Source of the DNA: an uncultured Gammaproteobacteria bacterium
Lineage (GTDB): Bacteria > Patescibacteriota > Microgenomatia > UBA10105 > UBA927
DNA: 64,000 nt
NCBI GenBank assembly: GCA_964445435.1
Contig: CAYUKU010000002.1
Span: forward strand, 47,988 to 111,987
Reading direction: 5' to 3'
The notes below the pieces were generated by a model. It ran no database searches, was not told where the DNA came from, and was given only the letters and a program-made list of their open reading frames with translations. Numbering within the stretch: position 1 is the stretch's first letter; each line of letters begins with the position of its first letter. The position numbers and the translations under genes were made by a program. Positions 1 through 64,000 of this stretch are shown here, in pieces.

Positions 1-9212: not shown

Positions 9213-11545
9213 AAATGCGTGCGCGCTAGCCAGATGGTTACCCCTATGGCTGCAAGGGGGAAGAACAGAAGCACGATTTTCAGTGTCGAGGGCTTGTAGG
9301 TGAAGGCGACCTCATAGGTGCCGGGTTTATCCAAGAGAATCGCAGTATAGAAGGGGAATACAGTGATGGTCTCGGCAGGGTTTCCGTTTACAGTTGCCTT
9401 CCAGGATGGGTGATAGGTTTGCCGGAGAATGACGACTGAGCGCGGACAGCTTGAGGTGATCTCGACGCGTGCGGCAAATTCCATATCACCGGTCGTTGTC
9501 TGTGAGAGAATCTTCGCGCTGCCATCCGTGCATCCGTCCGGCGCAAGATACGTGGGAATTTCTGCAAGAAGCGAGTGGGTAGTTCCTCCGGGAACCCGGT
9601 AGGTTGCCTCATCCGTCATGCGGAAGTTAGGAAGACCGACTTTTTTGGGGAATGTAGGGTCAAAAACGAGCTGGGGGTAGAGACCCCGCTTGTGGTAGTC
9701 GGACTGGATCCAGAGACGGATGACGTTTATGAATGTTTCTTTTGTTGTAGAGACGATTGCCGGCGAAACACCTGTGGTGATATATCCGTCCGTGTCAACG
9801 GAATAAAGAATCCAGGAGGACGTTTCTTTCATTTTTTTCCAGAAGGGTTGGGAGGGTTGGTCGGGCGGTGCAACTACATAGCGGATGTTGTAGAGAACGT
9901 AATCTCTCGGCTGATCTTCTGAAAAGTACTGCTCGATATCGGAATTGGGGCTCCATGTCTCAGGAAGCCAAAGGACGGTCGGAATGCCATATGTGGACAG
10001 ATGCATATAGTAGGGTGTTTCTGCGACACGGAAATTGCGCCCCCAGGAGCCGCCGCGTCCCGCAAACACCCGGCCCGGGTTGGTTGATAGTTCCTGGTTA
10101 AGGGTGGATAGTAAGAGAGTAGTATCTTTTTCTGCGTTGGCAAAGTTTTCGTTTGCCTGGCGGATGAGTGTGTCGTTATGAGCCGCATAACGTACTGTTT
10201 GGGGATAGACGAAGGAAATGAGAATGACGAGTAGAGCTAATACAACAGAAAGGATGGAAAATTTTAACTTTAATGTTCGAGTTACATAAGACGTAACTCG
10301 GGACGCAAGCTGTTCTAATCCAAGCGGAAGAAGGAAAAGTCCGGCCATTTGTACACCCACGATGAAGCGGGATAGATGAAACTCGCGCATGCCGGGGATA
10401 AGGTCAATGAGTCCTCCCCAGGTTGTCCTGCCGAAATAGAAAAGGATCCAGAAGACGAAAAGGAGCGAAAATGGATAATAAGGTGTAGGAAGAGAAACGA
10501 GAGTTGCAAAAAGAATGATGTAGGTAAGAACAGGGAGTCTTCCGAAGTCGAAGAGCTCGCCATTAAGGAGCCGGATGATCGTATCTCTCGCGCCATAGGA
10601 GTCGAATTTCCACACCGGATCCCAGAAGGAGATATTGTGGTAGTCGCCGTGAAGAAGAATGGGGACGATCCAGTATGCGAGAATGAGTCCTGTGCAGCCA
10701 AACAGGAGCACAAGCCTCTTTCCGGTGGGAAGAAGGGGAGAAATAACCCCCTTCCAGTCAGCATCGAGTGCCGCGCGAAGCGAAGGGGCAAGAGCAAGCA
10801 TCGCAATCGTCAGAAAGGCCATCATGCCGATGCCCAGATGGCCTGCGGTGGTGGCGGTGAGGAAAACAATAGCTCCGAAGACGGAGCCGGTCAATAGGGA
10901 TCCTTCGGGGAGGGTGTTTTTTGATGGCGCTCGACCGAATGCTCCCAAATTCATCAGGTATCTATACGCATACGCAATGGCCAAAGGGAACCAGATCATG
11001 GCAAACAGCTGGCTAGAGAGGCCGTATCCCCGCCACAGAAAGGATGGGGGATCGATACCATAGAGTCCGTCTGTCGACAGGTGGGTCGCAAAAACGGCGC
11101 CCACGCCTGCAGGCATCCAGGAGAGCCCGATGACGCGAAGAGCAAGGAAAACGGAGAGGGGAAACAGGCTTAAGAGGAGATACGTGACGATATGATAGTA
11201 CGAAAATAAGGTAAGCGCGGGAAGAAAAAGATGAAGTACACGCCAGGAGACGACAATAGCAACCTGCGGGATATGGGAATAATAATAGGGAAGATTGTAT
11301 CCCTCGGCCCAGTTGGGAACCCAGTGGTCGACCAGATAAAATGCCATGCAAAACGGTTTGGTAATGCCTGAACATTTTTGTTGCGCAAAATCGAATATTT
11401 GATTCGTCCGGTCAACGAGAGCGAATTGAAAGGTATTATCATTCGGGTCTATCTTTGCGGACAACTCCAAGCGGTAGAGCCAGAGGTTAAAAACTACAGT
11501 CCCGATAAGCATCAAGAGCGCTATATATTTGTCTAACTGTTTCAT
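9194..11545 (-). CDS. Large polytopic membrane protein, YfhO/GT-C-like putative glycosyltransferase
   Basis: 783 aa with more than 12 predicted TM helices in the N-terminal two-thirds, followed by a soluble C-terminal domain. It sits in a glycan locus. The family assignment comes from architecture only. Confidence 0.65.
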   Translation of the reverse strand: MKQLDKYIALLMLIGTVVFNLWLYRLELSAKIDPNDNTFQFALVDRTNQIFDFAQQKCSGITKPFCMAFYLVDHWVPNWAEGYNLPYYYSHIPQVAIVVSWRVLHLFLPALTLFSYYHIVTYLLLSLFPLSVFLALRVIGLSWMPAGVGAVFATHLSTDGLYGIDPPSFLWRGYGLSSQLFAMIWFPLAIAYAYRYLMNLGAFGRAPSKNTLPEGSLLTGSVFGAIVFLTATTAGHLGIGMMAFLTIAMLALAPSLRAALDADWKGVISPLLPTGKRLVLLFGCTGLILAYWIVPILLHGDYHNISFWDPVWKFDSYGARDTIIRLLNGELFDFGRLPVLTYIILFATLVSLPTPYYPFSLLFVFWILFYFGRTTWGGLIDLIPGMREFHLSRFIVGVQMAGLFLLPLGLEQLASRVTSYVTRTLKLKFSILSVVLALLVILISFVYPQTVRYAAHNDTLIRQANENFANAEKDTTLLLSTLNQELSTNPGRVFAGRGGSWGRNFRVAETPYYMHLSTYGIPTVLWLPETWSPNSDIEQYFSEDQPRDYVLYNIRYVVAPPDQPSQPFWKKMKETSSWILYSVDTDGYITTGVSPAIVSTTKETFINVIRLWIQSDYHKRGLYPQLVFDPTFPKKVGLPNFRMTDEATYRVPGGTTHSLLAEIPTYLAPDGCTDGSAKILSQTTTGDMEFAARVEITSSCPRSVVILRQTYHPSWKATVNGNPAETITVFPFYTAILLDKPGTYEVAFTYKPSTLKIVLLFFPLAAIGVTIWLARTHFYRRMA

Positions 11546-11591
11546 ATAGTTTTTCGCGGGTCCTGCCGCAAGCCAAATAACCGCTTTTATA

Positions 11592-13418
11592 TTATGGCCA
11601 TAACATCGTGTTTAGCCAATCTGCGTGGTCGTCTGTCTTTCCGTCGCCTGCATCAGTAACGATGAGTTCCAGCATGTTTACGCCTGAAATATCGACTTCG
11701 GCGTGGCGGGGGTACTCGAACCGCTTCACCAGCTCAGACTGGAAGAGGCGTTTCCCATCTCCCCATATCTCAAAAACAACAGTTGCCTGCGGGCCGCCGT
11801 TGGTGTCCACACCGAAGTCCGTGGTGAGGCGCCGGAATTGGCGGTTGATATGGTACACCTCCCGTGCCGGGGCGTGGGTGCCGATGCCCGTCTTATAAAA
11901 CACATACTGTACCGAGAGAGGTGACCATTTGGAGAAACCAAACGACGCATTGACGGGCATGTTTACCTGCCGTCCGCCGTAGCCGGCAAGCGCGGTGATA
12001 GGAGTGATTTTCGTGATGGATACCGGCTGTTTGAAAAGCAGGGGTTTGTTTACGAGCGTGATGAGTAGAACAAACATGATAACGACAACGATTGCGGTTT
12101 TCTGAAGCGTTGCCGATCTTCGCAAAAGATACAACAGGAAGACGCCGAAGAGTGTGGTTTGGGCGAGAGAGGCCGCGATGGTAAGGAAGGGAGTGTTAAG
12201 CGCAGAGAGAAGCGGAATACCGTTGTTGGGATAATTGACGATAAGCGCGTTATGGAGGTTGAAGAAATATATGACCGTGTATATGCCATAGAGTGTCCAA
12301 AATTGGAGCATCCTTGTGCGTAGTTCTGCCGTTTTTGCGTTTGCGAGGTAAAACGGGAGCCACAAAAGCAAGAATATCGAAAGCGGGAATGCGTAACGAT
12401 CATGGGACTGTGTCTGGAACAGGAAAAACGCGCCGTTGACGAGAATAAGGGATTCGAGAAAACCTTGAAGTAATTCGGCTGGCCGTTTGCTTGCCCGCAA
12501 CTGTTTCAGTGTCGCAAACAAATAGAAAGAGCTGAAGGCAAAAAGTCCAACCGTTTTTGCGTTGGCAATGCCTACGGCCATGACTTTGTCTGACAGCCCC
12601 ATGCCCCGGGCGCCTGAGAATATCCACCATGGGTTATACGCATTGAGGGATAGCCATGGGAAGTAGTCGTAATTGCCAATAATCGAGGCCATGATCCGCC
12701 ACGAATTACCAGCCAGAATAAACTCGGCATTGAGTCCTACGAAGGAGGCAGTAGCGCCCAATAACGTCGTGATAAGTCCCGGTAGTCCGTATGCTTGCCA
12801 TGCAAACAGGAAAAATATGGGCCCGTAAATCATATTTTGGAGTTTGGTCATCATGGCAACCATATAGATGACGCCGGCAAGAGCGAGTTTGCGCTCAAGT
12901 AGAAGAAGAAGGGCGATAAGAAACAGCAATACGCCGACACTGTCTATTTGCCCCCAGAGCGCGCCGTCAAATAACCCAAGCGGCGAGAGGAGATAAACCG
13001 AGGACAGGAGTTCCCAAAACGATAAACCCCAGAATGTCTGGGAAATAACGGGAAAACCGAGTCGTTTGGCATGTCTACCAACATAGAGAAACACGGCCGC
13101 GATCCCGAAGTCGGCCATGATCGGAAACGCTTTGGCAATGGCAAGGAATAGGAGATTCGTGTTTTTCCAGAATTCATTGAAGTTGTGCGGATCGGCAAAC
13201 CAGGTATAGATCCAGACCATGAAGGCGAGAACATACGCAAAGGGAGTGGGGTAGTTGAAGTTGGTAAGGGGTAGGCCTTTTACTGCCCCCACATCCAGAA
13301 CCGCGAGGCCCCAGGATTTCCAGAAGGAAACGTCGGCTTCAAAGCCGGGATTGGGGATAAGAACGAGGCGCGCGGCGAAGGCAAGGGCGAGAAGGGTATA
13401 AAAAAGTGGTCGTTTCAT
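11592..13418 (-). CDS. GT-C-like polytopic membrane protein with a C-terminal NPCBM-like carbohydrate-binding domain
   Basis: 608 aa with a multi-TM N-terminus. The C-terminal ~130 aa (NMPVNASFGFSK...VVFEIWGDGKRLFQSE...LELIVTDAGDGKTDDHADWLNTMLW) carries the NPCBM-type signature, including the terminal DHADW. Confidence 0.7.
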   Translation of the reverse strand: MKRPLFYTLLALAFAARLVLIPNPGFEADVSFWKSWGLAVLDVGAVKGLPLTNFNYPTPFAYVLAFMVWIYTWFADPHNFNEFWKNTNLLFLAIAKAFPIMADFGIAAVFLYVGRHAKRLGFPVISQTFWGLSFWELLSSVYLLSPLGLFDGALWGQIDSVGVLLFLIALLLLLERKLALAGVIYMVAMMTKLQNMIYGPIFFLFAWQAYGLPGLITTLLGATASFVGLNAEFILAGNSWRIMASIIGNYDYFPWLSLNAYNPWWIFSGARGMGLSDKVMAVGIANAKTVGLFAFSSFYLFATLKQLRASKRPAELLQGFLESLILVNGAFFLFQTQSHDRYAFPLSIFLLLWLPFYLANAKTAELRTRMLQFWTLYGIYTVIYFFNLHNALIVNYPNNGIPLLSALNTPFLTIAASLAQTTLFGVFLLYLLRRSATLQKTAIVVVIMFVLLITLVNKPLLFKQPVSITKITPITALAGYGGRQVNMPVNASFGFSKWSPLSVQYVFYKTGIGTHAPAREVYHINRQFRRLTTDFGVDTNGGPQATVVFEIWGDGKRLFQSELVKRFEYPRHAEVDISGVNMLELIVTDAGDGKTDDHADWLNTMLWP

Positions 13419-13430
13419 ATCAATGCTTAA

Positions 13431-13470
13431 GCGGCAAATGCGCAGTTGTCTTCAAAAATTGTTTGCGCCG
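13431..13470. repeat. Partial (right-arm only) copy of the intergenic repeat element
   Basis: gcggcaaatgcgcagttgtcttcaaaaattgtttgcgccgc matches the right arm of copy 1 at about 23 of 25 positions. Confidence 0.4.
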
Positions 13471-13495
13471 CTGCGTAAATTGGTCGCTCCCTCGT

Positions 13496-14140
13496 CTATT
13501 TATTCCAGCTCACTGAATCGACAATGGCGTCAAATATGTTTTTCGGAAGCGGACCGTTGGCCATGTGGATGACGTAGCGGCCGTCGGGGGAGGAGAGGAA
13601 GATATCTTCGTTCGGTGTCTGGCCGGAGGCGTTTATGAATTTCACGCGGTAGCCGGATAATCCTTTCTTATTCGTAAAGGCACCTATCGAAGAAATACCC
13701 TTAAGACCGCTGAATTGTTTCCACCAATTCTCGACATAGGCACGTTTGTTGGCTTTTATATACCCTTTGAGGCTTTCGGTGCGATTGAGATCGTCAACGC
13801 CAATCATGACGTTTTGTTCCGGCGGCTGGTTATTGATGGAAAGAGCGTAAATGTCATATGTGTCGTCGGGGAAGGTGACGAAGGTAAGGTCAGATGGCGC
13901 CTCAAATGCGTACGGGTACAAGCGGCCTTTTATGGTGACCATGTTGCCTTTCGCCGGCTCTTTGGCTACTGTCGGTGAACTTTCAGGTTTGGGTGTTGAG
14001 CCCAGGTACGTGCCTCCCGCCGGAAGAACGATCGTACCTGTTTTTTGGAATGCGAGATTATGCTGCAGTATGACAAGAAGGACGAGAAAAGAGCTTGCGA
14101 TGACAGCGATGAGAAGTGTCCGTTTCATGGATTGGCTCAT
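13496..14140 (-). CDS. Hypothetical secreted or membrane-anchored protein
   Basis: N-terminal signal anchor MKRTLLIAVIASSFLVLLVIL followed by a soluble domain. The start may be the Met at ~14128. Confidence 0.55.
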   Translation of the reverse strand: MSQSMKRTLLIAVIASSFLVLLVILQHNLAFQKTGTIVLPAGGTYLGSTPKPESSPTVAKEPAKGNMVTIKGRLYPYAFEAPSDLTFVTFPDDTYDIYALSINNQPPEQNVMIGVDDLNRTESLKGYIKANKRAYVENWWKQFSGLKGISSIGAFTNKKGLSGYRVKFINASGQTPNEDIFLSSPDGRYVIHMANGPLPKNIFDAIVDSVSWNK

Positions 14141-14381
14141 TGTAACATAGCCGTATTTTGGCTATACTACGGCCTATTCTGTAATCCATCCCACGCGCGG
14201 GATGACGATTATAGAATTTGTAGCACATTGAAACCGGGGGATACAAGGGCAGATAAGGTGGCAGAAAAGTCATTTCAGGGGAATGGCTTTTCCGCCGCCT
14301 TATCTTCAAGGTTCCCGAAACGGGAGAGTGTACACACGCCGTGTATATCTTGGCACATCAAATCCTGACGGAGGTGTTAGA

Positions 14382-14582
14382 ATGAAGACCTTGGGAAGAA
14401 TTCTCAAGCACCCGGTGACGCGGATTATCGGGGGCCTTATGTTCCTTGGCGGAGCTGGGAGTTGCGTGTTTGCCATGGAGGCAGTCACGAATGGAGGGTC
14501 AGTTGCGACGCCCTTTGTACTGTTTGTATTGGCGCTCATCGGAGGCATGGTCGCAATCGGTGACAATTCAAATAATACGTGA
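14382..14582 (+). CDS. Small two-TM membrane protein
   Basis: ATG at 14382 is preceded by GGAGGTG. The 66-aa product has two hydrophobic helices. Confidence 0.45.
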   Translation: MKTLGRILKHPVTRIIGGLMFLGGAGSCVFAMEAVTNGGSVATPFVLFVLALIGGMVAIGDNSNNT

Positions 14583-14733
14583 GAAGCACTGCGCTTCGCT
14601 CTATTTCCGAACCCACCGATCAACACCATCTCTCACCGCCCCCGCAAGGCTCTATTTCTGTAACTGGCGAGAGCCGGTGTTTATCTCCAAACACTTGTAG
14701 CCAGTTACGTCTTTTTCGTAGTAGACTAGACGG

Positions 14734-16440
14734 ATGAGATTGACGAAAAACGGCATCGTTGGAATTCTCATTGTCTTCTTCGTTCTGTTTTCTTTCGCCC
14801 CCACACTCTACGAGTGGCATGTGCGCTTTAAGATTCATGATGACCGGTATTTCGAGCTCGTACATAATTTCCCGACGGACTACAATCTCTATCTTTCGCG
14901 CATCAGGGAAGGGAAAGAAGGCGCATGGCTGGCAACTGAAAAGTATACCTCAGAGCCGCACGCAGGAAGCCTCTCACAGATTCTTTATGTTCTTATTGGG
15001 CGGCTTGCGGATTTCTCTCATGTGCAGACGCCGTATGTGTGGTTTGCGTATCATGTGTCGCGGGCATTCTTCGCGGGACTCCTTCTTCTCATCATCTGGA
15101 AAGTCGTGGAATGGGCGCTTGCTAAGGCGCCGTTTCACTGGCAAATAATTACCTTTCTTCTGGCCGTTACTGCCTCTACCTGGCCGAAGTTTGAGATGGT
15201 AGACGGGATTCCCCGTTTTGGGGGCTACATGCCCTGGTATACGATGGCAGACAGTCTTCAGCGGACGACCTTCATGCCGCATATCACGCTTTCGCAGGGG
15301 CTCCTGGCGTTTATCGTTCTTGTCTTAAGCGGCGGATTCGTGACGAAGAAAATTCCCGGCAACTGGGTGTTTCTGGGCGTCATCGGGATCATTCTGGGAA
15401 TCGTATTTCCGCCGGGACTGCTTTTTCTTTATGGAGTGCTGGGAATAGTAACAGTTGCTGAAATAGCGCTGAGGTCGGCACGGAAAATTCTCGCAGCAGC
15501 GAAAATTTCGTATCCTCCCCGCGCTGGCAGCGCTTTCGTCACTGATGAGTTTTTTGGCAGGGTGATATTTGGGATCATGACCATCCCAACCGTTGTGTAC
15601 TGGCTTTTACTGTTTCAGGAGTATCCGTGGAAGCGGCTGGTGGAATTCGACGTTCTTCACCCCACGAAATTCTCATACAGCGAGTATTTCCTGGCAGTCG
15701 GGCCGGTGTTGCCATTGGGGGTGCTTGCGATCGTCATACTTTTTTTAACCAGGCAAAAAGAGGGAATAGCAAAACTCAAGTACTTCATCGCGTGGGTGGT
15801 AGCCTGGCTTGGGTTTATGGTGATCTTCAACCAGATTCCCCAGCAGTCGCCGACGCGGTTTACCCAGATGGCGCCGCATATACCGCTTGGCATTATCGCA
15901 GGCTGGACACTTGCGTATCTGTCCAAACGATTTGCTCATGCTGCGATCGTGCCGGTTGCCGTCATTATCCTCGCATTGGGGAGTATGGCATCTTCGTATA
16001 TGTGGCTGAAGGATTTCGTGGATCATAAATTGCGGGCGACGATCCCGATCGTGCCAAGCGGTGCACAGGTGATGTATCCCATGCGCGAGATTATCGACGG
16101 CCTGACCTGGCTTCAGATCTATACGCCGAGAAGTGCCGTCGTTCTTACCGCCATGACGACCGGAAATTATGTACCCGTATATGCAGGGAATGTGGCATTC
16201 GTGGGACACGCGAACACAGTGAAGCTCGAGGAGAAACTCGTGGCAGGGGAGCTATTTTATCGCGGTGGCATGTCGCAAACGGATGCAATCCGGTGGCTCA
16301 AGGGAAACAATATCGCATATGTGTTTTATGGATTCGAGGAGCGGGAGTGGGGCGGGACGCTGGACTTGCGAACATTCTATCCAGAGCTGGAACAGGTGTA
16401 TGAGACTGCCAATGTGAGGATATATAGAGTGAAACTCTAA
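14734..16440 (+). CDS. Polytopic membrane protein (putative GT-C-like glycosyltransferase)
   Basis: 568 aa with about 12 TM helices and a small C-terminal soluble domain. It sits in the glycan locus. Confidence 0.65.
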   Translation: MRLTKNGIVGILIVFFVLFSFAPTLYEWHVRFKIHDDRYFELVHNFPTDYNLYLSRIREGKEGAWLATEKYTSEPHAGSLSQILYVLIGRLADFSHVQTPYVWFAYHVSRAFFAGLLLLIIWKVVEWALAKAPFHWQIITFLLAVTASTWPKFEMVDGIPRFGGYMPWYTMADSLQRTTFMPHITLSQGLLAFIVLVLSGGFVTKKIPGNWVFLGVIGIILGIVFPPGLLFLYGVLGIVTVAEIALRSARKILAAAKISYPPRAGSAFVTDEFFGRVIFGIMTIPTVVYWLLLFQEYPWKRLVEFDVLHPTKFSYSEYFLAVGPVLPLGVLAIVILFLTRQKEGIAKLKYFIAWVVAWLGFMVIFNQIPQQSPTRFTQMAPHIPLGIIAGWTLAYLSKRFAHAAIVPVAVIILALGSMASSYMWLKDFVDHKLRATIPIVPSGAQVMYPMREIIDGLTWLQIYTPRSAVVLTAMTTGNYVPVYAGNVAFVGHANTVKLEEKLVAGELFYRGGMSQTDAIRWLKGNNIAYVFYGFEEREWGGTLDLRTFYPELEQVYETANVRIYRVKL

Positions 16441-16603
16441 TCTGGGTCCTGCCGCTTGAAGTATGTTCCGTCAGTGCTCCTCGTCACCGGACCCACCTTT
16501 GTTTCATCACATCTCCTGACCCCACTCACTGCGTAAAAGTTGTATTTCTTGTCTTTCGTATCATTCGTTCCGAGTCCGCGCTGCCGGGCACCCTCTTCTC
16601 GCG

Positions 16604-17323
16604 TCACCCAGATTTATCGTTATTTTTGTAAAACACTCTCTGTTCGATCCAGAGGCGCAGAAGTTCGCGGATGGTCATAAGGATCATAAAGGGATTTGCG
16701 CCTTTGGCGCGGCCGGTGGTGCGGGGGTAGTAGGGAATGGCGACTTCTGAAAATTTATAACCCTTTTGCCATGCCTTGTAGATAACCTCCGGTTCGATAA
16801 GGGCGCTTCTTGGCATGGCAGTGATGTCGATACTGTCGAGGACTTTCTTCCGCCACAGGATGCTTGTGGAAATTTCCTTCAGGCGCACGCCAAACAGTGT
16901 ACGGTAGACCGAGTGAAAGATAAACGAATTAAGTTTGCGCGACCAGGGTTCCGGATTGTTTTTCCGATATCCGACGACAACGTCCGCATGATCCAGCGTA
17001 TCCAAAAAGAGCTTGCAGTCGGAAGCTTTTATCTGACCGTCGGCGGGAAGAAGAAAGATAAGATCTTTGGATGCCGATTTATAGCAGGATTTGATGGCGC
17101 CCGAAAACCCCTGGTTTACGCGGTGACGGATGAGCCGGATGTCTTTGTGTTTTTTTGCCAGGTTTTTGAGAATTTCGTGGGTGCCGTCGGTCGAGCCGTC
17201 GTCGACAATGAGAATTTCCCTGTCACGGGCGCTTCTTTTGGCGACTGCTAATGCTTCCAGAACGACTGATTCTACTGATCCAGCCTCGTTATACGCGGGA
17301 ATGGCGATCGTGAGACTGTTCAT
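16604..17323 (-). CDS. Family 2 glycosyltransferase (polyprenol-phosphate sugar transferase, Dpm1/GtrB-like)
   Basis: N-terminus IAIPAYNEAGSVESVV...ILIVDDGSTDGT with GT-A fold DxD context and the DDGS signature. Confidence 0.85.
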   Translation of the reverse strand: MNSLTIAIPAYNEAGSVESVVLEALAVAKRSARDREILIVDDGSTDGTHEILKNLAKKHKDIRLIRHRVNQGFSGAIKSCYKSASKDLIFLLPADGQIKASDCKLFLDTLDHADVVVGYRKNNPEPWSRKLNSFIFHSVYRTLFGVRLKEISTSILWRKKVLDSIDITAMPRSALIEPEVIYKAWQKGYKFSEVAIPYYPRTTGRAKGANPFMILMTIRELLRLWIEQRVFYKNNDKSG

Positions 17324-18722
17324 ATATTCGCTCGATTATAGCATGGAGACTTTTCGCGCTCGCGAGTACTTTCGTCGGACGGGCCGCGGCAAGGAGTTTC
17401 TTCGTCCGGAGTCCCGTGGCGATGCCAATACACGCGATACCAAGCGATTGGGCCGCCTCGATATCGACCAGGGTGTCGCCCACGACGACAAATGGTTTGG
17501 GGCGGATGGTAGACAGGGCGTATGATTTGCCCTTTTTCCGCGGGGTAAGAACGTGAGAGGAGGGAAACCATCGGGAAAGACCGAGTGAAGACAATTGGCG
17601 CATGAGGCGCGCGCGGTTTTGGCGCAGAGTCACGATATAGAGGGGAAAACGGTTGAAGAGGTGTTCGATTGCCGCTTCAGCTTGAGGAAAAACGGTGTCA
17701 AGCCTGAGATACCGCGTATCTTCAATGTGCCGGCGAAAACGGGAAACATACTGCTTCGTCTGTGTGTTTGGAATCGGCGTAGCGTTTCTGCGGTTGTTCC
17801 AGTAGGCATGGGAAGAAAGGGGGCGATAGCCAAGCCCGGTCATGATGTCGCGATAGACCTGTGCATAGCGTTTGTGCGCATCGAGAATGGTGCCATCCAG
17901 GTCGAAGACAACCGGAGGCATGAATTGTTCTTCCAGCCGGTCAGGGAAAAGAAATCGCGGGGTGAAGGAAAGTGTTTTCCTGGCTTTCGCAATCGAGTAT
18001 ACGAGATTATTTCTGGGGGCTCCTGGTTTTTCCCTGACAGGGACTGTCGGAGACACGAGCCGTGAAACGGACTTTGCAACACTGCGCAGGGTTACTGCAT
18101 GCCCCGTTCCTATGCAAAACACTCCGGCAGAAAATTTCTCCACTGAGAGGAGTACCGCACGGGCGGCATCGTCAACGTGGAGGTAATCACGTTTGTTTTC
18201 TGCTCCAAAGATGACGATGGGGTTTCCGCTTTGAGCGGTGTGAATGAAATTGGGGATCGCGCGGGAAATCGTGTCGCCTGATCCGTAGATGACCGAGAAA
18301 CGAAGGACCATCGCGTCGGGGAGGAGATGTTCGCAGGCGAGTTTGCTTTTGCCATACCAAGAAATTGGATTTGCAGGCGTTTTCTCCGATATTTTTTTGG
18401 TGCCGATTATTCCATATACCTCAATTGTGCTTGCGAAGATAATGTTTCGGGTTCCGAAGACTGATATGAGATTTCTGGTCATGCGGATGTTTCTGGTAAA
18501 GAGTTCTTTCGTGTCATCTTTTTTGGTCTTCGGCACTTCGGCGGCAAGATGAATGATGAGGTCGATGGGCGGAAGTGATTTCGCAAGGCGGGCGAGGGAT
18601 GTTCGGTTGAGAAGATCATATTGCGGGCGGCGTATGGTAAATACGCGGTGACGGGTTTGCCGAAGCTGCGTGTAGACCCTGGATCCCAGAAATCCGGAGC
18701 TGCCGGTGAGAAGTATGTTCAT
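17289..18722 (-). CDS. Fusion protein: NAD-dependent epimerase/dehydratase (N-terminal) and HAD-superfamily hydrolase (C-terminal)
   Basis: N-terminal Rossmann motif MNILLTGSSGFLGSRV. C-terminal HAD motif I VVFDLDGTILD and the terminal motif VVVGDTLVDIEAA. The gene overlaps the downstream GT2 by 35 nt. Confidence 0.8.
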   Translation of the reverse strand: MNILLTGSSGFLGSRVYTQLRQTRHRVFTIRRPQYDLLNRTSLARLAKSLPPIDLIIHLAAEVPKTKKDDTKELFTRNIRMTRNLISVFGTRNIIFASTIEVYGIIGTKKISEKTPANPISWYGKSKLACEHLLPDAMVLRFSVIYGSGDTISRAIPNFIHTAQSGNPIVIFGAENKRDYLHVDDAARAVLLSVEKFSAGVFCIGTGHAVTLRSVAKSVSRLVSPTVPVREKPGAPRNNLVYSIAKARKTLSFTPRFLFPDRLEEQFMPPVVFDLDGTILDAHKRYAQVYRDIMTGLGYRPLSSHAYWNNRRNATPIPNTQTKQYVSRFRRHIEDTRYLRLDTVFPQAEAAIEHLFNRFPLYIVTLRQNRARLMRQLSSLGLSRWFPSSHVLTPRKKGKSYALSTIRPKPFVVVGDTLVDIEAAQSLGIACIGIATGLRTKKLLAAARPTKVLASAKSLHAIIERIYEQSHDRHSRV

Positions 18723-18741
18723 ACGTTTTCATAACCGGCTT

Positions 18742-18886
18742 GTGAACGAATTTGTAAAGACACGCTCAACTGATGGCTCTTTTGCCCTTATACGTTTCCC
18801 CGTTTTTCGCTAAGTGCGCGTTTGCACATAAGAGGAATTCCTCACATGAACCGAGCAAACGCGCAGTTGTCTTCAAAATTGTTCAC
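18742..18886. repeat. Copy 1 of a ~145-bp structured intergenic repeat element (imperfect terminal inverted repeats plus an internal 10-bp stem)
   Basis: gtgaacgaatttgtaaagaca...tgtcttcaaaattgttcac. Internal gcgcgtttgc / gcaaacgcgc stem. Lies between the minus-strand genes 17289-18722 and 18907-19947. Confidence 0.5.
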
Positions 18887-18906
18887 TTGCCGTTTATCAA
18901 CAACTG

Positions 18907-19947
18907 CTACTTTTTTAACTTTTTCATCGTCGTTAAAACAGGCAAAAAGTCCATGCCGCGGATCCAGACGAGACCGGTAGGCAGGGGATTAATGCGGCGC
19001 TTGGGGAGGGCAACTTTCTCGCCGAATGCGAGTTTGGTGTAGATGTACGGCATATTTAGGCCTGCCTGGGTAAAGAAGTGGTGCGTGGTAAAGAATCTCC
19101 CGATGTTGATCTCCGTCGGGTTTGGCTGGCCTTTCCGGTCATACGTTAAGTCCACGCCGTAGAGTCCGTGTGGTTTGGGGTCAATGGCGAGAATTGTTTC
19201 CTTTGCAATACGGTCGACATGCCGATCCCTGATCGTCAGTCCCGCACCCGTCACGCCCGTGATGCCGGAAGGGGAGACTTTCCCCATTTCCCAATAGAGC
19301 CGTTTTCTTCCTTGTGCGAGGATGAGATTGCCGTCCAGCCAAATAGACATCCAGGTGACGCTGTGGGGAGACAAATAGGATGCTGCAGTGAAGTGTCCCC
19401 AGCCGTCATGGAAATCGATCCATGAGGTTGCCTGTTTTACGCTCGTTGCCGGAAGTGATCCTTTGCCTGCTGCGCCGTGAATGTTGCGTAGCCAAAGAGG
19501 TGGCCCCAGCGTCGCAAACGCGTGCGCAAGGTCCGAGGGGGTGCTGATAAGCATCGTTTTGGGGACCGTTATTCCCGCCTTCTGCCACGCTACATACGAA
19601 CGGTATTTGTCCTGACAGGTGACGACAACATCGTTCGGAGGGAGAAATAAGCGTACGGGAAGTTTACCCCGATTACGGCTGAACCAGAGGATTTCCTCAT
19701 CATTCTGTACGTGAACGAAGTCGATTTTTTCTTTCTTAATAATGGTAAGAAGTTTCTTGCGAAAACTGCGGTCAGACGCTTTGGGCACCAAATAACGCGC
19801 GTCTGTCTCTGCACGGGCAAGGTAATACGGATCGGCGTCAGTGCCGACGAGATAGAATTTTTCCGGTGCACTTCGAAGCGAGCGGACGAAGTTGGTGGCG
19901 GGGGCGCCGCCCGCGCCCGCAACAAGGATACGTTTAGTCCTGTTCAT
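18907..19947 (-). CDS. ATP-grasp domain enzyme
   Basis: Start taken at MNRTKRILVAGAGGAPATNF (ATG at 19945-19947). Pre-ATP-grasp and ATP-grasp layout, with motifs such as HVQNDEE and a C-terminal E..N.GR-type signature. Confidence 0.7.
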   Translation of the reverse strand: MNRTKRILVAGAGGAPATNFVRSLRSAPEKFYLVGTDADPYYLARAETDARYLVPKASDRSFRKKLLTIIKKEKIDFVHVQNDEEILWFSRNRGKLPVRLFLPPNDVVVTCQDKYRSYVAWQKAGITVPKTMLISTPSDLAHAFATLGPPLWLRNIHGAAGKGSLPATSVKQATSWIDFHDGWGHFTAASYLSPHSVTWMSIWLDGNLILAQGRKRLYWEMGKVSPSGITGVTGAGLTIRDRHVDRIAKETILAIDPKPHGLYGVDLTYDRKGQPNPTEINIGRFFTTHHFFTQAGLNMPYIYTKLAFGEKVALPKRRINPLPTGLVWIRGMDFLPVLTTMKKLKK

Positions 19948-19989
19948 AATTTCATAGTAGATGTTTTCCGTGCGAACGATATCAGCTTC

Positions 19990-20133
19990 GCACACGAATT
20001 TGCAAAGACACGCTCACCAGATGGTTCTCTCGATTAAATAAGTAACCCCATCGTTCGCTACGTGAGCGTTCGCATATACAGTCATATTGACGAATGAAGA
20101 GCGAACGCTCAGTTGTCTTTGCACACTGTGCGC
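19990..20133. repeat. Copy 2 of the same ~145-bp structured intergenic repeat element
   Basis: gcacacgaatttgcaaagaca...tgtctttgcacactgtgcgc. Internal gagcgttcgc / gcgaacgctc stem carrying two compensatory base-pair changes relative to copy 1. Confidence 0.5.
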
Positions 20134-20195
20134 TACGCGCCGGTTCGCAGGAATTTTTCCGTGCCACCCGTCTGGCAAAGCACTGCAAAATTATA

Positions 20196-21341
20196 CTATT
20201 TCATCAATTGGGCAGTGAATGTGAGTATACGGTCGATGACAAAATCCTGCTCTTTGGGCGTAAGCCCCTTATAGATAGGAATGGTAAGCGTCTCTTTCGA
20301 GGCAAGCTCGGTGTGGGGGAGTTTGAGTTTCGGATAGAGCTTGCGGTAGGGGGCTTCCAAATGGGCAGAAGGGATGCCCCGGCGTGTGGCGATCCCAGCA
20401 TCAAGGAGTTTCTGCATGAGCCGGTCGCGGATACGAGCGCCGCCTGAGAGTCTGATCATATATGACTGATAGGTGTGGAAATACCCTTCGGGAATAAACG
20501 GGGGAATGATAACAGGATGACCCGCAAATGCCATGTTGTAGCGTTTACCAACCTCCTGTCGCGCTTCCAGAATCGAGGCTAATTTCGTAAATTGCGAGAG
20601 CCCAAGTGCCGCGTGGATATCAGACATTCTCAGGTTGTACCCGATAAGAGGATAGGATTCAAATAATACTTTGCGACTGTTATCTCTCTTCTTCACATCT
20701 ATCGACGCGCCGTGAGCCCGCAACATGGAAACGATTTTTGCGATGTTTGCATTTTTGGTCACCAGAAGACCGCCCTCCGCTGTCGTGATTGCTTTACGCG
20801 GGTGAAAGGAAAACGCGCCCCATGCCCCCCAATTTCCGACATGTTTGCCGTGTATCGTTGAGGCCAAACCACAAGCACAATCCTCAAAAAGGAGTACTTT
20901 TGCTGTTCGCGCGGTTTTCGCGAGTTTTGGCAGGTCGGCAGCCAACCCTACCTGGTGGACAGCGAGGATACCCCGTGTTTTTTTCGTAATTTTCCGTTCG
21001 ACGTCAGCGGGATCCAGATTGTAGGTTGCGGGATCTATGTCGACAAACACAGGGGTTGCTCCCGCATGAACGATACAGTTGGCGCTTGCGATAAATGAGA
21101 ATGAAGGGACCAGCACTTCATCGCCCGGGCCGATACCGCTTGCGAGAAGTCCCAGGTGCATGGCGGTGGTAGCGCTTGAAGTGGCGACGGAATAGGGACT
21201 CCCGATGTAGTCGCCGAGAAGTTTCTCCAATGCTTCTACTTTGGGGCCCTGAAGGACCCATCCGGAGCGTACGACCGAGGCAACGGCCTCTTCATCGTCT
21301 TTCGTAAAATATGGTTTGGCAACCGGAATTATTTTTTTCAT
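20196..21341 (-). CDS. DegT/DnrJ/EryC1/StrS-family PLP-dependent sugar aminotransferase
   Basis: MKKIIPVAKPYFTKDDEEAV...VATSSATTAMHLGL...GDEVLVPSFSFIASAN, typical of the family. A Lys-containing region follows downstream. Confidence 0.9.
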   Translation of the reverse strand: MKKIIPVAKPYFTKDDEEAVASVVRSGWVLQGPKVEALEKLLGDYIGSPYSVATSSATTAMHLGLLASGIGPGDEVLVPSFSFIASANCIVHAGATPVFVDIDPATYNLDPADVERKITKKTRGILAVHQVGLAADLPKLAKTARTAKVLLFEDCACGLASTIHGKHVGNWGAWGAFSFHPRKAITTAEGGLLVTKNANIAKIVSMLRAHGASIDVKKRDNSRKVLFESYPLIGYNLRMSDIHAALGLSQFTKLASILEARQEVGKRYNMAFAGHPVIIPPFIPEGYFHTYQSYMIRLSGGARIRDRLMQKLLDAGIATRRGIPSAHLEAPYRKLYPKLKLPHTELASKETLTIPIYKGLTPKEQDFVIDRILTFTAQLMK

Positions 21342-21796
21342 TTGAGATATTTTTTACTCGACCCAACCACTTTTCCCGGGACGCCCATGACGAGCGAGTA
21401 GGGAGGGATGGTTGTCCCTTCCGGAACGACGCAACCTGCTCCGATGACGCTATGATGGCCGATCGTCGATCCCATAAGAATTACCGCATTGGAGCCGATA
21501 AAGCAATAGTCGCCGATGGTCACATCACCCGTGTCGATCTTGTCGTATGCGCGCTCACTGACGCAGCGGCGGACTGTGGAGTGGCTAATGACCTGGGCAC
21601 CTGTTGCGATATTGCAGCCTTTTCCTATCGTCACGCTGGCGTGTTTGGCATCGATGAGCGTGAATGCGCCGATCCAGGTGCCTTCACCAATTACGGGATT
21701 CCCCAGAATCCAGGCGTGGGGATTGTAGGGGTTGGGCGGGAAGCCGTGACTCAGCGCGGACCCTGCCGGACTATTTGTATTCTTTTTCATTACCAA
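21338..21796 (-). CDS. Hexapeptide-repeat (left-handed beta-helix) sugar acetyltransferase
   Basis: Repeated [LIV]GxxxxI hexapeptides (IGEGTWIGAFTLI, IGDYCFIGSNAVI, IGHHSVIGAGCVV). Its ATGA start/stop overlaps the aminotransferase gene. Confidence 0.85.
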   Translation of the reverse strand: MVMKKNTNSPAGSALSHGFPPNPYNPHAWILGNPVIGEGTWIGAFTLIDAKHASVTIGKGCNIATGAQVISHSTVRRCVSERAYDKIDTGDVTIGDYCFIGSNAVILMGSTIGHHSVIGAGCVVPEGTTIPPYSLVMGVPGKVVGSSKKYLK

Positions 21797-22779
21797 TTAA
21801 CATCAGGCACTTGTGATAACAGTTTTTTCGGATCCGGATACGTTTTTTTCACCCATGCGATATATTTTTTTATCCCTTCCCGAATGTCAATCTGCGGCGA
21901 GTAAGAAAGAAATTTTTTTGCTTTCCTGATATCCGCATAGTGACGCATGACGTCGCTGGGACGGGCCGGTTTCATAACAGGTTTATCAGGAAGACCTGTT
22001 TCGGCACAGATGTATGAGGCGATATCCCGGATCGTGACTTCCTCTCCGCGGGCAATGTTCACGGCATCACCCAGAAGTACATCTGACTGCCCGGCTTGTA
22101 TGATGCCGGCCACCGTATCGGTAACGTAGGTAAAGTCGCGGGTTTGTTTGCCCGTACCAAAGATAAGGGGAGGCTTGCCGTTGAGTGCGCGAACGACGAA
22201 ACGGGGGATAACTTCGCCGTAAACTCCCTCGAAATGGCTCCGGGGGCCGTAGGTATTAAACGGCCGGATGATGAGCGTGGGCAGTCCCTGGTGATCGTTG
22301 AAATGCCTGGTATAGAGCTCGCCCATGTATTTGCTCATGCCGTACACCGTTGTAGGGTTCATAGAATGCGTTTCTGGAATTTTGGGAGTGGTAGCACTGC
22401 CGTAGACTTCGGAGGAAGAGATATAAATAAATCTCTTCACTCCTGCCTTCTTCGCGGCCAAAAGAGCCGAGAGGGCACCCGTGGCGTTGACTTCATGAAC
22501 ATACCGTTCGTCTGACAGTGAGAGGCGGACGCACGCTGCGCTGAAATGGAAAACGACATCGATGCCGCGAAGAGAGGATGTGAGAAGTTTGGTGTTCAGA
22601 ACATCACCCTTTATTACCCGTTTGACGCCGAAGGATAAGAGCTCCTTGGGGGTCACCACGGAAGAAGCGAATTTGTCATAGACCGTCACCCGCGCAGTCT
22701 TTGCCATCGTTTCGGCGAAATGCGAACCAATGAATCCGGCGCCCCCGGTGACGAGAATGGATGATCCGGCTAGTTTCAT
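21790..22779 (-). CDS. NAD-dependent epimerase/dehydratase (UDP-sugar 4-epimerase / 4,6-dehydratase family)
   Basis: Start at [20 protein letters not shown] (ATG at 22777-22779). A YxxxK catalytic context is present. Confidence 0.85.
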   Translation of the reverse strand: MKLAGSSILVTGGAGFIGSHFAETMAKTARVTVYDKFASSVVTPKELLSFGVKRVIKGDVLNTKLLTSSLRGIDVVFHFSAACVRLSLSDERYVHEVNATGALSALLAAKKAGVKRFIYISSSEVYGSATTPKIPETHSMNPTTVYGMSKYMGELYTRHFNDHQGLPTLIIRPFNTYGPRSHFEGVYGEVIPRFVVRALNGKPPLIFGTGKQTRDFTYVTDTVAGIIQAGQSDVLLGDAVNIARGEEVTIRDIASYICAETGLPDKPVMKPARPSDVMRHYADIRKAKKFLSYSPQIDIREGIKKYIAWVKKTYPDPKKLLSQVPDVNW

Positions 22780-22853
22780 GCCCACGCATAATACCACACG
22801 CATGTACGGCAGTGTATTGTATGTGGCAGGAAATAGTGTTTGAATGAAAGAGT

Positions 22854-23600
22854 ATGGCAAAAACCAAGAATGACACTTCTCTCCATATGGCACCAAGTGA
22901 AACCGTTCAATACGTCCTTGCTGTCCTGTTGGGCGCCCTCGTCCTTCTGGGAACCTGGAAATATACCATGCTCGTCGGCGAGGCCAAGGGATTAACGATT
23001 CTCAATAAAACCCTCTCGTCAGGAACGTTGTTTCTTCTCTCGTTTGTCCTTCTTATCGGCCCCATGAACAGGCTTTTTGGCGCAGTATGGCGGTCACTTT
23101 TCATTTTGCGGCGCGAGCTTGGAATGGCCGCGTTTCTTACGGGATTTACTCACGTGTATCTGTCCATGTTCCCACTAGCGCGCAGGGGACCGTTCGGGTT
23201 CTATGAAGCCCGTCCCTGGTCCGCGTATCCGGGACTCCTGGGCCTTGTTCTTATGGCGCTCCTGTTTGCGTTTTCATTCATGAAGCTGCAAAAGCTTCTT
23301 CCTGCTTCTTCCTGGTGGAAGCTTCAATACATAGGTGCGCGGGTGGCGCTTCTTGGGATTGTCGTTCACACGGTTGTTCTTCGTTGGAGCGGGTGGACAG
23401 CCTGGGCTGCAAACTGGTGGAAAGGCGCCGATGCGTATCCGCCGCTTGCGCTGCTTGGCACATTGTTTGCGCTCTATGTAGCAAAGGTGAAGCTCATCGA
23501 GCGGTTCCATGGAGGGAAAGCAAAAATCCATGTCACCGGGTTTACGTTCGCCTTCATTGTGTCGGTCGTATTCCTTTTCGTGTTTCCGGGGCTTCGGTAA
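22854..23600 (+). CDS. Ferric-reductase-like transmembrane domain protein (MsrQ/YedZ-like)
   Basis: About six TM helices with conserved His residues in helices (GFTHVYL, VVHTVVL), typical of the FRD heme-binding fold. Assignment is from architecture only. Confidence 0.5.
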   Translation: MAKTKNDTSLHMAPSETVQYVLAVLLGALVLLGTWKYTMLVGEAKGLTILNKTLSSGTLFLLSFVLLIGPMNRLFGAVWRSLFILRRELGMAAFLTGFTHVYLSMFPLARRGPFGFYEARPWSAYPGLLGLVLMALLFAFSFMKLQKLLPASSWWKLQYIGARVALLGIVVHTVVLRWSGWTAWAANWWKGADAYPPLALLGTLFALYVAKVKLIERFHGGKAKIHVTGFTFAFIVSVVFLFVFPGLR

Positions 23601-23605
23601 GCGGA

Positions 23606-24712
23606 CTATTTCGCGAAGAATTTCCTGATCTCACGGATAATGTAGGCAATTTCTTTTTGCGTTAATTCGGCGTAGATAGGAAGGGTAAGCATGGTTTTTG
23701 CGCGATCTTCGGATACCGGGAAGTCACCCTTCTTGTACCCTAAGAATTTGAGGGCCGGCGTCAGATGTAACGCAGTGGGGTAGTGGATGCCAGTGTGAAT
23801 TCCTTTTTCTTCAAGATATTTGGCTAAGGCATCGCGGCGGGCAGTGCGGACGATGAAGAGGTGATAGTTCTGATACTCGTCTTTGCCGACTTCTGAAGGA
23901 AGGATAATATCGCCGACGCCCGCGAGCATTGCTATATATTGTTTGGCAACGGCGTTTCTTTTTTCGTTCCAGGCGTCAAGATGTTTGAGTTTCACTGACA
24001 GGACGGCGGCCTGGATCGTATCCAGACGGCTGTTCGTGCCCAGGCGGATGTGGTCGTATTTCTTCTTCTGGCCGATGTTTCTAATGATGCGGATGGTTTC
24101 GGCGTATCTGGCATTGTTTGTGGTAATGGCGCCAGCATCGCCAAACGCGCCCAGGTTCTTGCCGGGATAGAAGGAAAACGCAGCCATATCGCCGAATGAT
24201 CCGGTTTTCTTCCTGCTAATGGATGCGCCGTGGGCTTGTGCGGCGTCCTCAAGAACGAGGAGTTTATGGGCGCGTGCGAGTGTTGTGAGTTTTTCCATCG
24301 GAGCAGGGCGGCCGTACAAATGAACGGGGAGAATCGCTTTTGTGCGCTTCGTGATTGCGCGTTTCACCCCCTCCACATCAATCATGCCGTCCTCGTCACA
24401 GTCGACGAAGACCGGTGTGGCACCCAGTTCGATAACCGGAAGCGCGCTTGCGATAAACGTGTTTGCCTGGAGGATAACCTCATCACCCTTGGTGATGCCA
24501 GCCGCCTGAAGCATAATCTTGATGGCGTCCGTGCCGCTTGCGACTCCCACGCAATGAGAAACGCCGATGTACCGGGCAAAGGCTTCTTCAAATTCGCCGA
24601 CTGCGTCGCCGAGAATGAAATCAGCTTTTGCGCACACGCGGGCAATGGCAGCGTCCGCTTCGCGTTTGATGGATGCATACTGGCGGGCGAGATTGACGAG
24701 GGGGATATTCAT
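23606..24712 (-). CDS. DegT-family PLP-dependent sugar aminotransferase (WbpE-like)
   Basis: The true start is the internal [16 protein letters not shown]. The Arg-rich 105-aa extension of the listed ORF is a spurious upstream read-through. Its ATGA start overlaps the stop of the acetyltransferase. Confidence 0.85.
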
Positions 24713-25170
24713 TTCTTGATTATTTTGGCAGGGTTTCCGACCACCGTTGCGCCGTCGGGAACGTCTTTCGTGACGACTGCGCCGGCCCCGACGAGTGCGT
24801 TTTTCCCGATCGTCACTCCCGGAAGAATGGTCGCGCCCGCACCGATGGCGGCACCGTCTTTCACGACTGTCCGGTCCATCTGCCAGTCGCAGGCTTCCTT
24901 GCGTGTGCCGTCCTCGTTGGTCGCCCGGGGATAGCGGTCGTTGGTGAACGTGACGTTGGGCCCTACAAAGACGCCGTCGCCGATCGTGATACCCTCGGGA
25001 ATGTAAACCATCGCCTGGAGCTTGCAATTTTTCCCAACGACTGCGCCTGCTTTTATCTCGACAAAGGAACCGATGGAGGTGCCTTCACCGATCGTGCAGC
25101 CGAAGAGGTTGACCTGATCCGGGTGGTGGATGACGACGTTTTTCCCGAGTTTGACATCGTTTTTAATCAT
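24709..25170 (-). CDS. Hexapeptide-repeat N-acetyltransferase (WbpD/PglD-like)
   Basis: Start at [17 protein letters not shown] (ATG at 25168-25170). Left-handed beta-helix repeats run throughout the protein. Confidence 0.8.
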
Positions 25171-25185
25171 ATGCTGTTTTTTGTC

Positions 25186-25251
25186 ATCCCGGCCTCCGAG
25201 CCGGGATCCAATGCCCTGAGAAGGATATGGATTCCGGGTCATGCCCGGAAT
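25186..25251. other. Two adjacent GC-rich 8-bp hairpins in the 68-bp spacer between the WbpB-like and WbpD-like genes
   Basis: atcccggc-ctccga-gccgggat (25186-25207) and attccggg-tcatg-cccggaat (25231-25251). The second hairpin encloses the stop codon of the upstream gene. Neither is followed by a U-tract on either strand. Confidence 0.35.
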
Positions 25252-26258
25252 GACAAAGAAATTGGCTTTCCTTCACGTCTTAATGACTTCGTTGCAGCCT
25301 CGATACAGCGTACCACCAACAATCCCTGATTGCCATCGGTAAGAGGGGGCTTGCCGGTATTTACTGACCGGACAAACTCAGAAACAACGCCGAAGAGCGC
25401 TTCGCCGACATCAAGCTTCGGGACGACCGCCGTGCCGCTTCGGTAACCGACTCTCAAGGCGTACGCCTGTTTGGGATCGGAGGTGACGGAGACACTTTTG
25501 TCGTAAATTTTGATTTTCTCTGATGGTTCCATATCATCATAGACTGCCATCTTTTTCGTCCCGACGAGAATCATTCGGCGTATCTTAATGGGGGACAACC
25601 AGCTGACGTGACTGTGGAGAAACAGCATGCTGTCGTATGTTGCCGCGATGTGGGCGACTGTTTCCTGGTGGAGATCTTCCTGGGCGATGCCGGTTGCGGA
25701 AATACGGGTCGGTGATTTCCCGAAGAGGTAATGCATGATGGAGAAGTCATGGACCGCAAGATCTGCAACGACGTTGCTGTCTTTCTGAAATAAACCCAGA
25801 TTAGTGCGCACGCTGTCCACGTAAAAGACCCGTCCCAGCGCGCCGCGGGTGAGAATATCTTTTAGTTTCCTCACTGCGGGAGTAAAGAGAAATGTGTGGT
25901 CGACCATGAGCGTTTTTTTCGCGCGCTGCGCCTGGGAGAGCAGAGTTCGGGCGTCTTTTTCACTTGTCGTGAGCGGTTTTTCCACGAGAACGTGCTTGCC
26001 GGCGAGAATGGCTTTCCGAGCAAGGGAAAAGTGAGTACTTGGAGGTGTAACGATAATAACCGCATGCGTCTGGGGATCAGCAAAGACATCATCGATGCGT
26101 TTCGTGGTTTTCACGGTGGGGTATTGAAGAGGTATGGACGCAAGGACTTTGGGATTGACATCACAGACCCATGAAACGGACGCGCCCGGCAGAAGAGACA
26201 GATTCCGGACGATGTTCGGTCCCCAATACCCGTATCCGATAACGGCGATTTTCACCAT
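25239..26258 (-). CDS. Gfo/Idh/MocA-family NAD(P)-dependent oxidoreductase (WbpB-like)
   Basis: [19 protein letters not shown]ossmann N-terminus and an EKPL motif ([11 protein letters not shown]). Confidence 0.85.
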
Positions 26259-26304
26259 TCTGGCCGGTACAATACATCATTTCTCCTTCTGTTACAATGG
26301 GAGG

Positions 26305-27795
26305 ATGAAGCGATACGGGGAGCGTATTATCCAGGGGATTCTCTTGGCAACATTCGCGTTGCTTCTCTATTGGCGGTGGCAGGTATCGCAGACCAGGTTC
26401 TTTGACGTAGACGAGTTTAGCTATCTCCACTGGGCGGCCAATATCGCAAAAGGAGAGCGTCCTTATACTGATTTTTTCCTCATATTCACTCCCGGGTTTC
26501 TTTTCTTTTTCGCGCCGGTTGTGAAGCTTTTTTGGATGAGTGCGCAGGTTTTCACTGCGGCCAGGGCGCTTGCATTTGTGATTTTTCTGGGTATTCTTGC
26601 ATCCTTGGGGGTGGCATTTGCATGGACACGAACGAGCCGATGGATGCTCCTGCCGCTTATCATTCTTGCATTTCTTCCCATGCCTTATGATAAATTTCTG
26701 GAAATCAGGCCGGACAATCTGGCAACGTTGTTGGCCTTCTCCAGTCTTCTGGTTCACATCCATGCGATCCGTTCGGGCAGGCGCGCCCAATGGTTTTCTG
26801 CGGGCGTGGGATACATGGTATCGCTTATCGTTTTTGTGAAAACGATACCGTTTCTTGCCGTCGGGACAGCCGTCACAATGCTTGCCTGGAAGATGGCTGA
26901 GATACGGCGCGAAGACGTGGCGGCGTTTATGTTTGGAGCTGCTGCACCACTCCTTATCCTTCTCATATATTTCATTTCTCTTGGCGATGTGGGGCATGCG
27001 CTCTATTCCGTCGGCAAACTCCCGTTTGAGACAACGCAGGTGGGGAAGATCGACATCATGGAATCGCATCTGTTTTTCTTCCCCAATGCGTCGTTTTATG
27101 GAGGATGGGGGATGACACCCGGACTTATCGCCAATCACGCATTGTGGATTATCGGACTGCTGGTTGGGGTACTAAGATTCTTCACCCCGTTTGTCACTGC
27201 GGAGGGCAACAGGAAAAAAACGCTCACGGAGCTTCTCATGGCCGGCACGTTTATCGTATCCGTCTATGGGTACGTGCAGTTTTTCCCCTTGAAACACAGT
27301 CAATACCTTATCCCCATTGCGATCTTCGTTTCATACTACGCTGCCGACGGATTGGTATGGCTTTTTGAGTTCGTCGAAAAAAGAAACACGGTATTGTTAG
27401 GGTTTCTTATTCTTGTCCTGGCGCTGTTTCTTGCCCAGACGACCGTATCCGTCAATACCCCAAAATTGGCGATGGGCAACGGGGTTCAGCTTGCGGAAAC
27501 AAAGCGGCTCATCGCGTCGGTGCCACGCGAGAGTTCTGTCGTTGATCTTGAGGGGAAGATGCTTTTCTGGAAAGACGGGTACTATATCTGCTGTGTCGCA
27601 TTTGGGAGTTTCACCAGGTTCATGACACGTCAGCCGCCCGAGTTTTCCCAAGCGCTTACCCAAGGGAATGTAGAATATATTTATCAGGGAGATAGCAACC
27701 GTTTGGGATTGTTGGCGCCTGAGGATCGTGCATACATTTCCCGGTATTATGCGCCTGTCGCCGGATGGGGAGACAGACTGTGGAAGAGGCGCTGA
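26305..27795 (+). CDS. GT-C fold membrane glycosyltransferase (ArnT/PMT-like)
   Basis: ATG at 26305 preceded by GGGAGG. A DVDEFSY (DE-type) motif lies in the first extracytoplasmic loop, followed by about 11 TM helices and a C-terminal soluble domain. Confidence 0.7.
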   Translation: MKRYGERIIQGILLATFALLLYWRWQVSQTRFFDVDEFSYLHWAANIAKGERPYTDFFLIFTPGFLFFFAPVVKLFWMSAQVFTAARALAFVIFLGILASLGVAFAWTRTSRWMLLPLIILAFLPMPYDKFLEIRPDNLATLLAFSSLLVHIHAIRSGRRAQWFSAGVGYMVSLIVFVKTIPFLAVGTAVTMLAWKMAEIRREDVAAFMFGAAAPLLILLIYFISLGDVGHALYSVGKLPFETTQVGKIDIMESHLFFFPNASFYGGWGMTPGLIANHALWIIGLLVGVLRFFTPFVTAEGNRKKTLTELLMAGTFIVSVYGYVQFFPLKHSQYLIPIAIFVSYYAADGLVWLFEFVEKRNTVLLGFLILVLALFLAQTTVSVNTPKLAMGNGVQLAETKRLIASVPRESSVVDLEGKMLFWKDGYYICCVAFGSFTRFMTRQPPEFSQALTQGNVEYIYQGDSNRLGLLAPEDRAYISRYYAPVAGWGDRLWKRR

Positions 27796-28490
27796 CTGAT
27801 GGCCCAGATATAGATACGAAGGTATCGGGGGAAACGCTGCCAGAACCGAAACTTCGAGTGCCCCTTCGTGCGGCCGAGCCACCGTGTCGGGATTTCCGTT
27901 ATTTTCGCACCGTTGTAATAAGCCTGAAGAACGATCTCCATGGATGCTTCCACGCCGCTTCGCTTATCGATCGGAATCGCACGGATGACTGATGTCCGGT
28001 ACATTTTATACGCATTGCTTATATCCCACGTAGGGATGCCGGTAATGAGGCGCATGGTCGTGCAGACAAAACGGGAAAAGAGTGACTGAAGAATCGGCCC
28101 GCCTGTTTTGCGGCCGCCGCTCATATACCGTGAAGCGCACACGATGTCCCACCCTTCTTCCATTTTCTTCACCATCCGGTCTATATCTTTCGGGTCATCG
28201 CAGAGATCCGCCATAACCGGAACCACAAGGGGAGTCTTCGTAGCGGCAATTCCCATGGCAAGGGCGGATGCAAATGAGCTTGTCTTGCCGGTTCGATGAA
28301 GAAGCGATACCTCAGGATGACGCCTGATGAATGGACGGACAGAGTCGGCAGTTTTGTCCAGTTCGTCCGTATCGTTGACGACAAGAATCCGGTGAGGAGT
28401 TTTTACGGACCTCAGGAGGGATTCAAGGACCGCAAGAATGGATTCTTCTTCGTGTTTGGCGGGGATGATGATGGTGAGTTGTGGTAGCAT
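27747..28490 (-). CDS. Family 2 glycosyltransferase (dolichyl/polyprenyl-phosphate mannose synthase-like)
   Basis: LTIIIPAKHEEESI...ILVVNDTDE...ASRYMSGG, a Dpm1-like layout. Confidence 0.85.
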   Translation of the reverse strand: MLPQLTIIIPAKHEEESILAVLESLLRSVKTPHRILVVNDTDELDKTADSVRPFIRRHPEVSLLHRTGKTSSFASALAMGIAATKTPLVVPVMADLCDDPKDIDRMVKKMEEGWDIVCASRYMSGGRKTGGPILQSLFSRFVCTTMRLITGIPTWDISNAYKMYRTSVIRAIPIDKRSGVEASMEIVLQAYYNGAKITEIPTRWLGRTKGHSKFRFWQRFPRYLRIYIWAISQRLFHSLSPHPATGA

Positions 28491-28493
28491 CGG

Positions 28494-29840
28494 CTATCTT
28501 TTATATATCCGTGAAAGGATTCGCGCAATCCACCAGAAATGGAAAAAGAAAAGGAAGGTTTGTGTGGTGATCATATGGCGGGCGAATTCCCATGCGCCCC
28601 CGAAGATGAGACTTGAGACGAGCTGATATCCCTCGATGAGAGCGATTGCGAAAAGAAATGAGTGAATGGGTGTTGGCCTTTTCAGAAATAACCATACGGA
28701 AAAAGGCGCAAGGAAAAGAAAGATGATTGTAGATTTCTGAATCGTGCGTACGATCCACTCGAAGGTATCAAATACTGCGCGTGCCAGACTCGGAGTAGCC
28801 GCACGGTACAAAACGCCGTACATTTCCGTATCCGAGAACGCTTTCGGCACATCTTCAATGACAGATGCGGCAAATGCGGGGAACTGATCCCGGATAACAA
28901 GCCGGTTGAATTCCTGAAGGCTATCGAGGCGTCCGTATATTTCATTGTTGTAATAGACGAAGAAATACCAGGGTATGCTGACATTTCCTCCCTTTTGGCG
29001 ATACTCGGTTACCTGGGTAAAGAGCGGCTGGACCCGGGCGGCTGCATCGACGGGAATGTCAAATAAGAGGATTCTCCCGAAAACAGCGAAGTCCGTGTTG
29101 TAACTGATACCCCGGAATCCATGGAGCAGTCGGTTGCCGACAAGAAGGCCCGCCGGAACCGCGCTGTAGAGGATGAGGGATGCCGCCATAAGTATAAACA
29201 CGCGTTTTGTCCGGTGTGCCCAGAAAACAATCGGTAATAGAAGAAACGGAATAAGAAGTCCTGCGGGACGGATGAGAAATTCATACCCGGCAAGGATGGT
29301 AAACAAAGCTGCGGTGGGTGCGGAAGGTCGCTGAAGAAGCTTTACAAAAAGCCAGAGAAGAACGGTAAAAAGCGAAATATACAATGATTCCGTAAGAAGC
29401 GCGCGGTCCCAGATAAACTGGTAAATGTTCAGTGCGGTGAATCCCGTGAAAGCGGCCGTATGGGAAGACGAAACACCCACGGTCATGAGCATATCGAAGA
29501 GAAATATGAGCGATACGATGCCAATAATTGTTTGTATGGGAATAAGAATGAAACTTCGTTCAATAAATTCCTGTGACTTGTAGGGCGGATACGTGTCGCC
29601 GGTTGCCCCCACAGCAAGAGACGTCAGGAGCGTATATCCGGGAGTTCTGTTGGGATTTATGAGATTGGTGAGGAAGTTTTTCCCGAAGAAGTTTTCCTCG
29701 ACGTAATACCCCTGACTGTCAGGCTTCAGAACGATCGTGTTACCACTGTAGTGTATATACCACAGTCGTATGAAGGATGCCAAAACGAGAATGCCAAAAA
29801 GAATGAAACGGTGGGAATACGTGCGTGACTGGCGCGGCAT
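28494..29840 (-). CDS. Polytopic membrane protein (putative glycosyltransferase or flippase-like)
   Basis: Start MPRQSRTY (ATG at 29838-29840), about 11 TM helices. The divergent neighbour starts 25 bp away. Confidence 0.6.
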   Translation of the reverse strand: MPRQSRTYSHRFILFGILVLASFIRLWYIHYSGNTIVLKPDSQGYYVEENFFGKNFLTNLINPNRTPGYTLLTSLAVGATGDTYPPYKSQEFIERSFILIPIQTIIGIVSLIFLFDMLMTVGVSSSHTAAFTGFTALNIYQFIWDRALLTESLYISLFTVLLWLFVKLLQRPSAPTAALFTILAGYEFLIRPAGLLIPFLLLPIVFWAHRTKRVFILMAASLILYSAVPAGLLVGNRLLHGFRGISYNTDFAVFGRILLFDIPVDAAARVQPLFTQVTEYRQKGGNVSIPWYFFVYYNNEIYGRLDSLQEFNRLVIRDQFPAFAASVIEDVPKAFSDTEMYGVLYRAATPSLARAVFDTFEWIVRTIQKSTIIFLFLAPFSVWLFLKRPTPIHSFLFAIALIEGYQLVSSLIFGGAWEFARHMITTQTFLFFFHFWWIARILSRIYKR

Positions 29841-29865
29841 AGGTACTAGTATATAATACCTCCAC

Positions 29866-30807
29866 ATGAAGACGATTCTTGTCACCGGCGGCGCAGGATT
29901 CATCGGATCACATGTCACGCGAGGATATATAAAAGCAGGGTATCGTGTTGTGGTTTTCGATGATTTGTCGACGGGAAGAAAAGACGCGATTCCCAAGAAA
30001 GCTCACTTCGCAAAAGGCGATGTGCGGGATAATAAAGCTTTGGCGCGGACATTTCTGACATATCAGCCAGATATCGTGTGTCACATCGCAGGGCGCGCCT
30101 CGAACATCGGTTCGTATATGGATCCGCGGGGTGATATCGAGGTCAATTACTTCGGATCGGTGAACGTCGTTTTGGCGAGTTTGAAATACAAGGTAAAGCG
30201 GTTTGTGTATGCTTCGAGCATGCTTGCTGCCGGACCGGACGGCCCTTCGTCGTATTACGGCGTATCCAAGTACGCGGCAGAGCGGTTTATCCATCTGACG
30301 GCAAGGCGTCCGGATATTGCTGCCCCATTTGATGTAACGTCGCTACGCATGTTTAATGTTTTCGGCCCCGGACAGAGTATAACCAATCCGTATCAGGGGG
30401 TGCTTGCGATATTTATAGGAAACGTACTGCGAGGTGAGGAAATTAAGATATTCGGTTCGGGTGACCAGTCGCGGGACTTCATATCTGTTCACGATGTCGT
30501 AGATGTATGGGTTCGCGTTGTCGATGCAAAGGAAACGTATGGAAAAGTGCTTGACGTAGGAAGTGGAAGGCCAACGTCGATTAACGTCCTGGCCCGAAGC
30601 GTCATACGAGCCGCGGGCGCTAACCCAAAAACATATCCCATCGTCCATCTGGCACCCCGGCCAGGGGATATACCGCGGTCTGCCGCGAGACTGACACAAA
30701 CGAAGCGGCTTCTGCCGGGATGGAGGCAAACGAGCTTCACGAAGGCGTTAACAGAAACCATTGCATGGGCGCGGGAAGATTTACGAAGAAACGGCAAGGG
30801 AGCATAG
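29866..30807 (+). CDS. NAD-dependent epimerase/dehydratase
   Basis: [17 protein letters not shown]ossmann motif with YxxxK (YGVSKYAAE). Confidence 0.85.
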
Positions 30808-31833
30808 CTCGTCAAGAATGCGGTTCGTGTCGTATGTCTGTTTCCAGAACGGATAATGGGAGCGGAATTTCTTCACGTTTGAGATGTACCAGATATGATC
30901 GCCCCGTCTTGGCGTTGCGTTGTAGGTAATTTTTGCTTTCTTCCCCAAGCGCGATTCGATGATAGGTATGGCTTCCAGAATTGAGACGTTGGAGAATCTG
31001 CCGCCGCCCATATTGTAGACTTCGCCCACACGCGGACGCCGGTAAAACTGCCAAAACGCCTGCACGAGATCATATGCATGGATATTGTCGCGGACCTGTT
31101 TCCCTTTGTATCCATGGATCGTGTAGGGGATGCCGCTTGCTATAGCGCGGACGAGGTATGCCAGAAATCCGTGTTGGGGCGCTCCTGCGTGCGCGGGCCC
31201 GGTGATGCACCCACAACGGAAGATGCCGGTTCTGAGTGCGAAGTACCGGCCGTATTCCTGCACGAGAATATCTGCCGATACCTTCGAGGCGCCAAACAGG
31301 CTATGAAGCGACGTATCGATACTCATCGATTCGTCGATGCCGCGATAGTGCGGATTGTTGCTGCGCAGTTCAAAGCGGGTTTTCTTCTCGATGAAGGGAA
31401 GCAGGTTGGGGCGATCGCCGTAGACTTTGTTGGTGGACGTAAACAGAAATACACCCTTGGGACAGTGGCGCCGGTACGACTCAAGAAGCGACAATGTGGC
31501 AGCTGCGTTTATAGAGAAATCCGTCATCGGATCAGAAGCCGCCCAATCATGGGATGGTTGGGCGGCGGTGTGGATGACCAGATCGAAGTGATGCTTGCTG
31601 AAGAGTTCCTCTACTTTTCTCGCGTTTCTGATGTCAAAGGAGAAATGTTGGTACGAGGGATGTATCCTGAGAAGGAGGCGCGCGTTGGCACGGGTGCTTG
31701 CCGTCGCCCCGAAGAATTGCGCGCGCATATCGTTGTCGATGCCGAATACCGCAAATCCGCGTTTGGCGAAAAAGTCTACCGCCTGACTGCCGACCAGTCC
31801 GCCGGAGCCGGTTACTAAGACCTTTTTCTTCAT
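30781..31833 (-). CDS. NAD-dependent epimerase/dehydratase (CDP-sugar 2-epimerase-like subgroup)
   Basis: [17 protein letters not shown]...[12 protein letters not shown]...YGASKVSAD. Confidence 0.8.
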
Positions 31834-31850
31834 GACGGTATTCTAGTCAG

Positions 31851-32750
31851 TTGTCTTGCTGTTGGCAACCAACGTTCTGGTATACTCCACGTATGCGTTG
31901 CGTTGTGTGTGATCACGCCCGACTCACTACCTTGTTTCCCCACAAAGCGGGACATATGGCGCGGTGCGAATCGTGCGGACTCGTCCAACTTGTCCCCATG
32001 CCGACTGCAAAAGAGATCAGGAAACTCTACCACGAAGATTTCAGCCACTTCGCGCCGTATCTGGAACAGATTGAAGTACACCGCGCGTATTTCCGCCAAA
32101 AAATGTTGGAAATAGGGAGACGCGTAGGGAGAAAAACGAATAAAGGAATGAAGCTTCTGGATATAGGTTGCGCGATGGGTGTACTTCTTGAGGAAGCAAA
32201 GCTTATAGGAATTGAGGGAGTAGGCGTGGATATATCTCGTGATGCAGCCCGATATTGCAAGGCGAAAGGGCTTAACGTGCACGCAGGGACCATCGCTAGC
32301 TTCGCAAGGCCAGGCCTTGCGAAGCGGAAATTCGATGTGATTACCGCATTCCAGATAATCGAGCATGAACGCGATCCGATAGGATTTATGTATAGGATAC
32401 ATAAATTACTCAAAAAGGGCGGTTTGGTCGTCCTCGCAACCCCTGACTCTGGGGGATTCTGGCGGAAGATCATGGGACGACGGTGGTTTGGGTTTGCTCA
32501 TCCGGAGCATGTGGTCCTTCTGTCTTCTGAAAGTATGCGGCGGCTTCTTGAGATATCCGGATTTCGGGATATAGAAATTAGAAGAGATACGCCGCGCCCC
32601 TTTCCTTTGTCTTTTGTCTTCACCAGAGGAGCAGATTACTTCCCGTCACTTGGCTGGATCCTCAAACCGATCGGAAAGCTTCTGGACCGGTTCAACATAA
32701 AGAATCCTGTAAATCCGTGGGATGACATGATAGTATTTGCACGCGTATGA
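31851..32750 (+). CDS. Class I SAM-dependent methyltransferase with an N-terminal Cys4 zinc-ribbon
   Basis: Probable start at MRCVVCDH (~31893), with CxxC...CxxC. SAM motif I LLDIGCAMG, and FDVITAFQIIEH for post-I. Confidence 0.8.
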   Translation: MSCCWQPTFWYTPRMRCVVCDHARLTTLFPHKAGHMARCESCGLVQLVPMPTAKEIRKLYHEDFSHFAPYLEQIEVHRAYFRQKMLEIGRRVGRKTNKGMKLLDIGCAMGVLLEEAKLIGIEGVGVDISRDAARYCKAKGLNVHAGTIASFARPGLAKRKFDVITAFQIIEHERDPIGFMYRIHKLLKKGGLVVLATPDSGGFWRKIMGRRWFGFAHPEHVVLLSSESMRRLLEISGFRDIEIRRDTPRPFPLSFVFTRGADYFPSLGWILKPIGKLLDRFNIKNPVNPWDDMIVFARV

Positions 32751-33796
32751 CACGCATCTGGTTGTCCGTCGTCATACCTGCCTACAATAGCTGGGAAACG
32801 GTAGAAAGACTTCTTGCCTCTCTTCAGAAGTCGTCGTTTCAGCGGTTTGAGGTGATCGTGGGCGATGATGCGTCCCATACGGAAAAACCCTTCCAGCTTC
32901 TTAAACTACTGAAGCAGAAGGTCGGTCAAAAACCGGTTCAACTTGTGAGATTGCCGGTGAACAGGGGGCCGGCGGCAGCAAGAAACGCAGCGGCGAAGAG
33001 GGCAAAAGCTCCGGTACTGCTTTTCCTGGATGCTGACGTGACGGTTTATCCGGATACGCTGGCCCGTGTCGCGAAGAAATTCCAGGATGACCCTGACTTA
33101 ACGGCGCTTACCGGCGTGTGGGATAAAAAACAGCACACGAATGCGTTCTTCCCGCAGTTTAAGGCGCTTCGGGACTGGAGTTATTGGACGAACGAACGCG
33201 GAAGCGACGGATATTATTATCTCTTCAGCACAAGAGTCGCGGCAATCAAAAGGGATGTATTTACGAGATTGGGACGGTTTAACGAAAGCTTCCGTCAGAT
33301 GGAAGACGTGGAGTTAACCTACAGAATCGCCAAGAGATATGCGATTATCTTCGCTCCGGACGTGCGGGTGCATCATGAATTCGAGTCCTTCGTGCCCGTG
33401 GCACGAAAGTACTTCTGGCGAAGTTTCTACTGGATGCGGCTCTATAACACGCGGCGCAAATTCGATCCCGTCGCAACGACAGTGTGGGAGAGCCTCGCTG
33501 CGCTGACTGCCGTAGGCGCGGTGAGCTTGTTTGCGACGGGCGCCATATTGTTTTTCCTGGTGCCGGTCCCGATGATCAAATCAATAAGCATCATAGGAGC
33601 TGGCGTACTTCTTGCGGTTCACCTCGTACTTCTGTGGAAATTCCTGCGGTTCGTATCGCGCGAGAAGGGACTCGTGTTTATGGGAAAATCACTTCTGACG
33701 GGAATTGCGCTGTACTGCGTCATCGCAGCCGGATCATTGTATTCTGTTATCGTTGCCTATATATCCACGCGAAAATCGCGTTCCCGCGCACAATGA
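32747..33796 (+). CDS. Family 2 glycosyltransferase with a C-terminal TM segment
   Basis: LSVVIPAYNSWETV...VIVGDDAS...LLFLDADV. Its ATGA start overlaps the methyltransferase stop. Confidence 0.85.
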   Translation: MTRIWLSVVIPAYNSWETVERLLASLQKSSFQRFEVIVGDDASHTEKPFQLLKLLKQKVGQKPVQLVRLPVNRGPAAARNAAAKRAKAPVLLFLDADVTVYPDTLARVAKKFQDDPDLTALTGVWDKKQHTNAFFPQFKALRDWSYWTNERGSDGYYYLFSTRVAAIKRDVFTRLGRFNESFRQMEDVELTYRIAKRYAIIFAPDVRVHHEFESFVPVARKYFWRSFYWMRLYNTRRKFDPVATTVWESLAALTAVGAVSLFATGAILFFLVPVPMIKSISIIGAGVLLAVHLVLLWKFLRFVSREKGLVFMGKSLLTGIALYCVIAAGSLYSVIVAYISTRKSRSRAQ

Positions 33797-35324
33797 CGTT
33801 GTCCAGGGCGAACTGTTTCGGGAGAGTTTCTCTAAATTCCTTCTCCCTGATGTGGGAGGATTTGTTCACCAGGATAATCGTATCCGCCTCAGTCGCGCTA
33901 TATACATACCGGTCGGCCGGGGTAAGGTAGTACCAGGAGAGGTGACCGCCGATGGGAGACCACAGCGTGATATCGCCGTATTTCCGGTGGAGATAGTCAA
34001 CGGATTCCTTCACCGACAGGGCTTCGATATCCCGGTCAAATCGTTCGTTGGGGTTATTGGCAAACATGTTGAGATACCCGGTGGAGTAGGGAAAATAGAG
34101 CATGTTGACGACAAAAAGATGAAGAAAGATAGGCGCGACGACATACCAGCGTGTTACCATGCTGATATGTCGCACGCGTTCGAGCCGGGACAGAAGGAAA
34201 CGAAGACCCAGGACGCTTGTGAGCAGTAATGGCGGGAGAATCTCCATGAAGTGACGCATACCGTCATAAAATGCGGCGTTGGGGAGGAAAGCCCGAAGAA
34301 GGGGAATAGCAATCCAGACAAACAAGAGAAACACTTTTTCCCATGAGGAGTGACGCGAAATGATCGTTCGCATTGCCGACCAGACGCCAGCTACTATCAG
34401 GACTAGAAGCAGCGGAGGGGTTCCGAGAAGTATATTTGCAAACGGATACCACCAGAGAATTTGACCGACTCCGACCTGATAGAGAGTTCCGTTCCAGAAT
34501 AGGCGGTATCCCTGGCCCACAGTCGTGAAATACGCGATAACTTCACCAATCCGATTGACAGGATCAAACCAAAGATAAGGCCACAGCAACACTGTTGTGA
34601 CAAGACCTATCACGAGAACAGTCAGCATCGGAAGTGTATACGATGCTAATTTCCCCCTTTTGGTTAGAAGAATCCAAACGATGTAGATAACCGGGATATA
34701 GACAGCGTTGAATTTGGAGGCAAGCCCAAGTCCCCAGATGAGAGCTCCGGCGATAAGGGCACTCCTATGTTTCAGAAGGGTAAATTTGGCGAGGAAATAT
34801 AACGATAGGGTAAACAATGCAACCTGTGAGGTGTCTTTCAGGTTTGAAAGTCCGTGACCGAAGAGCGTGGGGTACGAAAATGTGAAAAGTGCTGCCAACG
34901 CGCTCTCCCAATACGAAAATCCAAGAAGTTTTCCAAACGGAAAGACTGTTGCAACAAGCAGGGCAAAAAAGAGCGCTGTCGCCAGGTGAAACGAGACGAT
35001 AATATCCTTGCCCGTGGTGGTACGGTTGGGCAGCGCACTGAGTTTTGCGATGAGCGTGCCGATGTAGTTTGGGAACGGGGGATAGCGCGCAATGGCCGGC
35101 TCCTGGGTAAATATCCTGTCGCCGAACTCTGAGGCATCTGGATCGCGGCGGGTAAGAATCCTGGGATTCATGCCGTTTCCGAAAAACGTCGCGTACTGGC
35201 CGCCGGCGAAGATATTATCCGGCTCATCCCAGGCAGGCCCGATCCGGGGGGCGAGGAATAAGCCGATGACAAAAACGATGATAAAGATACATGGCGCCGT
35301 CAAGCGCTCATGGTGTAATTTCAT
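33747..35324 (-). CDS. GT-C fold glycosyltransferase, family 39/83-like (ArnT/PMT-like)
   Basis: PAWDEPDN loop-1 DE motif after TM1, then about 12 TM helices. Confidence 0.75.
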   Translation of the reverse strand: MKLHHERLTAPCIFIIVFVIGLFLAPRIGPAWDEPDNIFAGGQYATFFGNGMNPRILTRRDPDASEFGDRIFTQEPAIARYPPFPNYIGTLIAKLSALPNRTTTGKDIIVSFHLATALFFALLVATVFPFGKLLGFSYWESALAALFTFSYPTLFGHGLSNLKDTSQVALFTLSLYFLAKFTLLKHRSALIAGALIWGLGLASKFNAVYIPVIYIVWILLTKRGKLASYTLPMLTVLVIGLVTTVLLWPYLWFDPVNRIGEVIAYFTTVGQGYRLFWNGTLYQVGVGQILWWYPFANILLGTPPLLLVLIVAGVWSAMRTIISRHSSWEKVFLLFVWIAIPLLRAFLPNAAFYDGMRHFMEILPPLLLTSVLGLRFLLSRLERVRHISMVTRWYVVAPIFLHLFVVNMLYFPYSTGYLNMFANNPNERFDRDIEALSVKESVDYLHRKYGDITLWSPIGGHLSWYYLTPADRYVYSATEADTIILVNKSSHIREKEFRETLPKQFALDNVIVRGNAIFAWIYRQR

Positions 35325-35426
35325 AGTGATCCGACCGAACGGTCTTGGAAATTGTCCGCGTACCGCTTATGTATTCTATTCGCGTTACCCGTTGGCTACG
35401 CCTATCTGCTTGGATAATGTTCTCAT

Positions 35427-37319
35427 TTACTGATTCGGTATATCAAGCGGCGGACTGAGAACCGGCGTCGGAGTAGGGGTGGCGGTTGGTGCAGGGAGTG
35501 ATGGGTTTCTCAGGGCATCGAGTTCTTGGGCAACAATGCGCGCGTCGTCGCTTCCCGGTGTGACGAATTTCTGCGCCTGCTCAAGCGCTGAAAGCGCCTG
35601 TATATCATCGCCGTTTATGCGGTATGCGTTTCCGAGATTGTACCAGGCGTTCGCGTAGTTAGGTTTAAGCTTGGTGGCCCGGTCAAACTGGGCGATTGCT
35701 TTGGGATAGTCTTTCATCCGAAGATAGATACTTCCTAGCTCAAGAGGAAGGACAGGATTGACAGGATCGCGTTTGATGGCTTCACCAAGCGTCGTTATCG
35801 CCCACGAATCGGCGCCCTGGGCCACACCGATGAGTTGCTCGTAAATGCGTGCGAGATTTTCCCATGCAAGGATATTGAGGGGATTGAGGGAAACTGCGGC
35901 TTTGGCTTCACGAATGGACTGTGAGACAAGCTGGGTCACGAGATTCCGATCCTGTAAGATGGCCTCGCTTGAGGCTTCGTTTCGCTCGGCGAGACTCCCG
36001 GCAAGCGACGTGGCCAGGGCGAGATTCGTCTGGCTATAGATGATGCGGTACCGGCTGACTCCCGGATTGGTCTTTATGGCGGCTACCTGAAGGTTATATG
36101 TTTGGGTGCCGTTGTTGTCTTGCGCGGCTTTCAAAGAGCGGTAGAAAAGCCGCTCTGCCACGAGAGCCCGGCTGGTGCCATAGAATCCGGAAATAAGAAT
36201 TACTCCTGCAAAAACAAGAAAAATTATGCGCGGTGCGTTTTTCATCGTATGACTATGGATAGGATGCGAAGCGGATTCGGAATAAATGAGAAGTCCCGCA
36301 AGGACGATGAGAACGGAGACATTCGGCGGGGTAATAAGAAGGGCAATTGCCCCCAAAACAAGGGCTAGGGATATACCCGGTTCTGAGGAGGCATGCCGGT
36401 GTTTCCCAAGTAGATTTTTCAGAAGCAGTCCCATTCCCAGAAGTCCGGGGAGCCCCCAGACGGTAATGAAGTGGAAGACCCATGATGAGCTTAATGTGAA
36501 ACGGACGCTCCAGAGCGGGGTCACATTAAAGCTTGCCGGTCGTGCCGCAGAAAACGCAGCGAGGAAGTTTTCCGTTCCCACCCCAACCATAGCCTGTTTG
36601 GGACTTTTGAGAATATCAAGCATCATTGCCCAGCCCTGCGAAAGGGGCAGAAGCGTTCCCGTGATTCTTGGAACAAGCTGCCACAAGGTGACAGCGAGTC
36701 CCGCCAATACGACGATGCTCATCAGGCTAAACACGACGAGCCGGGATTCATGTTTGTGCTTCCAGGCCGCTTTCGCCTGCAGGATAAAGAGAGGAAGCGT
36801 CATGCCTAAAAGCGTGGCCGTCGCAACGGTCGATCCTGTGGGTGTCCAAAGAGAGTCGGTAAGAAACGGTACCGAGGGAAACATCACGCGCCCCATCCCT
36901 AAAAATTGATACACGGCAAGAATTCCGAGGAACGATACGCCGCCGCCCAGAATCCACAGAAATGATTTGCGCGCGCCCTCATGCCAATACGTCGGCGCGA
37001 TAAACGAAAGAATCGCAAGGGCGGCAAACGTCACCGGGCCCAGGGGGTGGGTGAGTGCTTCTATTTTATTGGGAGACGCCGTAAAAAGACTGATAAACCC
37101 CGCCAGGGAGAGGACGGCAAGCGTTATCGCTGACGGCGAGAGGGAAGTTGAGGCCCGGGGTGATTTGCAAATCGTCATCCAAGCCCATCCGGCAACCGTG
37201 ATAAGACAGACATATACAAGAAGAAACCATTTGGCGGAATCGTAGAAATCCGAGATGACGGGAGCAAAAAAGATAGGCGCAAGCGCGAAAAAGAGAACAG
37301 GGATCATACCGTCCATCAT
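35427..37319 (-). CDS. Polytopic membrane protein (O-antigen ligase/polymerase-like) fused to C-terminal TPR repeats
   Basis: About 12 TM helices followed by about 4 TPR units (AWENLARIY..., ANAWYNLGNAYRINGD...). A Pro/Thr-rich tail follows. Confidence 0.65.
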   Translation of the reverse strand: MMDGMIPVLFFALAPIFFAPVISDFYDSAKWFLLVYVCLITVAGWAWMTICKSPRASTSLSPSAITLAVLSLAGFISLFTASPNKIEALTHPLGPVTFAALAILSFIAPTYWHEGARKSFLWILGGGVSFLGILAVYQFLGMGRVMFPSVPFLTDSLWTPTGSTVATATLLGMTLPLFILQAKAAWKHKHESRLVVFSLMSIVVLAGLAVTLWQLVPRITGTLLPLSQGWAMMLDILKSPKQAMVGVGTENFLAAFSAARPASFNVTPLWSVRFTLSSSWVFHFITVWGLPGLLGMGLLLKNLLGKHRHASSEPGISLALVLGAIALLITPPNVSVLIVLAGLLIYSESASHPIHSHTMKNAPRIIFLVFAGVILISGFYGTSRALVAERLFYRSLKAAQDNNGTQTYNLQVAAIKTNPGVSRYRIIYSQTNLALATSLAGSLAERNEASSEAILQDRNLVTQLVSQSIREAKAAVSLNPLNILAWENLARIYEQLIGVAQGADSWAITTLGEAIKRDPVNPVLPLELGSIYLRMKDYPKAIAQFDRATKLKPNYANAWYNLGNAYRINGDDIQALSALEQAQKFVTPGSDDARIVAQELDALRNPSLPAPTATPTPTPVLSPPLDIPNQ

Positions 37320-37335
37320 ACGGTATACGACCCCT

Positions 37336-39969
37336 TTACTGCAATTGATTGAGGCGCTCGGAAGCCTCGGGATTGCCCGGATCTAACTCCTGGAATTTGA
37401 GGTACGCGGCTTTTGCATCGCCCTTCCGTCCCATCATAAGATAGAGATCGCCAAGCGTTGCGTAGGCATGGGGGCGCATTTCCTCGTCAAGAGCGGCAAG
37501 CTTGAGGAATATTTCCGATTCTTCATACCGTTTCGTCGTCATGTAGAGACTGCCGAGGGCAAACTGCGCCTGGGCTTTGAAGGGTGTAGCAAGGGCGCGT
37601 TTGAAGGTTTCTTCGGCCTCTGCAATTTTTCCCTGATTTTGGTATACGCTTCCCAGACCGATATATCCATTTCCGTGGGGGTTCATCTCAATCACTTTTT
37701 GAAAGAGTGGAATTGCTTCCGTCAGGTTTCCTACCTGGTAATAATAAAATCCGAGACCTTGATACCGGTCGGCTTTGGGATTTACTTCTATGCTTTTTTT
37801 CAGAAGCGCTTCCGCTTCCTTTTGTCTTCCGGTTTGCATGTAGAGCTCAGACAGTCCGATGTAAAGGTCGCTTCCCGGGTTCACCTCGCGGGCCTTGGTA
37901 TACATCGCTTCCGCCTCCTCGTACCGTCGCGTCCGAAGGTACACGTCTCCTAAAGCCACATACAACCCGTCATAGGTCGGATCAATCGCAATTGCCTTCT
38001 TGAGCGTTTCTTCGGCTTTGTCAAACTCCCGGTACTGCATATAAAGATAGGAGAGCCCAAACATCATGCCGATGTCTTTGGGGTTTATGGCAAGCGCCCG
38101 GGAAAATGCCCGTTCAGAGTCATCGTGTCTCCTTGTGATCCGGTAGAGTTTGCCCAGGTCAAAGTATGCTGCCGTATCATCCGGATGATGACGGATAGCC
38201 CTGAGAAACAGCTGTTCGGCTCTGGAGTATTCACCTTTTGTATATGCGATACGGCCGGACCCCACGAAATATGAGGCGTTGGTGGGATCGAAAGCTGCAA
38301 TCCTGGCAAACTCATTTTCTGCTTCATCAAGTCTGTCCTGCTTAATAAGCGCGTTGCCGAGTCCGGCAAGCAGGGTCGCGTTCTTCGGCGCGGATTCAAG
38401 TCCCTTGCGGTAGGCCTTTTCTGAATCGGAAAAGCGCTGGAGCTGGAAATACTTGTCACCCAACACGGTAAATCTGCTTTCGGAGGAGGCGCGCTTAAAG
38501 AGCGTAACGGTGAAGTATTCTGTTGTGATGATTGTCCGAAGGGGTATGTAGGGCAGGCGTTCCATGAGATAGGGAATGCAGTCATCGAATGCGACCGTGC
38601 TTGCTGTCTCTGATGGGCCGACACACCTCAAGAATAGATATTCCGTATCATGGGGGGTTATGGGAATGCCGCGATGCGGATATGTGCCAACGATTTTGCG
38701 TCCGGTTTTTTCCTCGATGAGATGGTAGAAAAGATAGTCGTCATTGAGGTTGTAGACAATGTTCCCGGCTTCTTTCCCTGCTTTTATCTGGAAAAACGAT
38801 ACATCCTGCGGGAGTTCATTCGCTATCACGTTGGTTGCTTTTTGCGCAGTTTGATAAAGAAGCGGGACGCGATATCGGAAATTGTGTGAAAACGACTGGA
38901 CAAAAAATAAGGAAACACCTACGCCAACGATGGCCAGATATCGGTTCACAAAGACGGTTTTGGCAAGAATGACGGCAAGATACAGAAGACTAAATAGTCC
39001 AGCAATGTGAAGGTAATGTTCAACCGGCGGTACGCCCAAAAGTGGCAGAACGAAGACGGGAAAACAGGAAAGCAGAAGCAATGCCAGTGCCCATGGCTTC
39101 TGCACGCTGCTCTCTTTCCCGGCAAAAAACCAGACGCTCAGGACGAAGACTATGGTGAGTAGCCAGGGTACATTCGTAGAGAAGAGTATGGAAAAAAAGA
39201 GGCTGAGATACGGCTCCAGTCTGCTGGCGTAGCCGTCAAGAGCGGGAGCGAACGCAGCATAGATTTGCGTCCGGGTGACTGTTGACTGGGATACCATTGA
39301 ATAGGCAACACTGCCAAATGCCACGATTACCGAGATAACGAAGGTGATGCCGAGCCGAAACGCCAGGCGAAAGCGGCGCGCGATACGCCTGGCTACAAAC
39401 CAAACGGCCAGAAGATAGGCGGGCGCATAGAGAAGGGGGGAGAGTTGGAACGATAGGGATAGAATATAGACAATAATGCTGGCATAAATCAGACGGGCGT
39501 TTTTCGTACGGTAACTCTGAAAAAGCAGATACGCGCTTAGAAGAAAAAACGGGAGCATCAGATACGGTTGGAAGAAGAATCGGGAAGCACGCATGCCCCA
39601 GGCACTCAGACTGAGAAACACGACGGCAAGAAGTCCCGCCCGGGATCCGAAGAGAGCCCGTGTCATTTTCCATGCAATAAAAGCCATGCCGGTTTGGAGC
39701 AGTATGTTTACTGCGTTGAGTGTGAAGATACTCCTAAAGAAAAGAAGAAAGAAAGAGAGGAAGTAATAATACAAGGGGCTATTGATCGAGAGCGTTCCCT
39801 GTGCCGCGGTTGTCCCGACCAGGGGGAATTCTCGGTACTTCATGATGTGTGAGCTCACCAGATATTCAAGTGAGGGATCAAGGGAATTCAAGTCGGGATA
39901 GTTAAAGAGATACAGGACAAGCCGCAGGATGAGCGTGCCAGTGAGTATAAGAATTATGGGAAGTTTCAT
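37336..39969 (-). CDS. GT-C-like membrane domain fused to a ~12-unit TPR array (TMTC-like architecture)
   Basis: Start MKLPIILILTG (ATG at 39967-39969). The N-terminal ~480 aa are polytopic with an SPLYYY motif. The C-terminal ~450 aa form a continuous run of 34-aa TPRs (W-LG-Y-A-F-P consensus). Confidence 0.75.
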   Translation of the reverse strand: MKLPIILILTGTLILRLVLYLFNYPDLNSLDPSLEYLVSSHIMKYREFPLVGTTAAQGTLSINSPLYYYFLSFFLLFFRSIFTLNAVNILLQTGMAFIAWKMTRALFGSRAGLLAVVFLSLSAWGMRASRFFFQPYLMLPFFLLSAYLLFQSYRTKNARLIYASIIVYILSLSFQLSPLLYAPAYLLAVWFVARRIARRFRLAFRLGITFVISVIVAFGSVAYSMVSQSTVTRTQIYAAFAPALDGYASRLEPYLSLFFSILFSTNVPWLLTIVFVLSVWFFAGKESSVQKPWALALLLLSCFPVFVLPLLGVPPVEHYLHIAGLFSLLYLAVILAKTVFVNRYLAIVGVGVSLFFVQSFSHNFRYRVPLLYQTAQKATNVIANELPQDVSFFQIKAGKEAGNIVYNLNDDYLFYHLIEEKTGRKIVGTYPHRGIPITPHDTEYLFLRCVGPSETASTVAFDDCIPYLMERLPYIPLRTIITTEYFTVTLFKRASSESRFTVLGDKYFQLQRFSDSEKAYRKGLESAPKNATLLAGLGNALIKQDRLDEAENEFARIAAFDPTNASYFVGSGRIAYTKGEYSRAEQLFLRAIRHHPDDTAAYFDLGKLYRITRRHDDSERAFSRALAINPKDIGMMFGLSYLYMQYREFDKAEETLKKAIAIDPTYDGLYVALGDVYLRTRRYEEAEAMYTKAREVNPGSDLYIGLSELYMQTGRQKEAEALLKKSIEVNPKADRYQGLGFYYYQVGNLTEAIPLFQKVIEMNPHGNGYIGLGSVYQNQGKIAEAEETFKRALATPFKAQAQFALGSLYMTTKRYEESEIFLKLAALDEEMRPHAYATLGDLYLMMGRKGDAKAAYLKFQELDPGNPEASERLNQLQ

Positions 39970-40008
39970 TGACAGTCCGCAGAACGGATGACAGTATGAT
40001 AATACATT

Positions 40009-41622
40009 ATGCGCAGGTTGCCTATTTGGGACATTCTTGCAATCATCATCATCGTGATCGGTATCGGTATCCGCCTGAGCCGTCTTGATATTCCCTTTGA
40101 CCCTGAAGATGTCCACCTGGATTATCTGGCTGCCCATCATATGGTCCGGTATGGCGAGATTCCATGGAGCGGATCGGGGAATCCGATCCTCATTGACAGC
40201 CCGCTGTACTACTACATCGTCGCGTTTTTCGTACGAATCTACGATTCACTGTTTTTCCTGGCAGTTGCCAATATCACGGTTATTCAGGGTATAACGTTTG
40301 CGCTTATGTACCGCATCGCAAGTGTTCTTTTTAACCGCAGGTCAGGCGTACTGACGCTTCTTTTTGCGGTCTTCAGCCACGAATACATCGCACAGGGAGC
40401 ATACTTCTTCCAGACGCACGTGATGCAGGTGTTTGCAAACGGGGCACTGTTATTTCTCCTTCTTTTTCATGAACGGAAACATATCCGGTTTGCGTATGCA
40501 AGCATTCTCTCGTTTGTCGCGGCTTTGACGATTCATCATTCACTCCTCGCGCTTGCGCCGCTATATGCAGTGTTTCTGTTTGCAGGCATCAGGAGTAAGA
40601 ACAAAGGGCGTACTGCGGCGGCTCTTATAGGTGTGGCGCTTGGGGTGTTCGTGTTTTTCCATATACCTATTGCCATGCTCATCTGGAAGGATCCTTCAGT
40701 CGGAGAGCGTATCGCGGGAACATTTGCCGCCGGATTCGTCGGATCGTTCGCCGAGTTTGGGGAGAAACTTGCACGAAACGCGGCACAGTTTGTGTACGCA
40801 TTTTCTCTTCGTTGGGTGAAGGAAGCAGCTACGGTAAACGGGATTCTCGCAGGAACTCTTGTGGGAAGCTTCGTATTGTTTCTCCGGCACAATAAGCATG
40901 ATAAGCGGATGATGCGGCTGGTTGCGGCTGTCTTTGCACTCATCATTCAACTTGTCGTGATTGCATCACTTCTTCGCACGGGTGTATGGAATTTTACCTT
41001 CTCGTCACTCTTTGGCCTCTATCTCGCGGTCGTTTCGGCCGCAATCGTCCGGTGGCTTGAGGGATCGAGAACCGAACGGGCGATAGGATGGGGCATAGTG
41101 CTTCTCACTTTGTATGCGTTTTCCAACGGATTTTCCTTCATGATCCCTTCTCAGTATCCCCCGTTCTACCGGTGGAATATCACGAAGGATTCGTTGGCCG
41201 CAGTGGCCCGGACGGTACAGGAAGTGAGGGTGGCGGAAAAAAGAAGCGATGTTTCGTTTTTCCGGATCGAGCGGGTACACAAAAAGCCGGAAGGCGGGTT
41301 CTATGTCGATGTCTATTCAAAAAACCGCATTCAGGTGATAGAAGATATCCTGTATTGGCCCCAGTTGGAGAATATGTTCGCCACCCGTTTCGTCCGCATG
41401 GAGAAGGACGGCACGTTCCCCACGATTCTCAACGGGGATGATTTCGTCTTCGTCATCTGCGACTCGACGCGCGCCCCATTTGCCGGTGTGAACGACTGTA
41501 TAACACGGTATCTGACTGAAAAACCGCAGTATTCGTACGAACGGATTATTTATGAACGGTATCCGATAACGATTTTCCTCGTGCGGCGCAACGGGAAAGA
41601 TTTAGCGGCCGTAAAAATTTGA
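40009..41622 (+). CDS. Polytopic membrane protein, paralog of the membrane domain of the TPR fusion gene
   Basis: It shares D.E.....L..H.M.(Y)gEiPw.G....L.SPLYYY and downstream helices with the N-terminal domain of 37336-39969. The two genes are divergently transcribed with a 39-bp spacer. Confidence 0.7.
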   Translation: MRRLPIWDILAIIIIVIGIGIRLSRLDIPFDPEDVHLDYLAAHHMVRYGEIPWSGSGNPILIDSPLYYYIVAFFVRIYDSLFFLAVANITVIQGITFALMYRIASVLFNRRSGVLTLLFAVFSHEYIAQGAYFFQTHVMQVFANGALLFLLLFHERKHIRFAYASILSFVAALTIHHSLLALAPLYAVFLFAGIRSKNKGRTAAALIGVALGVFVFFHIPIAMLIWKDPSVGERIAGTFAAGFVGSFAEFGEKLARNAAQFVYAFSLRWVKEAATVNGILAGTLVGSFVLFLRHNKHDKRMMRLVAAVFALIIQLVVIASLLRTGVWNFTFSSLFGLYLAVVSAAIVRWLEGSRTERAIGWGIVLLTLYAFSNGFSFMIPSQYPPFYRWNITKDSLAAVARTVQEVRVAEKRSDVSFFRIERVHKKPEGGFYVDVYSKNRIQVIEDILYWPQLENMFATRFVRMEKDGTFPTILNGDDFVFVICDSTRAPFAGVNDCITRYLTEKPQYSYERIIYERYPITIFLVRRNGKDLAAVKI

Positions 41623-43101
41623 GGTCAGCTGTTCAACCGGCGCGTGGTCATCCGTGAGAATAGATGCTCTCTCAAGCGGTCCCGTATATCGGTTTGAGAG
41701 ATAGGCGCCCAGTTCTCTGTCATCGGTTGACCAGTCCGGACGAACAGTCGATTTGAGCGCCACCAGAATGACGTTCTGAATCTTTTCCGGTTGATCAGGG
41801 AATGAAACGGGAAAGACATACACCTGGGGGAATACGCGGGCAAGCGTTTCCGCCTCTGCCGCAAGAAACCTGCTGTGTGGACCGGTGACAGACGAGATGA
41901 TATTTATAAGGACGCTACCGTCATAATTCAGCCGGTCATAGGCTGCCCGCGCCATTTCGATGGTCGTCAGATGAAATGGGATGGTGTACTGGGGATCAAA
42001 CGCGTCGATAAATATGACGTCATACCGCGAGGTGTTTGATGTGAGGAAAAGGCGGGCGTCTTCATCTATGATTCTAAGTGTCGGGTAGTCGTTAAGACGA
42101 AAATAGGTATTGGCGATATCGGTAAGCTCTGAATCTATCTCTACGACGTCAATCTGCTTGTCGGGGTTTCTGCGCACAAAATCCTTGGGAAATGAATATC
42201 CGCCGCCGCCGATCATAAGCGTGCGGTTTGCCGCCGGGGTGAAATATAAAGCAAGGCGGAAAAATTTGAGGTACGTTGCCACAAGATCATCATCGCGGTC
42301 CAGAAACATGCTTGACTGTGATCCGTACGGACTTGAGCGCAGGTACCGGGTCGGCCGTCCTGAAAGCCTGTCTGTCGAATCCACAATCCAGTAACGGCCA
42401 TACACTGTGTCCCAGTCGCCGACACTTCCCGGCCAGGAAAGGATGGATGTGCCTTGGGTGAGAGTGAGTGCGAAGGCGGCAGTCAGAAACAACGCGAGCA
42501 TCTGAAAGAAGTTGCTTTTTTCCCACGGAATCCAAAACGCTGCAAGTGCACTAAGCGTGCCTGAGAGAAGAAGGAGAGTTCTGGCATTCCCAAAGGCAGA
42601 AATGAGGTAAAATCCCGAGAGGAATGTCCCTACAATACTCCCGATGGTTGAAATAGCATAAATGCGGGCTACCGTTCTACCTGCGTGGGTAAGCGTTTTC
42701 ATCGCCCGGCCGGTGCAGTAGGGGAGAATTGTCCCCAAGGCCACCGTTGTCGGCCCGAAGAGAATAAGGGTCGCCAATATAGACCGCAGCCTCAAATCAG
42801 GCACGGAAAAAAGTGCCGCAAGAACCTGATGGGTGATAGCCACCGTCAAGCCGAGAAACAGGCCAGCCGCAAGAAGGAGCCACCCGAGGACGTTGGCTCT
42901 TGCCCCATCGGCGAGCCTGCCGCCTATGATATAGCCCAGCGAGAGCATGGCCATAATGCAGCCGATGATGCCTGTCCAGGCCACGAGGGAGGTGCCTATC
43001 GCAGGAGCAAGAACGCGGCTGGCAGTCAGCTCCAGGATCATAACCACCGCGCCGCTTATGCCTGCAGTGATCTCAAGTTTCAACGCGGGCGAGACCTTCA
43101 T
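41602..43101 (-). CDS. Membrane-anchored spermidine-synthase-like aminopropyltransferase (polytopic N-terminus fused to an SpeE-like domain)
   Basis: Start MKVSPALKL (ATG at 43099-43101), about 7 TM helices. The C-terminal domain has LMIGGGGYS...VDVVEIDSEL...DVIFIDAFDP, the SpeE Rossmann and substrate motifs. Confidence 0.8.
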   Translation of the reverse strand: MKVSPALKLEITAGISGAVVMILELTASRVLAPAIGTSLVAWTGIIGCIMAMLSLGYIIGGRLADGARANVLGWLLLAAGLFLGLTVAITHQVLAALFSVPDLRLRSILATLILFGPTTVALGTILPYCTGRAMKTLTHAGRTVARIYAISTIGSIVGTFLSGFYLISAFGNARTLLLLSGTLSALAAFWIPWEKSNFFQMLALFLTAAFALTLTQGTSILSWPGSVGDWDTVYGRYWIVDSTDRLSGRPTRYLRSSPYGSQSSMFLDRDDDLVATYLKFFRLALYFTPAANRTLMIGGGGYSFPKDFVRRNPDKQIDVVEIDSELTDIANTYFRLNDYPTLRIIDEDARLFLTSNTSRYDVIFIDAFDPQYTIPFHLTTIEMARAAYDRLNYDGSVLINIISSVTGPHSRFLAAEAETLARVFPQVYVFPVSFPDQPEKIQNVILVALKSTVRPDWSTDDRELGAYLSNRYTGPLERASILTDDHAPVEQLTSNFYGR

Positions 43102-43156
43102 ACGCGTATCATAGCACGGAGAAAGCGCGTTCTGAGGCGAAATAAGCCTATAGCAT

Positions 43157-43186
43157 TTGACTTTGGCGTGTATGTTAGCGTACAAT
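43157..43186 (+). promoter_or_regulatory. Sigma70-like promoter (TTGACT, 18 bp, TACAAT)
   Basis: TTGACT at 43157-43162 and TACAAT at 43181-43186 with an 18-nt spacer. A G-rich start follows about 7 nt downstream. Confidence 0.4.
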
Positions 43187-43192
43187 GGGCTG

Positions 43193-43276
43193 GTCGTTTT
43201 AGCACATTAACTTGTTGCACGACAGGCGCAGTGCCCACGCGCAAAGGTCCCCCGTGAAGCACGGGGGTTTCTTTTG
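43193..43276 (+). ncRNA. Candidate ~84-nt small RNA or terminated leader transcript
   Basis: It is delimited by the promoter above and an intrinsic terminator (8-bp GC-rich stem CCCCCGTG/CACGGGGG with an AAG loop, followed by TTTCTTTTG). No ORF lies between them. The next plus-strand start codon is about 200 nt further downstream. Confidence 0.3.
43249..43276 (+). terminator. Rho-independent terminator hairpin followed by a U-tract
   Basis: cccccgtg-aag-cacggggg followed by tttcttttg. Confidence 0.5.
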
Positions 43277-43470
43277 CCGTGACGGCATGTGTGCCTATCG
43301 GTTATTACGAAGAACAGATATCGGTGAGTGGCTTCGAGTTTCTTTTCGGAGACTGGGAGCCACTCATCGTGAGGGTGGTCATCACACGTAAGGAGCAATG
43401 GGGGAAAGGAATTGAATCGGTTAAGAGTAACAACAAGCGGGACAAACGTCCCGGGAAGGAAGAAGACACA

Positions 43471-44502
43471 ATGGCTACAACAACCAAGAAAAGCCACCCG
43501 AATGCGCTGTTTATCGTCCAACGGTTCGCGCTGTTTGCTGTCGCGGTGTTAGCGGTCGGTTCAATCTTTCTGGCTACCGTGCAGGCACAGGTTCCCAACC
43601 TCCCGCCCGCCGGTCCGGTGAGTGAGACCACGGCAACGCCCAGCGCGACGCCAACCGAGACGGTGACGCCAACGTTCACACCAACCGTCACGCGCACGCC
43701 CGCGCCCACGCTCATCCCGTGTCCGCCCGTAGGACAGCCGACCAGCTTTGGAGAAATCCAGGTGGTCTTCCATGAGGCTGTCCCCTCAAAGGCTTGCCAC
43801 TACGTCTTGCTCTATGCCGAGCTGACGAGCGACGAGTTTGCCGAGATGGGAATTGCGACCGGACCGGTTGAAATCGCCGTTTTCGCGACGGTCGATGCCA
43901 TCACGGAGTACGTCTACGAGACAGCCCGTCTCGCAGGCTGCAATCCTGATGACAAAGAGATCATCCGGTCTCAATGGATTCGCGGAGGCGCAATGGTCAC
44001 CAAGGGTGCCGTGTTCCTGCGTGAGGGCAAAGTTGAAGCGTCATTTGACATCGCGAGCCACATCGCGGGCGAAGTCACTCAGGCGACCATGATCAACATT
44101 CTTGGCTCTTGCCAGCTCAAGTGGCAGGTGCCGGATTGGTACGCGCATGGATTGTCGGAGTACCACATGGAGGTCTTCACCAACGAGTGGGGATTGAAAC
44201 CCTGGGAGGAGGATCTCTATAAGTGTCGCTATCGCCTTGAGCAGCTCAAGCCAGGAGAAGAATGTATCTATATGGAGGCTCAGATGGCTTTCCATCTCCT
44301 GAGAGAGTTGTCAGGCGCTGATCGCGGCATGGACGTGATTATTCAAATGAGCAAAGGAAAAAGTTTCAACACGGCGTTTTACGACGTGTACGGCTTATCC
44401 GTTTCGGACTTTTCCAATGCTTTTGATGAATACCGCGCCCACGGGTACAGACTGGCGCCTACGTCCACACCATCGACGCCACCGTCGGGAGACGGAGGTT
44501 AA
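43471..44502 (+). CDS. Secreted or anchored hypothetical protein with a Thr/Pro-rich linker
   Basis: ATG at 43471 preceded by GGAAGG. N-terminal hydrophobic anchor, a TPTxT-rich segment, then a ~250-aa globular domain with several Cys. Confidence 0.6.
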   Translation: MATTTKKSHPNALFIVQRFALFAVAVLAVGSIFLATVQAQVPNLPPAGPVSETTATPSATPTETVTPTFTPTVTRTPAPTLIPCPPVGQPTSFGEIQVVFHEAVPSKACHYVLLYAELTSDEFAEMGIATGPVEIAVFATVDAITEYVYETARLAGCNPDDKEIIRSQWIRGGAMVTKGAVFLREGKVEASFDIASHIAGEVTQATMINILGSCQLKWQVPDWYAHGLSEYHMEVFTNEWGLKPWEEDLYKCRYRLEQLKPGEECIYMEAQMAFHLLRELSGADRGMDVIIQMSKGKSFNTAFYDVYGLSVSDFSNAFDEYRAHGYRLAPTSTPSTPPSGDGG

Positions 44503-44598
44503 CATTCGTGATGACCGATATGTAACCCGGGGAGCGAGGTCGCTCCACTTCACTCCCTGGGTTCGTATCATCTTTTGAAGATGTGATACCATATCTTT

Positions 44599-45153
44599 AT
44601 GGACGTGCAACAGTCTCAAGCGATACCATCCACTCCCGTTCAACCCGTGGCTGCCCAGCCGACCTCGGTTTCTGTTCAGGCACAGCCTCTGAATCCCTCC
44701 CAACCTGTCCAACCGACAACTACCGTTCAGCCTCCGAAGCGCAAAAAGGGTCCGTGGTGGATCTTCGTTCTGGCAATTTTCATCCTCGCGGGAGTCGGAG
44801 GGTATTTCTTATTGCCAAGTAGCAGTATCGTCATCCCGAGTCAGCCTGCCGGAAGTACATCGATCCATGTGACGAAGCTCGATCTTGCCAAGCCGGGGTG
44901 GCTTCTTATTTCCCGCGTGTCTGTCACCGAAGGAGTTGAGGAAATTGCTGTATCTGCGTACCTTGAGCCGGAGGAGTATACGGAATTTGACCTACCCCTC
45001 ATGGATGACTCAGAACCGCTCCAAACTGGATATTTCCTCTACGGGACGCTGTATGAAGATACCGACGGAGGCGAGTATTTCGATAGCAAAGTGGATCAGC
45101 CGATGAAGGATTGGCTCGGCCGGAAGATTCGGACGACATTCCGCGTACTGTGA
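44599..45153 (+). CDS. Small membrane-anchored protein, member of a 4-copy local paralog family
   Basis: Pro/Gln-rich N-terminus, one TM helix (WWIFVLAIFILAGVGGYFLL) and a ~100-aa C-terminal domain. That domain is homologous to the C-termini of 45907-46323 and 47598-48008 (shared D.P..D.FGRkI...F.v ending). Confidence 0.6.
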   Translation: MDVQQSQAIPSTPVQPVAAQPTSVSVQAQPLNPSQPVQPTTTVQPPKRKKGPWWIFVLAIFILAGVGGYFLLPSSSIVIPSQPAGSTSIHVTKLDLAKPGWLLISRVSVTEGVEEIAVSAYLEPEEYTEFDLPLMDDSEPLQTGYFLYGTLYEDTDGGEYFDSKVDQPMKDWLGRKIRTTFRVL

Positions 45154-45157
45154 TACT

Positions 45158-45862
45158 TCAATAAATGGTAGCCTCGGGGAGCATCTCTTTTAGTGTCGCG
45201 TAATAAGATGGTTCTATGGGATTCCCACCCAGGAAAAGAAATTGGAGTTTCGTGAGGTTGCGTAGTGTATCCGGCAGTCGGGAAATTTTATTGTTGCGAA
45301 GATCCAGAGATGTGAGGTTGGTGAGATTGCCTATGGATGGAGGAATTTCAGTCAGCATATTATTGCTGAGCGTAAGCTTCGTAAGCGCAGTGAGATTTCC
45401 CATTTCGTCAGGCAAGATGGCAATAGCATTATTTGATGCATCCAAAAGTTCGAGATCCCGAAGATTAGCTATCGAAGGGGGAAGTGTCGTTATGGGCGTT
45501 CCGCGGATGGTAACGGAGGTAAGTGCCGTAAGTTGACCGATTTCTTCAGGGAGCATCGAGAGTTGTGTTCCGTCGATAGTCAATTTCCTGAGGTTGGTAA
45601 GTGTCGCTATTTCGGGAGGGAGTGTCGCAAGGTTATCTTCTTGGGAGATAAACAGATCCGTCAGAGACGGGTTGCTTGTAACAAACGCCACAAAATCATC
45701 TGCGGCTTTCGTCGGGGGTGCATGTTTCGCGATAGCCACAGGAGCGCCTGAATTCGTCCGTGTCATAGCAAGCAGGTGAGGAATAAGCTGTACCACGCTT
45801 AGGGCAGCAACAAGGACAGAGAGCACGAGAAAGGCAGTAAGAATGAGGCGTTGCTGTGTCAT
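45158..45862 (-). CDS. Leucine-rich repeat protein with an N-terminal signal anchor
   Basis: About seven 23-24-aa LRRs (LxxLxxLxLxxNxLxxLPxxIGNLTxL). The C-terminus ends ...PSYYATLKEMLPEATIY. Confidence 0.85.
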   Translation of the reverse strand: MTQQRLILTAFLVLSVLVAALSVVQLIPHLLAMTRTNSGAPVAIAKHAPPTKAADDFVAFVTSNPSLTDLFISQEDNLATLPPEIATLTNLRKLTIDGTQLSMLPEEIGQLTALTSVTIRGTPITTLPPSIANLRDLELLDASNNAIAILPDEMGNLTALTKLTLSNNMLTEIPPSIGNLTNLTSLDLRNNKISRLPDTLRNLTKLQFLFLGGNPIEPSYYATLKEMLPEATIY

Positions 45863-45906
45863 TTGACGTATCTAGTATAGCATGTCACACTGGAAGGGAA
45901 ATTCGT

Positions 45907-46323
45907 ATGTGGATTGCCATCATGGCCGCATGGTTTGTTACATTAGCCTCACAGGGCGGGAGGTGGTACCTGGAGCATAATTCCATTGCAGTGCATGATC
46001 AGTTGATTGGCGAATCAGTCGAGATAGACACGATCCGTGTTCCGGGGCCTGCGCTCCTGGTCATTTCAGGATCAGTGTACGGAAAGCCGCTTCTCTCCCA
46101 GCATTTGGGAACAGTGGAGTTTTTCAAAGGCGGGACCTACCGGGCGGTTCGGGTTCCTATTTCCACGAGCTCGATGGCAAAAGAACAAGCGAAACTTGAA
46201 GGCAGTATTTCACAGGGCAATCTTGTCTATGCTGTGCTATATAGGAAAAATGCACGAAATGAAGAAAAAGAGAAACGAGATATATTCGGAAAACTTATCG
46301 CAAAGCCGTTTCGCCTCAATTAA
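45907..46323 (+). CDS. Small membrane-anchored protein, paralog of 44599-45153
   Basis: TM helix MWIAIMAAWFVTLA and a C-terminal domain homologous to the other small family members. Confidence 0.5.
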   Translation: MWIAIMAAWFVTLASQGGRWYLEHNSIAVHDQLIGESVEIDTIRVPGPALLVISGSVYGKPLLSQHLGTVEFFKGGTYRAVRVPISTSSMAKEQAKLEGSISQGNLVYAVLYRKNARNEEKEKRDIFGKLIAKPFRLN

Positions 46324-47052
46324 CTAAAAATACACTTCAGTTTGCGGAAGCATGGTTCGGATGCGCGACTGTTCTTCCGGGGAAATTTGGTTTGCACCCA
46401 GATACACTTTTTTGAGCGTCCCAGCGAGTCTGGTCATCGTCGAAGGAAGGCTCTTGAGACTATTTTTGCGCGCGTCGAGGACGGTGAGCGAGGAGAGATT
46501 GCCAATTGTTTCTGGAAGCGCAGTCAGACGGTTATCGTAGATATGCAGTGTCGTGAGAGCAGTAAGGTTGCCGATCGCATCAGGAAGCCGTGTTATATCG
46601 TTGCCCCCTAATTTCAGAATCTGCAAATGCACCAGATTTCCGATGCTCTCAGGAACGGAGGTTAAGCGCTGGTCCTGTACCTGAAATCTCGTAAGCGAGG
46701 TTAATTTTCCTACATCTTCGGGAATATCTGTTACGTTTCCATGAATAACGCCAACGCGCGTGATGCGGGGGAACGACAAGAGGGCGTCGACCGGAAGATT
46801 ATTTATGTTACAAACCGACGAGTAATCGATTGTGGTGACAAGGGGGAGTTTTTGGGCAACTGATCGCGTTGATCTGTCCACATTACGATCAAATTTGCCT
46901 CCGTCTTCACAGTATTGTGTCGGATCAAATGCCATCTGCCGTGCGACCGGCTGGGAAAGGAGCGCTCTTCCCAGAAGTATCCCGGACAGGATAGATATGC
47001 CATAGATAAAAAGCCGGTATTTGAGGCTGGAGGCTCTTGTATGTGGACGCAT
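46324..47052 (-). CDS. Leucine-rich repeat protein, paralog of 45158-45862
   Basis: LRR units IGNLTALTTL..., IGNLSSLTVL.... The C-terminal tail PEEQSRIRTMLPQTEVYF resembles the other LRR protein. Its stop codon abuts the convergent gene with no spacer. Confidence 0.85.
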   Translation of the reverse strand: MRPHTRASSLKYRLFIYGISILSGILLGRALLSQPVARQMAFDPTQYCEDGGKFDRNVDRSTRSVAQKLPLVTTIDYSSVCNINNLPVDALLSFPRITRVGVIHGNVTDIPEDVGKLTSLTRFQVQDQRLTSVPESIGNLVHLQILKLGGNDITRLPDAIGNLTALTTLHIYDNRLTALPETIGNLSSLTVLDARKNSLKSLPSTMTRLAGTLKKVYLGANQISPEEQSRIRTMLPQTEVYF

Positions 47053-47063
47053 AAGTACCTGCT

Positions 47064-47594
47064 ATGATTATAGCAGTGAACAGGATTGCACAGTATCAAT
47101 GGACGAGGCTGGAAACGATGGGAATATTTCTGATCCCGCTCATAATCGTGGGAATAGTATGGTTTATCAGATACATGGATAAGCCGTCCCAACGAATATT
47201 TGGCTACGGCGGTTTCCGGCCCGAATTAAACCATGTGACGAAGCGTTGGGAGGTGCCTGTTGGTCAAGTGGGGAATCCAGGCATACCGGCAGGAGTGATA
47301 CGCTTCATGGAGATAAACGGATTTCTTGTTATGGATGCGCAATTTTCGAAAACGATATCTTCCGCGCCGCTTGCCGTATGGGTGCATGAAGGGACGTGTA
47401 AGATGCAAGGTAAGCTCCGTTATACTCTGGCTTCTGTCGTGCCTGGTTCTTCGGTCTGGTGGACGAGTTTATATGAGTTTCCCTGGTCACGGCTGATTGC
47501 GCAGCAACCCCTCGCGCTAACATTCCGGGAAGCGCAGCAGCCGGAGCGTATACTCTATTGTGGTGATGTACAGATGAATGAGGACTCCGAGTAG
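47064..47594 (+). CDS. Small membrane-anchored hypothetical protein
   Basis: Hydrophobic helix MGIFLIPLIIVGIVWF near the N-terminus. The ORF lies between the LRR gene and the next small paralog. Confidence 0.45.
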   Translation: MIIAVNRIAQYQWTRLETMGIFLIPLIIVGIVWFIRYMDKPSQRIFGYGGFRPELNHVTKRWEVPVGQVGNPGIPAGVIRFMEINGFLVMDAQFSKTISSAPLAVWVHEGTCKMQGKLRYTLASVVPGSSVWWTSLYEFPWSRLIAQQPLALTFREAQQPERILYCGDVQMNEDSE

Positions 47595-47597
47595 ATT

Positions 47598-48008
47598 ATG
47601 AAAATGTGGATACTTGCATCCATGCTGTTTTTGGCGAGTGCCATACTGTCTTCGTATATAACGATACGACGGTCTCAATTCGAGTTAGTGGTCAACGATC
47701 AACCCGTCGGCACAACGATTTTTATACAGAGACTTGTGCTTTCGCGCGCAGGGTATATCGTAATCACCCCTCAGACCGGCAGACCGGATCGCGACGTACC
47801 ATCAGTGTCTGACTACATGCCCGCAGGTGTCTACACGGATTTCAACGCAGATATTTACTGGGGCGATGAGCTTGATGTGCCTGCTTCTACACTGGTCACC
47901 GTCCGGATTCACTCGGATAACGGAGATGTATACTATGATCCTGCATTTGATCTGCCGGTTCGCGATAAATTCGGACGTATATATGAAAAAACGATTACAC
48001 TTCAGTAA
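47598..48008 (+). CDS. Small membrane-anchored protein, paralog of 44599-45153
   Basis: Signal anchor MKMWILASMLFLASAIL. The C-terminal domain ...DFNADIYWGDELDVPASTLVTVRIH...DPAFDLPVRDKFGRIYEKTITL aligns with the other family members. Confidence 0.55.
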   Translation: MKMWILASMLFLASAILSSYITIRRSQFELVVNDQPVGTTIFIQRLVLSRAGYIVITPQTGRPDRDVPSVSDYMPAGVYTDFNADIYWGDELDVPASTLVTVRIHSDNGDVYYDPAFDLPVRDKFGRIYEKTITLQ

Positions 48009-49137
48009 CGTACTGGCCCTTTTTTTGTGCGCTGTGGGAGCAGGATTTGTCTTCAGGTTGGTGTTGCATCACCAGGCAGCGTCAAGTACAGGAAGCGCCG
48101 TGCGGAGTTTGTTTGCCTTATGCGCGCGGGCAGAGGTACCGTTTGACTACGATTGCCTGCGTCGGGGAATGCTTCCGTTAGTCACGGAAGATACGCTCAT
48201 GGATGTGTTGGGAGTCCTTCAGGATGTGTTTGCCCAACCCAACGTTTCCCTCAAGACGCACGGCGCGCTGACGTGTCATCCATCCGGTCACGTTGCAGGG
48301 GAGATTGCGGTTGAGAAGGGGATTGAGTTCTCACGCGTGTCCACGCTGTGCGGTGCCATCTGCGACTACGGATGTGTGCATGGAGCGCTTGTAGCGACGC
48401 TACGGCATGACCATGAGTTTTTGGCGAAGGTCGGATCGTTGTGTGATGCGTTTCGGGCATCAGAAACCGTGCGGCAGATGTCAGCCTGTGGTCACGCCGT
48501 CGGCCATGGTCTTGCTGAGGTATTCGCTTCTGATTTTCCAAACGCCCTTGCGTACTGCGACAAATTTCAGAACGAATCTGTCCGCTCTGCATGCGGACAG
48601 GGGAGCATGATGGAGCACTTGATCGGGTTGCCGGACAGGCCAAAAAATATGAACCTCCTGTTGGATGACATACTGTCCTTTTGTGGCGGGCTTGCCGGCC
48701 GGTACAAAGAAGAATGCTTCGATAACGTCGGAACATATGCCGGACACGTGACTCAGGATGTTTTTGAAGCAAAAAACATATGCACACGAGTTCCGTCCTC
48801 CTCACGTATGAAATGCGTTCAGTCGTTGGGCGGTGTCGTTTATTACCAATTTCAGCATTCACCGCTGGCATTGAGCGCCTACTGCACATCGATGGGAGAT
48901 GCAGCAAGTCTTGCATGTATACTCGGGGCCATAGATACGAGCGTCGGCGAGTCCCGCAGCATGGAGTATGGGCGTATCCTCTGCGAGCAAATGAGGGGTA
49001 CAACGCAAAAGCGTTGTTTTGCGTATTACGGCACTCAAGTTGCTTCATCATGGGGAAGCGCAGTGCAAAAAGAAAAGTGCAGCCAGCTCAATAATGAGAA
49101 TGCCAGTGCGTGCAATTCCGGAAAGGATTCGTTATGA
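47983..49137 (+). CDS. Cys/His-rich repeat protein family, member 1 (secreted or anchored)
   Basis: Start MKKRLHFSNVLALFLCAVGAGFV overlaps the upstream ORF by 26 nt. It contains successive ~35-aa units, each with a Cys followed by aromatic/His-Gly: CHPSGHVAG, CGAICDYGCVHG, CGHAVGHG, CGQGSMMEH. Confidence 0.75.
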   Translation: MKKRLHFSNVLALFLCAVGAGFVFRLVLHHQAASSTGSAVRSLFALCARAEVPFDYDCLRRGMLPLVTEDTLMDVLGVLQDVFAQPNVSLKTHGALTCHPSGHVAGEIAVEKGIEFSRVSTLCGAICDYGCVHGALVATLRHDHEFLAKVGSLCDAFRASETVRQMSACGHAVGHGLAEVFASDFPNALAYCDKFQNESVRSACGQGSMMEHLIGLPDRPKNMNLLLDDILSFCGGLAGRYKEECFDNVGTYAGHVTQDVFEAKNICTRVPSSSRMKCVQSLGGVVYYQFQHSPLALSAYCTSMGDAASLACILGAIDTSVGESRSMEYGRILCEQMRGTTQKRCFAYYGTQVASSWGSAVQKEKCSQLNNENASACNSGKDSL

Positions 49138-50036
49138 GGAAGCGGCTGTTGCTTTTGGTTGCGCTTGTCGGAATCATGGGTTTTTCCGCATTAGAAATGG
49201 AACGGCGCAACGAGCATAAGCCGATCATTATGACGAATCGGGACGCAAAACGTGTCCGGGTGCAGATAGACAGAATTATGCGAAACAAAGGTCCAAAGGA
49301 TGCGTACACATATGCGAAAACTCTTTTTCCGTATGACAGATCCTTCGTGTCTCAACATCTGGTGCTCCACATATTTTCGGAACTTGCATATGCCAGATAC
49401 GGGAGACACGGCTTGAATTTTTGCGATAACGATTTCGCGTATGGCTGTCTTCATGGGTTTCTTGCGCAGATTATTGTGCACGAAGGGCTGGATAATGCAA
49501 AAGAGCTCTTCGCAGAATGTCGCAACCAGGCAAATGAGATTGCCTGTCAGCATGGAATCGGCCATGGAATCATGCAGTATCTGGGTGGGCGAAACATCCG
49601 CAGTGGACTTGATACCTGCGTGCGGATCGGTGCTGAAATTTCGGCAAAGGGGTGTTTCGGAGGGGCGTATATGGAGTATCATTTTCCGACGCTCACAACT
49701 GGGGGGGTGGAATCGGCTGTTCCGTTCGATCCGGATAATCCGTATGATATTTGCCCAGGACTCCCGGATTCCTATAAACCGTCCTGCTATTTCCGACTTG
49801 CCGAGTGGTGGGAAGAGATTCTCAGGAAAGATTACAAAAAGATGGGGAATTTATGTTCAAAGATCGGGAACACGGAGTATATGGCACAGTGTCTCCGTGC
49901 CATAGGTGCAACAGCTACGACAACGAGTGGGCATGACAAGAGTTTGGTCGCGTACATATGCAGCCAGGCGACACAATCACCAAACTATCGAGATATATGC
50001 CTTGAGGGATTCGATATGGAGGATCCGGGGAAGTGA
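49134..50036 (+). CDS. Cys/His-rich repeat protein family, member 2
   Basis: ATGA overlap with member 1. Signal anchor MRKRLLLLVALVGIMG. Motifs FCDNDFAYGCLHGF, CQHGIGHG, CFGGAYMEY. Confidence 0.75.
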   Translation: MRKRLLLLVALVGIMGFSALEMERRNEHKPIIMTNRDAKRVRVQIDRIMRNKGPKDAYTYAKTLFPYDRSFVSQHLVLHIFSELAYARYGRHGLNFCDNDFAYGCLHGFLAQIIVHEGLDNAKELFAECRNQANEIACQHGIGHGIMQYLGGRNIRSGLDTCVRIGAEISAKGCFGGAYMEYHFPTLTTGGVESAVPFDPDNPYDICPGLPDSYKPSCYFRLAEWWEEILRKDYKKMGNLCSKIGNTEYMAQCLRAIGATATTTSGHDKSLVAYICSQATQSPNYRDICLEGFDMEDPGK

Positions 50037-50037
50037 A

Positions 50038-51177
50038 TTACGACTTCCAGATGTTGTGGACAAGGACGCCCTCAACGAAATAGTTGTGTTCTGCTCCAGG
50101 GAGGCTCAGGTTGTAAACCGGCGGATTTTCGTCGACCGCGACTACAGATTCTACTGTCACTGCGTTTCCGTCCGGTCCCAGAAGCGTATCGCCCGCTCTA
50201 ACTGCGTCTGCACGAAGCCACAGGCCGCGGTTTGCGACCCAGAGGTTATGGCCTTTCGTGACTCTCAGTGTACCGTTAATAACCAAGTATCCTGCTTCCT
50301 GCGACTCAGGATCTGCAGATGGACTCGGGTGGGCAAGAAGTGCTGTCACTGTGTTGGGAACCAATTTGCCCGTAGAAAGATTGTAGGATAAAACGACGTC
50401 TCCCGGACGGATATCCTGAATTTCCTTCATCGTGCCGTCGGCCATGAGCACCCTAGAACCGGCGAGGAAGCATCCGCCGTAGCTGCCATATGATGCCTGG
50501 CCGTAGCCGTAATAGCCAGCCTGACCGTAACCGTAGCTGTATGAGTAGTAGGCGCTTTGCGCGTAGCCGTAATATGCAGCCTGACCGTAGGCGTAGCTAT
50601 ACGCATAATAATTGCTTTGGCTGTAGGTGTAATAATTGGCCTGACCGTAGGCGTAGTATGTGGACTGAGCGTAGGAGTAGCAGTTGTTGGTCAGTGTTCC
50701 ATCACTCGGATCACAATCAGCCGTCGTTGTTTTCATGAGTCCCATGCGTCGGTAGCCGGATGCAGTGGATGAGCGTCGTGGGTAGTTCGTATCGTCCGTC
50801 CAGTCGTTGACCCAGCCGTCTGCGTCGTTATCATAGATCCAAATGCCGCCGCCGGGGAGAAGCTGTCCGCTTCCGATGGCGATTCCGCCGGAACCGTTGA
50901 TGATAAATTGTCCAGCGACGATCTTCTGACCGGACGAAAGTGTCAGATTATAATTACCTAGCGTGATGGAGCCGGTGTTTGACGTACCCGTTTCAGAGTT
51001 TTGCGGATTATCGACACCATCCACGGTATAGGCAAACGTGCATGATGCGGTAAGCGTGATATTACCATATGTCGTTGTCGGGCGGGCACAGTCAGCCAAA
51101 ACACGCTCCTGTGGCATAAGCACGAAAAGGAAAAGAAGAGCGAGAAACGAGCCGATCGTTGAGAGACCTTTTTTCAT
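50038..51177 (-). CDS. Secreted protein with a Tyr/Gly/Gln-rich repeat tract and a C-terminal Hint (Hedgehog/intein-like, BIL-type) domain
   Basis: Start MKKGLSTIGSFLALLFLFVL (ATG at 51175-51177). Hint block A CFLAGSRVLMADGTMKEIQDIRPGDVV, block B TKGH (TxxH), and a C-terminal ...VEGVLVHN followed by only IWKS. A Tyr-rich low-complexity region lies upstream of the Hint domain. Confidence 0.8.
   Translation of the reverse strand: MKKGLSTIGSFLALLFLFVLMPQERVLADCARPTTTYGNITLTASCTFAYTVDGVDNPQNSETGTSNTGSITLGNYNLTLSSGQKIVAGQFIINGSGGIAIGSGQLLPGGGIWIYDNDADGWVNDWTDDTNYPRRSSTASGYRRMGLMKTTTADCDPSDGTLTNNCYSYAQSTYYAYGQANYYTYSQSNYYAYSYAYGQAAYYGYAQSAYYSYSYGYGQAGYYGYGQASYGSYGGCFLAGSRVLMADGTMKEIQDIRPGDVVLSYNLSTGKLVPNTVTALLAHPSPSADPESQEAGYLVINGTLRVTKGHNLWVANRGLWLRADAVRAGDTLLGPDGNAVTVESVVAVDENPPVYNLSLPGAEHNYFVEGVLVHNIWKS
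50470..50700. repeat. Tandem ~45-nt degenerate direct repeats that encode the Tyr-rich tract (YAYGQA-YY-Y-QS)n
   Basis: Recurring gcctgaccgta(g/a)(g/c)cgtag(c/t)t and gtagccgtaata blocks are visible on the plus strand. Confidence 0.5.
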
Positions 51178-51178
51178 A

Positions 51179-51709
51179 TTATCTGAACGCGAATCCCCCG
51201 TTATATGTGGCGTCCTGCCCGACGAGCGTAAAGTCAAGGTAATACGTCTCCTCATGGGTGTCATCCGCAGTCAGGGTTGCCTGCCAGGTTCCATTCGTAT
51301 CCGTTCCCGCCGTGCGGGTGAAGGTAAGCGGTGTTTTTTTCGTATCGGTATCGAGCCTTGCTGTTACGGAGGTTATGGGAGTAGTGTAGGTTGCCTTAAC
51401 CGTAATGGTTTGTTTGGCTCCGACTTTCACATCCAAAGGATCGAGTGCGAATTCATAGATTTTCGGTCCCACTGCCTTGGGTCCGGGGGCGAAGGTAAAC
51501 GTTTCCTTCCCAGGATTGAGCTTGCGGGGTTTCGGTTTCGGAGTAGGGGTGCCTGATGCCATGGCGATTTCTTTTTCCTCTTTCGGCGTCCCCATGAACC
51601 AATTAGTTCCCTTCTGGGAGACGATATACCATCCGAGCAAAACGACGACAACGATTCCGACAAGGAGAGCAGTATTAGAAGATTGCTTCGTGGACTTGGA
51701 CTTTTTCAC
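51179..51709 (-). CDS. Membrane-anchored hypothetical protein (beta-sandwich-like), co-transcribed upstream of the Hint protein
   Basis: GTG start, TM helix ALLVGIVVVVLLGWYIV, a Pro/Lys-rich linker and a Thr-rich beta-strand domain. Its stop lies 1 nt before the Hint gene start. Confidence 0.55.
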   Translation of the reverse strand: MKKSKSTKQSSNTALLVGIVVVVLLGWYIVSQKGTNWFMGTPKEEKEIAMASGTPTPKPKPRKLNPGKETFTFAPGPKAVGPKIYEFALDPLDVKVGAKQTITVKATYTTPITSVTARLDTDTKKTPLTFTRTAGTDTNGTWQATLTADDTHEETYYLDFTLVGQDATYNGGFAFR

Positions 51710-51841
51710 AATATAAAACCAAAAAGATAGCTTATCCTCATCCTAGAAAGACGGTACATGTTTGTCAATAGGCAATGTAATGTAGGTTACATTCATTTCT
51801 GCGTGGATATAGGAATAAAAAAAATGTAAGATGGTGAGGAC

Positions 51842-53032
51842 ATGAAGTGGAAACGAATGTATTCCGTAGCACTCGTTATTTCTCTCCTGCTTATCGGTAT
51901 TGCAAGGTACGCTCTTTTTCCTCGTGATTCCTATCCCGAAGTGCGGGAGCTTGCCGGAAAATCCCTCGATTTCGGAGAGCTAAGCGTTTTTTTCACCCGT
52001 CTTGCACAGGCGAAGGGCGCTTCATACGCATTTGAGGTTCTCCGTATTGCGACACTCCCGCCCAATACGGACATGCATCTTCTGGGGCACGTGGTGGGCG
52101 ATGAGCTCTATAAACAGCAGGGGATAAACGGCATGAGCGCCTGTACGCAGGATTTCCGCAACGCGTGCTCCCATTCCATCGTTGTCGGATATTTTCTTGC
52201 AAAGGGTGAAGAGGGGTTAGGAGATATTGCCAACGCCTGCAGACGCGCGCCGGGAGGCGCAGGCGCCTACACGATGTGTTTCCACGGTCTTGGTCACGGG
52301 ATACTGGCGGCGGTAGACTATGACCTGCCGCGGGCCGTGTCTCTTTGCCAAAAGACCGGGACGATTCAATACGGATACCGTGAGTCGTCCGAATGCACGA
52401 GCGGTACCGTCATGGAAATTATCTCCGGCGGGTTTCATAACAAGACGCTCTGGGAGAAACAGTCCGCGAAATATCTATCCCTAAGCGAGCCGCTTCTGCC
52501 GTGCACTGCCAGTTACGTGCCAGCAGGATCCAAGCCCCAATGTTTCGAGTATTTGACGCCGCATCTGGTGAAGGCGGCAGGCGGATCGCTGGATGACGGC
52601 GTGCCGGCAGATGAAATCCTTAAAAAGGCATTTGCATATTGCGAACTGCTCGATATCGATATCCAGCGCGCATTCTGCTACCAGGGATTCGGCAAGGAGT
52701 TCATCGTTCTGGTTCATAATCGCGATACGCGGACGCTCGCCAACATGGATGAACGGGAAATGAAAGAAACGTTTCGCCTGTGCGCGCTTGCGGGGCGTGC
52801 GCAGGGGGAGCGGGAGTGTCTGCTTCATGCGATGGATTCGCTTTTCTGGGGAGGAGAGAATGACCCGACAGGCGCAGTCCGGTTTTGCGCGCTTATGGAA
52901 TCAGAGACGCTTGCCAAGGCATGTTACGAGCATCTTGTGGGGGCGACCAGATTTTTCCTGAAAGATCCTCACGCCCGCGATCCCGTGTGTAAGATAATCC
53001 CAGGTGCGTACCAAAGAGACTGTTATGAATAG
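51842..53032 (+). CDS. Cys/His-rich repeat protein family, member 3
   Basis: Signal anchor MKWKRMYSVALVISLLLIG. Motifs HLLGHVVG, CTQDFRNACSHS, CFHGLGHG, CTSGTVME, CFEYL. Confidence 0.75.
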   Translation: MKWKRMYSVALVISLLLIGIARYALFPRDSYPEVRELAGKSLDFGELSVFFTRLAQAKGASYAFEVLRIATLPPNTDMHLLGHVVGDELYKQQGINGMSACTQDFRNACSHSIVVGYFLAKGEEGLGDIANACRRAPGGAGAYTMCFHGLGHGILAAVDYDLPRAVSLCQKTGTIQYGYRESSECTSGTVMEIISGGFHNKTLWEKQSAKYLSLSEPLLPCTASYVPAGSKPQCFEYLTPHLVKAAGGSLDDGVPADEILKKAFAYCELLDIDIQRAFCYQGFGKEFIVLVHNRDTRTLANMDEREMKETFRLCALAGRAQGERECLLHAMDSLFWGGENDPTGAVRFCALMESETLAKACYEHLVGATRFFLKDPHARDPVCKIIPGAYQRDCYE

Positions 53033-54503
53033 AAAAGCCTTCATAAGTATAGTCATGGCAGTGTTGGTTTCGGCGGCGTGGGTGTTTTTGTTCAAGGGTA
53101 TGGTGATGGGCGCAAGACGCGTCATCGAATTGAGGAAAAACGGATATTACCCCAAGAGTCTCACGATTCGGGTCGGGGAGACCGTGACGTTTGTCTCGCA
53201 GACCGGAAAACCGTTCTGGCCCGCCTCAAACGTGCACCCGAGCCATGGATTGTACCCCCAATTCGATCCGCTCAAACCCGTTTCTCCCGATACGCCCTGG
53301 CAGTTTACCTTCGACCGGCCGGGCAAGTGGCGGTTCCATGACCATATTGCGCCTGAGTTTACGGGGACGATTTTCGTTCTGCCCCAGGGGAAAACGACAA
53401 TTGATGCGCTTCCGTGTCAGGAGAAAAATATTGACCTTACCGTCAAGGAGCAGTGCTGGGAGGATGAGCTTGGCGATGCGCTGGAAACGAAAGGGATAAA
53501 AGCGGCCTTCACTGAATTCGTCCGTCTGTATCAGACAGATGCGGATTTCGTAACCACGGGATGTCACGTCCACGCGCACAGAATAGGCGACAAATTTTAT
53601 GAGACCTACGCGTCGGGGTTACAAACGCTTGCCGGTATCGAGCTTCCGCCTGAGACGATGTCGTGCGGGTACGGATTTTTCCATGGATTGTTTGAACACT
53701 TCTTCCGAAAACACCCCAATATCGCGCTTGCCCGGTCCGTTTGCGAAGATTTGGATAAACGCTACAGCAAAACGATCCCTCTTATCCGCATCAACTGTTT
53801 CCATGGAGCCGGTCATGGATTGATCGCCGATCCGCCCGACCCTGCATCATGGGGCAAGCCGCAGGATCTCGTGGGGAAGCCATTGTCGCTGTGTGAGAGC
53901 ATATCTCCTGTTGAGTCTGAAGCATACGCCTGTATGGACGGCGTATTTAACGTCGTTTCAAGCTGGATGGGAGATGCGAAGTACGGTATGTCCATCGACA
54001 TGAAAAATCCGTTTTGGCTTTGCAAGACGCTCAAGTCCACGCAGCAGGAGTCCTGCTATTATGAGCAGATTATGGTGATGAGCGAGTTTGATAACCGCAA
54101 CATGACGACGATTACGAACAAATACATCACACCCATCGTCAACAAGGATATAGCCAATCGGGTGATGTTTTCTCTGGCCGCCTCCCTCATGCAGAAGGAC
54201 GTTGTCCTGCCGGATCAGACGCACATGATCCGTGCATGCCGCAGTGTGCCAGGGTATCTACAAAAGAGTTGCCTGGAGGGAGTGGTCAACGGATTTAAGG
54301 GTCACGGTGAACCGGGGAAAGAATACGTGAAAATGCTTGCGTTTTGCCAGAATTCGCTTCTCACCCGCGTCGAGCGTGATACGTGTTACCTCTCGCTTAT
54401 TGATGCGATATGGGATTTGAATCCACAGCAGGAAGCGCTTGGGGTCTGCCAAAAGATACCGGATCAGTATAGAGCGCAGTGCGAGCAATGGGAGAAACGG
54501 TGA
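53004..54503 (+). CDS. Cys/His-rich repeat protein family, member 4, with an N-terminal cupredoxin-like domain
   Basis: TM helix followed by LTIRVGETVTFVSQTGKPFWPASNVHPSH...WQFTFDRPGKWRFHDHIAPEFTGTIFV, an amicyanin/plastocyanin-like strand pattern in which the ligand Cys is replaced by Asp. The family repeats follow: CHVHAHRIG, CGYGFFHG, CFHGAGHG. Confidence 0.75.
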   Translation: MRTKETVMNRKAFISIVMAVLVSAAWVFLFKGMVMGARRVIELRKNGYYPKSLTIRVGETVTFVSQTGKPFWPASNVHPSHGLYPQFDPLKPVSPDTPWQFTFDRPGKWRFHDHIAPEFTGTIFVLPQGKTTIDALPCQEKNIDLTVKEQCWEDELGDALETKGIKAAFTEFVRLYQTDADFVTTGCHVHAHRIGDKFYETYASGLQTLAGIELPPETMSCGYGFFHGLFEHFFRKHPNIALARSVCEDLDKRYSKTIPLIRINCFHGAGHGLIADPPDPASWGKPQDLVGKPLSLCESISPVESEAYACMDGVFNVVSSWMGDAKYGMSIDMKNPFWLCKTLKSTQQESCYYEQIMVMSEFDNRNMTTITNKYITPIVNKDIANRVMFSLAASLMQKDVVLPDQTHMIRACRSVPGYLQKSCLEGVVNGFKGHGEPGKEYVKMLAFCQNSLLTRVERDTCYLSLIDAIWDLNPQQEALGVCQKIPDQYRAQCEQWEKR

Positions 54504-55675
54504 TTATGGAAAAAAACGTGTTTCCGTTTAAGACAATCAGCATTTTCATTATCGGGGTTATCGTTCTTGTGGAAGTCGGACTGATCGTCTCTGAAAGGCT
54601 TGCGAAATCACCCTGCGCGGGGAAAGAAGGAACGGAGCTGAAAAACTGCTGGGAGACTGTTGTAACCGGTCACCTCAAAAAAGGAGACATATCCGGGGCA
54701 TTCGAGTCGCTTGCAACTCTTTATGAAACGACGCCGGCTTTGGGTGAAACATGCCATAGTCTGACCCATGAAATCGGACGGTCGGCGTATGAACTTTTCT
54801 CACGCGGGGTCGAATTTGATATTACCGCCAAAACTGCATACTGTTCTTACGGCTTCTACCATGGGTTCATGGAGGAGCTTGTCATACGACGTGCGGACAT
54901 GAAGCTTGCGCGGGAGTTTTGCGCGTACGTCGACAAGCAACTGGCAAACGTAAGTCCTGACGTGACGCTTCAGTGTTATCACGGTATCGGGCACGGGACG
55001 GTCAATAATCACGATCCGCGAACATGGGGGGAGCCGCAGCGTCTCATCGATCCCGCGTTGGCTCTGTGTGAACAGGTGGCAACCAATCAGGAGGAGCTCT
55101 CCCGGTGTGCGACCGGTGTGTACAACGGGTTGTCTATTTTTTATGCAACAGGGGAGTATGGACTTCTCCTCGATACGAAGGATCCGGTGGGTGTGTGCAG
55201 GCGGCAGAAGGTAGAGTATCAGGATGCCTGTTATGTGAGCATGAATACGCTTCTTTTACAGGTTGCCAATTATGATCTACGCAAAGCAGTCTCGTATATC
55301 GAGAACATACCGGATGACGCCATCGCCCAGCATACGATGATAAATCTCGCGTCCCCCATAGGGACGAGAAATCTGGGTACATTGGATCACAGCGAGACCA
55401 TCGGAGTCTGCAGGGCACTGCCAAGCCGCCTGAAACTGGCGTGCATCCAGGGGTATGCGTTCGGGTTTCTCGAACATGGGGAACCGGAGAAAGAATACAG
55501 AAAACCTCTCGCATTCTGCGGATCCCAACAGCTTGTCAAAGAAGAGCAAAAAGCATGTTTTGAGTATATTTTGTCGTATCTGCCAAGATGGTACGCCAAA
55601 GAGAAAGTTTCGGGGATTTGCCAAACGGTTTCATCAGAGTGGCGTGATTATTGTGAAAAACAAATACAAAATTAG
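54479..55675 (+). CDS. Cys/His-rich repeat protein family, member 5
   Basis: Motifs CHSLTHEIG, CSYGFYHGF, CYHGIGHG, CATGVYNG. Confidence 0.75.
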   Translation: MRAMGETVIMEKNVFPFKTISIFIIGVIVLVEVGLIVSERLAKSPCAGKEGTELKNCWETVVTGHLKKGDISGAFESLATLYETTPALGETCHSLTHEIGRSAYELFSRGVEFDITAKTAYCSYGFYHGFMEELVIRRADMKLAREFCAYVDKQLANVSPDVTLQCYHGIGHGTVNNHDPRTWGEPQRLIDPALALCEQVATNQEELSRCATGVYNGLSIFYATGEYGLLLDTKDPVGVCRRQKVEYQDACYVSMNTLLLQVANYDLRKAVSYIENIPDDAIAQHTMINLASPIGTRNLGTLDHSETIGVCRALPSRLKLACIQGYAFGFLEHGEPEKEYRKPLAFCGSQQLVKEEQKACFEYILSYLPRWYAKEKVSGICQTVSSEWRDYCEKQIQN

Positions 55676-57062
55676 CGGGATCGTCGGTATAATTCTGTTT
55701 CTTTTGGGAATCGGGGGATTAAGCATCCGACATGCGTATACCAAAACCATTACGCTTGATGATACCGGGTTCCATCCGAAAGTCGCTCTCGTTGTCAGGG
55801 GTGAAAGCATCACATTTCGAACTTCGCGGGGGAAATACTTCTGGCCAGCGAGCGACCCGCATCCGATTCATGCGACATATCCTGAATTTGACCCAAAAGA
55901 GGCCCTGAAAAAAGACGCCGTATGGACGTTTACATTCGACCGTGTCGGGATATGGAGCTATCATGACCACTTGGCTCCGCAGTTTGGCGGACGGATTATC
56001 AGTCTGGGATGGGACGCCAGGGAGTTCGCGCAACTGGTGCAGTCGGCCCGGAAAAAAATCTCCGGTTTCATCCCGCTGACTGTCACAGAGATGGAGGCGT
56101 ATTTCGGACAGTGCGGGGGACTCAATAAGGATTGCTGGGATCCCGTCTTTACTTCCATCGTAGAAACCAAAGGAACCAAACAAGCCCTGGAGACGGTTTC
56201 ATACTTGAGACAGAAATATCCGGAGTTTGCCAATTACTGCCATCAGTATACTGACTTCATCGGTGAGATATCGTATTGGAATATCCTCCCCAAAAAGCGA
56301 CTCCCGCAGTTTAACGCTGCTCTTGCAGGTCAATGCAGCAGCGGGTATATGCACGGATATATGGGTGAATTTGTTTCGCACGGGAGCATCGGACAGGGGA
56401 TTGCGTTTTGTGATGCGTTATTCAGACTCGCCCCTGACCACGAAGTGACTGCCGAGTGTTATCGCGGGGTCGGAAACGGCCTTGCCTTCCGGTTCGGACT
56501 CACGTCATGGAACGACGAGGATGCGATTATCAACGAGGCGCTTGGGGTGTGTGAATCGGTACGGGAGAAAAAACTTTGCGAACAGGGAGTCATCATCGGT
56601 CTTGATCATATGTACTTCGGCGTGCACGGGTTTCAATTGCGGATGGATCCCAAAGACCCGTTTGCAGTATGCCGTCGGGTAAAAACGGAACTTACTGATG
56701 ATTGTTACGAGCAGTTGTCCGACGGATTTTTCGCGTTTGTGGAATCTGATTTGGATAAAGCGATGCCGTATGTAAAAAAACTTCCACCCAAACAGGCAGC
56801 AATCGTCATCGCAAAGATCATACAAATTCCGTATGAACTTGAGTCGTTTGGCGCGAATGGATACGCGAGGATTGTCGCATGGTGTCGCAGCGTGCCGTAT
56901 GGTCTTGGCCAGACGTGTTTACGAGGGTTTATCGGAAAATTGAAAACAATCGATGTGGATTATAATGGGCATACGACAATAGCAGAGAATTTTTGCCGCA
57001 TGCCGATACTTACCGCGGAAGAAGAGTGGTTTTGCCGTAGGGTCGTCTATGAACAAATATAA
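55644..57062 (+). CDS. Cys/His-rich repeat protein family, member 6, with an N-terminal cupredoxin-like domain
   Basis: Probable GTG start at 55644 or 55653, overlapping the upstream stop. Cupredoxin-like segment ITFRTSRGKYFWPASDPHPIH...WTFTFDRVGIWSYHDHLAPQFGGRII. Family repeats follow: CHQYTDFIG, CSSGYMHGY, CYRGVGNG. Confidence 0.7.
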   Translation: MIIVKNKYKISGIVGIILFLLGIGGLSIRHAYTKTITLDDTGFHPKVALVVRGESITFRTSRGKYFWPASDPHPIHATYPEFDPKEALKKDAVWTFTFDRVGIWSYHDHLAPQFGGRIISLGWDAREFAQLVQSARKKISGFIPLTVTEMEAYFGQCGGLNKDCWDPVFTSIVETKGTKQALETVSYLRQKYPEFANYCHQYTDFIGEISYWNILPKKRLPQFNAALAGQCSSGYMHGYMGEFVSHGSIGQGIAFCDALFRLAPDHEVTAECYRGVGNGLAFRFGLTSWNDEDAIINEALGVCESVREKKLCEQGVIIGLDHMYFGVHGFQLRMDPKDPFAVCRRVKTELTDDCYEQLSDGFFAFVESDLDKAMPYVKKLPPKQAAIVIAKIIQIPYELESFGANGYARIVAWCRSVPYGLGQTCLRGFIGKLKTIDVDYNGHTTIAENFCRMPILTAEEEWFCRRVVYEQI

Positions 57063-58254
57063 TTCGTATCGCAGCATTTTCTGGTGGCTTGTTTTTGCCA
57101 TAGGCATTGCGCTTGCCGTTCTCTATCGGATGAATTGGTACGTGCCTACGCCCGGAAGATCTCCGACAGGGGAGGCTGAGAACGTACTGGAGCAGTGCAA
57201 AGGAGCGCAATATCGCCCTGCCTGTTACGAAGCAGAGATTCCGAAGCTCATGGCATATATGTCTATGGAGGATGCGTTCGCCGTAACAAAACTGGTGAGC
57301 GACAAGGATCCGCAGTTTGCCAACTGTCATGTGGTGGCACACAAATTGACCAGTCTTGAGACGCGGAAAGACCCGTCGCGCTGGAAAGATGTGCTTCTTC
57401 GGTGCCCTTCTTCCGTGTGTAATTACGGATGTCTCCATGGGTCAATGATTGAGCGGTTCCGAAGTGAAACGCTTACCGATGAGCAAGTGGAGAAAGTGTT
57501 GCCCGATATAATGGATTTGTGTGAGCCACGGGAGGGCTTCGTTCCATCAGCAATCGACAAAACCATGTGTTATCACGGCATCGGGCATCTTGCTATGTAT
57601 ATGACCGGCGGCGATCCGGCGCGCGCTATACCCGTGTGCGAGAAAACAGCGGTGCGCAGTGATGGGGCAAACTATCTTTCAACATGCATTGAAGGCGTAT
57701 TTATGACGGTATTTCAGAGCGTGGATTCTGAGGATTTTGCACTTGTGCGGTGGATACGGCCGGAGAAAGGGGACGTGCGGAGTTTCTGCTCCCGATACGG
57801 GCAATATTGGCAAATGTGCCGTCGCGAGTCGTTTCCGCTTTTTGACGATGAGTCGATGAAAAAGGCCAGCGGACTTGAGAAATTCTGTTCCTATGCCACG
57901 ACCCCGCAGGATATGAGAAGCTGTTATTGGGGCGGGATCAATGTCATCAGCACCCGGTTTTTCGAGTTGGGCGGCGGCATTTCTGATGTCGATTCGTACT
58001 GCAAAGGTTTTAGGGTTGAGACACAGGGATTATGCTATGGAGGTGTCGCAATGCGCCTTGTCCAGATAGATCCGATAAGAAATGTACAAATTGCAGACAC
58101 CATTTGTGCTCTGGCAAGAGATGCTGCCCGATTGGAGTGTTACAACAACTTGTTGTATTACGCGACGTTTAGCTTCAACACAGGAAGCCAGGAGTTTCGG
58201 ACGTATTGTGCACAGTTATCGGGTGACTGGAAAGAAGCATGCCTAAACCAATGA
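57049..58254 (+). CDS. Cys/His-rich repeat protein family, member 7
   Basis: Motifs CHVVAHKL, CNYGCLHG, CYHGIGHL, CIEGVFM. It overlaps the previous gene by 14 nt. Confidence 0.75.
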   Translation: MNKYNSYRSIFWWLVFAIGIALAVLYRMNWYVPTPGRSPTGEAENVLEQCKGAQYRPACYEAEIPKLMAYMSMEDAFAVTKLVSDKDPQFANCHVVAHKLTSLETRKDPSRWKDVLLRCPSSVCNYGCLHGSMIERFRSETLTDEQVEKVLPDIMDLCEPREGFVPSAIDKTMCYHGIGHLAMYMTGGDPARAIPVCEKTAVRSDGANYLSTCIEGVFMTVFQSVDSEDFALVRWIRPEKGDVRSFCSRYGQYWQMCRRESFPLFDDESMKKASGLEKFCSYATTPQDMRSCYWGGINVISTRFFELGGGISDVDSYCKGFRVETQGLCYGGVAMRLVQIDPIRNVQIADTICALARDAARLECYNNLLYYATFSFNTGSQEFRTYCAQLSGDWKEACLNQ

Positions 58255-59432
58255 AATCAACAAAAATATTCGTTACGCTCGGCTTGTTTGGCGTGGTTGC
58301 CGTCGGACTTGGGATATTTTTTTTCGTTTCGAAGGAAAAGGCGCCGAGCCCATCGCAGCTTTCGTCGTGGGGGAAAAAGTGCGAGGGTACATCTGATACC
58401 GGAAAGGTGGCGTGCTGGGAGGATCTGACACGGGAGGTCGTCAAAAAAGAGGGAATTGCCCCAGCGTTTGATCTTATTTCCTATTTATATGAGAAGAATC
58501 CTGAGTTTGCCGAACCATGTCATGCGATGGTTCATATCATCGGTCAGGTGGCCTACAGTCAGTTTCGCGCAACCGGGAATGTCGATTTATCCGAGAAAAA
58601 CGCGTTTTGTGCATTCGGGTTCTACCACGGGTTTATGGAAATGCTTGTCGCCAGAAAAGGAACAATTGCCGAGGCCCGGGAGTTTTGCCGGTACGTCGAT
58701 ACCAAACTGGGGGATATAACGCCGGGGGCGAAGTTGGGCTGTTACCATGGGATCGGGCACGGATCGACAGATATCCACAATCCGCAATATTTCGGCAATG
58801 AACGCGCAGTCATTGCGCCTGCGCTTGCCAACTGCGAGGCGTTTGCGACGGATGATGAGATGCGCAAGCTCTGCGTGACGGGGATATTTGACTCAGTCGC
58901 GCTTGCGTACTACAACAACGGGGAAAACGGATTCGTTATGAAAAAAGATGACCCGCTCTGGCTTTGCCGTGAACAGCCCGAGAGGTACAAGGAGTCGTGC
59001 TACTTGGATATGATGCCTGCGATGATCTGGCTGGGAGACCATGACCTGACCCGAGCGGGGCCGATGGTACTGGCGCATGCAGAGCGCAGCTATCGAAAGA
59101 TTGCGCTTCGGGCGCTTGCCGAAAACAGCGTGCGGTTTGTCATCCACAAAAGGCCGGTCGAAGACTATCTGCCTTATTGCAGATCGCTTGAGGCAGGGGA
59201 GAGTCTGGCCTGTGTCAGCGGTCTAGGGGTGGGGATTATGCAGTTTGGGCGGCCGGGTGAGGAATATAAAGATGCCATTGCGTTTTGTGTGTCGGATAGG
59301 CTTAATACTAATGAGCAGGACAGCTGTATGAAAGATGTACTTCAGTACGTCAGTCAGCGCTATGACCGAAAGAAATCCGCATCCATTTGTCGTACGGTTG
59401 ATGCACAATTTGAGGGATATTGCCGTGAATAG
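58239..59432 (+). CDS. Cys/His-rich repeat protein family, member 8
   Basis: Motifs CHAMVHIIG, CAFGFYHGF, CYHGIGHG, CVTGIFD. Confidence 0.75.
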   Translation: MPKPMKSTKIFVTLGLFGVVAVGLGIFFFVSKEKAPSPSQLSSWGKKCEGTSDTGKVACWEDLTREVVKKEGIAPAFDLISYLYEKNPEFAEPCHAMVHIIGQVAYSQFRATGNVDLSEKNAFCAFGFYHGFMEMLVARKGTIAEAREFCRYVDTKLGDITPGAKLGCYHGIGHGSTDIHNPQYFGNERAVIAPALANCEAFATDDEMRKLCVTGIFDSVALAYYNNGENGFVMKKDDPLWLCREQPERYKESCYLDMMPAMIWLGDHDLTRAGPMVLAHAERSYRKIALRALAENSVRFVIHKRPVEDYLPYCRSLEAGESLACVSGLGVGIMQFGRPGEEYKDAIAFCVSDRLNTNEQDSCMKDVLQYVSQRYDRKKSASICRTVDAQFEGYCRE

Positions 59433-60615
59433 GACGAAACTTTTGGTCGGAATTATTCTCGTTATCCTTTTGGAGATAGGAGTCCTTTTCGTGCGCAGTC
59501 TGGGCGGTTTTATGAGGCCGCAACAGGTCGCTTCCGCGGTATCGCGTGTTCTTGCCGCGTGCGACAAGGAGGAATATCACCCTGCCTGTTATGATCGGGA
59601 AATCCCAAAACTCATGGACCGTTTCTCCATGGAAGAAACGTTTGCCATTACCAAAGAGATCCAACTGAAAGATCCGACCTATACCTATTGTCATGTATTG
59701 GGTCACGCGCTTTCCTCGCAAGAGACGAAGAAGGATTCATCCAAATGGCAGGATGTGATAACCCGTTGCCCGAGCGGCGTATGTTCAAACGGGTGTGTCC
59801 ATGGGGCATTCCAGGAGCGGTTCAGAACCGACGTGTTATCCCAAGAGCAGATTGCCGAGATCAAGCCGCAGCTTCTCACCGTATGCAAGCCGCGCGGATT
59901 GTGGAATCCGACCGGCATGGAGCAGGCAACCTGTTACCACGCGATGGGACATCTTCTTATGTATATAACGGGTGCAGAGATAAACCAGTCGCTTGCGCTG
60001 TGCGATGAGCTTGCGAAACCCAAAGAGGAAAACGGGTATGATTTCCACCCTATCTGCTACGACGGCGTTTTCATGCAGATGTTTCAGCCGCTTGAGCCGG
60101 AAGATATTGCACTGGTACAGGGCAAACAACCGACGCGAGCGACGGTCCGTACCTTTTGCGACCGGTTTTCCGGGCAGGCAAAAGTATCCTGCGTGACGGA
60201 ATCCTGGCCGCTTTTCATTGCCGAACTTGAGAATCCAGAGTTTCTCACGTCCTTCTGCGGTCAACTTGCGCCGGATATGAGACACAGGTGTTTTACGGGC
60301 ATGTTTTATATCCTCGTCGTGCAGAATCGCTTCGATCTCACAAGAATGCGCAATTATTGTGATCAATTACCGGAAAATACAGCAGCATTATGCTATGCAA
60401 GCACTGCATCACGGCTTGTAGAGACAGATTGGAACAACATCACGAAGGCGGCTAACTGGTGCACCGAAACCGGGAGCGAGTCGGGAAAAAAGGCGTGTTT
60501 CGAGGAGCTTGTTTACTACGCTTCATATAACTTCCACAGAAAATCGTCTGAATTTTTTGCCTTATGTAACGCGCTTCCCGACCCATGGAAGCAGTCTTGT
60601 CTCGATGGTGAGTAA
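59401..60615 (+). CDS. Cys/His-rich repeat protein family, member 9
   Basis: Motifs CHVLGHAL, CSNGCVHG, CYHAMGHL. The start (ATG 59401 or GTG 59425) overlaps the previous stop. Confidence 0.7.
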   Translation: MHNLRDIAVNRTKLLVGIILVILLEIGVLFVRSLGGFMRPQQVASAVSRVLAACDKEEYHPACYDREIPKLMDRFSMEETFAITKEIQLKDPTYTYCHVLGHALSSQETKKDSSKWQDVITRCPSGVCSNGCVHGAFQERFRTDVLSQEQIAEIKPQLLTVCKPRGLWNPTGMEQATCYHAMGHLLMYITGAEINQSLALCDELAKPKEENGYDFHPICYDGVFMQMFQPLEPEDIALVQGKQPTRATVRTFCDRFSGQAKVSCVTESWPLFIAELENPEFLTSFCGQLAPDMRHRCFTGMFYILVVQNRFDLTRMRNYCDQLPENTAALCYASTASRLVETDWNNITKAANWCTETGSESGKKACFEELVYYASYNFHRKSSEFFALCNALPDPWKQSCLDGE

Positions 60616-61597
60616 GCCAATGCCTATGAAAACATCTTTACGAAAAATTCTTCTTTTAGGCGCGGCGGTGATCATTGTGGCCGCTATCATGACCCGTATG
60701 AGCAGTAAGCCAGAACCCCTGGAGACCGATCCGCACAAGGCAGTGACGCAACTGTCGGGAATCATGAAAAAGCAAGGGATTCTCGCAGCGCAGAAGTTTT
60801 TCCTGTCAAATTTCTTTTCCTATTCGGATAATAACCGGCATTATCTGGGGCATTTCATCGGGGAGCATATCTATAAGTCGTTCGGGCTTGCGGGTCTCAA
60901 AAACTGCTATTCCCATATAGAATTTGGGTGTATCCACGGTTTTCTCTTAAGCGGGTATCTCAAAGAGGGGAAACAGTTTCTCTGGGATGTCGTGGAGGAG
61001 TGTAAGAAGGATCTGCCCGAAGGGTGTATGCACGGACTGGGGCACGCGTTTCTTCTCACGCGCGGATACGATGTGCCAAGTTTGCGCTCCAGCCTGTCTG
61101 ATTGCAGCAGTCTGGATGTGCCGGAAGGCATGAAAGAGCAGTGCATCCAGGGGGTGTATATGGAATATAATGACCGGTTTCTCATCGACGGATCATCGTC
61201 TGTCAATTCCTTCGTCCCGCGCGATTTCAACCCCAAAAAACCTCTCGCCCCATGTGATACGGAACCGATCGACCTGCAACCGATCTGCTACCGCGAACTG
61301 GTACTGTATTGGGCAAACGTTTCCGGAATAACGAGAGGTCAGATGACCGACTACTGTCGCAGCATACCCAATCCGAAAGGGAAGTACGAATGTTTCTGGA
61401 GTTTCGGCGGGTATGTGGCGGGAGACGACAGCATCGTGGAGCCCTCAGTTGCCGTATGTCAGGAGCTTGCCGCAGACAATCTCAGTCCGTGTGTTCGCGG
61501 CGCGCTTATGTCGGCTGCGTTCCAGAGCCAGAAATCCAGGCAGGCATTTTGCAGTCAGATCCCGCAATCCCTACAAAAGGAGTGTGAGACATGGTAA
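60605..61597 (+). CDS. Cys/His-rich repeat protein family, member 10
   Basis: Motifs YLGHFIG, CYSHIEFGCIHG, CMHGLGHA. It overlaps the previous gene by 11 nt. Confidence 0.7.
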   Translation: MVSKPMPMKTSLRKILLLGAAVIIVAAIMTRMSSKPEPLETDPHKAVTQLSGIMKKQGILAAQKFFLSNFFSYSDNNRHYLGHFIGEHIYKSFGLAGLKNCYSHIEFGCIHGFLLSGYLKEGKQFLWDVVEECKKDLPEGCMHGLGHAFLLTRGYDVPSLRSSLSDCSSLDVPEGMKEQCIQGVYMEYNDRFLIDGSSSVNSFVPRDFNPKKPLAPCDTEPIDLQPICYRELVLYWANVSGITRGQMTDYCRSIPNPKGKYECFWSFGGYVAGDDSIVEPSVAVCQELAADNLSPCVRGALMSAAFQSQKSRQAFCSQIPQSLQKECETW

Positions 61598-62604
61598 AGC
61601 ATGCGCATTTGGGAGCGCTCGTCATCGTTGGCTTGGTCGCCGCAGTTTGGCTCGCGGCCCCGCAGGTTGACCGACTCAAGGCGTCACTTGTGAGTACGCC
61701 GTTTCAGCTGAGTCTTGCGCGAAAAGAAATAGACGCCTCCATAAAAATTCATGGAGCCCAAAAAACGTATGACCGGATAAAGGAGATCTTACAAGAGAAA
61801 GACAGCATACGGCAGCATACCGTGGCTCATATATTTGGGGAACTTCTGTACCGCGAAAATGGGCTGAGCGGGATCACCGTGTGTGATAGCAGTTTCGGCT
61901 TCGGCTGTTACCATAGCTTCTTCGGGAAAGCGGTAAGCGAGGGAGGGGAGGGGATCGTCCCTGAGCTTGACCGTCTGTGCGTCGCGTCATTTGGCGTTAT
62001 GGGATTGGGCTGCGCCCACGGCATCGGACACGGGCTTGGTGAATACTTCGGCCCGTCCCGGGTGGACGAACAGCTTCGCCTGTGTGAGGGGCTTTCATGG
62101 AAAGGGAAGTATATGGGGTGCCAAAGCGGTGTATTTATGGAATACAACACACCGGTTTCCACTGACGGTGAAACGGCAATGAGCAAGCCCAGACCCTGGG
62201 ATGAGCGCGCTCCCTATGGGAGTTGCTTGAGCGTTGCTGAAAAATTCCGCCCTTCGTGTTTCCTGGAAATTGCCGGTTGGTGGGAGCAGGTTATCCCACG
62301 CCAATACCCGAAGATGGGGGATTTGTGCGCGAGGCTCAGAAGCGTATCTGATCGGGAGAGTTGTTTTCTGGGGATTGGGTACAATGTCGTGCAGTCCCAT
62401 GAGTACGATACCGCGAGCGTAAAGGAAATTTGCGCAACGTTTCCTTCAGATGGCGAGCTTTTGTGCCGGGCCGGCGCATCATGGAGCTTCTTTGCGAATC
62501 CGGATTACCGCCAAGCCGCGTCCGAGTTTTGCCGCATGGATACCCAGGAGAAAACAGCGTTGTGTCAAAAGAAATCCGATTTACTCGGAAACGGATCGTT
62601 ATGA
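61591..62604 (+). CDS. Cys/His-rich repeat protein family, member 11
   Basis: ATGGTAA overlap with the upstream gene. Motifs HTVAHIFG, CDSSFGFGCYHSF, CAHGIGHG. Confidence 0.75.
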   Translation: MVKHAHLGALVIVGLVAAVWLAAPQVDRLKASLVSTPFQLSLARKEIDASIKIHGAQKTYDRIKEILQEKDSIRQHTVAHIFGELLYRENGLSGITVCDSSFGFGCYHSFFGKAVSEGGEGIVPELDRLCVASFGVMGLGCAHGIGHGLGEYFGPSRVDEQLRLCEGLSWKGKYMGCQSGVFMEYNTPVSTDGETAMSKPRPWDERAPYGSCLSVAEKFRPSCFLEIAGWWEQVIPRQYPKMGDLCARLRSVSDRESCFLGIGYNVVQSHEYDTASVKEICATFPSDGELLCRAGASWSFFANPDYRQAASEFCRMDTQEKTALCQKKSDLLGNGSL

Positions 62605-64000
62605 AGAGAAAACAGCGTCTCATGAGTGTCTTCCTTGTGCTTCTGGGGTGTGCGGGAGCGCTTTTTTGGGCCCTCTGGTGGCCAAAAACGTACACGATAA
62701 CGGTGCGCACAAACGGATTTACCCCAGATGCCCTGACCATCCCGGCAGGCAGTACGGTCCGGTTTGCGGGGAAAGGGGATCGGGCATTCTGGCCGGCCTC
62801 AAACTTCCACCCGTCTCACAAACTGTATCCCGAGTTCGATGCGCGGACGCCTATCGCTGCGACCGCAAGCTGGAGTTTCACCTTCGATACGCCCGGCATA
62901 TGGCGATTCCACGACCATCTCAACAGCCGTAGCGTCGGGACTATCACCGTGCGTCAAACGCCATTCGTGAAAACGAAAAACCTCTGCCAGGGCGACATTG
63001 CGTTACTTCCGGTGAAAGTGCAGGAAGGCTGCTGGATACAGGAGATTGAGTCGATTCTTGCCGCACAAGGGCTTGACCGGGCGTTTGAACGGTTTGGGCA
63101 GCTGTATGAAACGAAGCCGGCGTTCTCCTCGGACTGTCACGACGTGACGCACCTTCTGGGAGAAGCTGCATACCGCGCATACGTACAAGACGGCGCCATC
63201 GTGACGTCTCAAAAAACGTCGTTTTGCGGGTATGGATTCTATCACGGGTTTATCGAGGCGCTCCTGTTTACAACCGGGAATTTCAATCAGGCCAAATCGT
63301 ATTGCCGGGACGTCCAAAAGGAGCTTGCAAAAACCATCGTTTCTCCTAATGCAATTTATGCGTGTTACCACGGATTGGGACACGGAACGTTTGATACCCA
63401 AAATTTTTCCCAGTGGGGGAATGATGAAAAAATGCTTACCGGTGCGATCAACGTATGTGAAGAGGTAACCCGAGGGGAGGAAGAAGAGCTTGTGAAACAA
63501 TGCGCAAGTGGTGTTTTCAATGCTCTTGCCAACGCGTACGGGAACAAGTCGTATAACCTTTCGTATGACGATCGGCGGCCGTTTCGGTCCTGCGAAATAC
63601 AGACGAATATCCGCTATAAGGAAGCCTGTTATCGCGAGGTGGCCTCAGCGTACATACGCACGACATTCCCTCGCAGGGAAGAAGCGCTTCTGACCATCTC
63701 TCATATACCCGATGCCGTAGGTGCCGATGCCACGATGTTTGCATATATGTCTGATGAGGCCCGCCTTGGTATAGATACCATGACATCGGAAAAATTTGCG
63801 GATGTCTGTCGGCGCTTGCCGTCTGACCATTTGCGACGGTCATGCGTGGAAGGTGTCGTTGCCGGGTTGTTTCTCTGGGGGAAGCCGGGCGCCGAGGAGG
63901 AAAAGGCAATCGCTTTTTGTCGGCAGCCTGCAATCTCCAGGCTCCACAAAGAGGCGTGTTACAGCTATGTCCTGCCCCGGCTGCGAACGATTTATCCCTC
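62601..64000 (+). CDS. Cys/His-rich repeat protein family, member 12, with an N-terminal cupredoxin-like domain (3' partial, runs off the window)
   Basis: This ORF is absent from the supplied track because it has no stop codon in the window. It was read manually in the frame of the ATG at 62601 (ATGA overlap with the upstream gene). Cupredoxin-like segment VRFAGKGDRAFWPASNFHPSH...WSFTFDTPGIWRFHDHLNSRSVGTITV. Family repeats follow: CHDVTHLLG, CGYGFYHGF, CYHGLGHG. Confidence 0.65.
   Translation, partial: MKRKQRLMSVFLVLLGCAGALFWALWWPKTYTITVRTNGFTPDALTIPAGSTVRFAGKGDRAFWPASNFHPSHKLYPEFDARTPIAATASWSFTFDTPGIWRFHDHLNSRSVGTITVRQTPFVKTKNLCQGDIALLPVKVQEGCWIQEIESILAAQGLDRAFERFGQLYETKPAFSSDCHDVTHLLGEAAYRAYVQDGAIVTSQKTSFCGYGFYHGFIEALLFTTGNFNQAKSYCRDVQKELAKTIVSPNAIYACYHGLGHGTFDTQNFSQWGNDEKMLTGAINVCEEVTRGEEEELVKQCASGVFNALANAYGNKSYNLSYDDRRPFRSCEIQTNIRYKEACYREVASAYIRTTFPRREEALLTISHIPDAVGADATMFAYMSDEARLGIDTMTSEKFADVCRRLPSDHLRRSCVEGVVAGLFLWGKPGAEEEKAIAFCRQPAISRLHKEACYSYVLPRLRTIYP

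Follow-up and report, generated by a model that had tools for sequence, protein, structure and literature searches.

A cupredoxin-fold domain without type-1 copper ligands and with a new His set accompanies Cys/His-rich proteins of Patescibacteria

Introduction

In bioinorganic chemistry, the cupredoxin is a textbook scaffold tuned for one metal site. The type-1 (blue) copper is bound by a Cys thiolate on strand 7, an N-terminal His at the start of strand 4, and a C-terminal His and an axial Met within a C-x(2-4)-H-x(2-4)-M loop. In multicopper oxidases and copper nitrite reductase, the His residues flanking the type-1 Cys bind type-3 or type-2 copper (PMC5796215, PMC7049163), namely the T3 copper of Fet3p (PMC5796215) and the T2 copper of nitrite reductase (PMC7049163). 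Cupredoxins with Asp in place of Cys have also been described. In the engineered azurin C112D, the copper site is of type 2 (PMC8915257 and its reference 9), and both C112D and C112D/M121L (type-2 or 'type zero' copper) still bind copper (PMC8915257). FtrB/EfeO-type Cup domains are Cys-less cupredoxins of iron uptake, and D118 of FtrB is required for Cu2+ binding (PMC11966278).

In Patescibacteria, two genome papers assume electron transfer from a cupredoxin or plastocyanin to the nitrite reductase NirK (PMC5581439, PMC12931201). Our literature searches found no description of a Cys-less, His-rich cupredoxin variant in these bacteria. Here, we describe such a domain (CUP), which is fused to members of a Cys/His-rich (CH) paralog array encoded in a 64,000-nucleotide stretch of DNA (the window).

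Results

The CH array extends from ~47.9 kb to the window end (47974-64000, plus strand) and contains 12 members, m1 to m12, as revealed by all-against-window tblastn. Two minus-strand genes (50038-51709) break up the array, and the same searches divide its members into four subfamilies (m4/5/6/8/12, m7/9, m2/10/11 and m1/3). Translations of m4, m6 and m12 show an N-terminal hydrophobic anchor, followed by a CUP domain of ~90 residues and the CH region, confirming the initial annotation, which had placed an insert between the anchor and the Cys/His region in precisely these members. All three belong to subfamily m4/5/6/8/12, and the remaining members (m1, m2, m3, m5, m7, m8, m9, m10 and m11) lack CUP. 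Genes for glycan synthesis, glycosyltransferases, TPR proteins and a giant Fic protein neighbor the array in the window.

In the ORF list, m4 occupies 53004-54503 (plus strand), starting with GTG at 53004 and having an alternative in-frame ATG at 53025; its product is 100% identical to the database protein P0155 (NCBI source). The hydrophobic signal anchor AFISIVMAVLVSAAWVFLF (53037-53093) is preceded by Lys/Arg, and its topology is probably N-in/C-out. The CUP domain of m4 spans residues 37-126 (53112-53381) and harbors the motif WPASNVHPSH (53217-53246), whose His78 and His81 lie in columns occupied by His in all 139 domains of the family sample described below, as well as His112-Asp113-His114 (53337-53345, within FHDH), with the Asp in the type-1 Cys column of the alignments. 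The CH domain follows at 53415-54500, and its predicted structure is an alpha-solenoid; it has 16 Cys, and its five His that are invariant in the family are H188, H192, H227, H267 and H271. Translation of m6 (55644-57062, plus strand) gives an anchor, a CUP domain (55737-56006) with WPASDPHPIH (55842-55871) and H-D-H (55962-55970, within YHDH), a long linker and a divergent CH domain. In m12 (62601-64000, plus strand), which continues past the window end, the CUP domain (62685-62954) contains WPASNFHPSH (62790-62819) and H-D-H (62910-62918, within FHDH), and is followed by CH. The consensus pattern of the initial annotation holds for these motifs as written, and m6 departs from it at three places, having ALVV for L(T/A)I, SIT for TV and RVG for.PG.

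When each CUP domain was searched against the window with tblastn, the three copies were found to be 43-53% identical to each other (E values of 1e-20 to 2e-29), and nothing else scored below E 0.5, so that the window holds no fourth copy. E values of 1e-20 or lower rule out chance similarity among the three. The predicted structure of CUP is a Greek-key beta-sandwich of ~8 strands, superposable on solved cupredoxins (Foldseek TM 0.72-0.79), which bears out the cupredoxin fold suggested initially. Its least confident part is the HPSH loop, with pLDDT below 50 at residues 42-45. The proposed resemblance to amicyanin and plastocyanin is likewise substantiated: the CUP profile matches amicyanin among PDB sequences (E=7e-6), and phmmer matches the m12 domain to plastocyanin 1b3i and to the H-C-H segment of ascorbate oxidase. 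CUP shares with amicyanin and plastocyanin the fold, the strand order and the G-x-T-V-x-F, F-D and G-x-Y-x-Y...G-x-I-x-V landmarks, and its C-terminal ligand loop is as long as that of amicyanin. In contrast to these proteins, CUP has all four copper ligands replaced, carries two new His flanking the former Cys and an insertion of 7-8 residues with HPxH after strand 4, and is tethered to the membrane and fused to a 370-residue solenoid.

Against PF13473 (Cupredoxin_1), with its gathering cut-off of 27 bits, the window copies fall short: m12 reaches 24.5 bits (E=2.8e-5), m4 reaches 13.2 bits and m6 gives no match. Pfam and NCBIfam searches with seven array members returned only this sub-threshold hit for the N-terminal domain and nothing for CH. 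About one third of the full-length CUP homologs have a precomputed PF13473 match, which, together with the scores of the window copies, places the family at the edge of the model. In line with this, NCBI and JGI label some homologs as 'cupredoxin domain-containing protein' or 'plastocyanin'. The cupredoxin resemblance is therefore already present in databases, and CUP itself is often mislabelled 'plastocyanin'.

Conservation was assessed mainly in 139 CUP domains from 80 loci. Three independent alignments, to Cys92 of amicyanin, to the H-C-H of ascorbate oxidase, and to 29 classical Cys-type repeats on the same profile, agree with the earlier proposal that Asp takes the place of the type-1 Cys. 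This column (103) contains D in 131 domains, N in six, and G and C in one each, and thus lacks Cys in 138 of 139. The column of the N-terminal His ligand (61), at the start of strand 4, holds Phe in 109 domains, with His in 13 and Tyr in seven; m4, m6 and m12 have Phe. The C-terminal His column (106) varies among A, S, R, N and D across the family, and the axial Met column (109) contains Phe in 62, Tyr in 33 and Leu in 10 domains, with Met in only six. The window copies m4, m6 and m12 possess none of the four type-1 ligands: Cys is exchanged for Asp, the N-terminal His for Phe, the C-terminal His for Ala or Asn, and the axial Met for Phe or Ser.

In addition to this loss, the family has acquired a new set of residues. 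Two new His are situated in the inserted loop after strand 4 (WPAS-N/D-x-H-P-x-H), and two more flank the former Cys (H-D-H). The conserved His cluster recognized in the three window copies extends across the family, since H68, H71 and H102 are found in 139/139 domains, H104 in 138/139 and D/N103 in 137/139, and the complete five-residue set is present in 137 of the 139 domains from the 80 loci. In an independent representative set, each His is kept in 148-153 of 157 domains. The 29 classical H..C..H..M repeats, which match the CUP profile, have neither the WPAS/HPxH insertion nor the flanking His. We read the blue-copper site of CUP as dismantled. The initial annotation hinted at electron-transfer or metal-delivery roles; classical blue-copper electron transfer is unlikely, and a classical electron carrier was ruled out because all type-1 ligands are absent from the window copies. 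That CUP could nevertheless be an ordinary plastocyanin-type carrier, for instance a NirK donor, would agree with the label 'plastocyanin' that JGI gives to several family members and with the assumption of the two genome papers (PMC5581439, PMC12931201). We regard this as highly improbable, as the window copies retain zero of four type-1 ligands, Cys is absent from nearly the whole family, and the partners of CUP, by tethering or by gene neighborhood, are CH proteins and not redox enzymes.

Homologs of CUP are common in the ultra-small Patescibacteria and almost confined to them, amounting to 4,509 cluster representatives (E<=1e-10), and the same kind of CH array occurs at 79 other genome loci. 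The 80 loci together contain 97 fused CUP-CH ORFs, 42 stand-alone CUP ORFs and 172 CH-only ORFs. The fusion, described initially as specific to a subset of the paralogs, is indeed restricted in this way across genomes, with 91 of the 97 fusions falling into CH subfamily A; the linker from HDH to the first Cys has a median length of 23 residues. Of 40 stand-alone CUP genes, 33 have a CH gene at most 3 kb away. CUP is always tied to the CH family, either by fusion or as a separate gene beside CH arrays. Some proteins contain two CUP domains in tandem, and CUP genes also occur in adjacent runs. Directly after 22 of 40 stand-alone CUP genes, a secreted protein is encoded that has an invariant His as its predicted mature N-terminus, an arrangement suggestive of copper. 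The neighbors of CUP across loci are CH, fam1 and fam3 proteins, not permeases. For the recurrent neighbor family fam1, which has a predicted N-terminal His, comparison with Pfam, NCBIfam and PDB sequences gave nothing stronger than a weak similarity to filamin/Ig, and all of its 150 database homologs are annotated as 'hypothetical'.

The CH domain is confidently predicted as an alpha-solenoid with paired Cys and has no close solved relative; in the CUP fusions it measures 370 residues. Pairwise Cys covariation supports helical hairpins that are each stapled by a Cys pair. A possible parallel is offered by the cysteine-rich Sel1-like repeat proteins of Helicobacter, secreted proteins built from helical hairpins in which a Cys pair appears to staple each repeat. 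Five His of CH are 96-98% conserved across all subfamilies, and on this basis the domain likely has a metal site of its own. Three of these five His are gone in the CH domain of m6, whereas its CUP site is intact; any coupling between CUP and CH is hence not strictly in cis.

Discussion

We consider CUP, at a probability of about 0.55, to be a non-blue, His-ligated candidate metal site, probably for copper, that serves as a metal or redox accessory of cell-surface CH proteins. The proposal builds on the positions of the flanking His, which correspond to those holding type-2 and type-3 coppers in multicopper oxidases and copper nitrite reductase. The four His of CUP would form a nitrogen-ligated site, most likely occupied by copper, on the outer face of the domain and adjoining the filled-in type-1 pocket. 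The Asp, which is sometimes Asn, may be a ligand or a hydrogen-bonding second-shell residue; its replacement by Asn in 6/139 domains argues against an obligatory charged ligand. The N-terminal anchor would hold CUP outside the cell, where it may work with one subfamily of disulfide-stapled, His-rich CH solenoids, fused to it or encoded alongside. As an accessory, CUP could deliver metal to the five His of CH or take it from them, or could supply a catalytic copper.

Comparison with known systems places CUP apart from each of them. In alignment, the H-C-H of ascorbate oxidase (WAFHCHIE) falls on the H-D-H of CUP, so that His residues equivalent to those around the type-1 Cys in domain 3 of multicopper oxidases and in copper nitrite reductase are present in nearly all domains, and these enzymes likewise have a His-rich stretch after the strand-4 ligand position. 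However, CUP has no type-1 feeder site, its HPxH is spaced differently from strand 4, and each window protein contains one CUP, for which we identified no partner domain. As a single domain, CUP offers only four His, and a trinuclear cluster needs eight. Azurin C112D and C112D/M121L resemble CUP in having Asp at the Cys position and, in the family's axial Met column, a hydrophobic residue. The azurin variants retain the two classical His ligands, whereas the CUP family has lost both and uses other His positions. By analogy with azurin C112D and FtrB, Asp can hold copper within the cupredoxin fold. Membership in the FtrB/EfeO Cup group itself is ruled out by motif and by genomic partners. FtrB has a D-x-x-H motif and an acidic iron site (E84/E86/E93), whereas CUP has A, S, R, N or D instead of His at +3 from the Asp, lacks the acidic cluster and carries four different invariant His; its partners are CH proteins and not an Ftr1-type permease (Ftr1/EfeU).

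Another metal (Zn, Ni, Fe or Mn) would make CUP a metal-scavenging or structural zinc module instead of a redox center, a reading that we judge unlikely. Ligand sets composed wholly of His and Asp also serve for Zn, Ni or Fe, which speaks against the copper reading. The three or four His plus Asp of CUP match in composition the zinc ligands of Cu,Zn superoxide dismutase and those of many other zinc sites. Moreover, many Patescibacteria inhabit anoxic, sulfidic water in which copper is scarce, which also counts against copper. The exchange of Asp for Asn is tolerated, and a search for copper-handling genes across the window found none; the neighbors of the array function in glycan synthesis. 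On the other side, the fold descends from copper-binding proteins, multicopper oxidases and nitrite reductase use the flanking-His positions to ligate copper (PMC5796215; PMC7049163), and cupredoxins with Asp for Cys bind Cu2+ (PMC11966278; PMC8915257).

Somewhat less probable still is that CUP binds no metal and acts as a spacer or interaction module, with structural His or a pH-sensitive His interface, for which SufI/FtsP and CyoA, whose cupredoxin-like domains lack copper, are precedents. Five polar residues kept in 137/139 domains, at an overall identity of only ~45-50%, are hard to explain by packing alone, and four His gained jointly at the very place of the lost classical ligands speak for a replacement site.

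Returning to the non-blue copper site, a more far-reaching version of it, which we consider doubtful, sees CUP as a natural copper center of a kind so far found only in engineered proteins or within larger enzymes. The blue site would have been erased, and the four remaining His, a 'half' multicopper-oxidase cluster, would be extended across a CUP-CUP or CUP-CH interface into a bi- or trinuclear copper site. This arrangement is in keeping with the CUP-CUP tandems, the runs of neighboring CUP genes and the five further invariant His of CH. If it is true, the products of the arrays would be cell-surface copper oxidases or reductases of a new class specific to Patescibacteria, and the 'plastocyanins' in published electron-transport models of these bacteria would be something else. 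If the 'plastocyanin' taken as NirK donor (PMC5581439, PMC12931201) belongs to the CUP family, that step of the model would lack a blue-copper site.

Our analysis highlights CUP as a large natural family in which all four blue-copper ligands have been discarded together and four other invariant His acquired. Azurins engineered to carry Asp in place of Cys find a natural counterpart in this family, and so do the His motifs of multicopper oxidases. CUP marks one subfamily of very abundant, uncharacterised, His-rich and disulfide-stapled surface solenoids that are encoded in arrays reaching a dozen genes, and its predicted metal binding provides a testable handle on the function of these arrays.

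Cupredoxin-fold segments in the paralog array

The array of twelve paralogous genes, m1 to m12, lies on the plus strand from ~47.9 kb to the end of the window, and its translated ORFs give products of 300–500 aa in which a hydrophobic anchor at the N terminus precedes a body rich in Cys and His (the CH domain). All-against-window tblastn divides them into four subfamilies, m4/m5/m6/m8/m12, m7/m9, m2/m10/m11, and m1/m3. Three plus-strand members, m4 (53004–54503), m6 (55644–57062), and m12 (62601 to beyond 64000), carry an additional Cys-less segment of ~90 aa, termed CUP, between the anchor and the body, at 53112–53381, 55737–56006, and 62685–62954, respectively. The initial annotation had placed this domain and its motifs on the same three members, where they are found as listed, with small deviations in m6. 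The three segments share 43–53% pairwise identity (E values of 1e-20 to 2e-29, tblastn against the window), and tblastn of each CUP domain against the 64-kb window detected no fourth copy. Consecutive array genes overlap by 4–30 nt at their stop/start codons (53004/53032, 54479/54503, 57049/57062, 58239/58254, 61591/61597, and 62601/62604), which suggests a single operon with translational coupling.

The array is interrupted between m2 and m3 by two minus-strand genes, one (50038–51264) for a PT-HINT/Hint-domain protein that contains a long repeat rich in Tyr, Gly, Ala, Gln, and Ser, the other (51179–51709) for a 176-aa anchored Ig-like protein. Just upstream of the array, in the region 44599–48008, three small anchored DUF7282 proteins (44599–45153, 45856–46323, the latter a weak match, and 47598–48008) are separated from one another by two minus-strand leucine-rich-repeat proteins (45158–45862 and 46324–47052). 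A very long plus-strand ORF of at least 2682 aa, entering from the window start (3–8051), contains a Fic/DOC domain and a YkoP-domain match of 26.8 bits, under the cut-off of 27. Together with these DUF7282, LRR, Hint-domain, and Fic-domain proteins, the remainder of the window encodes sugar-nucleotide enzymes, glycosyltransferases, and PMT_2/TPR proteins; no copper-handling gene is present in the gene content of the 64 kb.

Fold of CUP and exchange of the type-1 ligands

The cupredoxin fold proposed in the initial annotation is secure. The m4 CUP, modelled by AlphaFold2 on a 7-sequence alignment, comprises eight strands and one short helix with a mean pLDDT of 81.9, the HPSH loop falling below 50 in this shallow-alignment model. 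Foldseek matches the model to amicyanin and plastocyanin (E ~1e-6, TM 0.72–0.79), and a search of PDB sequences with the CUP family profile yields amicyanin (E=7e-6). CUP is a marginal case for the curated Pfam family PF13473 (Cupredoxin_1), with m12 and m4 scoring 24.5 and 13.2 bits, both under the 27-bit cut-off, and m6 giving no match to this family.

The replacement of the type-1 Cys by Asp, also noticed initially, is reproduced in three independent alignments. In the profile alignment, amicyanin Y-H-C92-T-P-H95-P-F-M98-R-G and CUP W-R-F-H-D-H-L-A-P-x-F-T-G have loops of equal length, and ascorbate oxidase W-A-F-H-C-H-I-E pairs with CUP W-R-F-H-D-H-L-N. The third alignment is with 29 repeats of the classical type (A-P-H-T-V-T-A ... 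Y-x-C-x-x-H-P-x-M-x-G-T), which belong to multi-repeat proteins and also match the CUP profile. The other type-1 positions are exchanged as well: the column of the N-terminal His holds Phe in m4, m6, and m12, and in the window CUPs that of the C-terminal His holds Ala or Asn and that of the Met holds Phe or Ser. The profile-matched family falls into two discrete states, since neither the WPAS...HPxH insertion nor the pair of flanking His occurs in the 29 Cys-type repeats, and the window CUPs lack the type-1 ligands. The latter represent the state in which the entire type-1 set is swapped for HPxH plus H-D-H.

An assignment as a type-1 blue copper protein was rejected at every ligand position. 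The FtrB/EfeO Cup domain was likewise rejected, as CUP lacks the D-x-x-H motif, the acidic site, and the permease partners. Multicopper oxidases share the flanking His with CUP, which however has neither the type-1 site nor a second domain.

Conservation and distribution

The CUP profile, searched against 1.84 billion cluster representatives, matches 9,550 proteins at E<=1e-3, the weaker matches including some classical cupredoxins, 4,509 at E<=1e-10, and 464 at E<=1e-30. In the 150 best-matching proteins there are 194 instances of the domain, with Asp (157), Cys (29), or Asn (7) in the Cys column, and each of the four His is retained in 148–153 of the 157 Asp-type domains. Scanning the GTDB representatives, one genome for each species, yielded 380 matching stretches, 79 of which were analysed with one metagenome locus, giving 80 loci and 139 CUP domains. 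Both His of HPxH (alignment columns 68 and 71) occur in 139/139 domains; at each locus, the scan pattern xHP[STI] had itself selected for the first of these His and its Pro in one domain. For H-D-H, the counts are free of this bias: His in 139/139 (column 102), Asp in 131/139 with Asn in 6/139 (column 103), and His in 138/139 (column 104). The His cluster described initially as conserved is, with its Asp or Asn, whole in 137/139 domains.

By record title and source name, nearly all CUP relatives belong to Patescibacteria (Parcubacteria, Paceibacterota, Kaiser-, Sung-, Doudna-, Nomura-, Yanofskybacteria, and others), with a few bins labelled in the records as Gammaproteobacteria, Methanosarcinales, or Rubrobacteraceae. 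Databases already title some of them 'cupredoxin domain-containing protein' or 'plastocyanin', and two Patescibacteria genome papers assume electron transfer from cupredoxin/plastocyanin to NirK (PMC5581439, PMC12931201). Our literature search found no description of the Cys-less His4-Asp variant or of its tie to CH arrays.

Association with the CH domain

By our own ORF calling and HMM thresholds, the 80 loci contain 97 ORFs with CUP fused ahead of CH, 42 stand-alone CUP ORFs, and 172 CH-only ORFs, the CH genes being mostly in tandem arrays. With CH subfamilies assigned by the most similar window paralog, 91/97 fusions fall in subfamily A (m4/5/6/8/12-like; 29 without CUP), so the restriction of the fusion to a subset of the family, seen initially in the window, holds across genomes. 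Subfamilies B (m7/9-like), C (m2/10/11-like), and D (m1/3-like) have 0, 2, and 4 members with CUP and 64, 55, and 31 without. Moreover, a CH gene lies within 3 kb of 33/40 stand-alone CUP genes. This pattern of fusion and adjacency argues for a functional link between CUP and CH. HDH and the first CH Cys are usually 19–26 residues apart (median 23), which corresponds to a linker of ~10–12 residues; the m6 linker is ~45 aa.

The CH domain, present in all 12 array members (47974–64000) and abundant in Patescibacteria, has no Pfam model and no close solved relative. The CH of m4 (53415–54500) is modelled very confidently as an alpha-solenoid (pLDDT 96). Among 240 aligned CH domains, neighbouring Cys columns are gained or lost as pairs (238/250, r=0.71; 311/324, r=0.82; 345/356, r=0.85), as would be expected if disulfides stapled the helical hairpins. 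From the anchor and these Cys pairs, the array proteins are predicted to be extracellular. Five His (in m4, H188 and H192, H227, H267 and H271) are 96–98% conserved in each of the four subfamilies, which points to a predicted second metal or active site. In the CH of m6, three of these five are missing (C-H-Q-Y-T-D and C-Y-R-G-V-G-N-G, at 56238–56264 and 56457–56480), as is the last Cys pair; the CUP His/Asp set of m6 is whole.

Neighbour families in other genomes

Two recurrent families, both absent from the window, accompany these genes elsewhere. The ~175-aa fam1 is present in 26/80 loci (L020, 6264–6788; L001, 8401–8949; and 24 further loci) and directly downstream of 22/40 stand-alone CUP genes. 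Its signal peptide ends in Ala (position -1), its predicted mature residue 1 is an invariant His, a Glu, two Asp, and a Trp are likewise invariant, and its C-terminal anchor carries an Arg tail. Beyond a weak Ig/filamin-like similarity, it has no match in Pfam, NCBIfam, or PDB sequences, and all 150 database homologs are titled 'hypothetical'. Histidine-brace copper proteins such as CopC, YcnI, and LPMOs are characterised by an N-terminal His that signal cleavage exposes, and the fam1 His, being reminiscent of theirs, may serve as a lead. The ~180-aa anchored proteins of fam3 lie inside CH/CUP arrays at 16 loci (for example, L033, 1380–1910; L010, 374–883); their pattern N-x-D-x-x-x-H ... G-x-Y-G-Y-x-C ... 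G-x-x-x-V looks like that of a Cys-containing cupredoxin.

A putative four-His site and its possible roles

The His flanking the former Cys stand at ligand positions of other copper enzymes. Fet3p binds type-3 copper next to the type-1 Cys (Cys484/His485; PMC5796215), and copper nitrite reductase binds type-2 copper on His134, the neighbour of Cys135 (PMC7049163). On a beta-strand, these side chains would face away from the old type-1 pocket, a pocket that Phe in columns 61 and 109 plugs in the CUP family. The HPxH insertion comes after the neighbouring strand 4, and its counterpart region in multicopper oxidases also carries type-2/type-3 His, with Fet3p His413/His416 on one strand (PMC5796215). 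Because of these flanking-His positions, the plugged pocket, and the placement of HPxH beside strand 4, we infer from the alignment and strand geometry that the four His converge on a single putative nitrogen-rich site, located next to the vestigial pocket on the outer face. Asp113 (m4 numbering) would orient a His via a hydrogen bond and may not be an obligatory ligand, since Asp-to-Asn exchange occurs occasionally.

Copper is the most likely candidate for the metal of this putative site, given the fold ancestry, the type-2 copper protein obtained by the Cys-to-Asp change in azurin (PMC8915257), the Asp needed for Cu2+ binding in the Cys-less cupredoxin FtrB (PMC11966278), and fam1 beside stand-alone CUP genes. 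Judging only from gene fusion and adjacency, CUP could hand over metal to the five-His site of CH, act as a redox relay, or display a catalytic copper on the solenoid scaffold. In addition, tandem CUP pairs occur in the database proteins P0007 (227 aa), P0009 (275 aa), and P0005/P0006/P0008 (936–1082 aa), both domains usually having the full His/Asp set, and these proteins bear on the idea that CUP domains may work in pairs.
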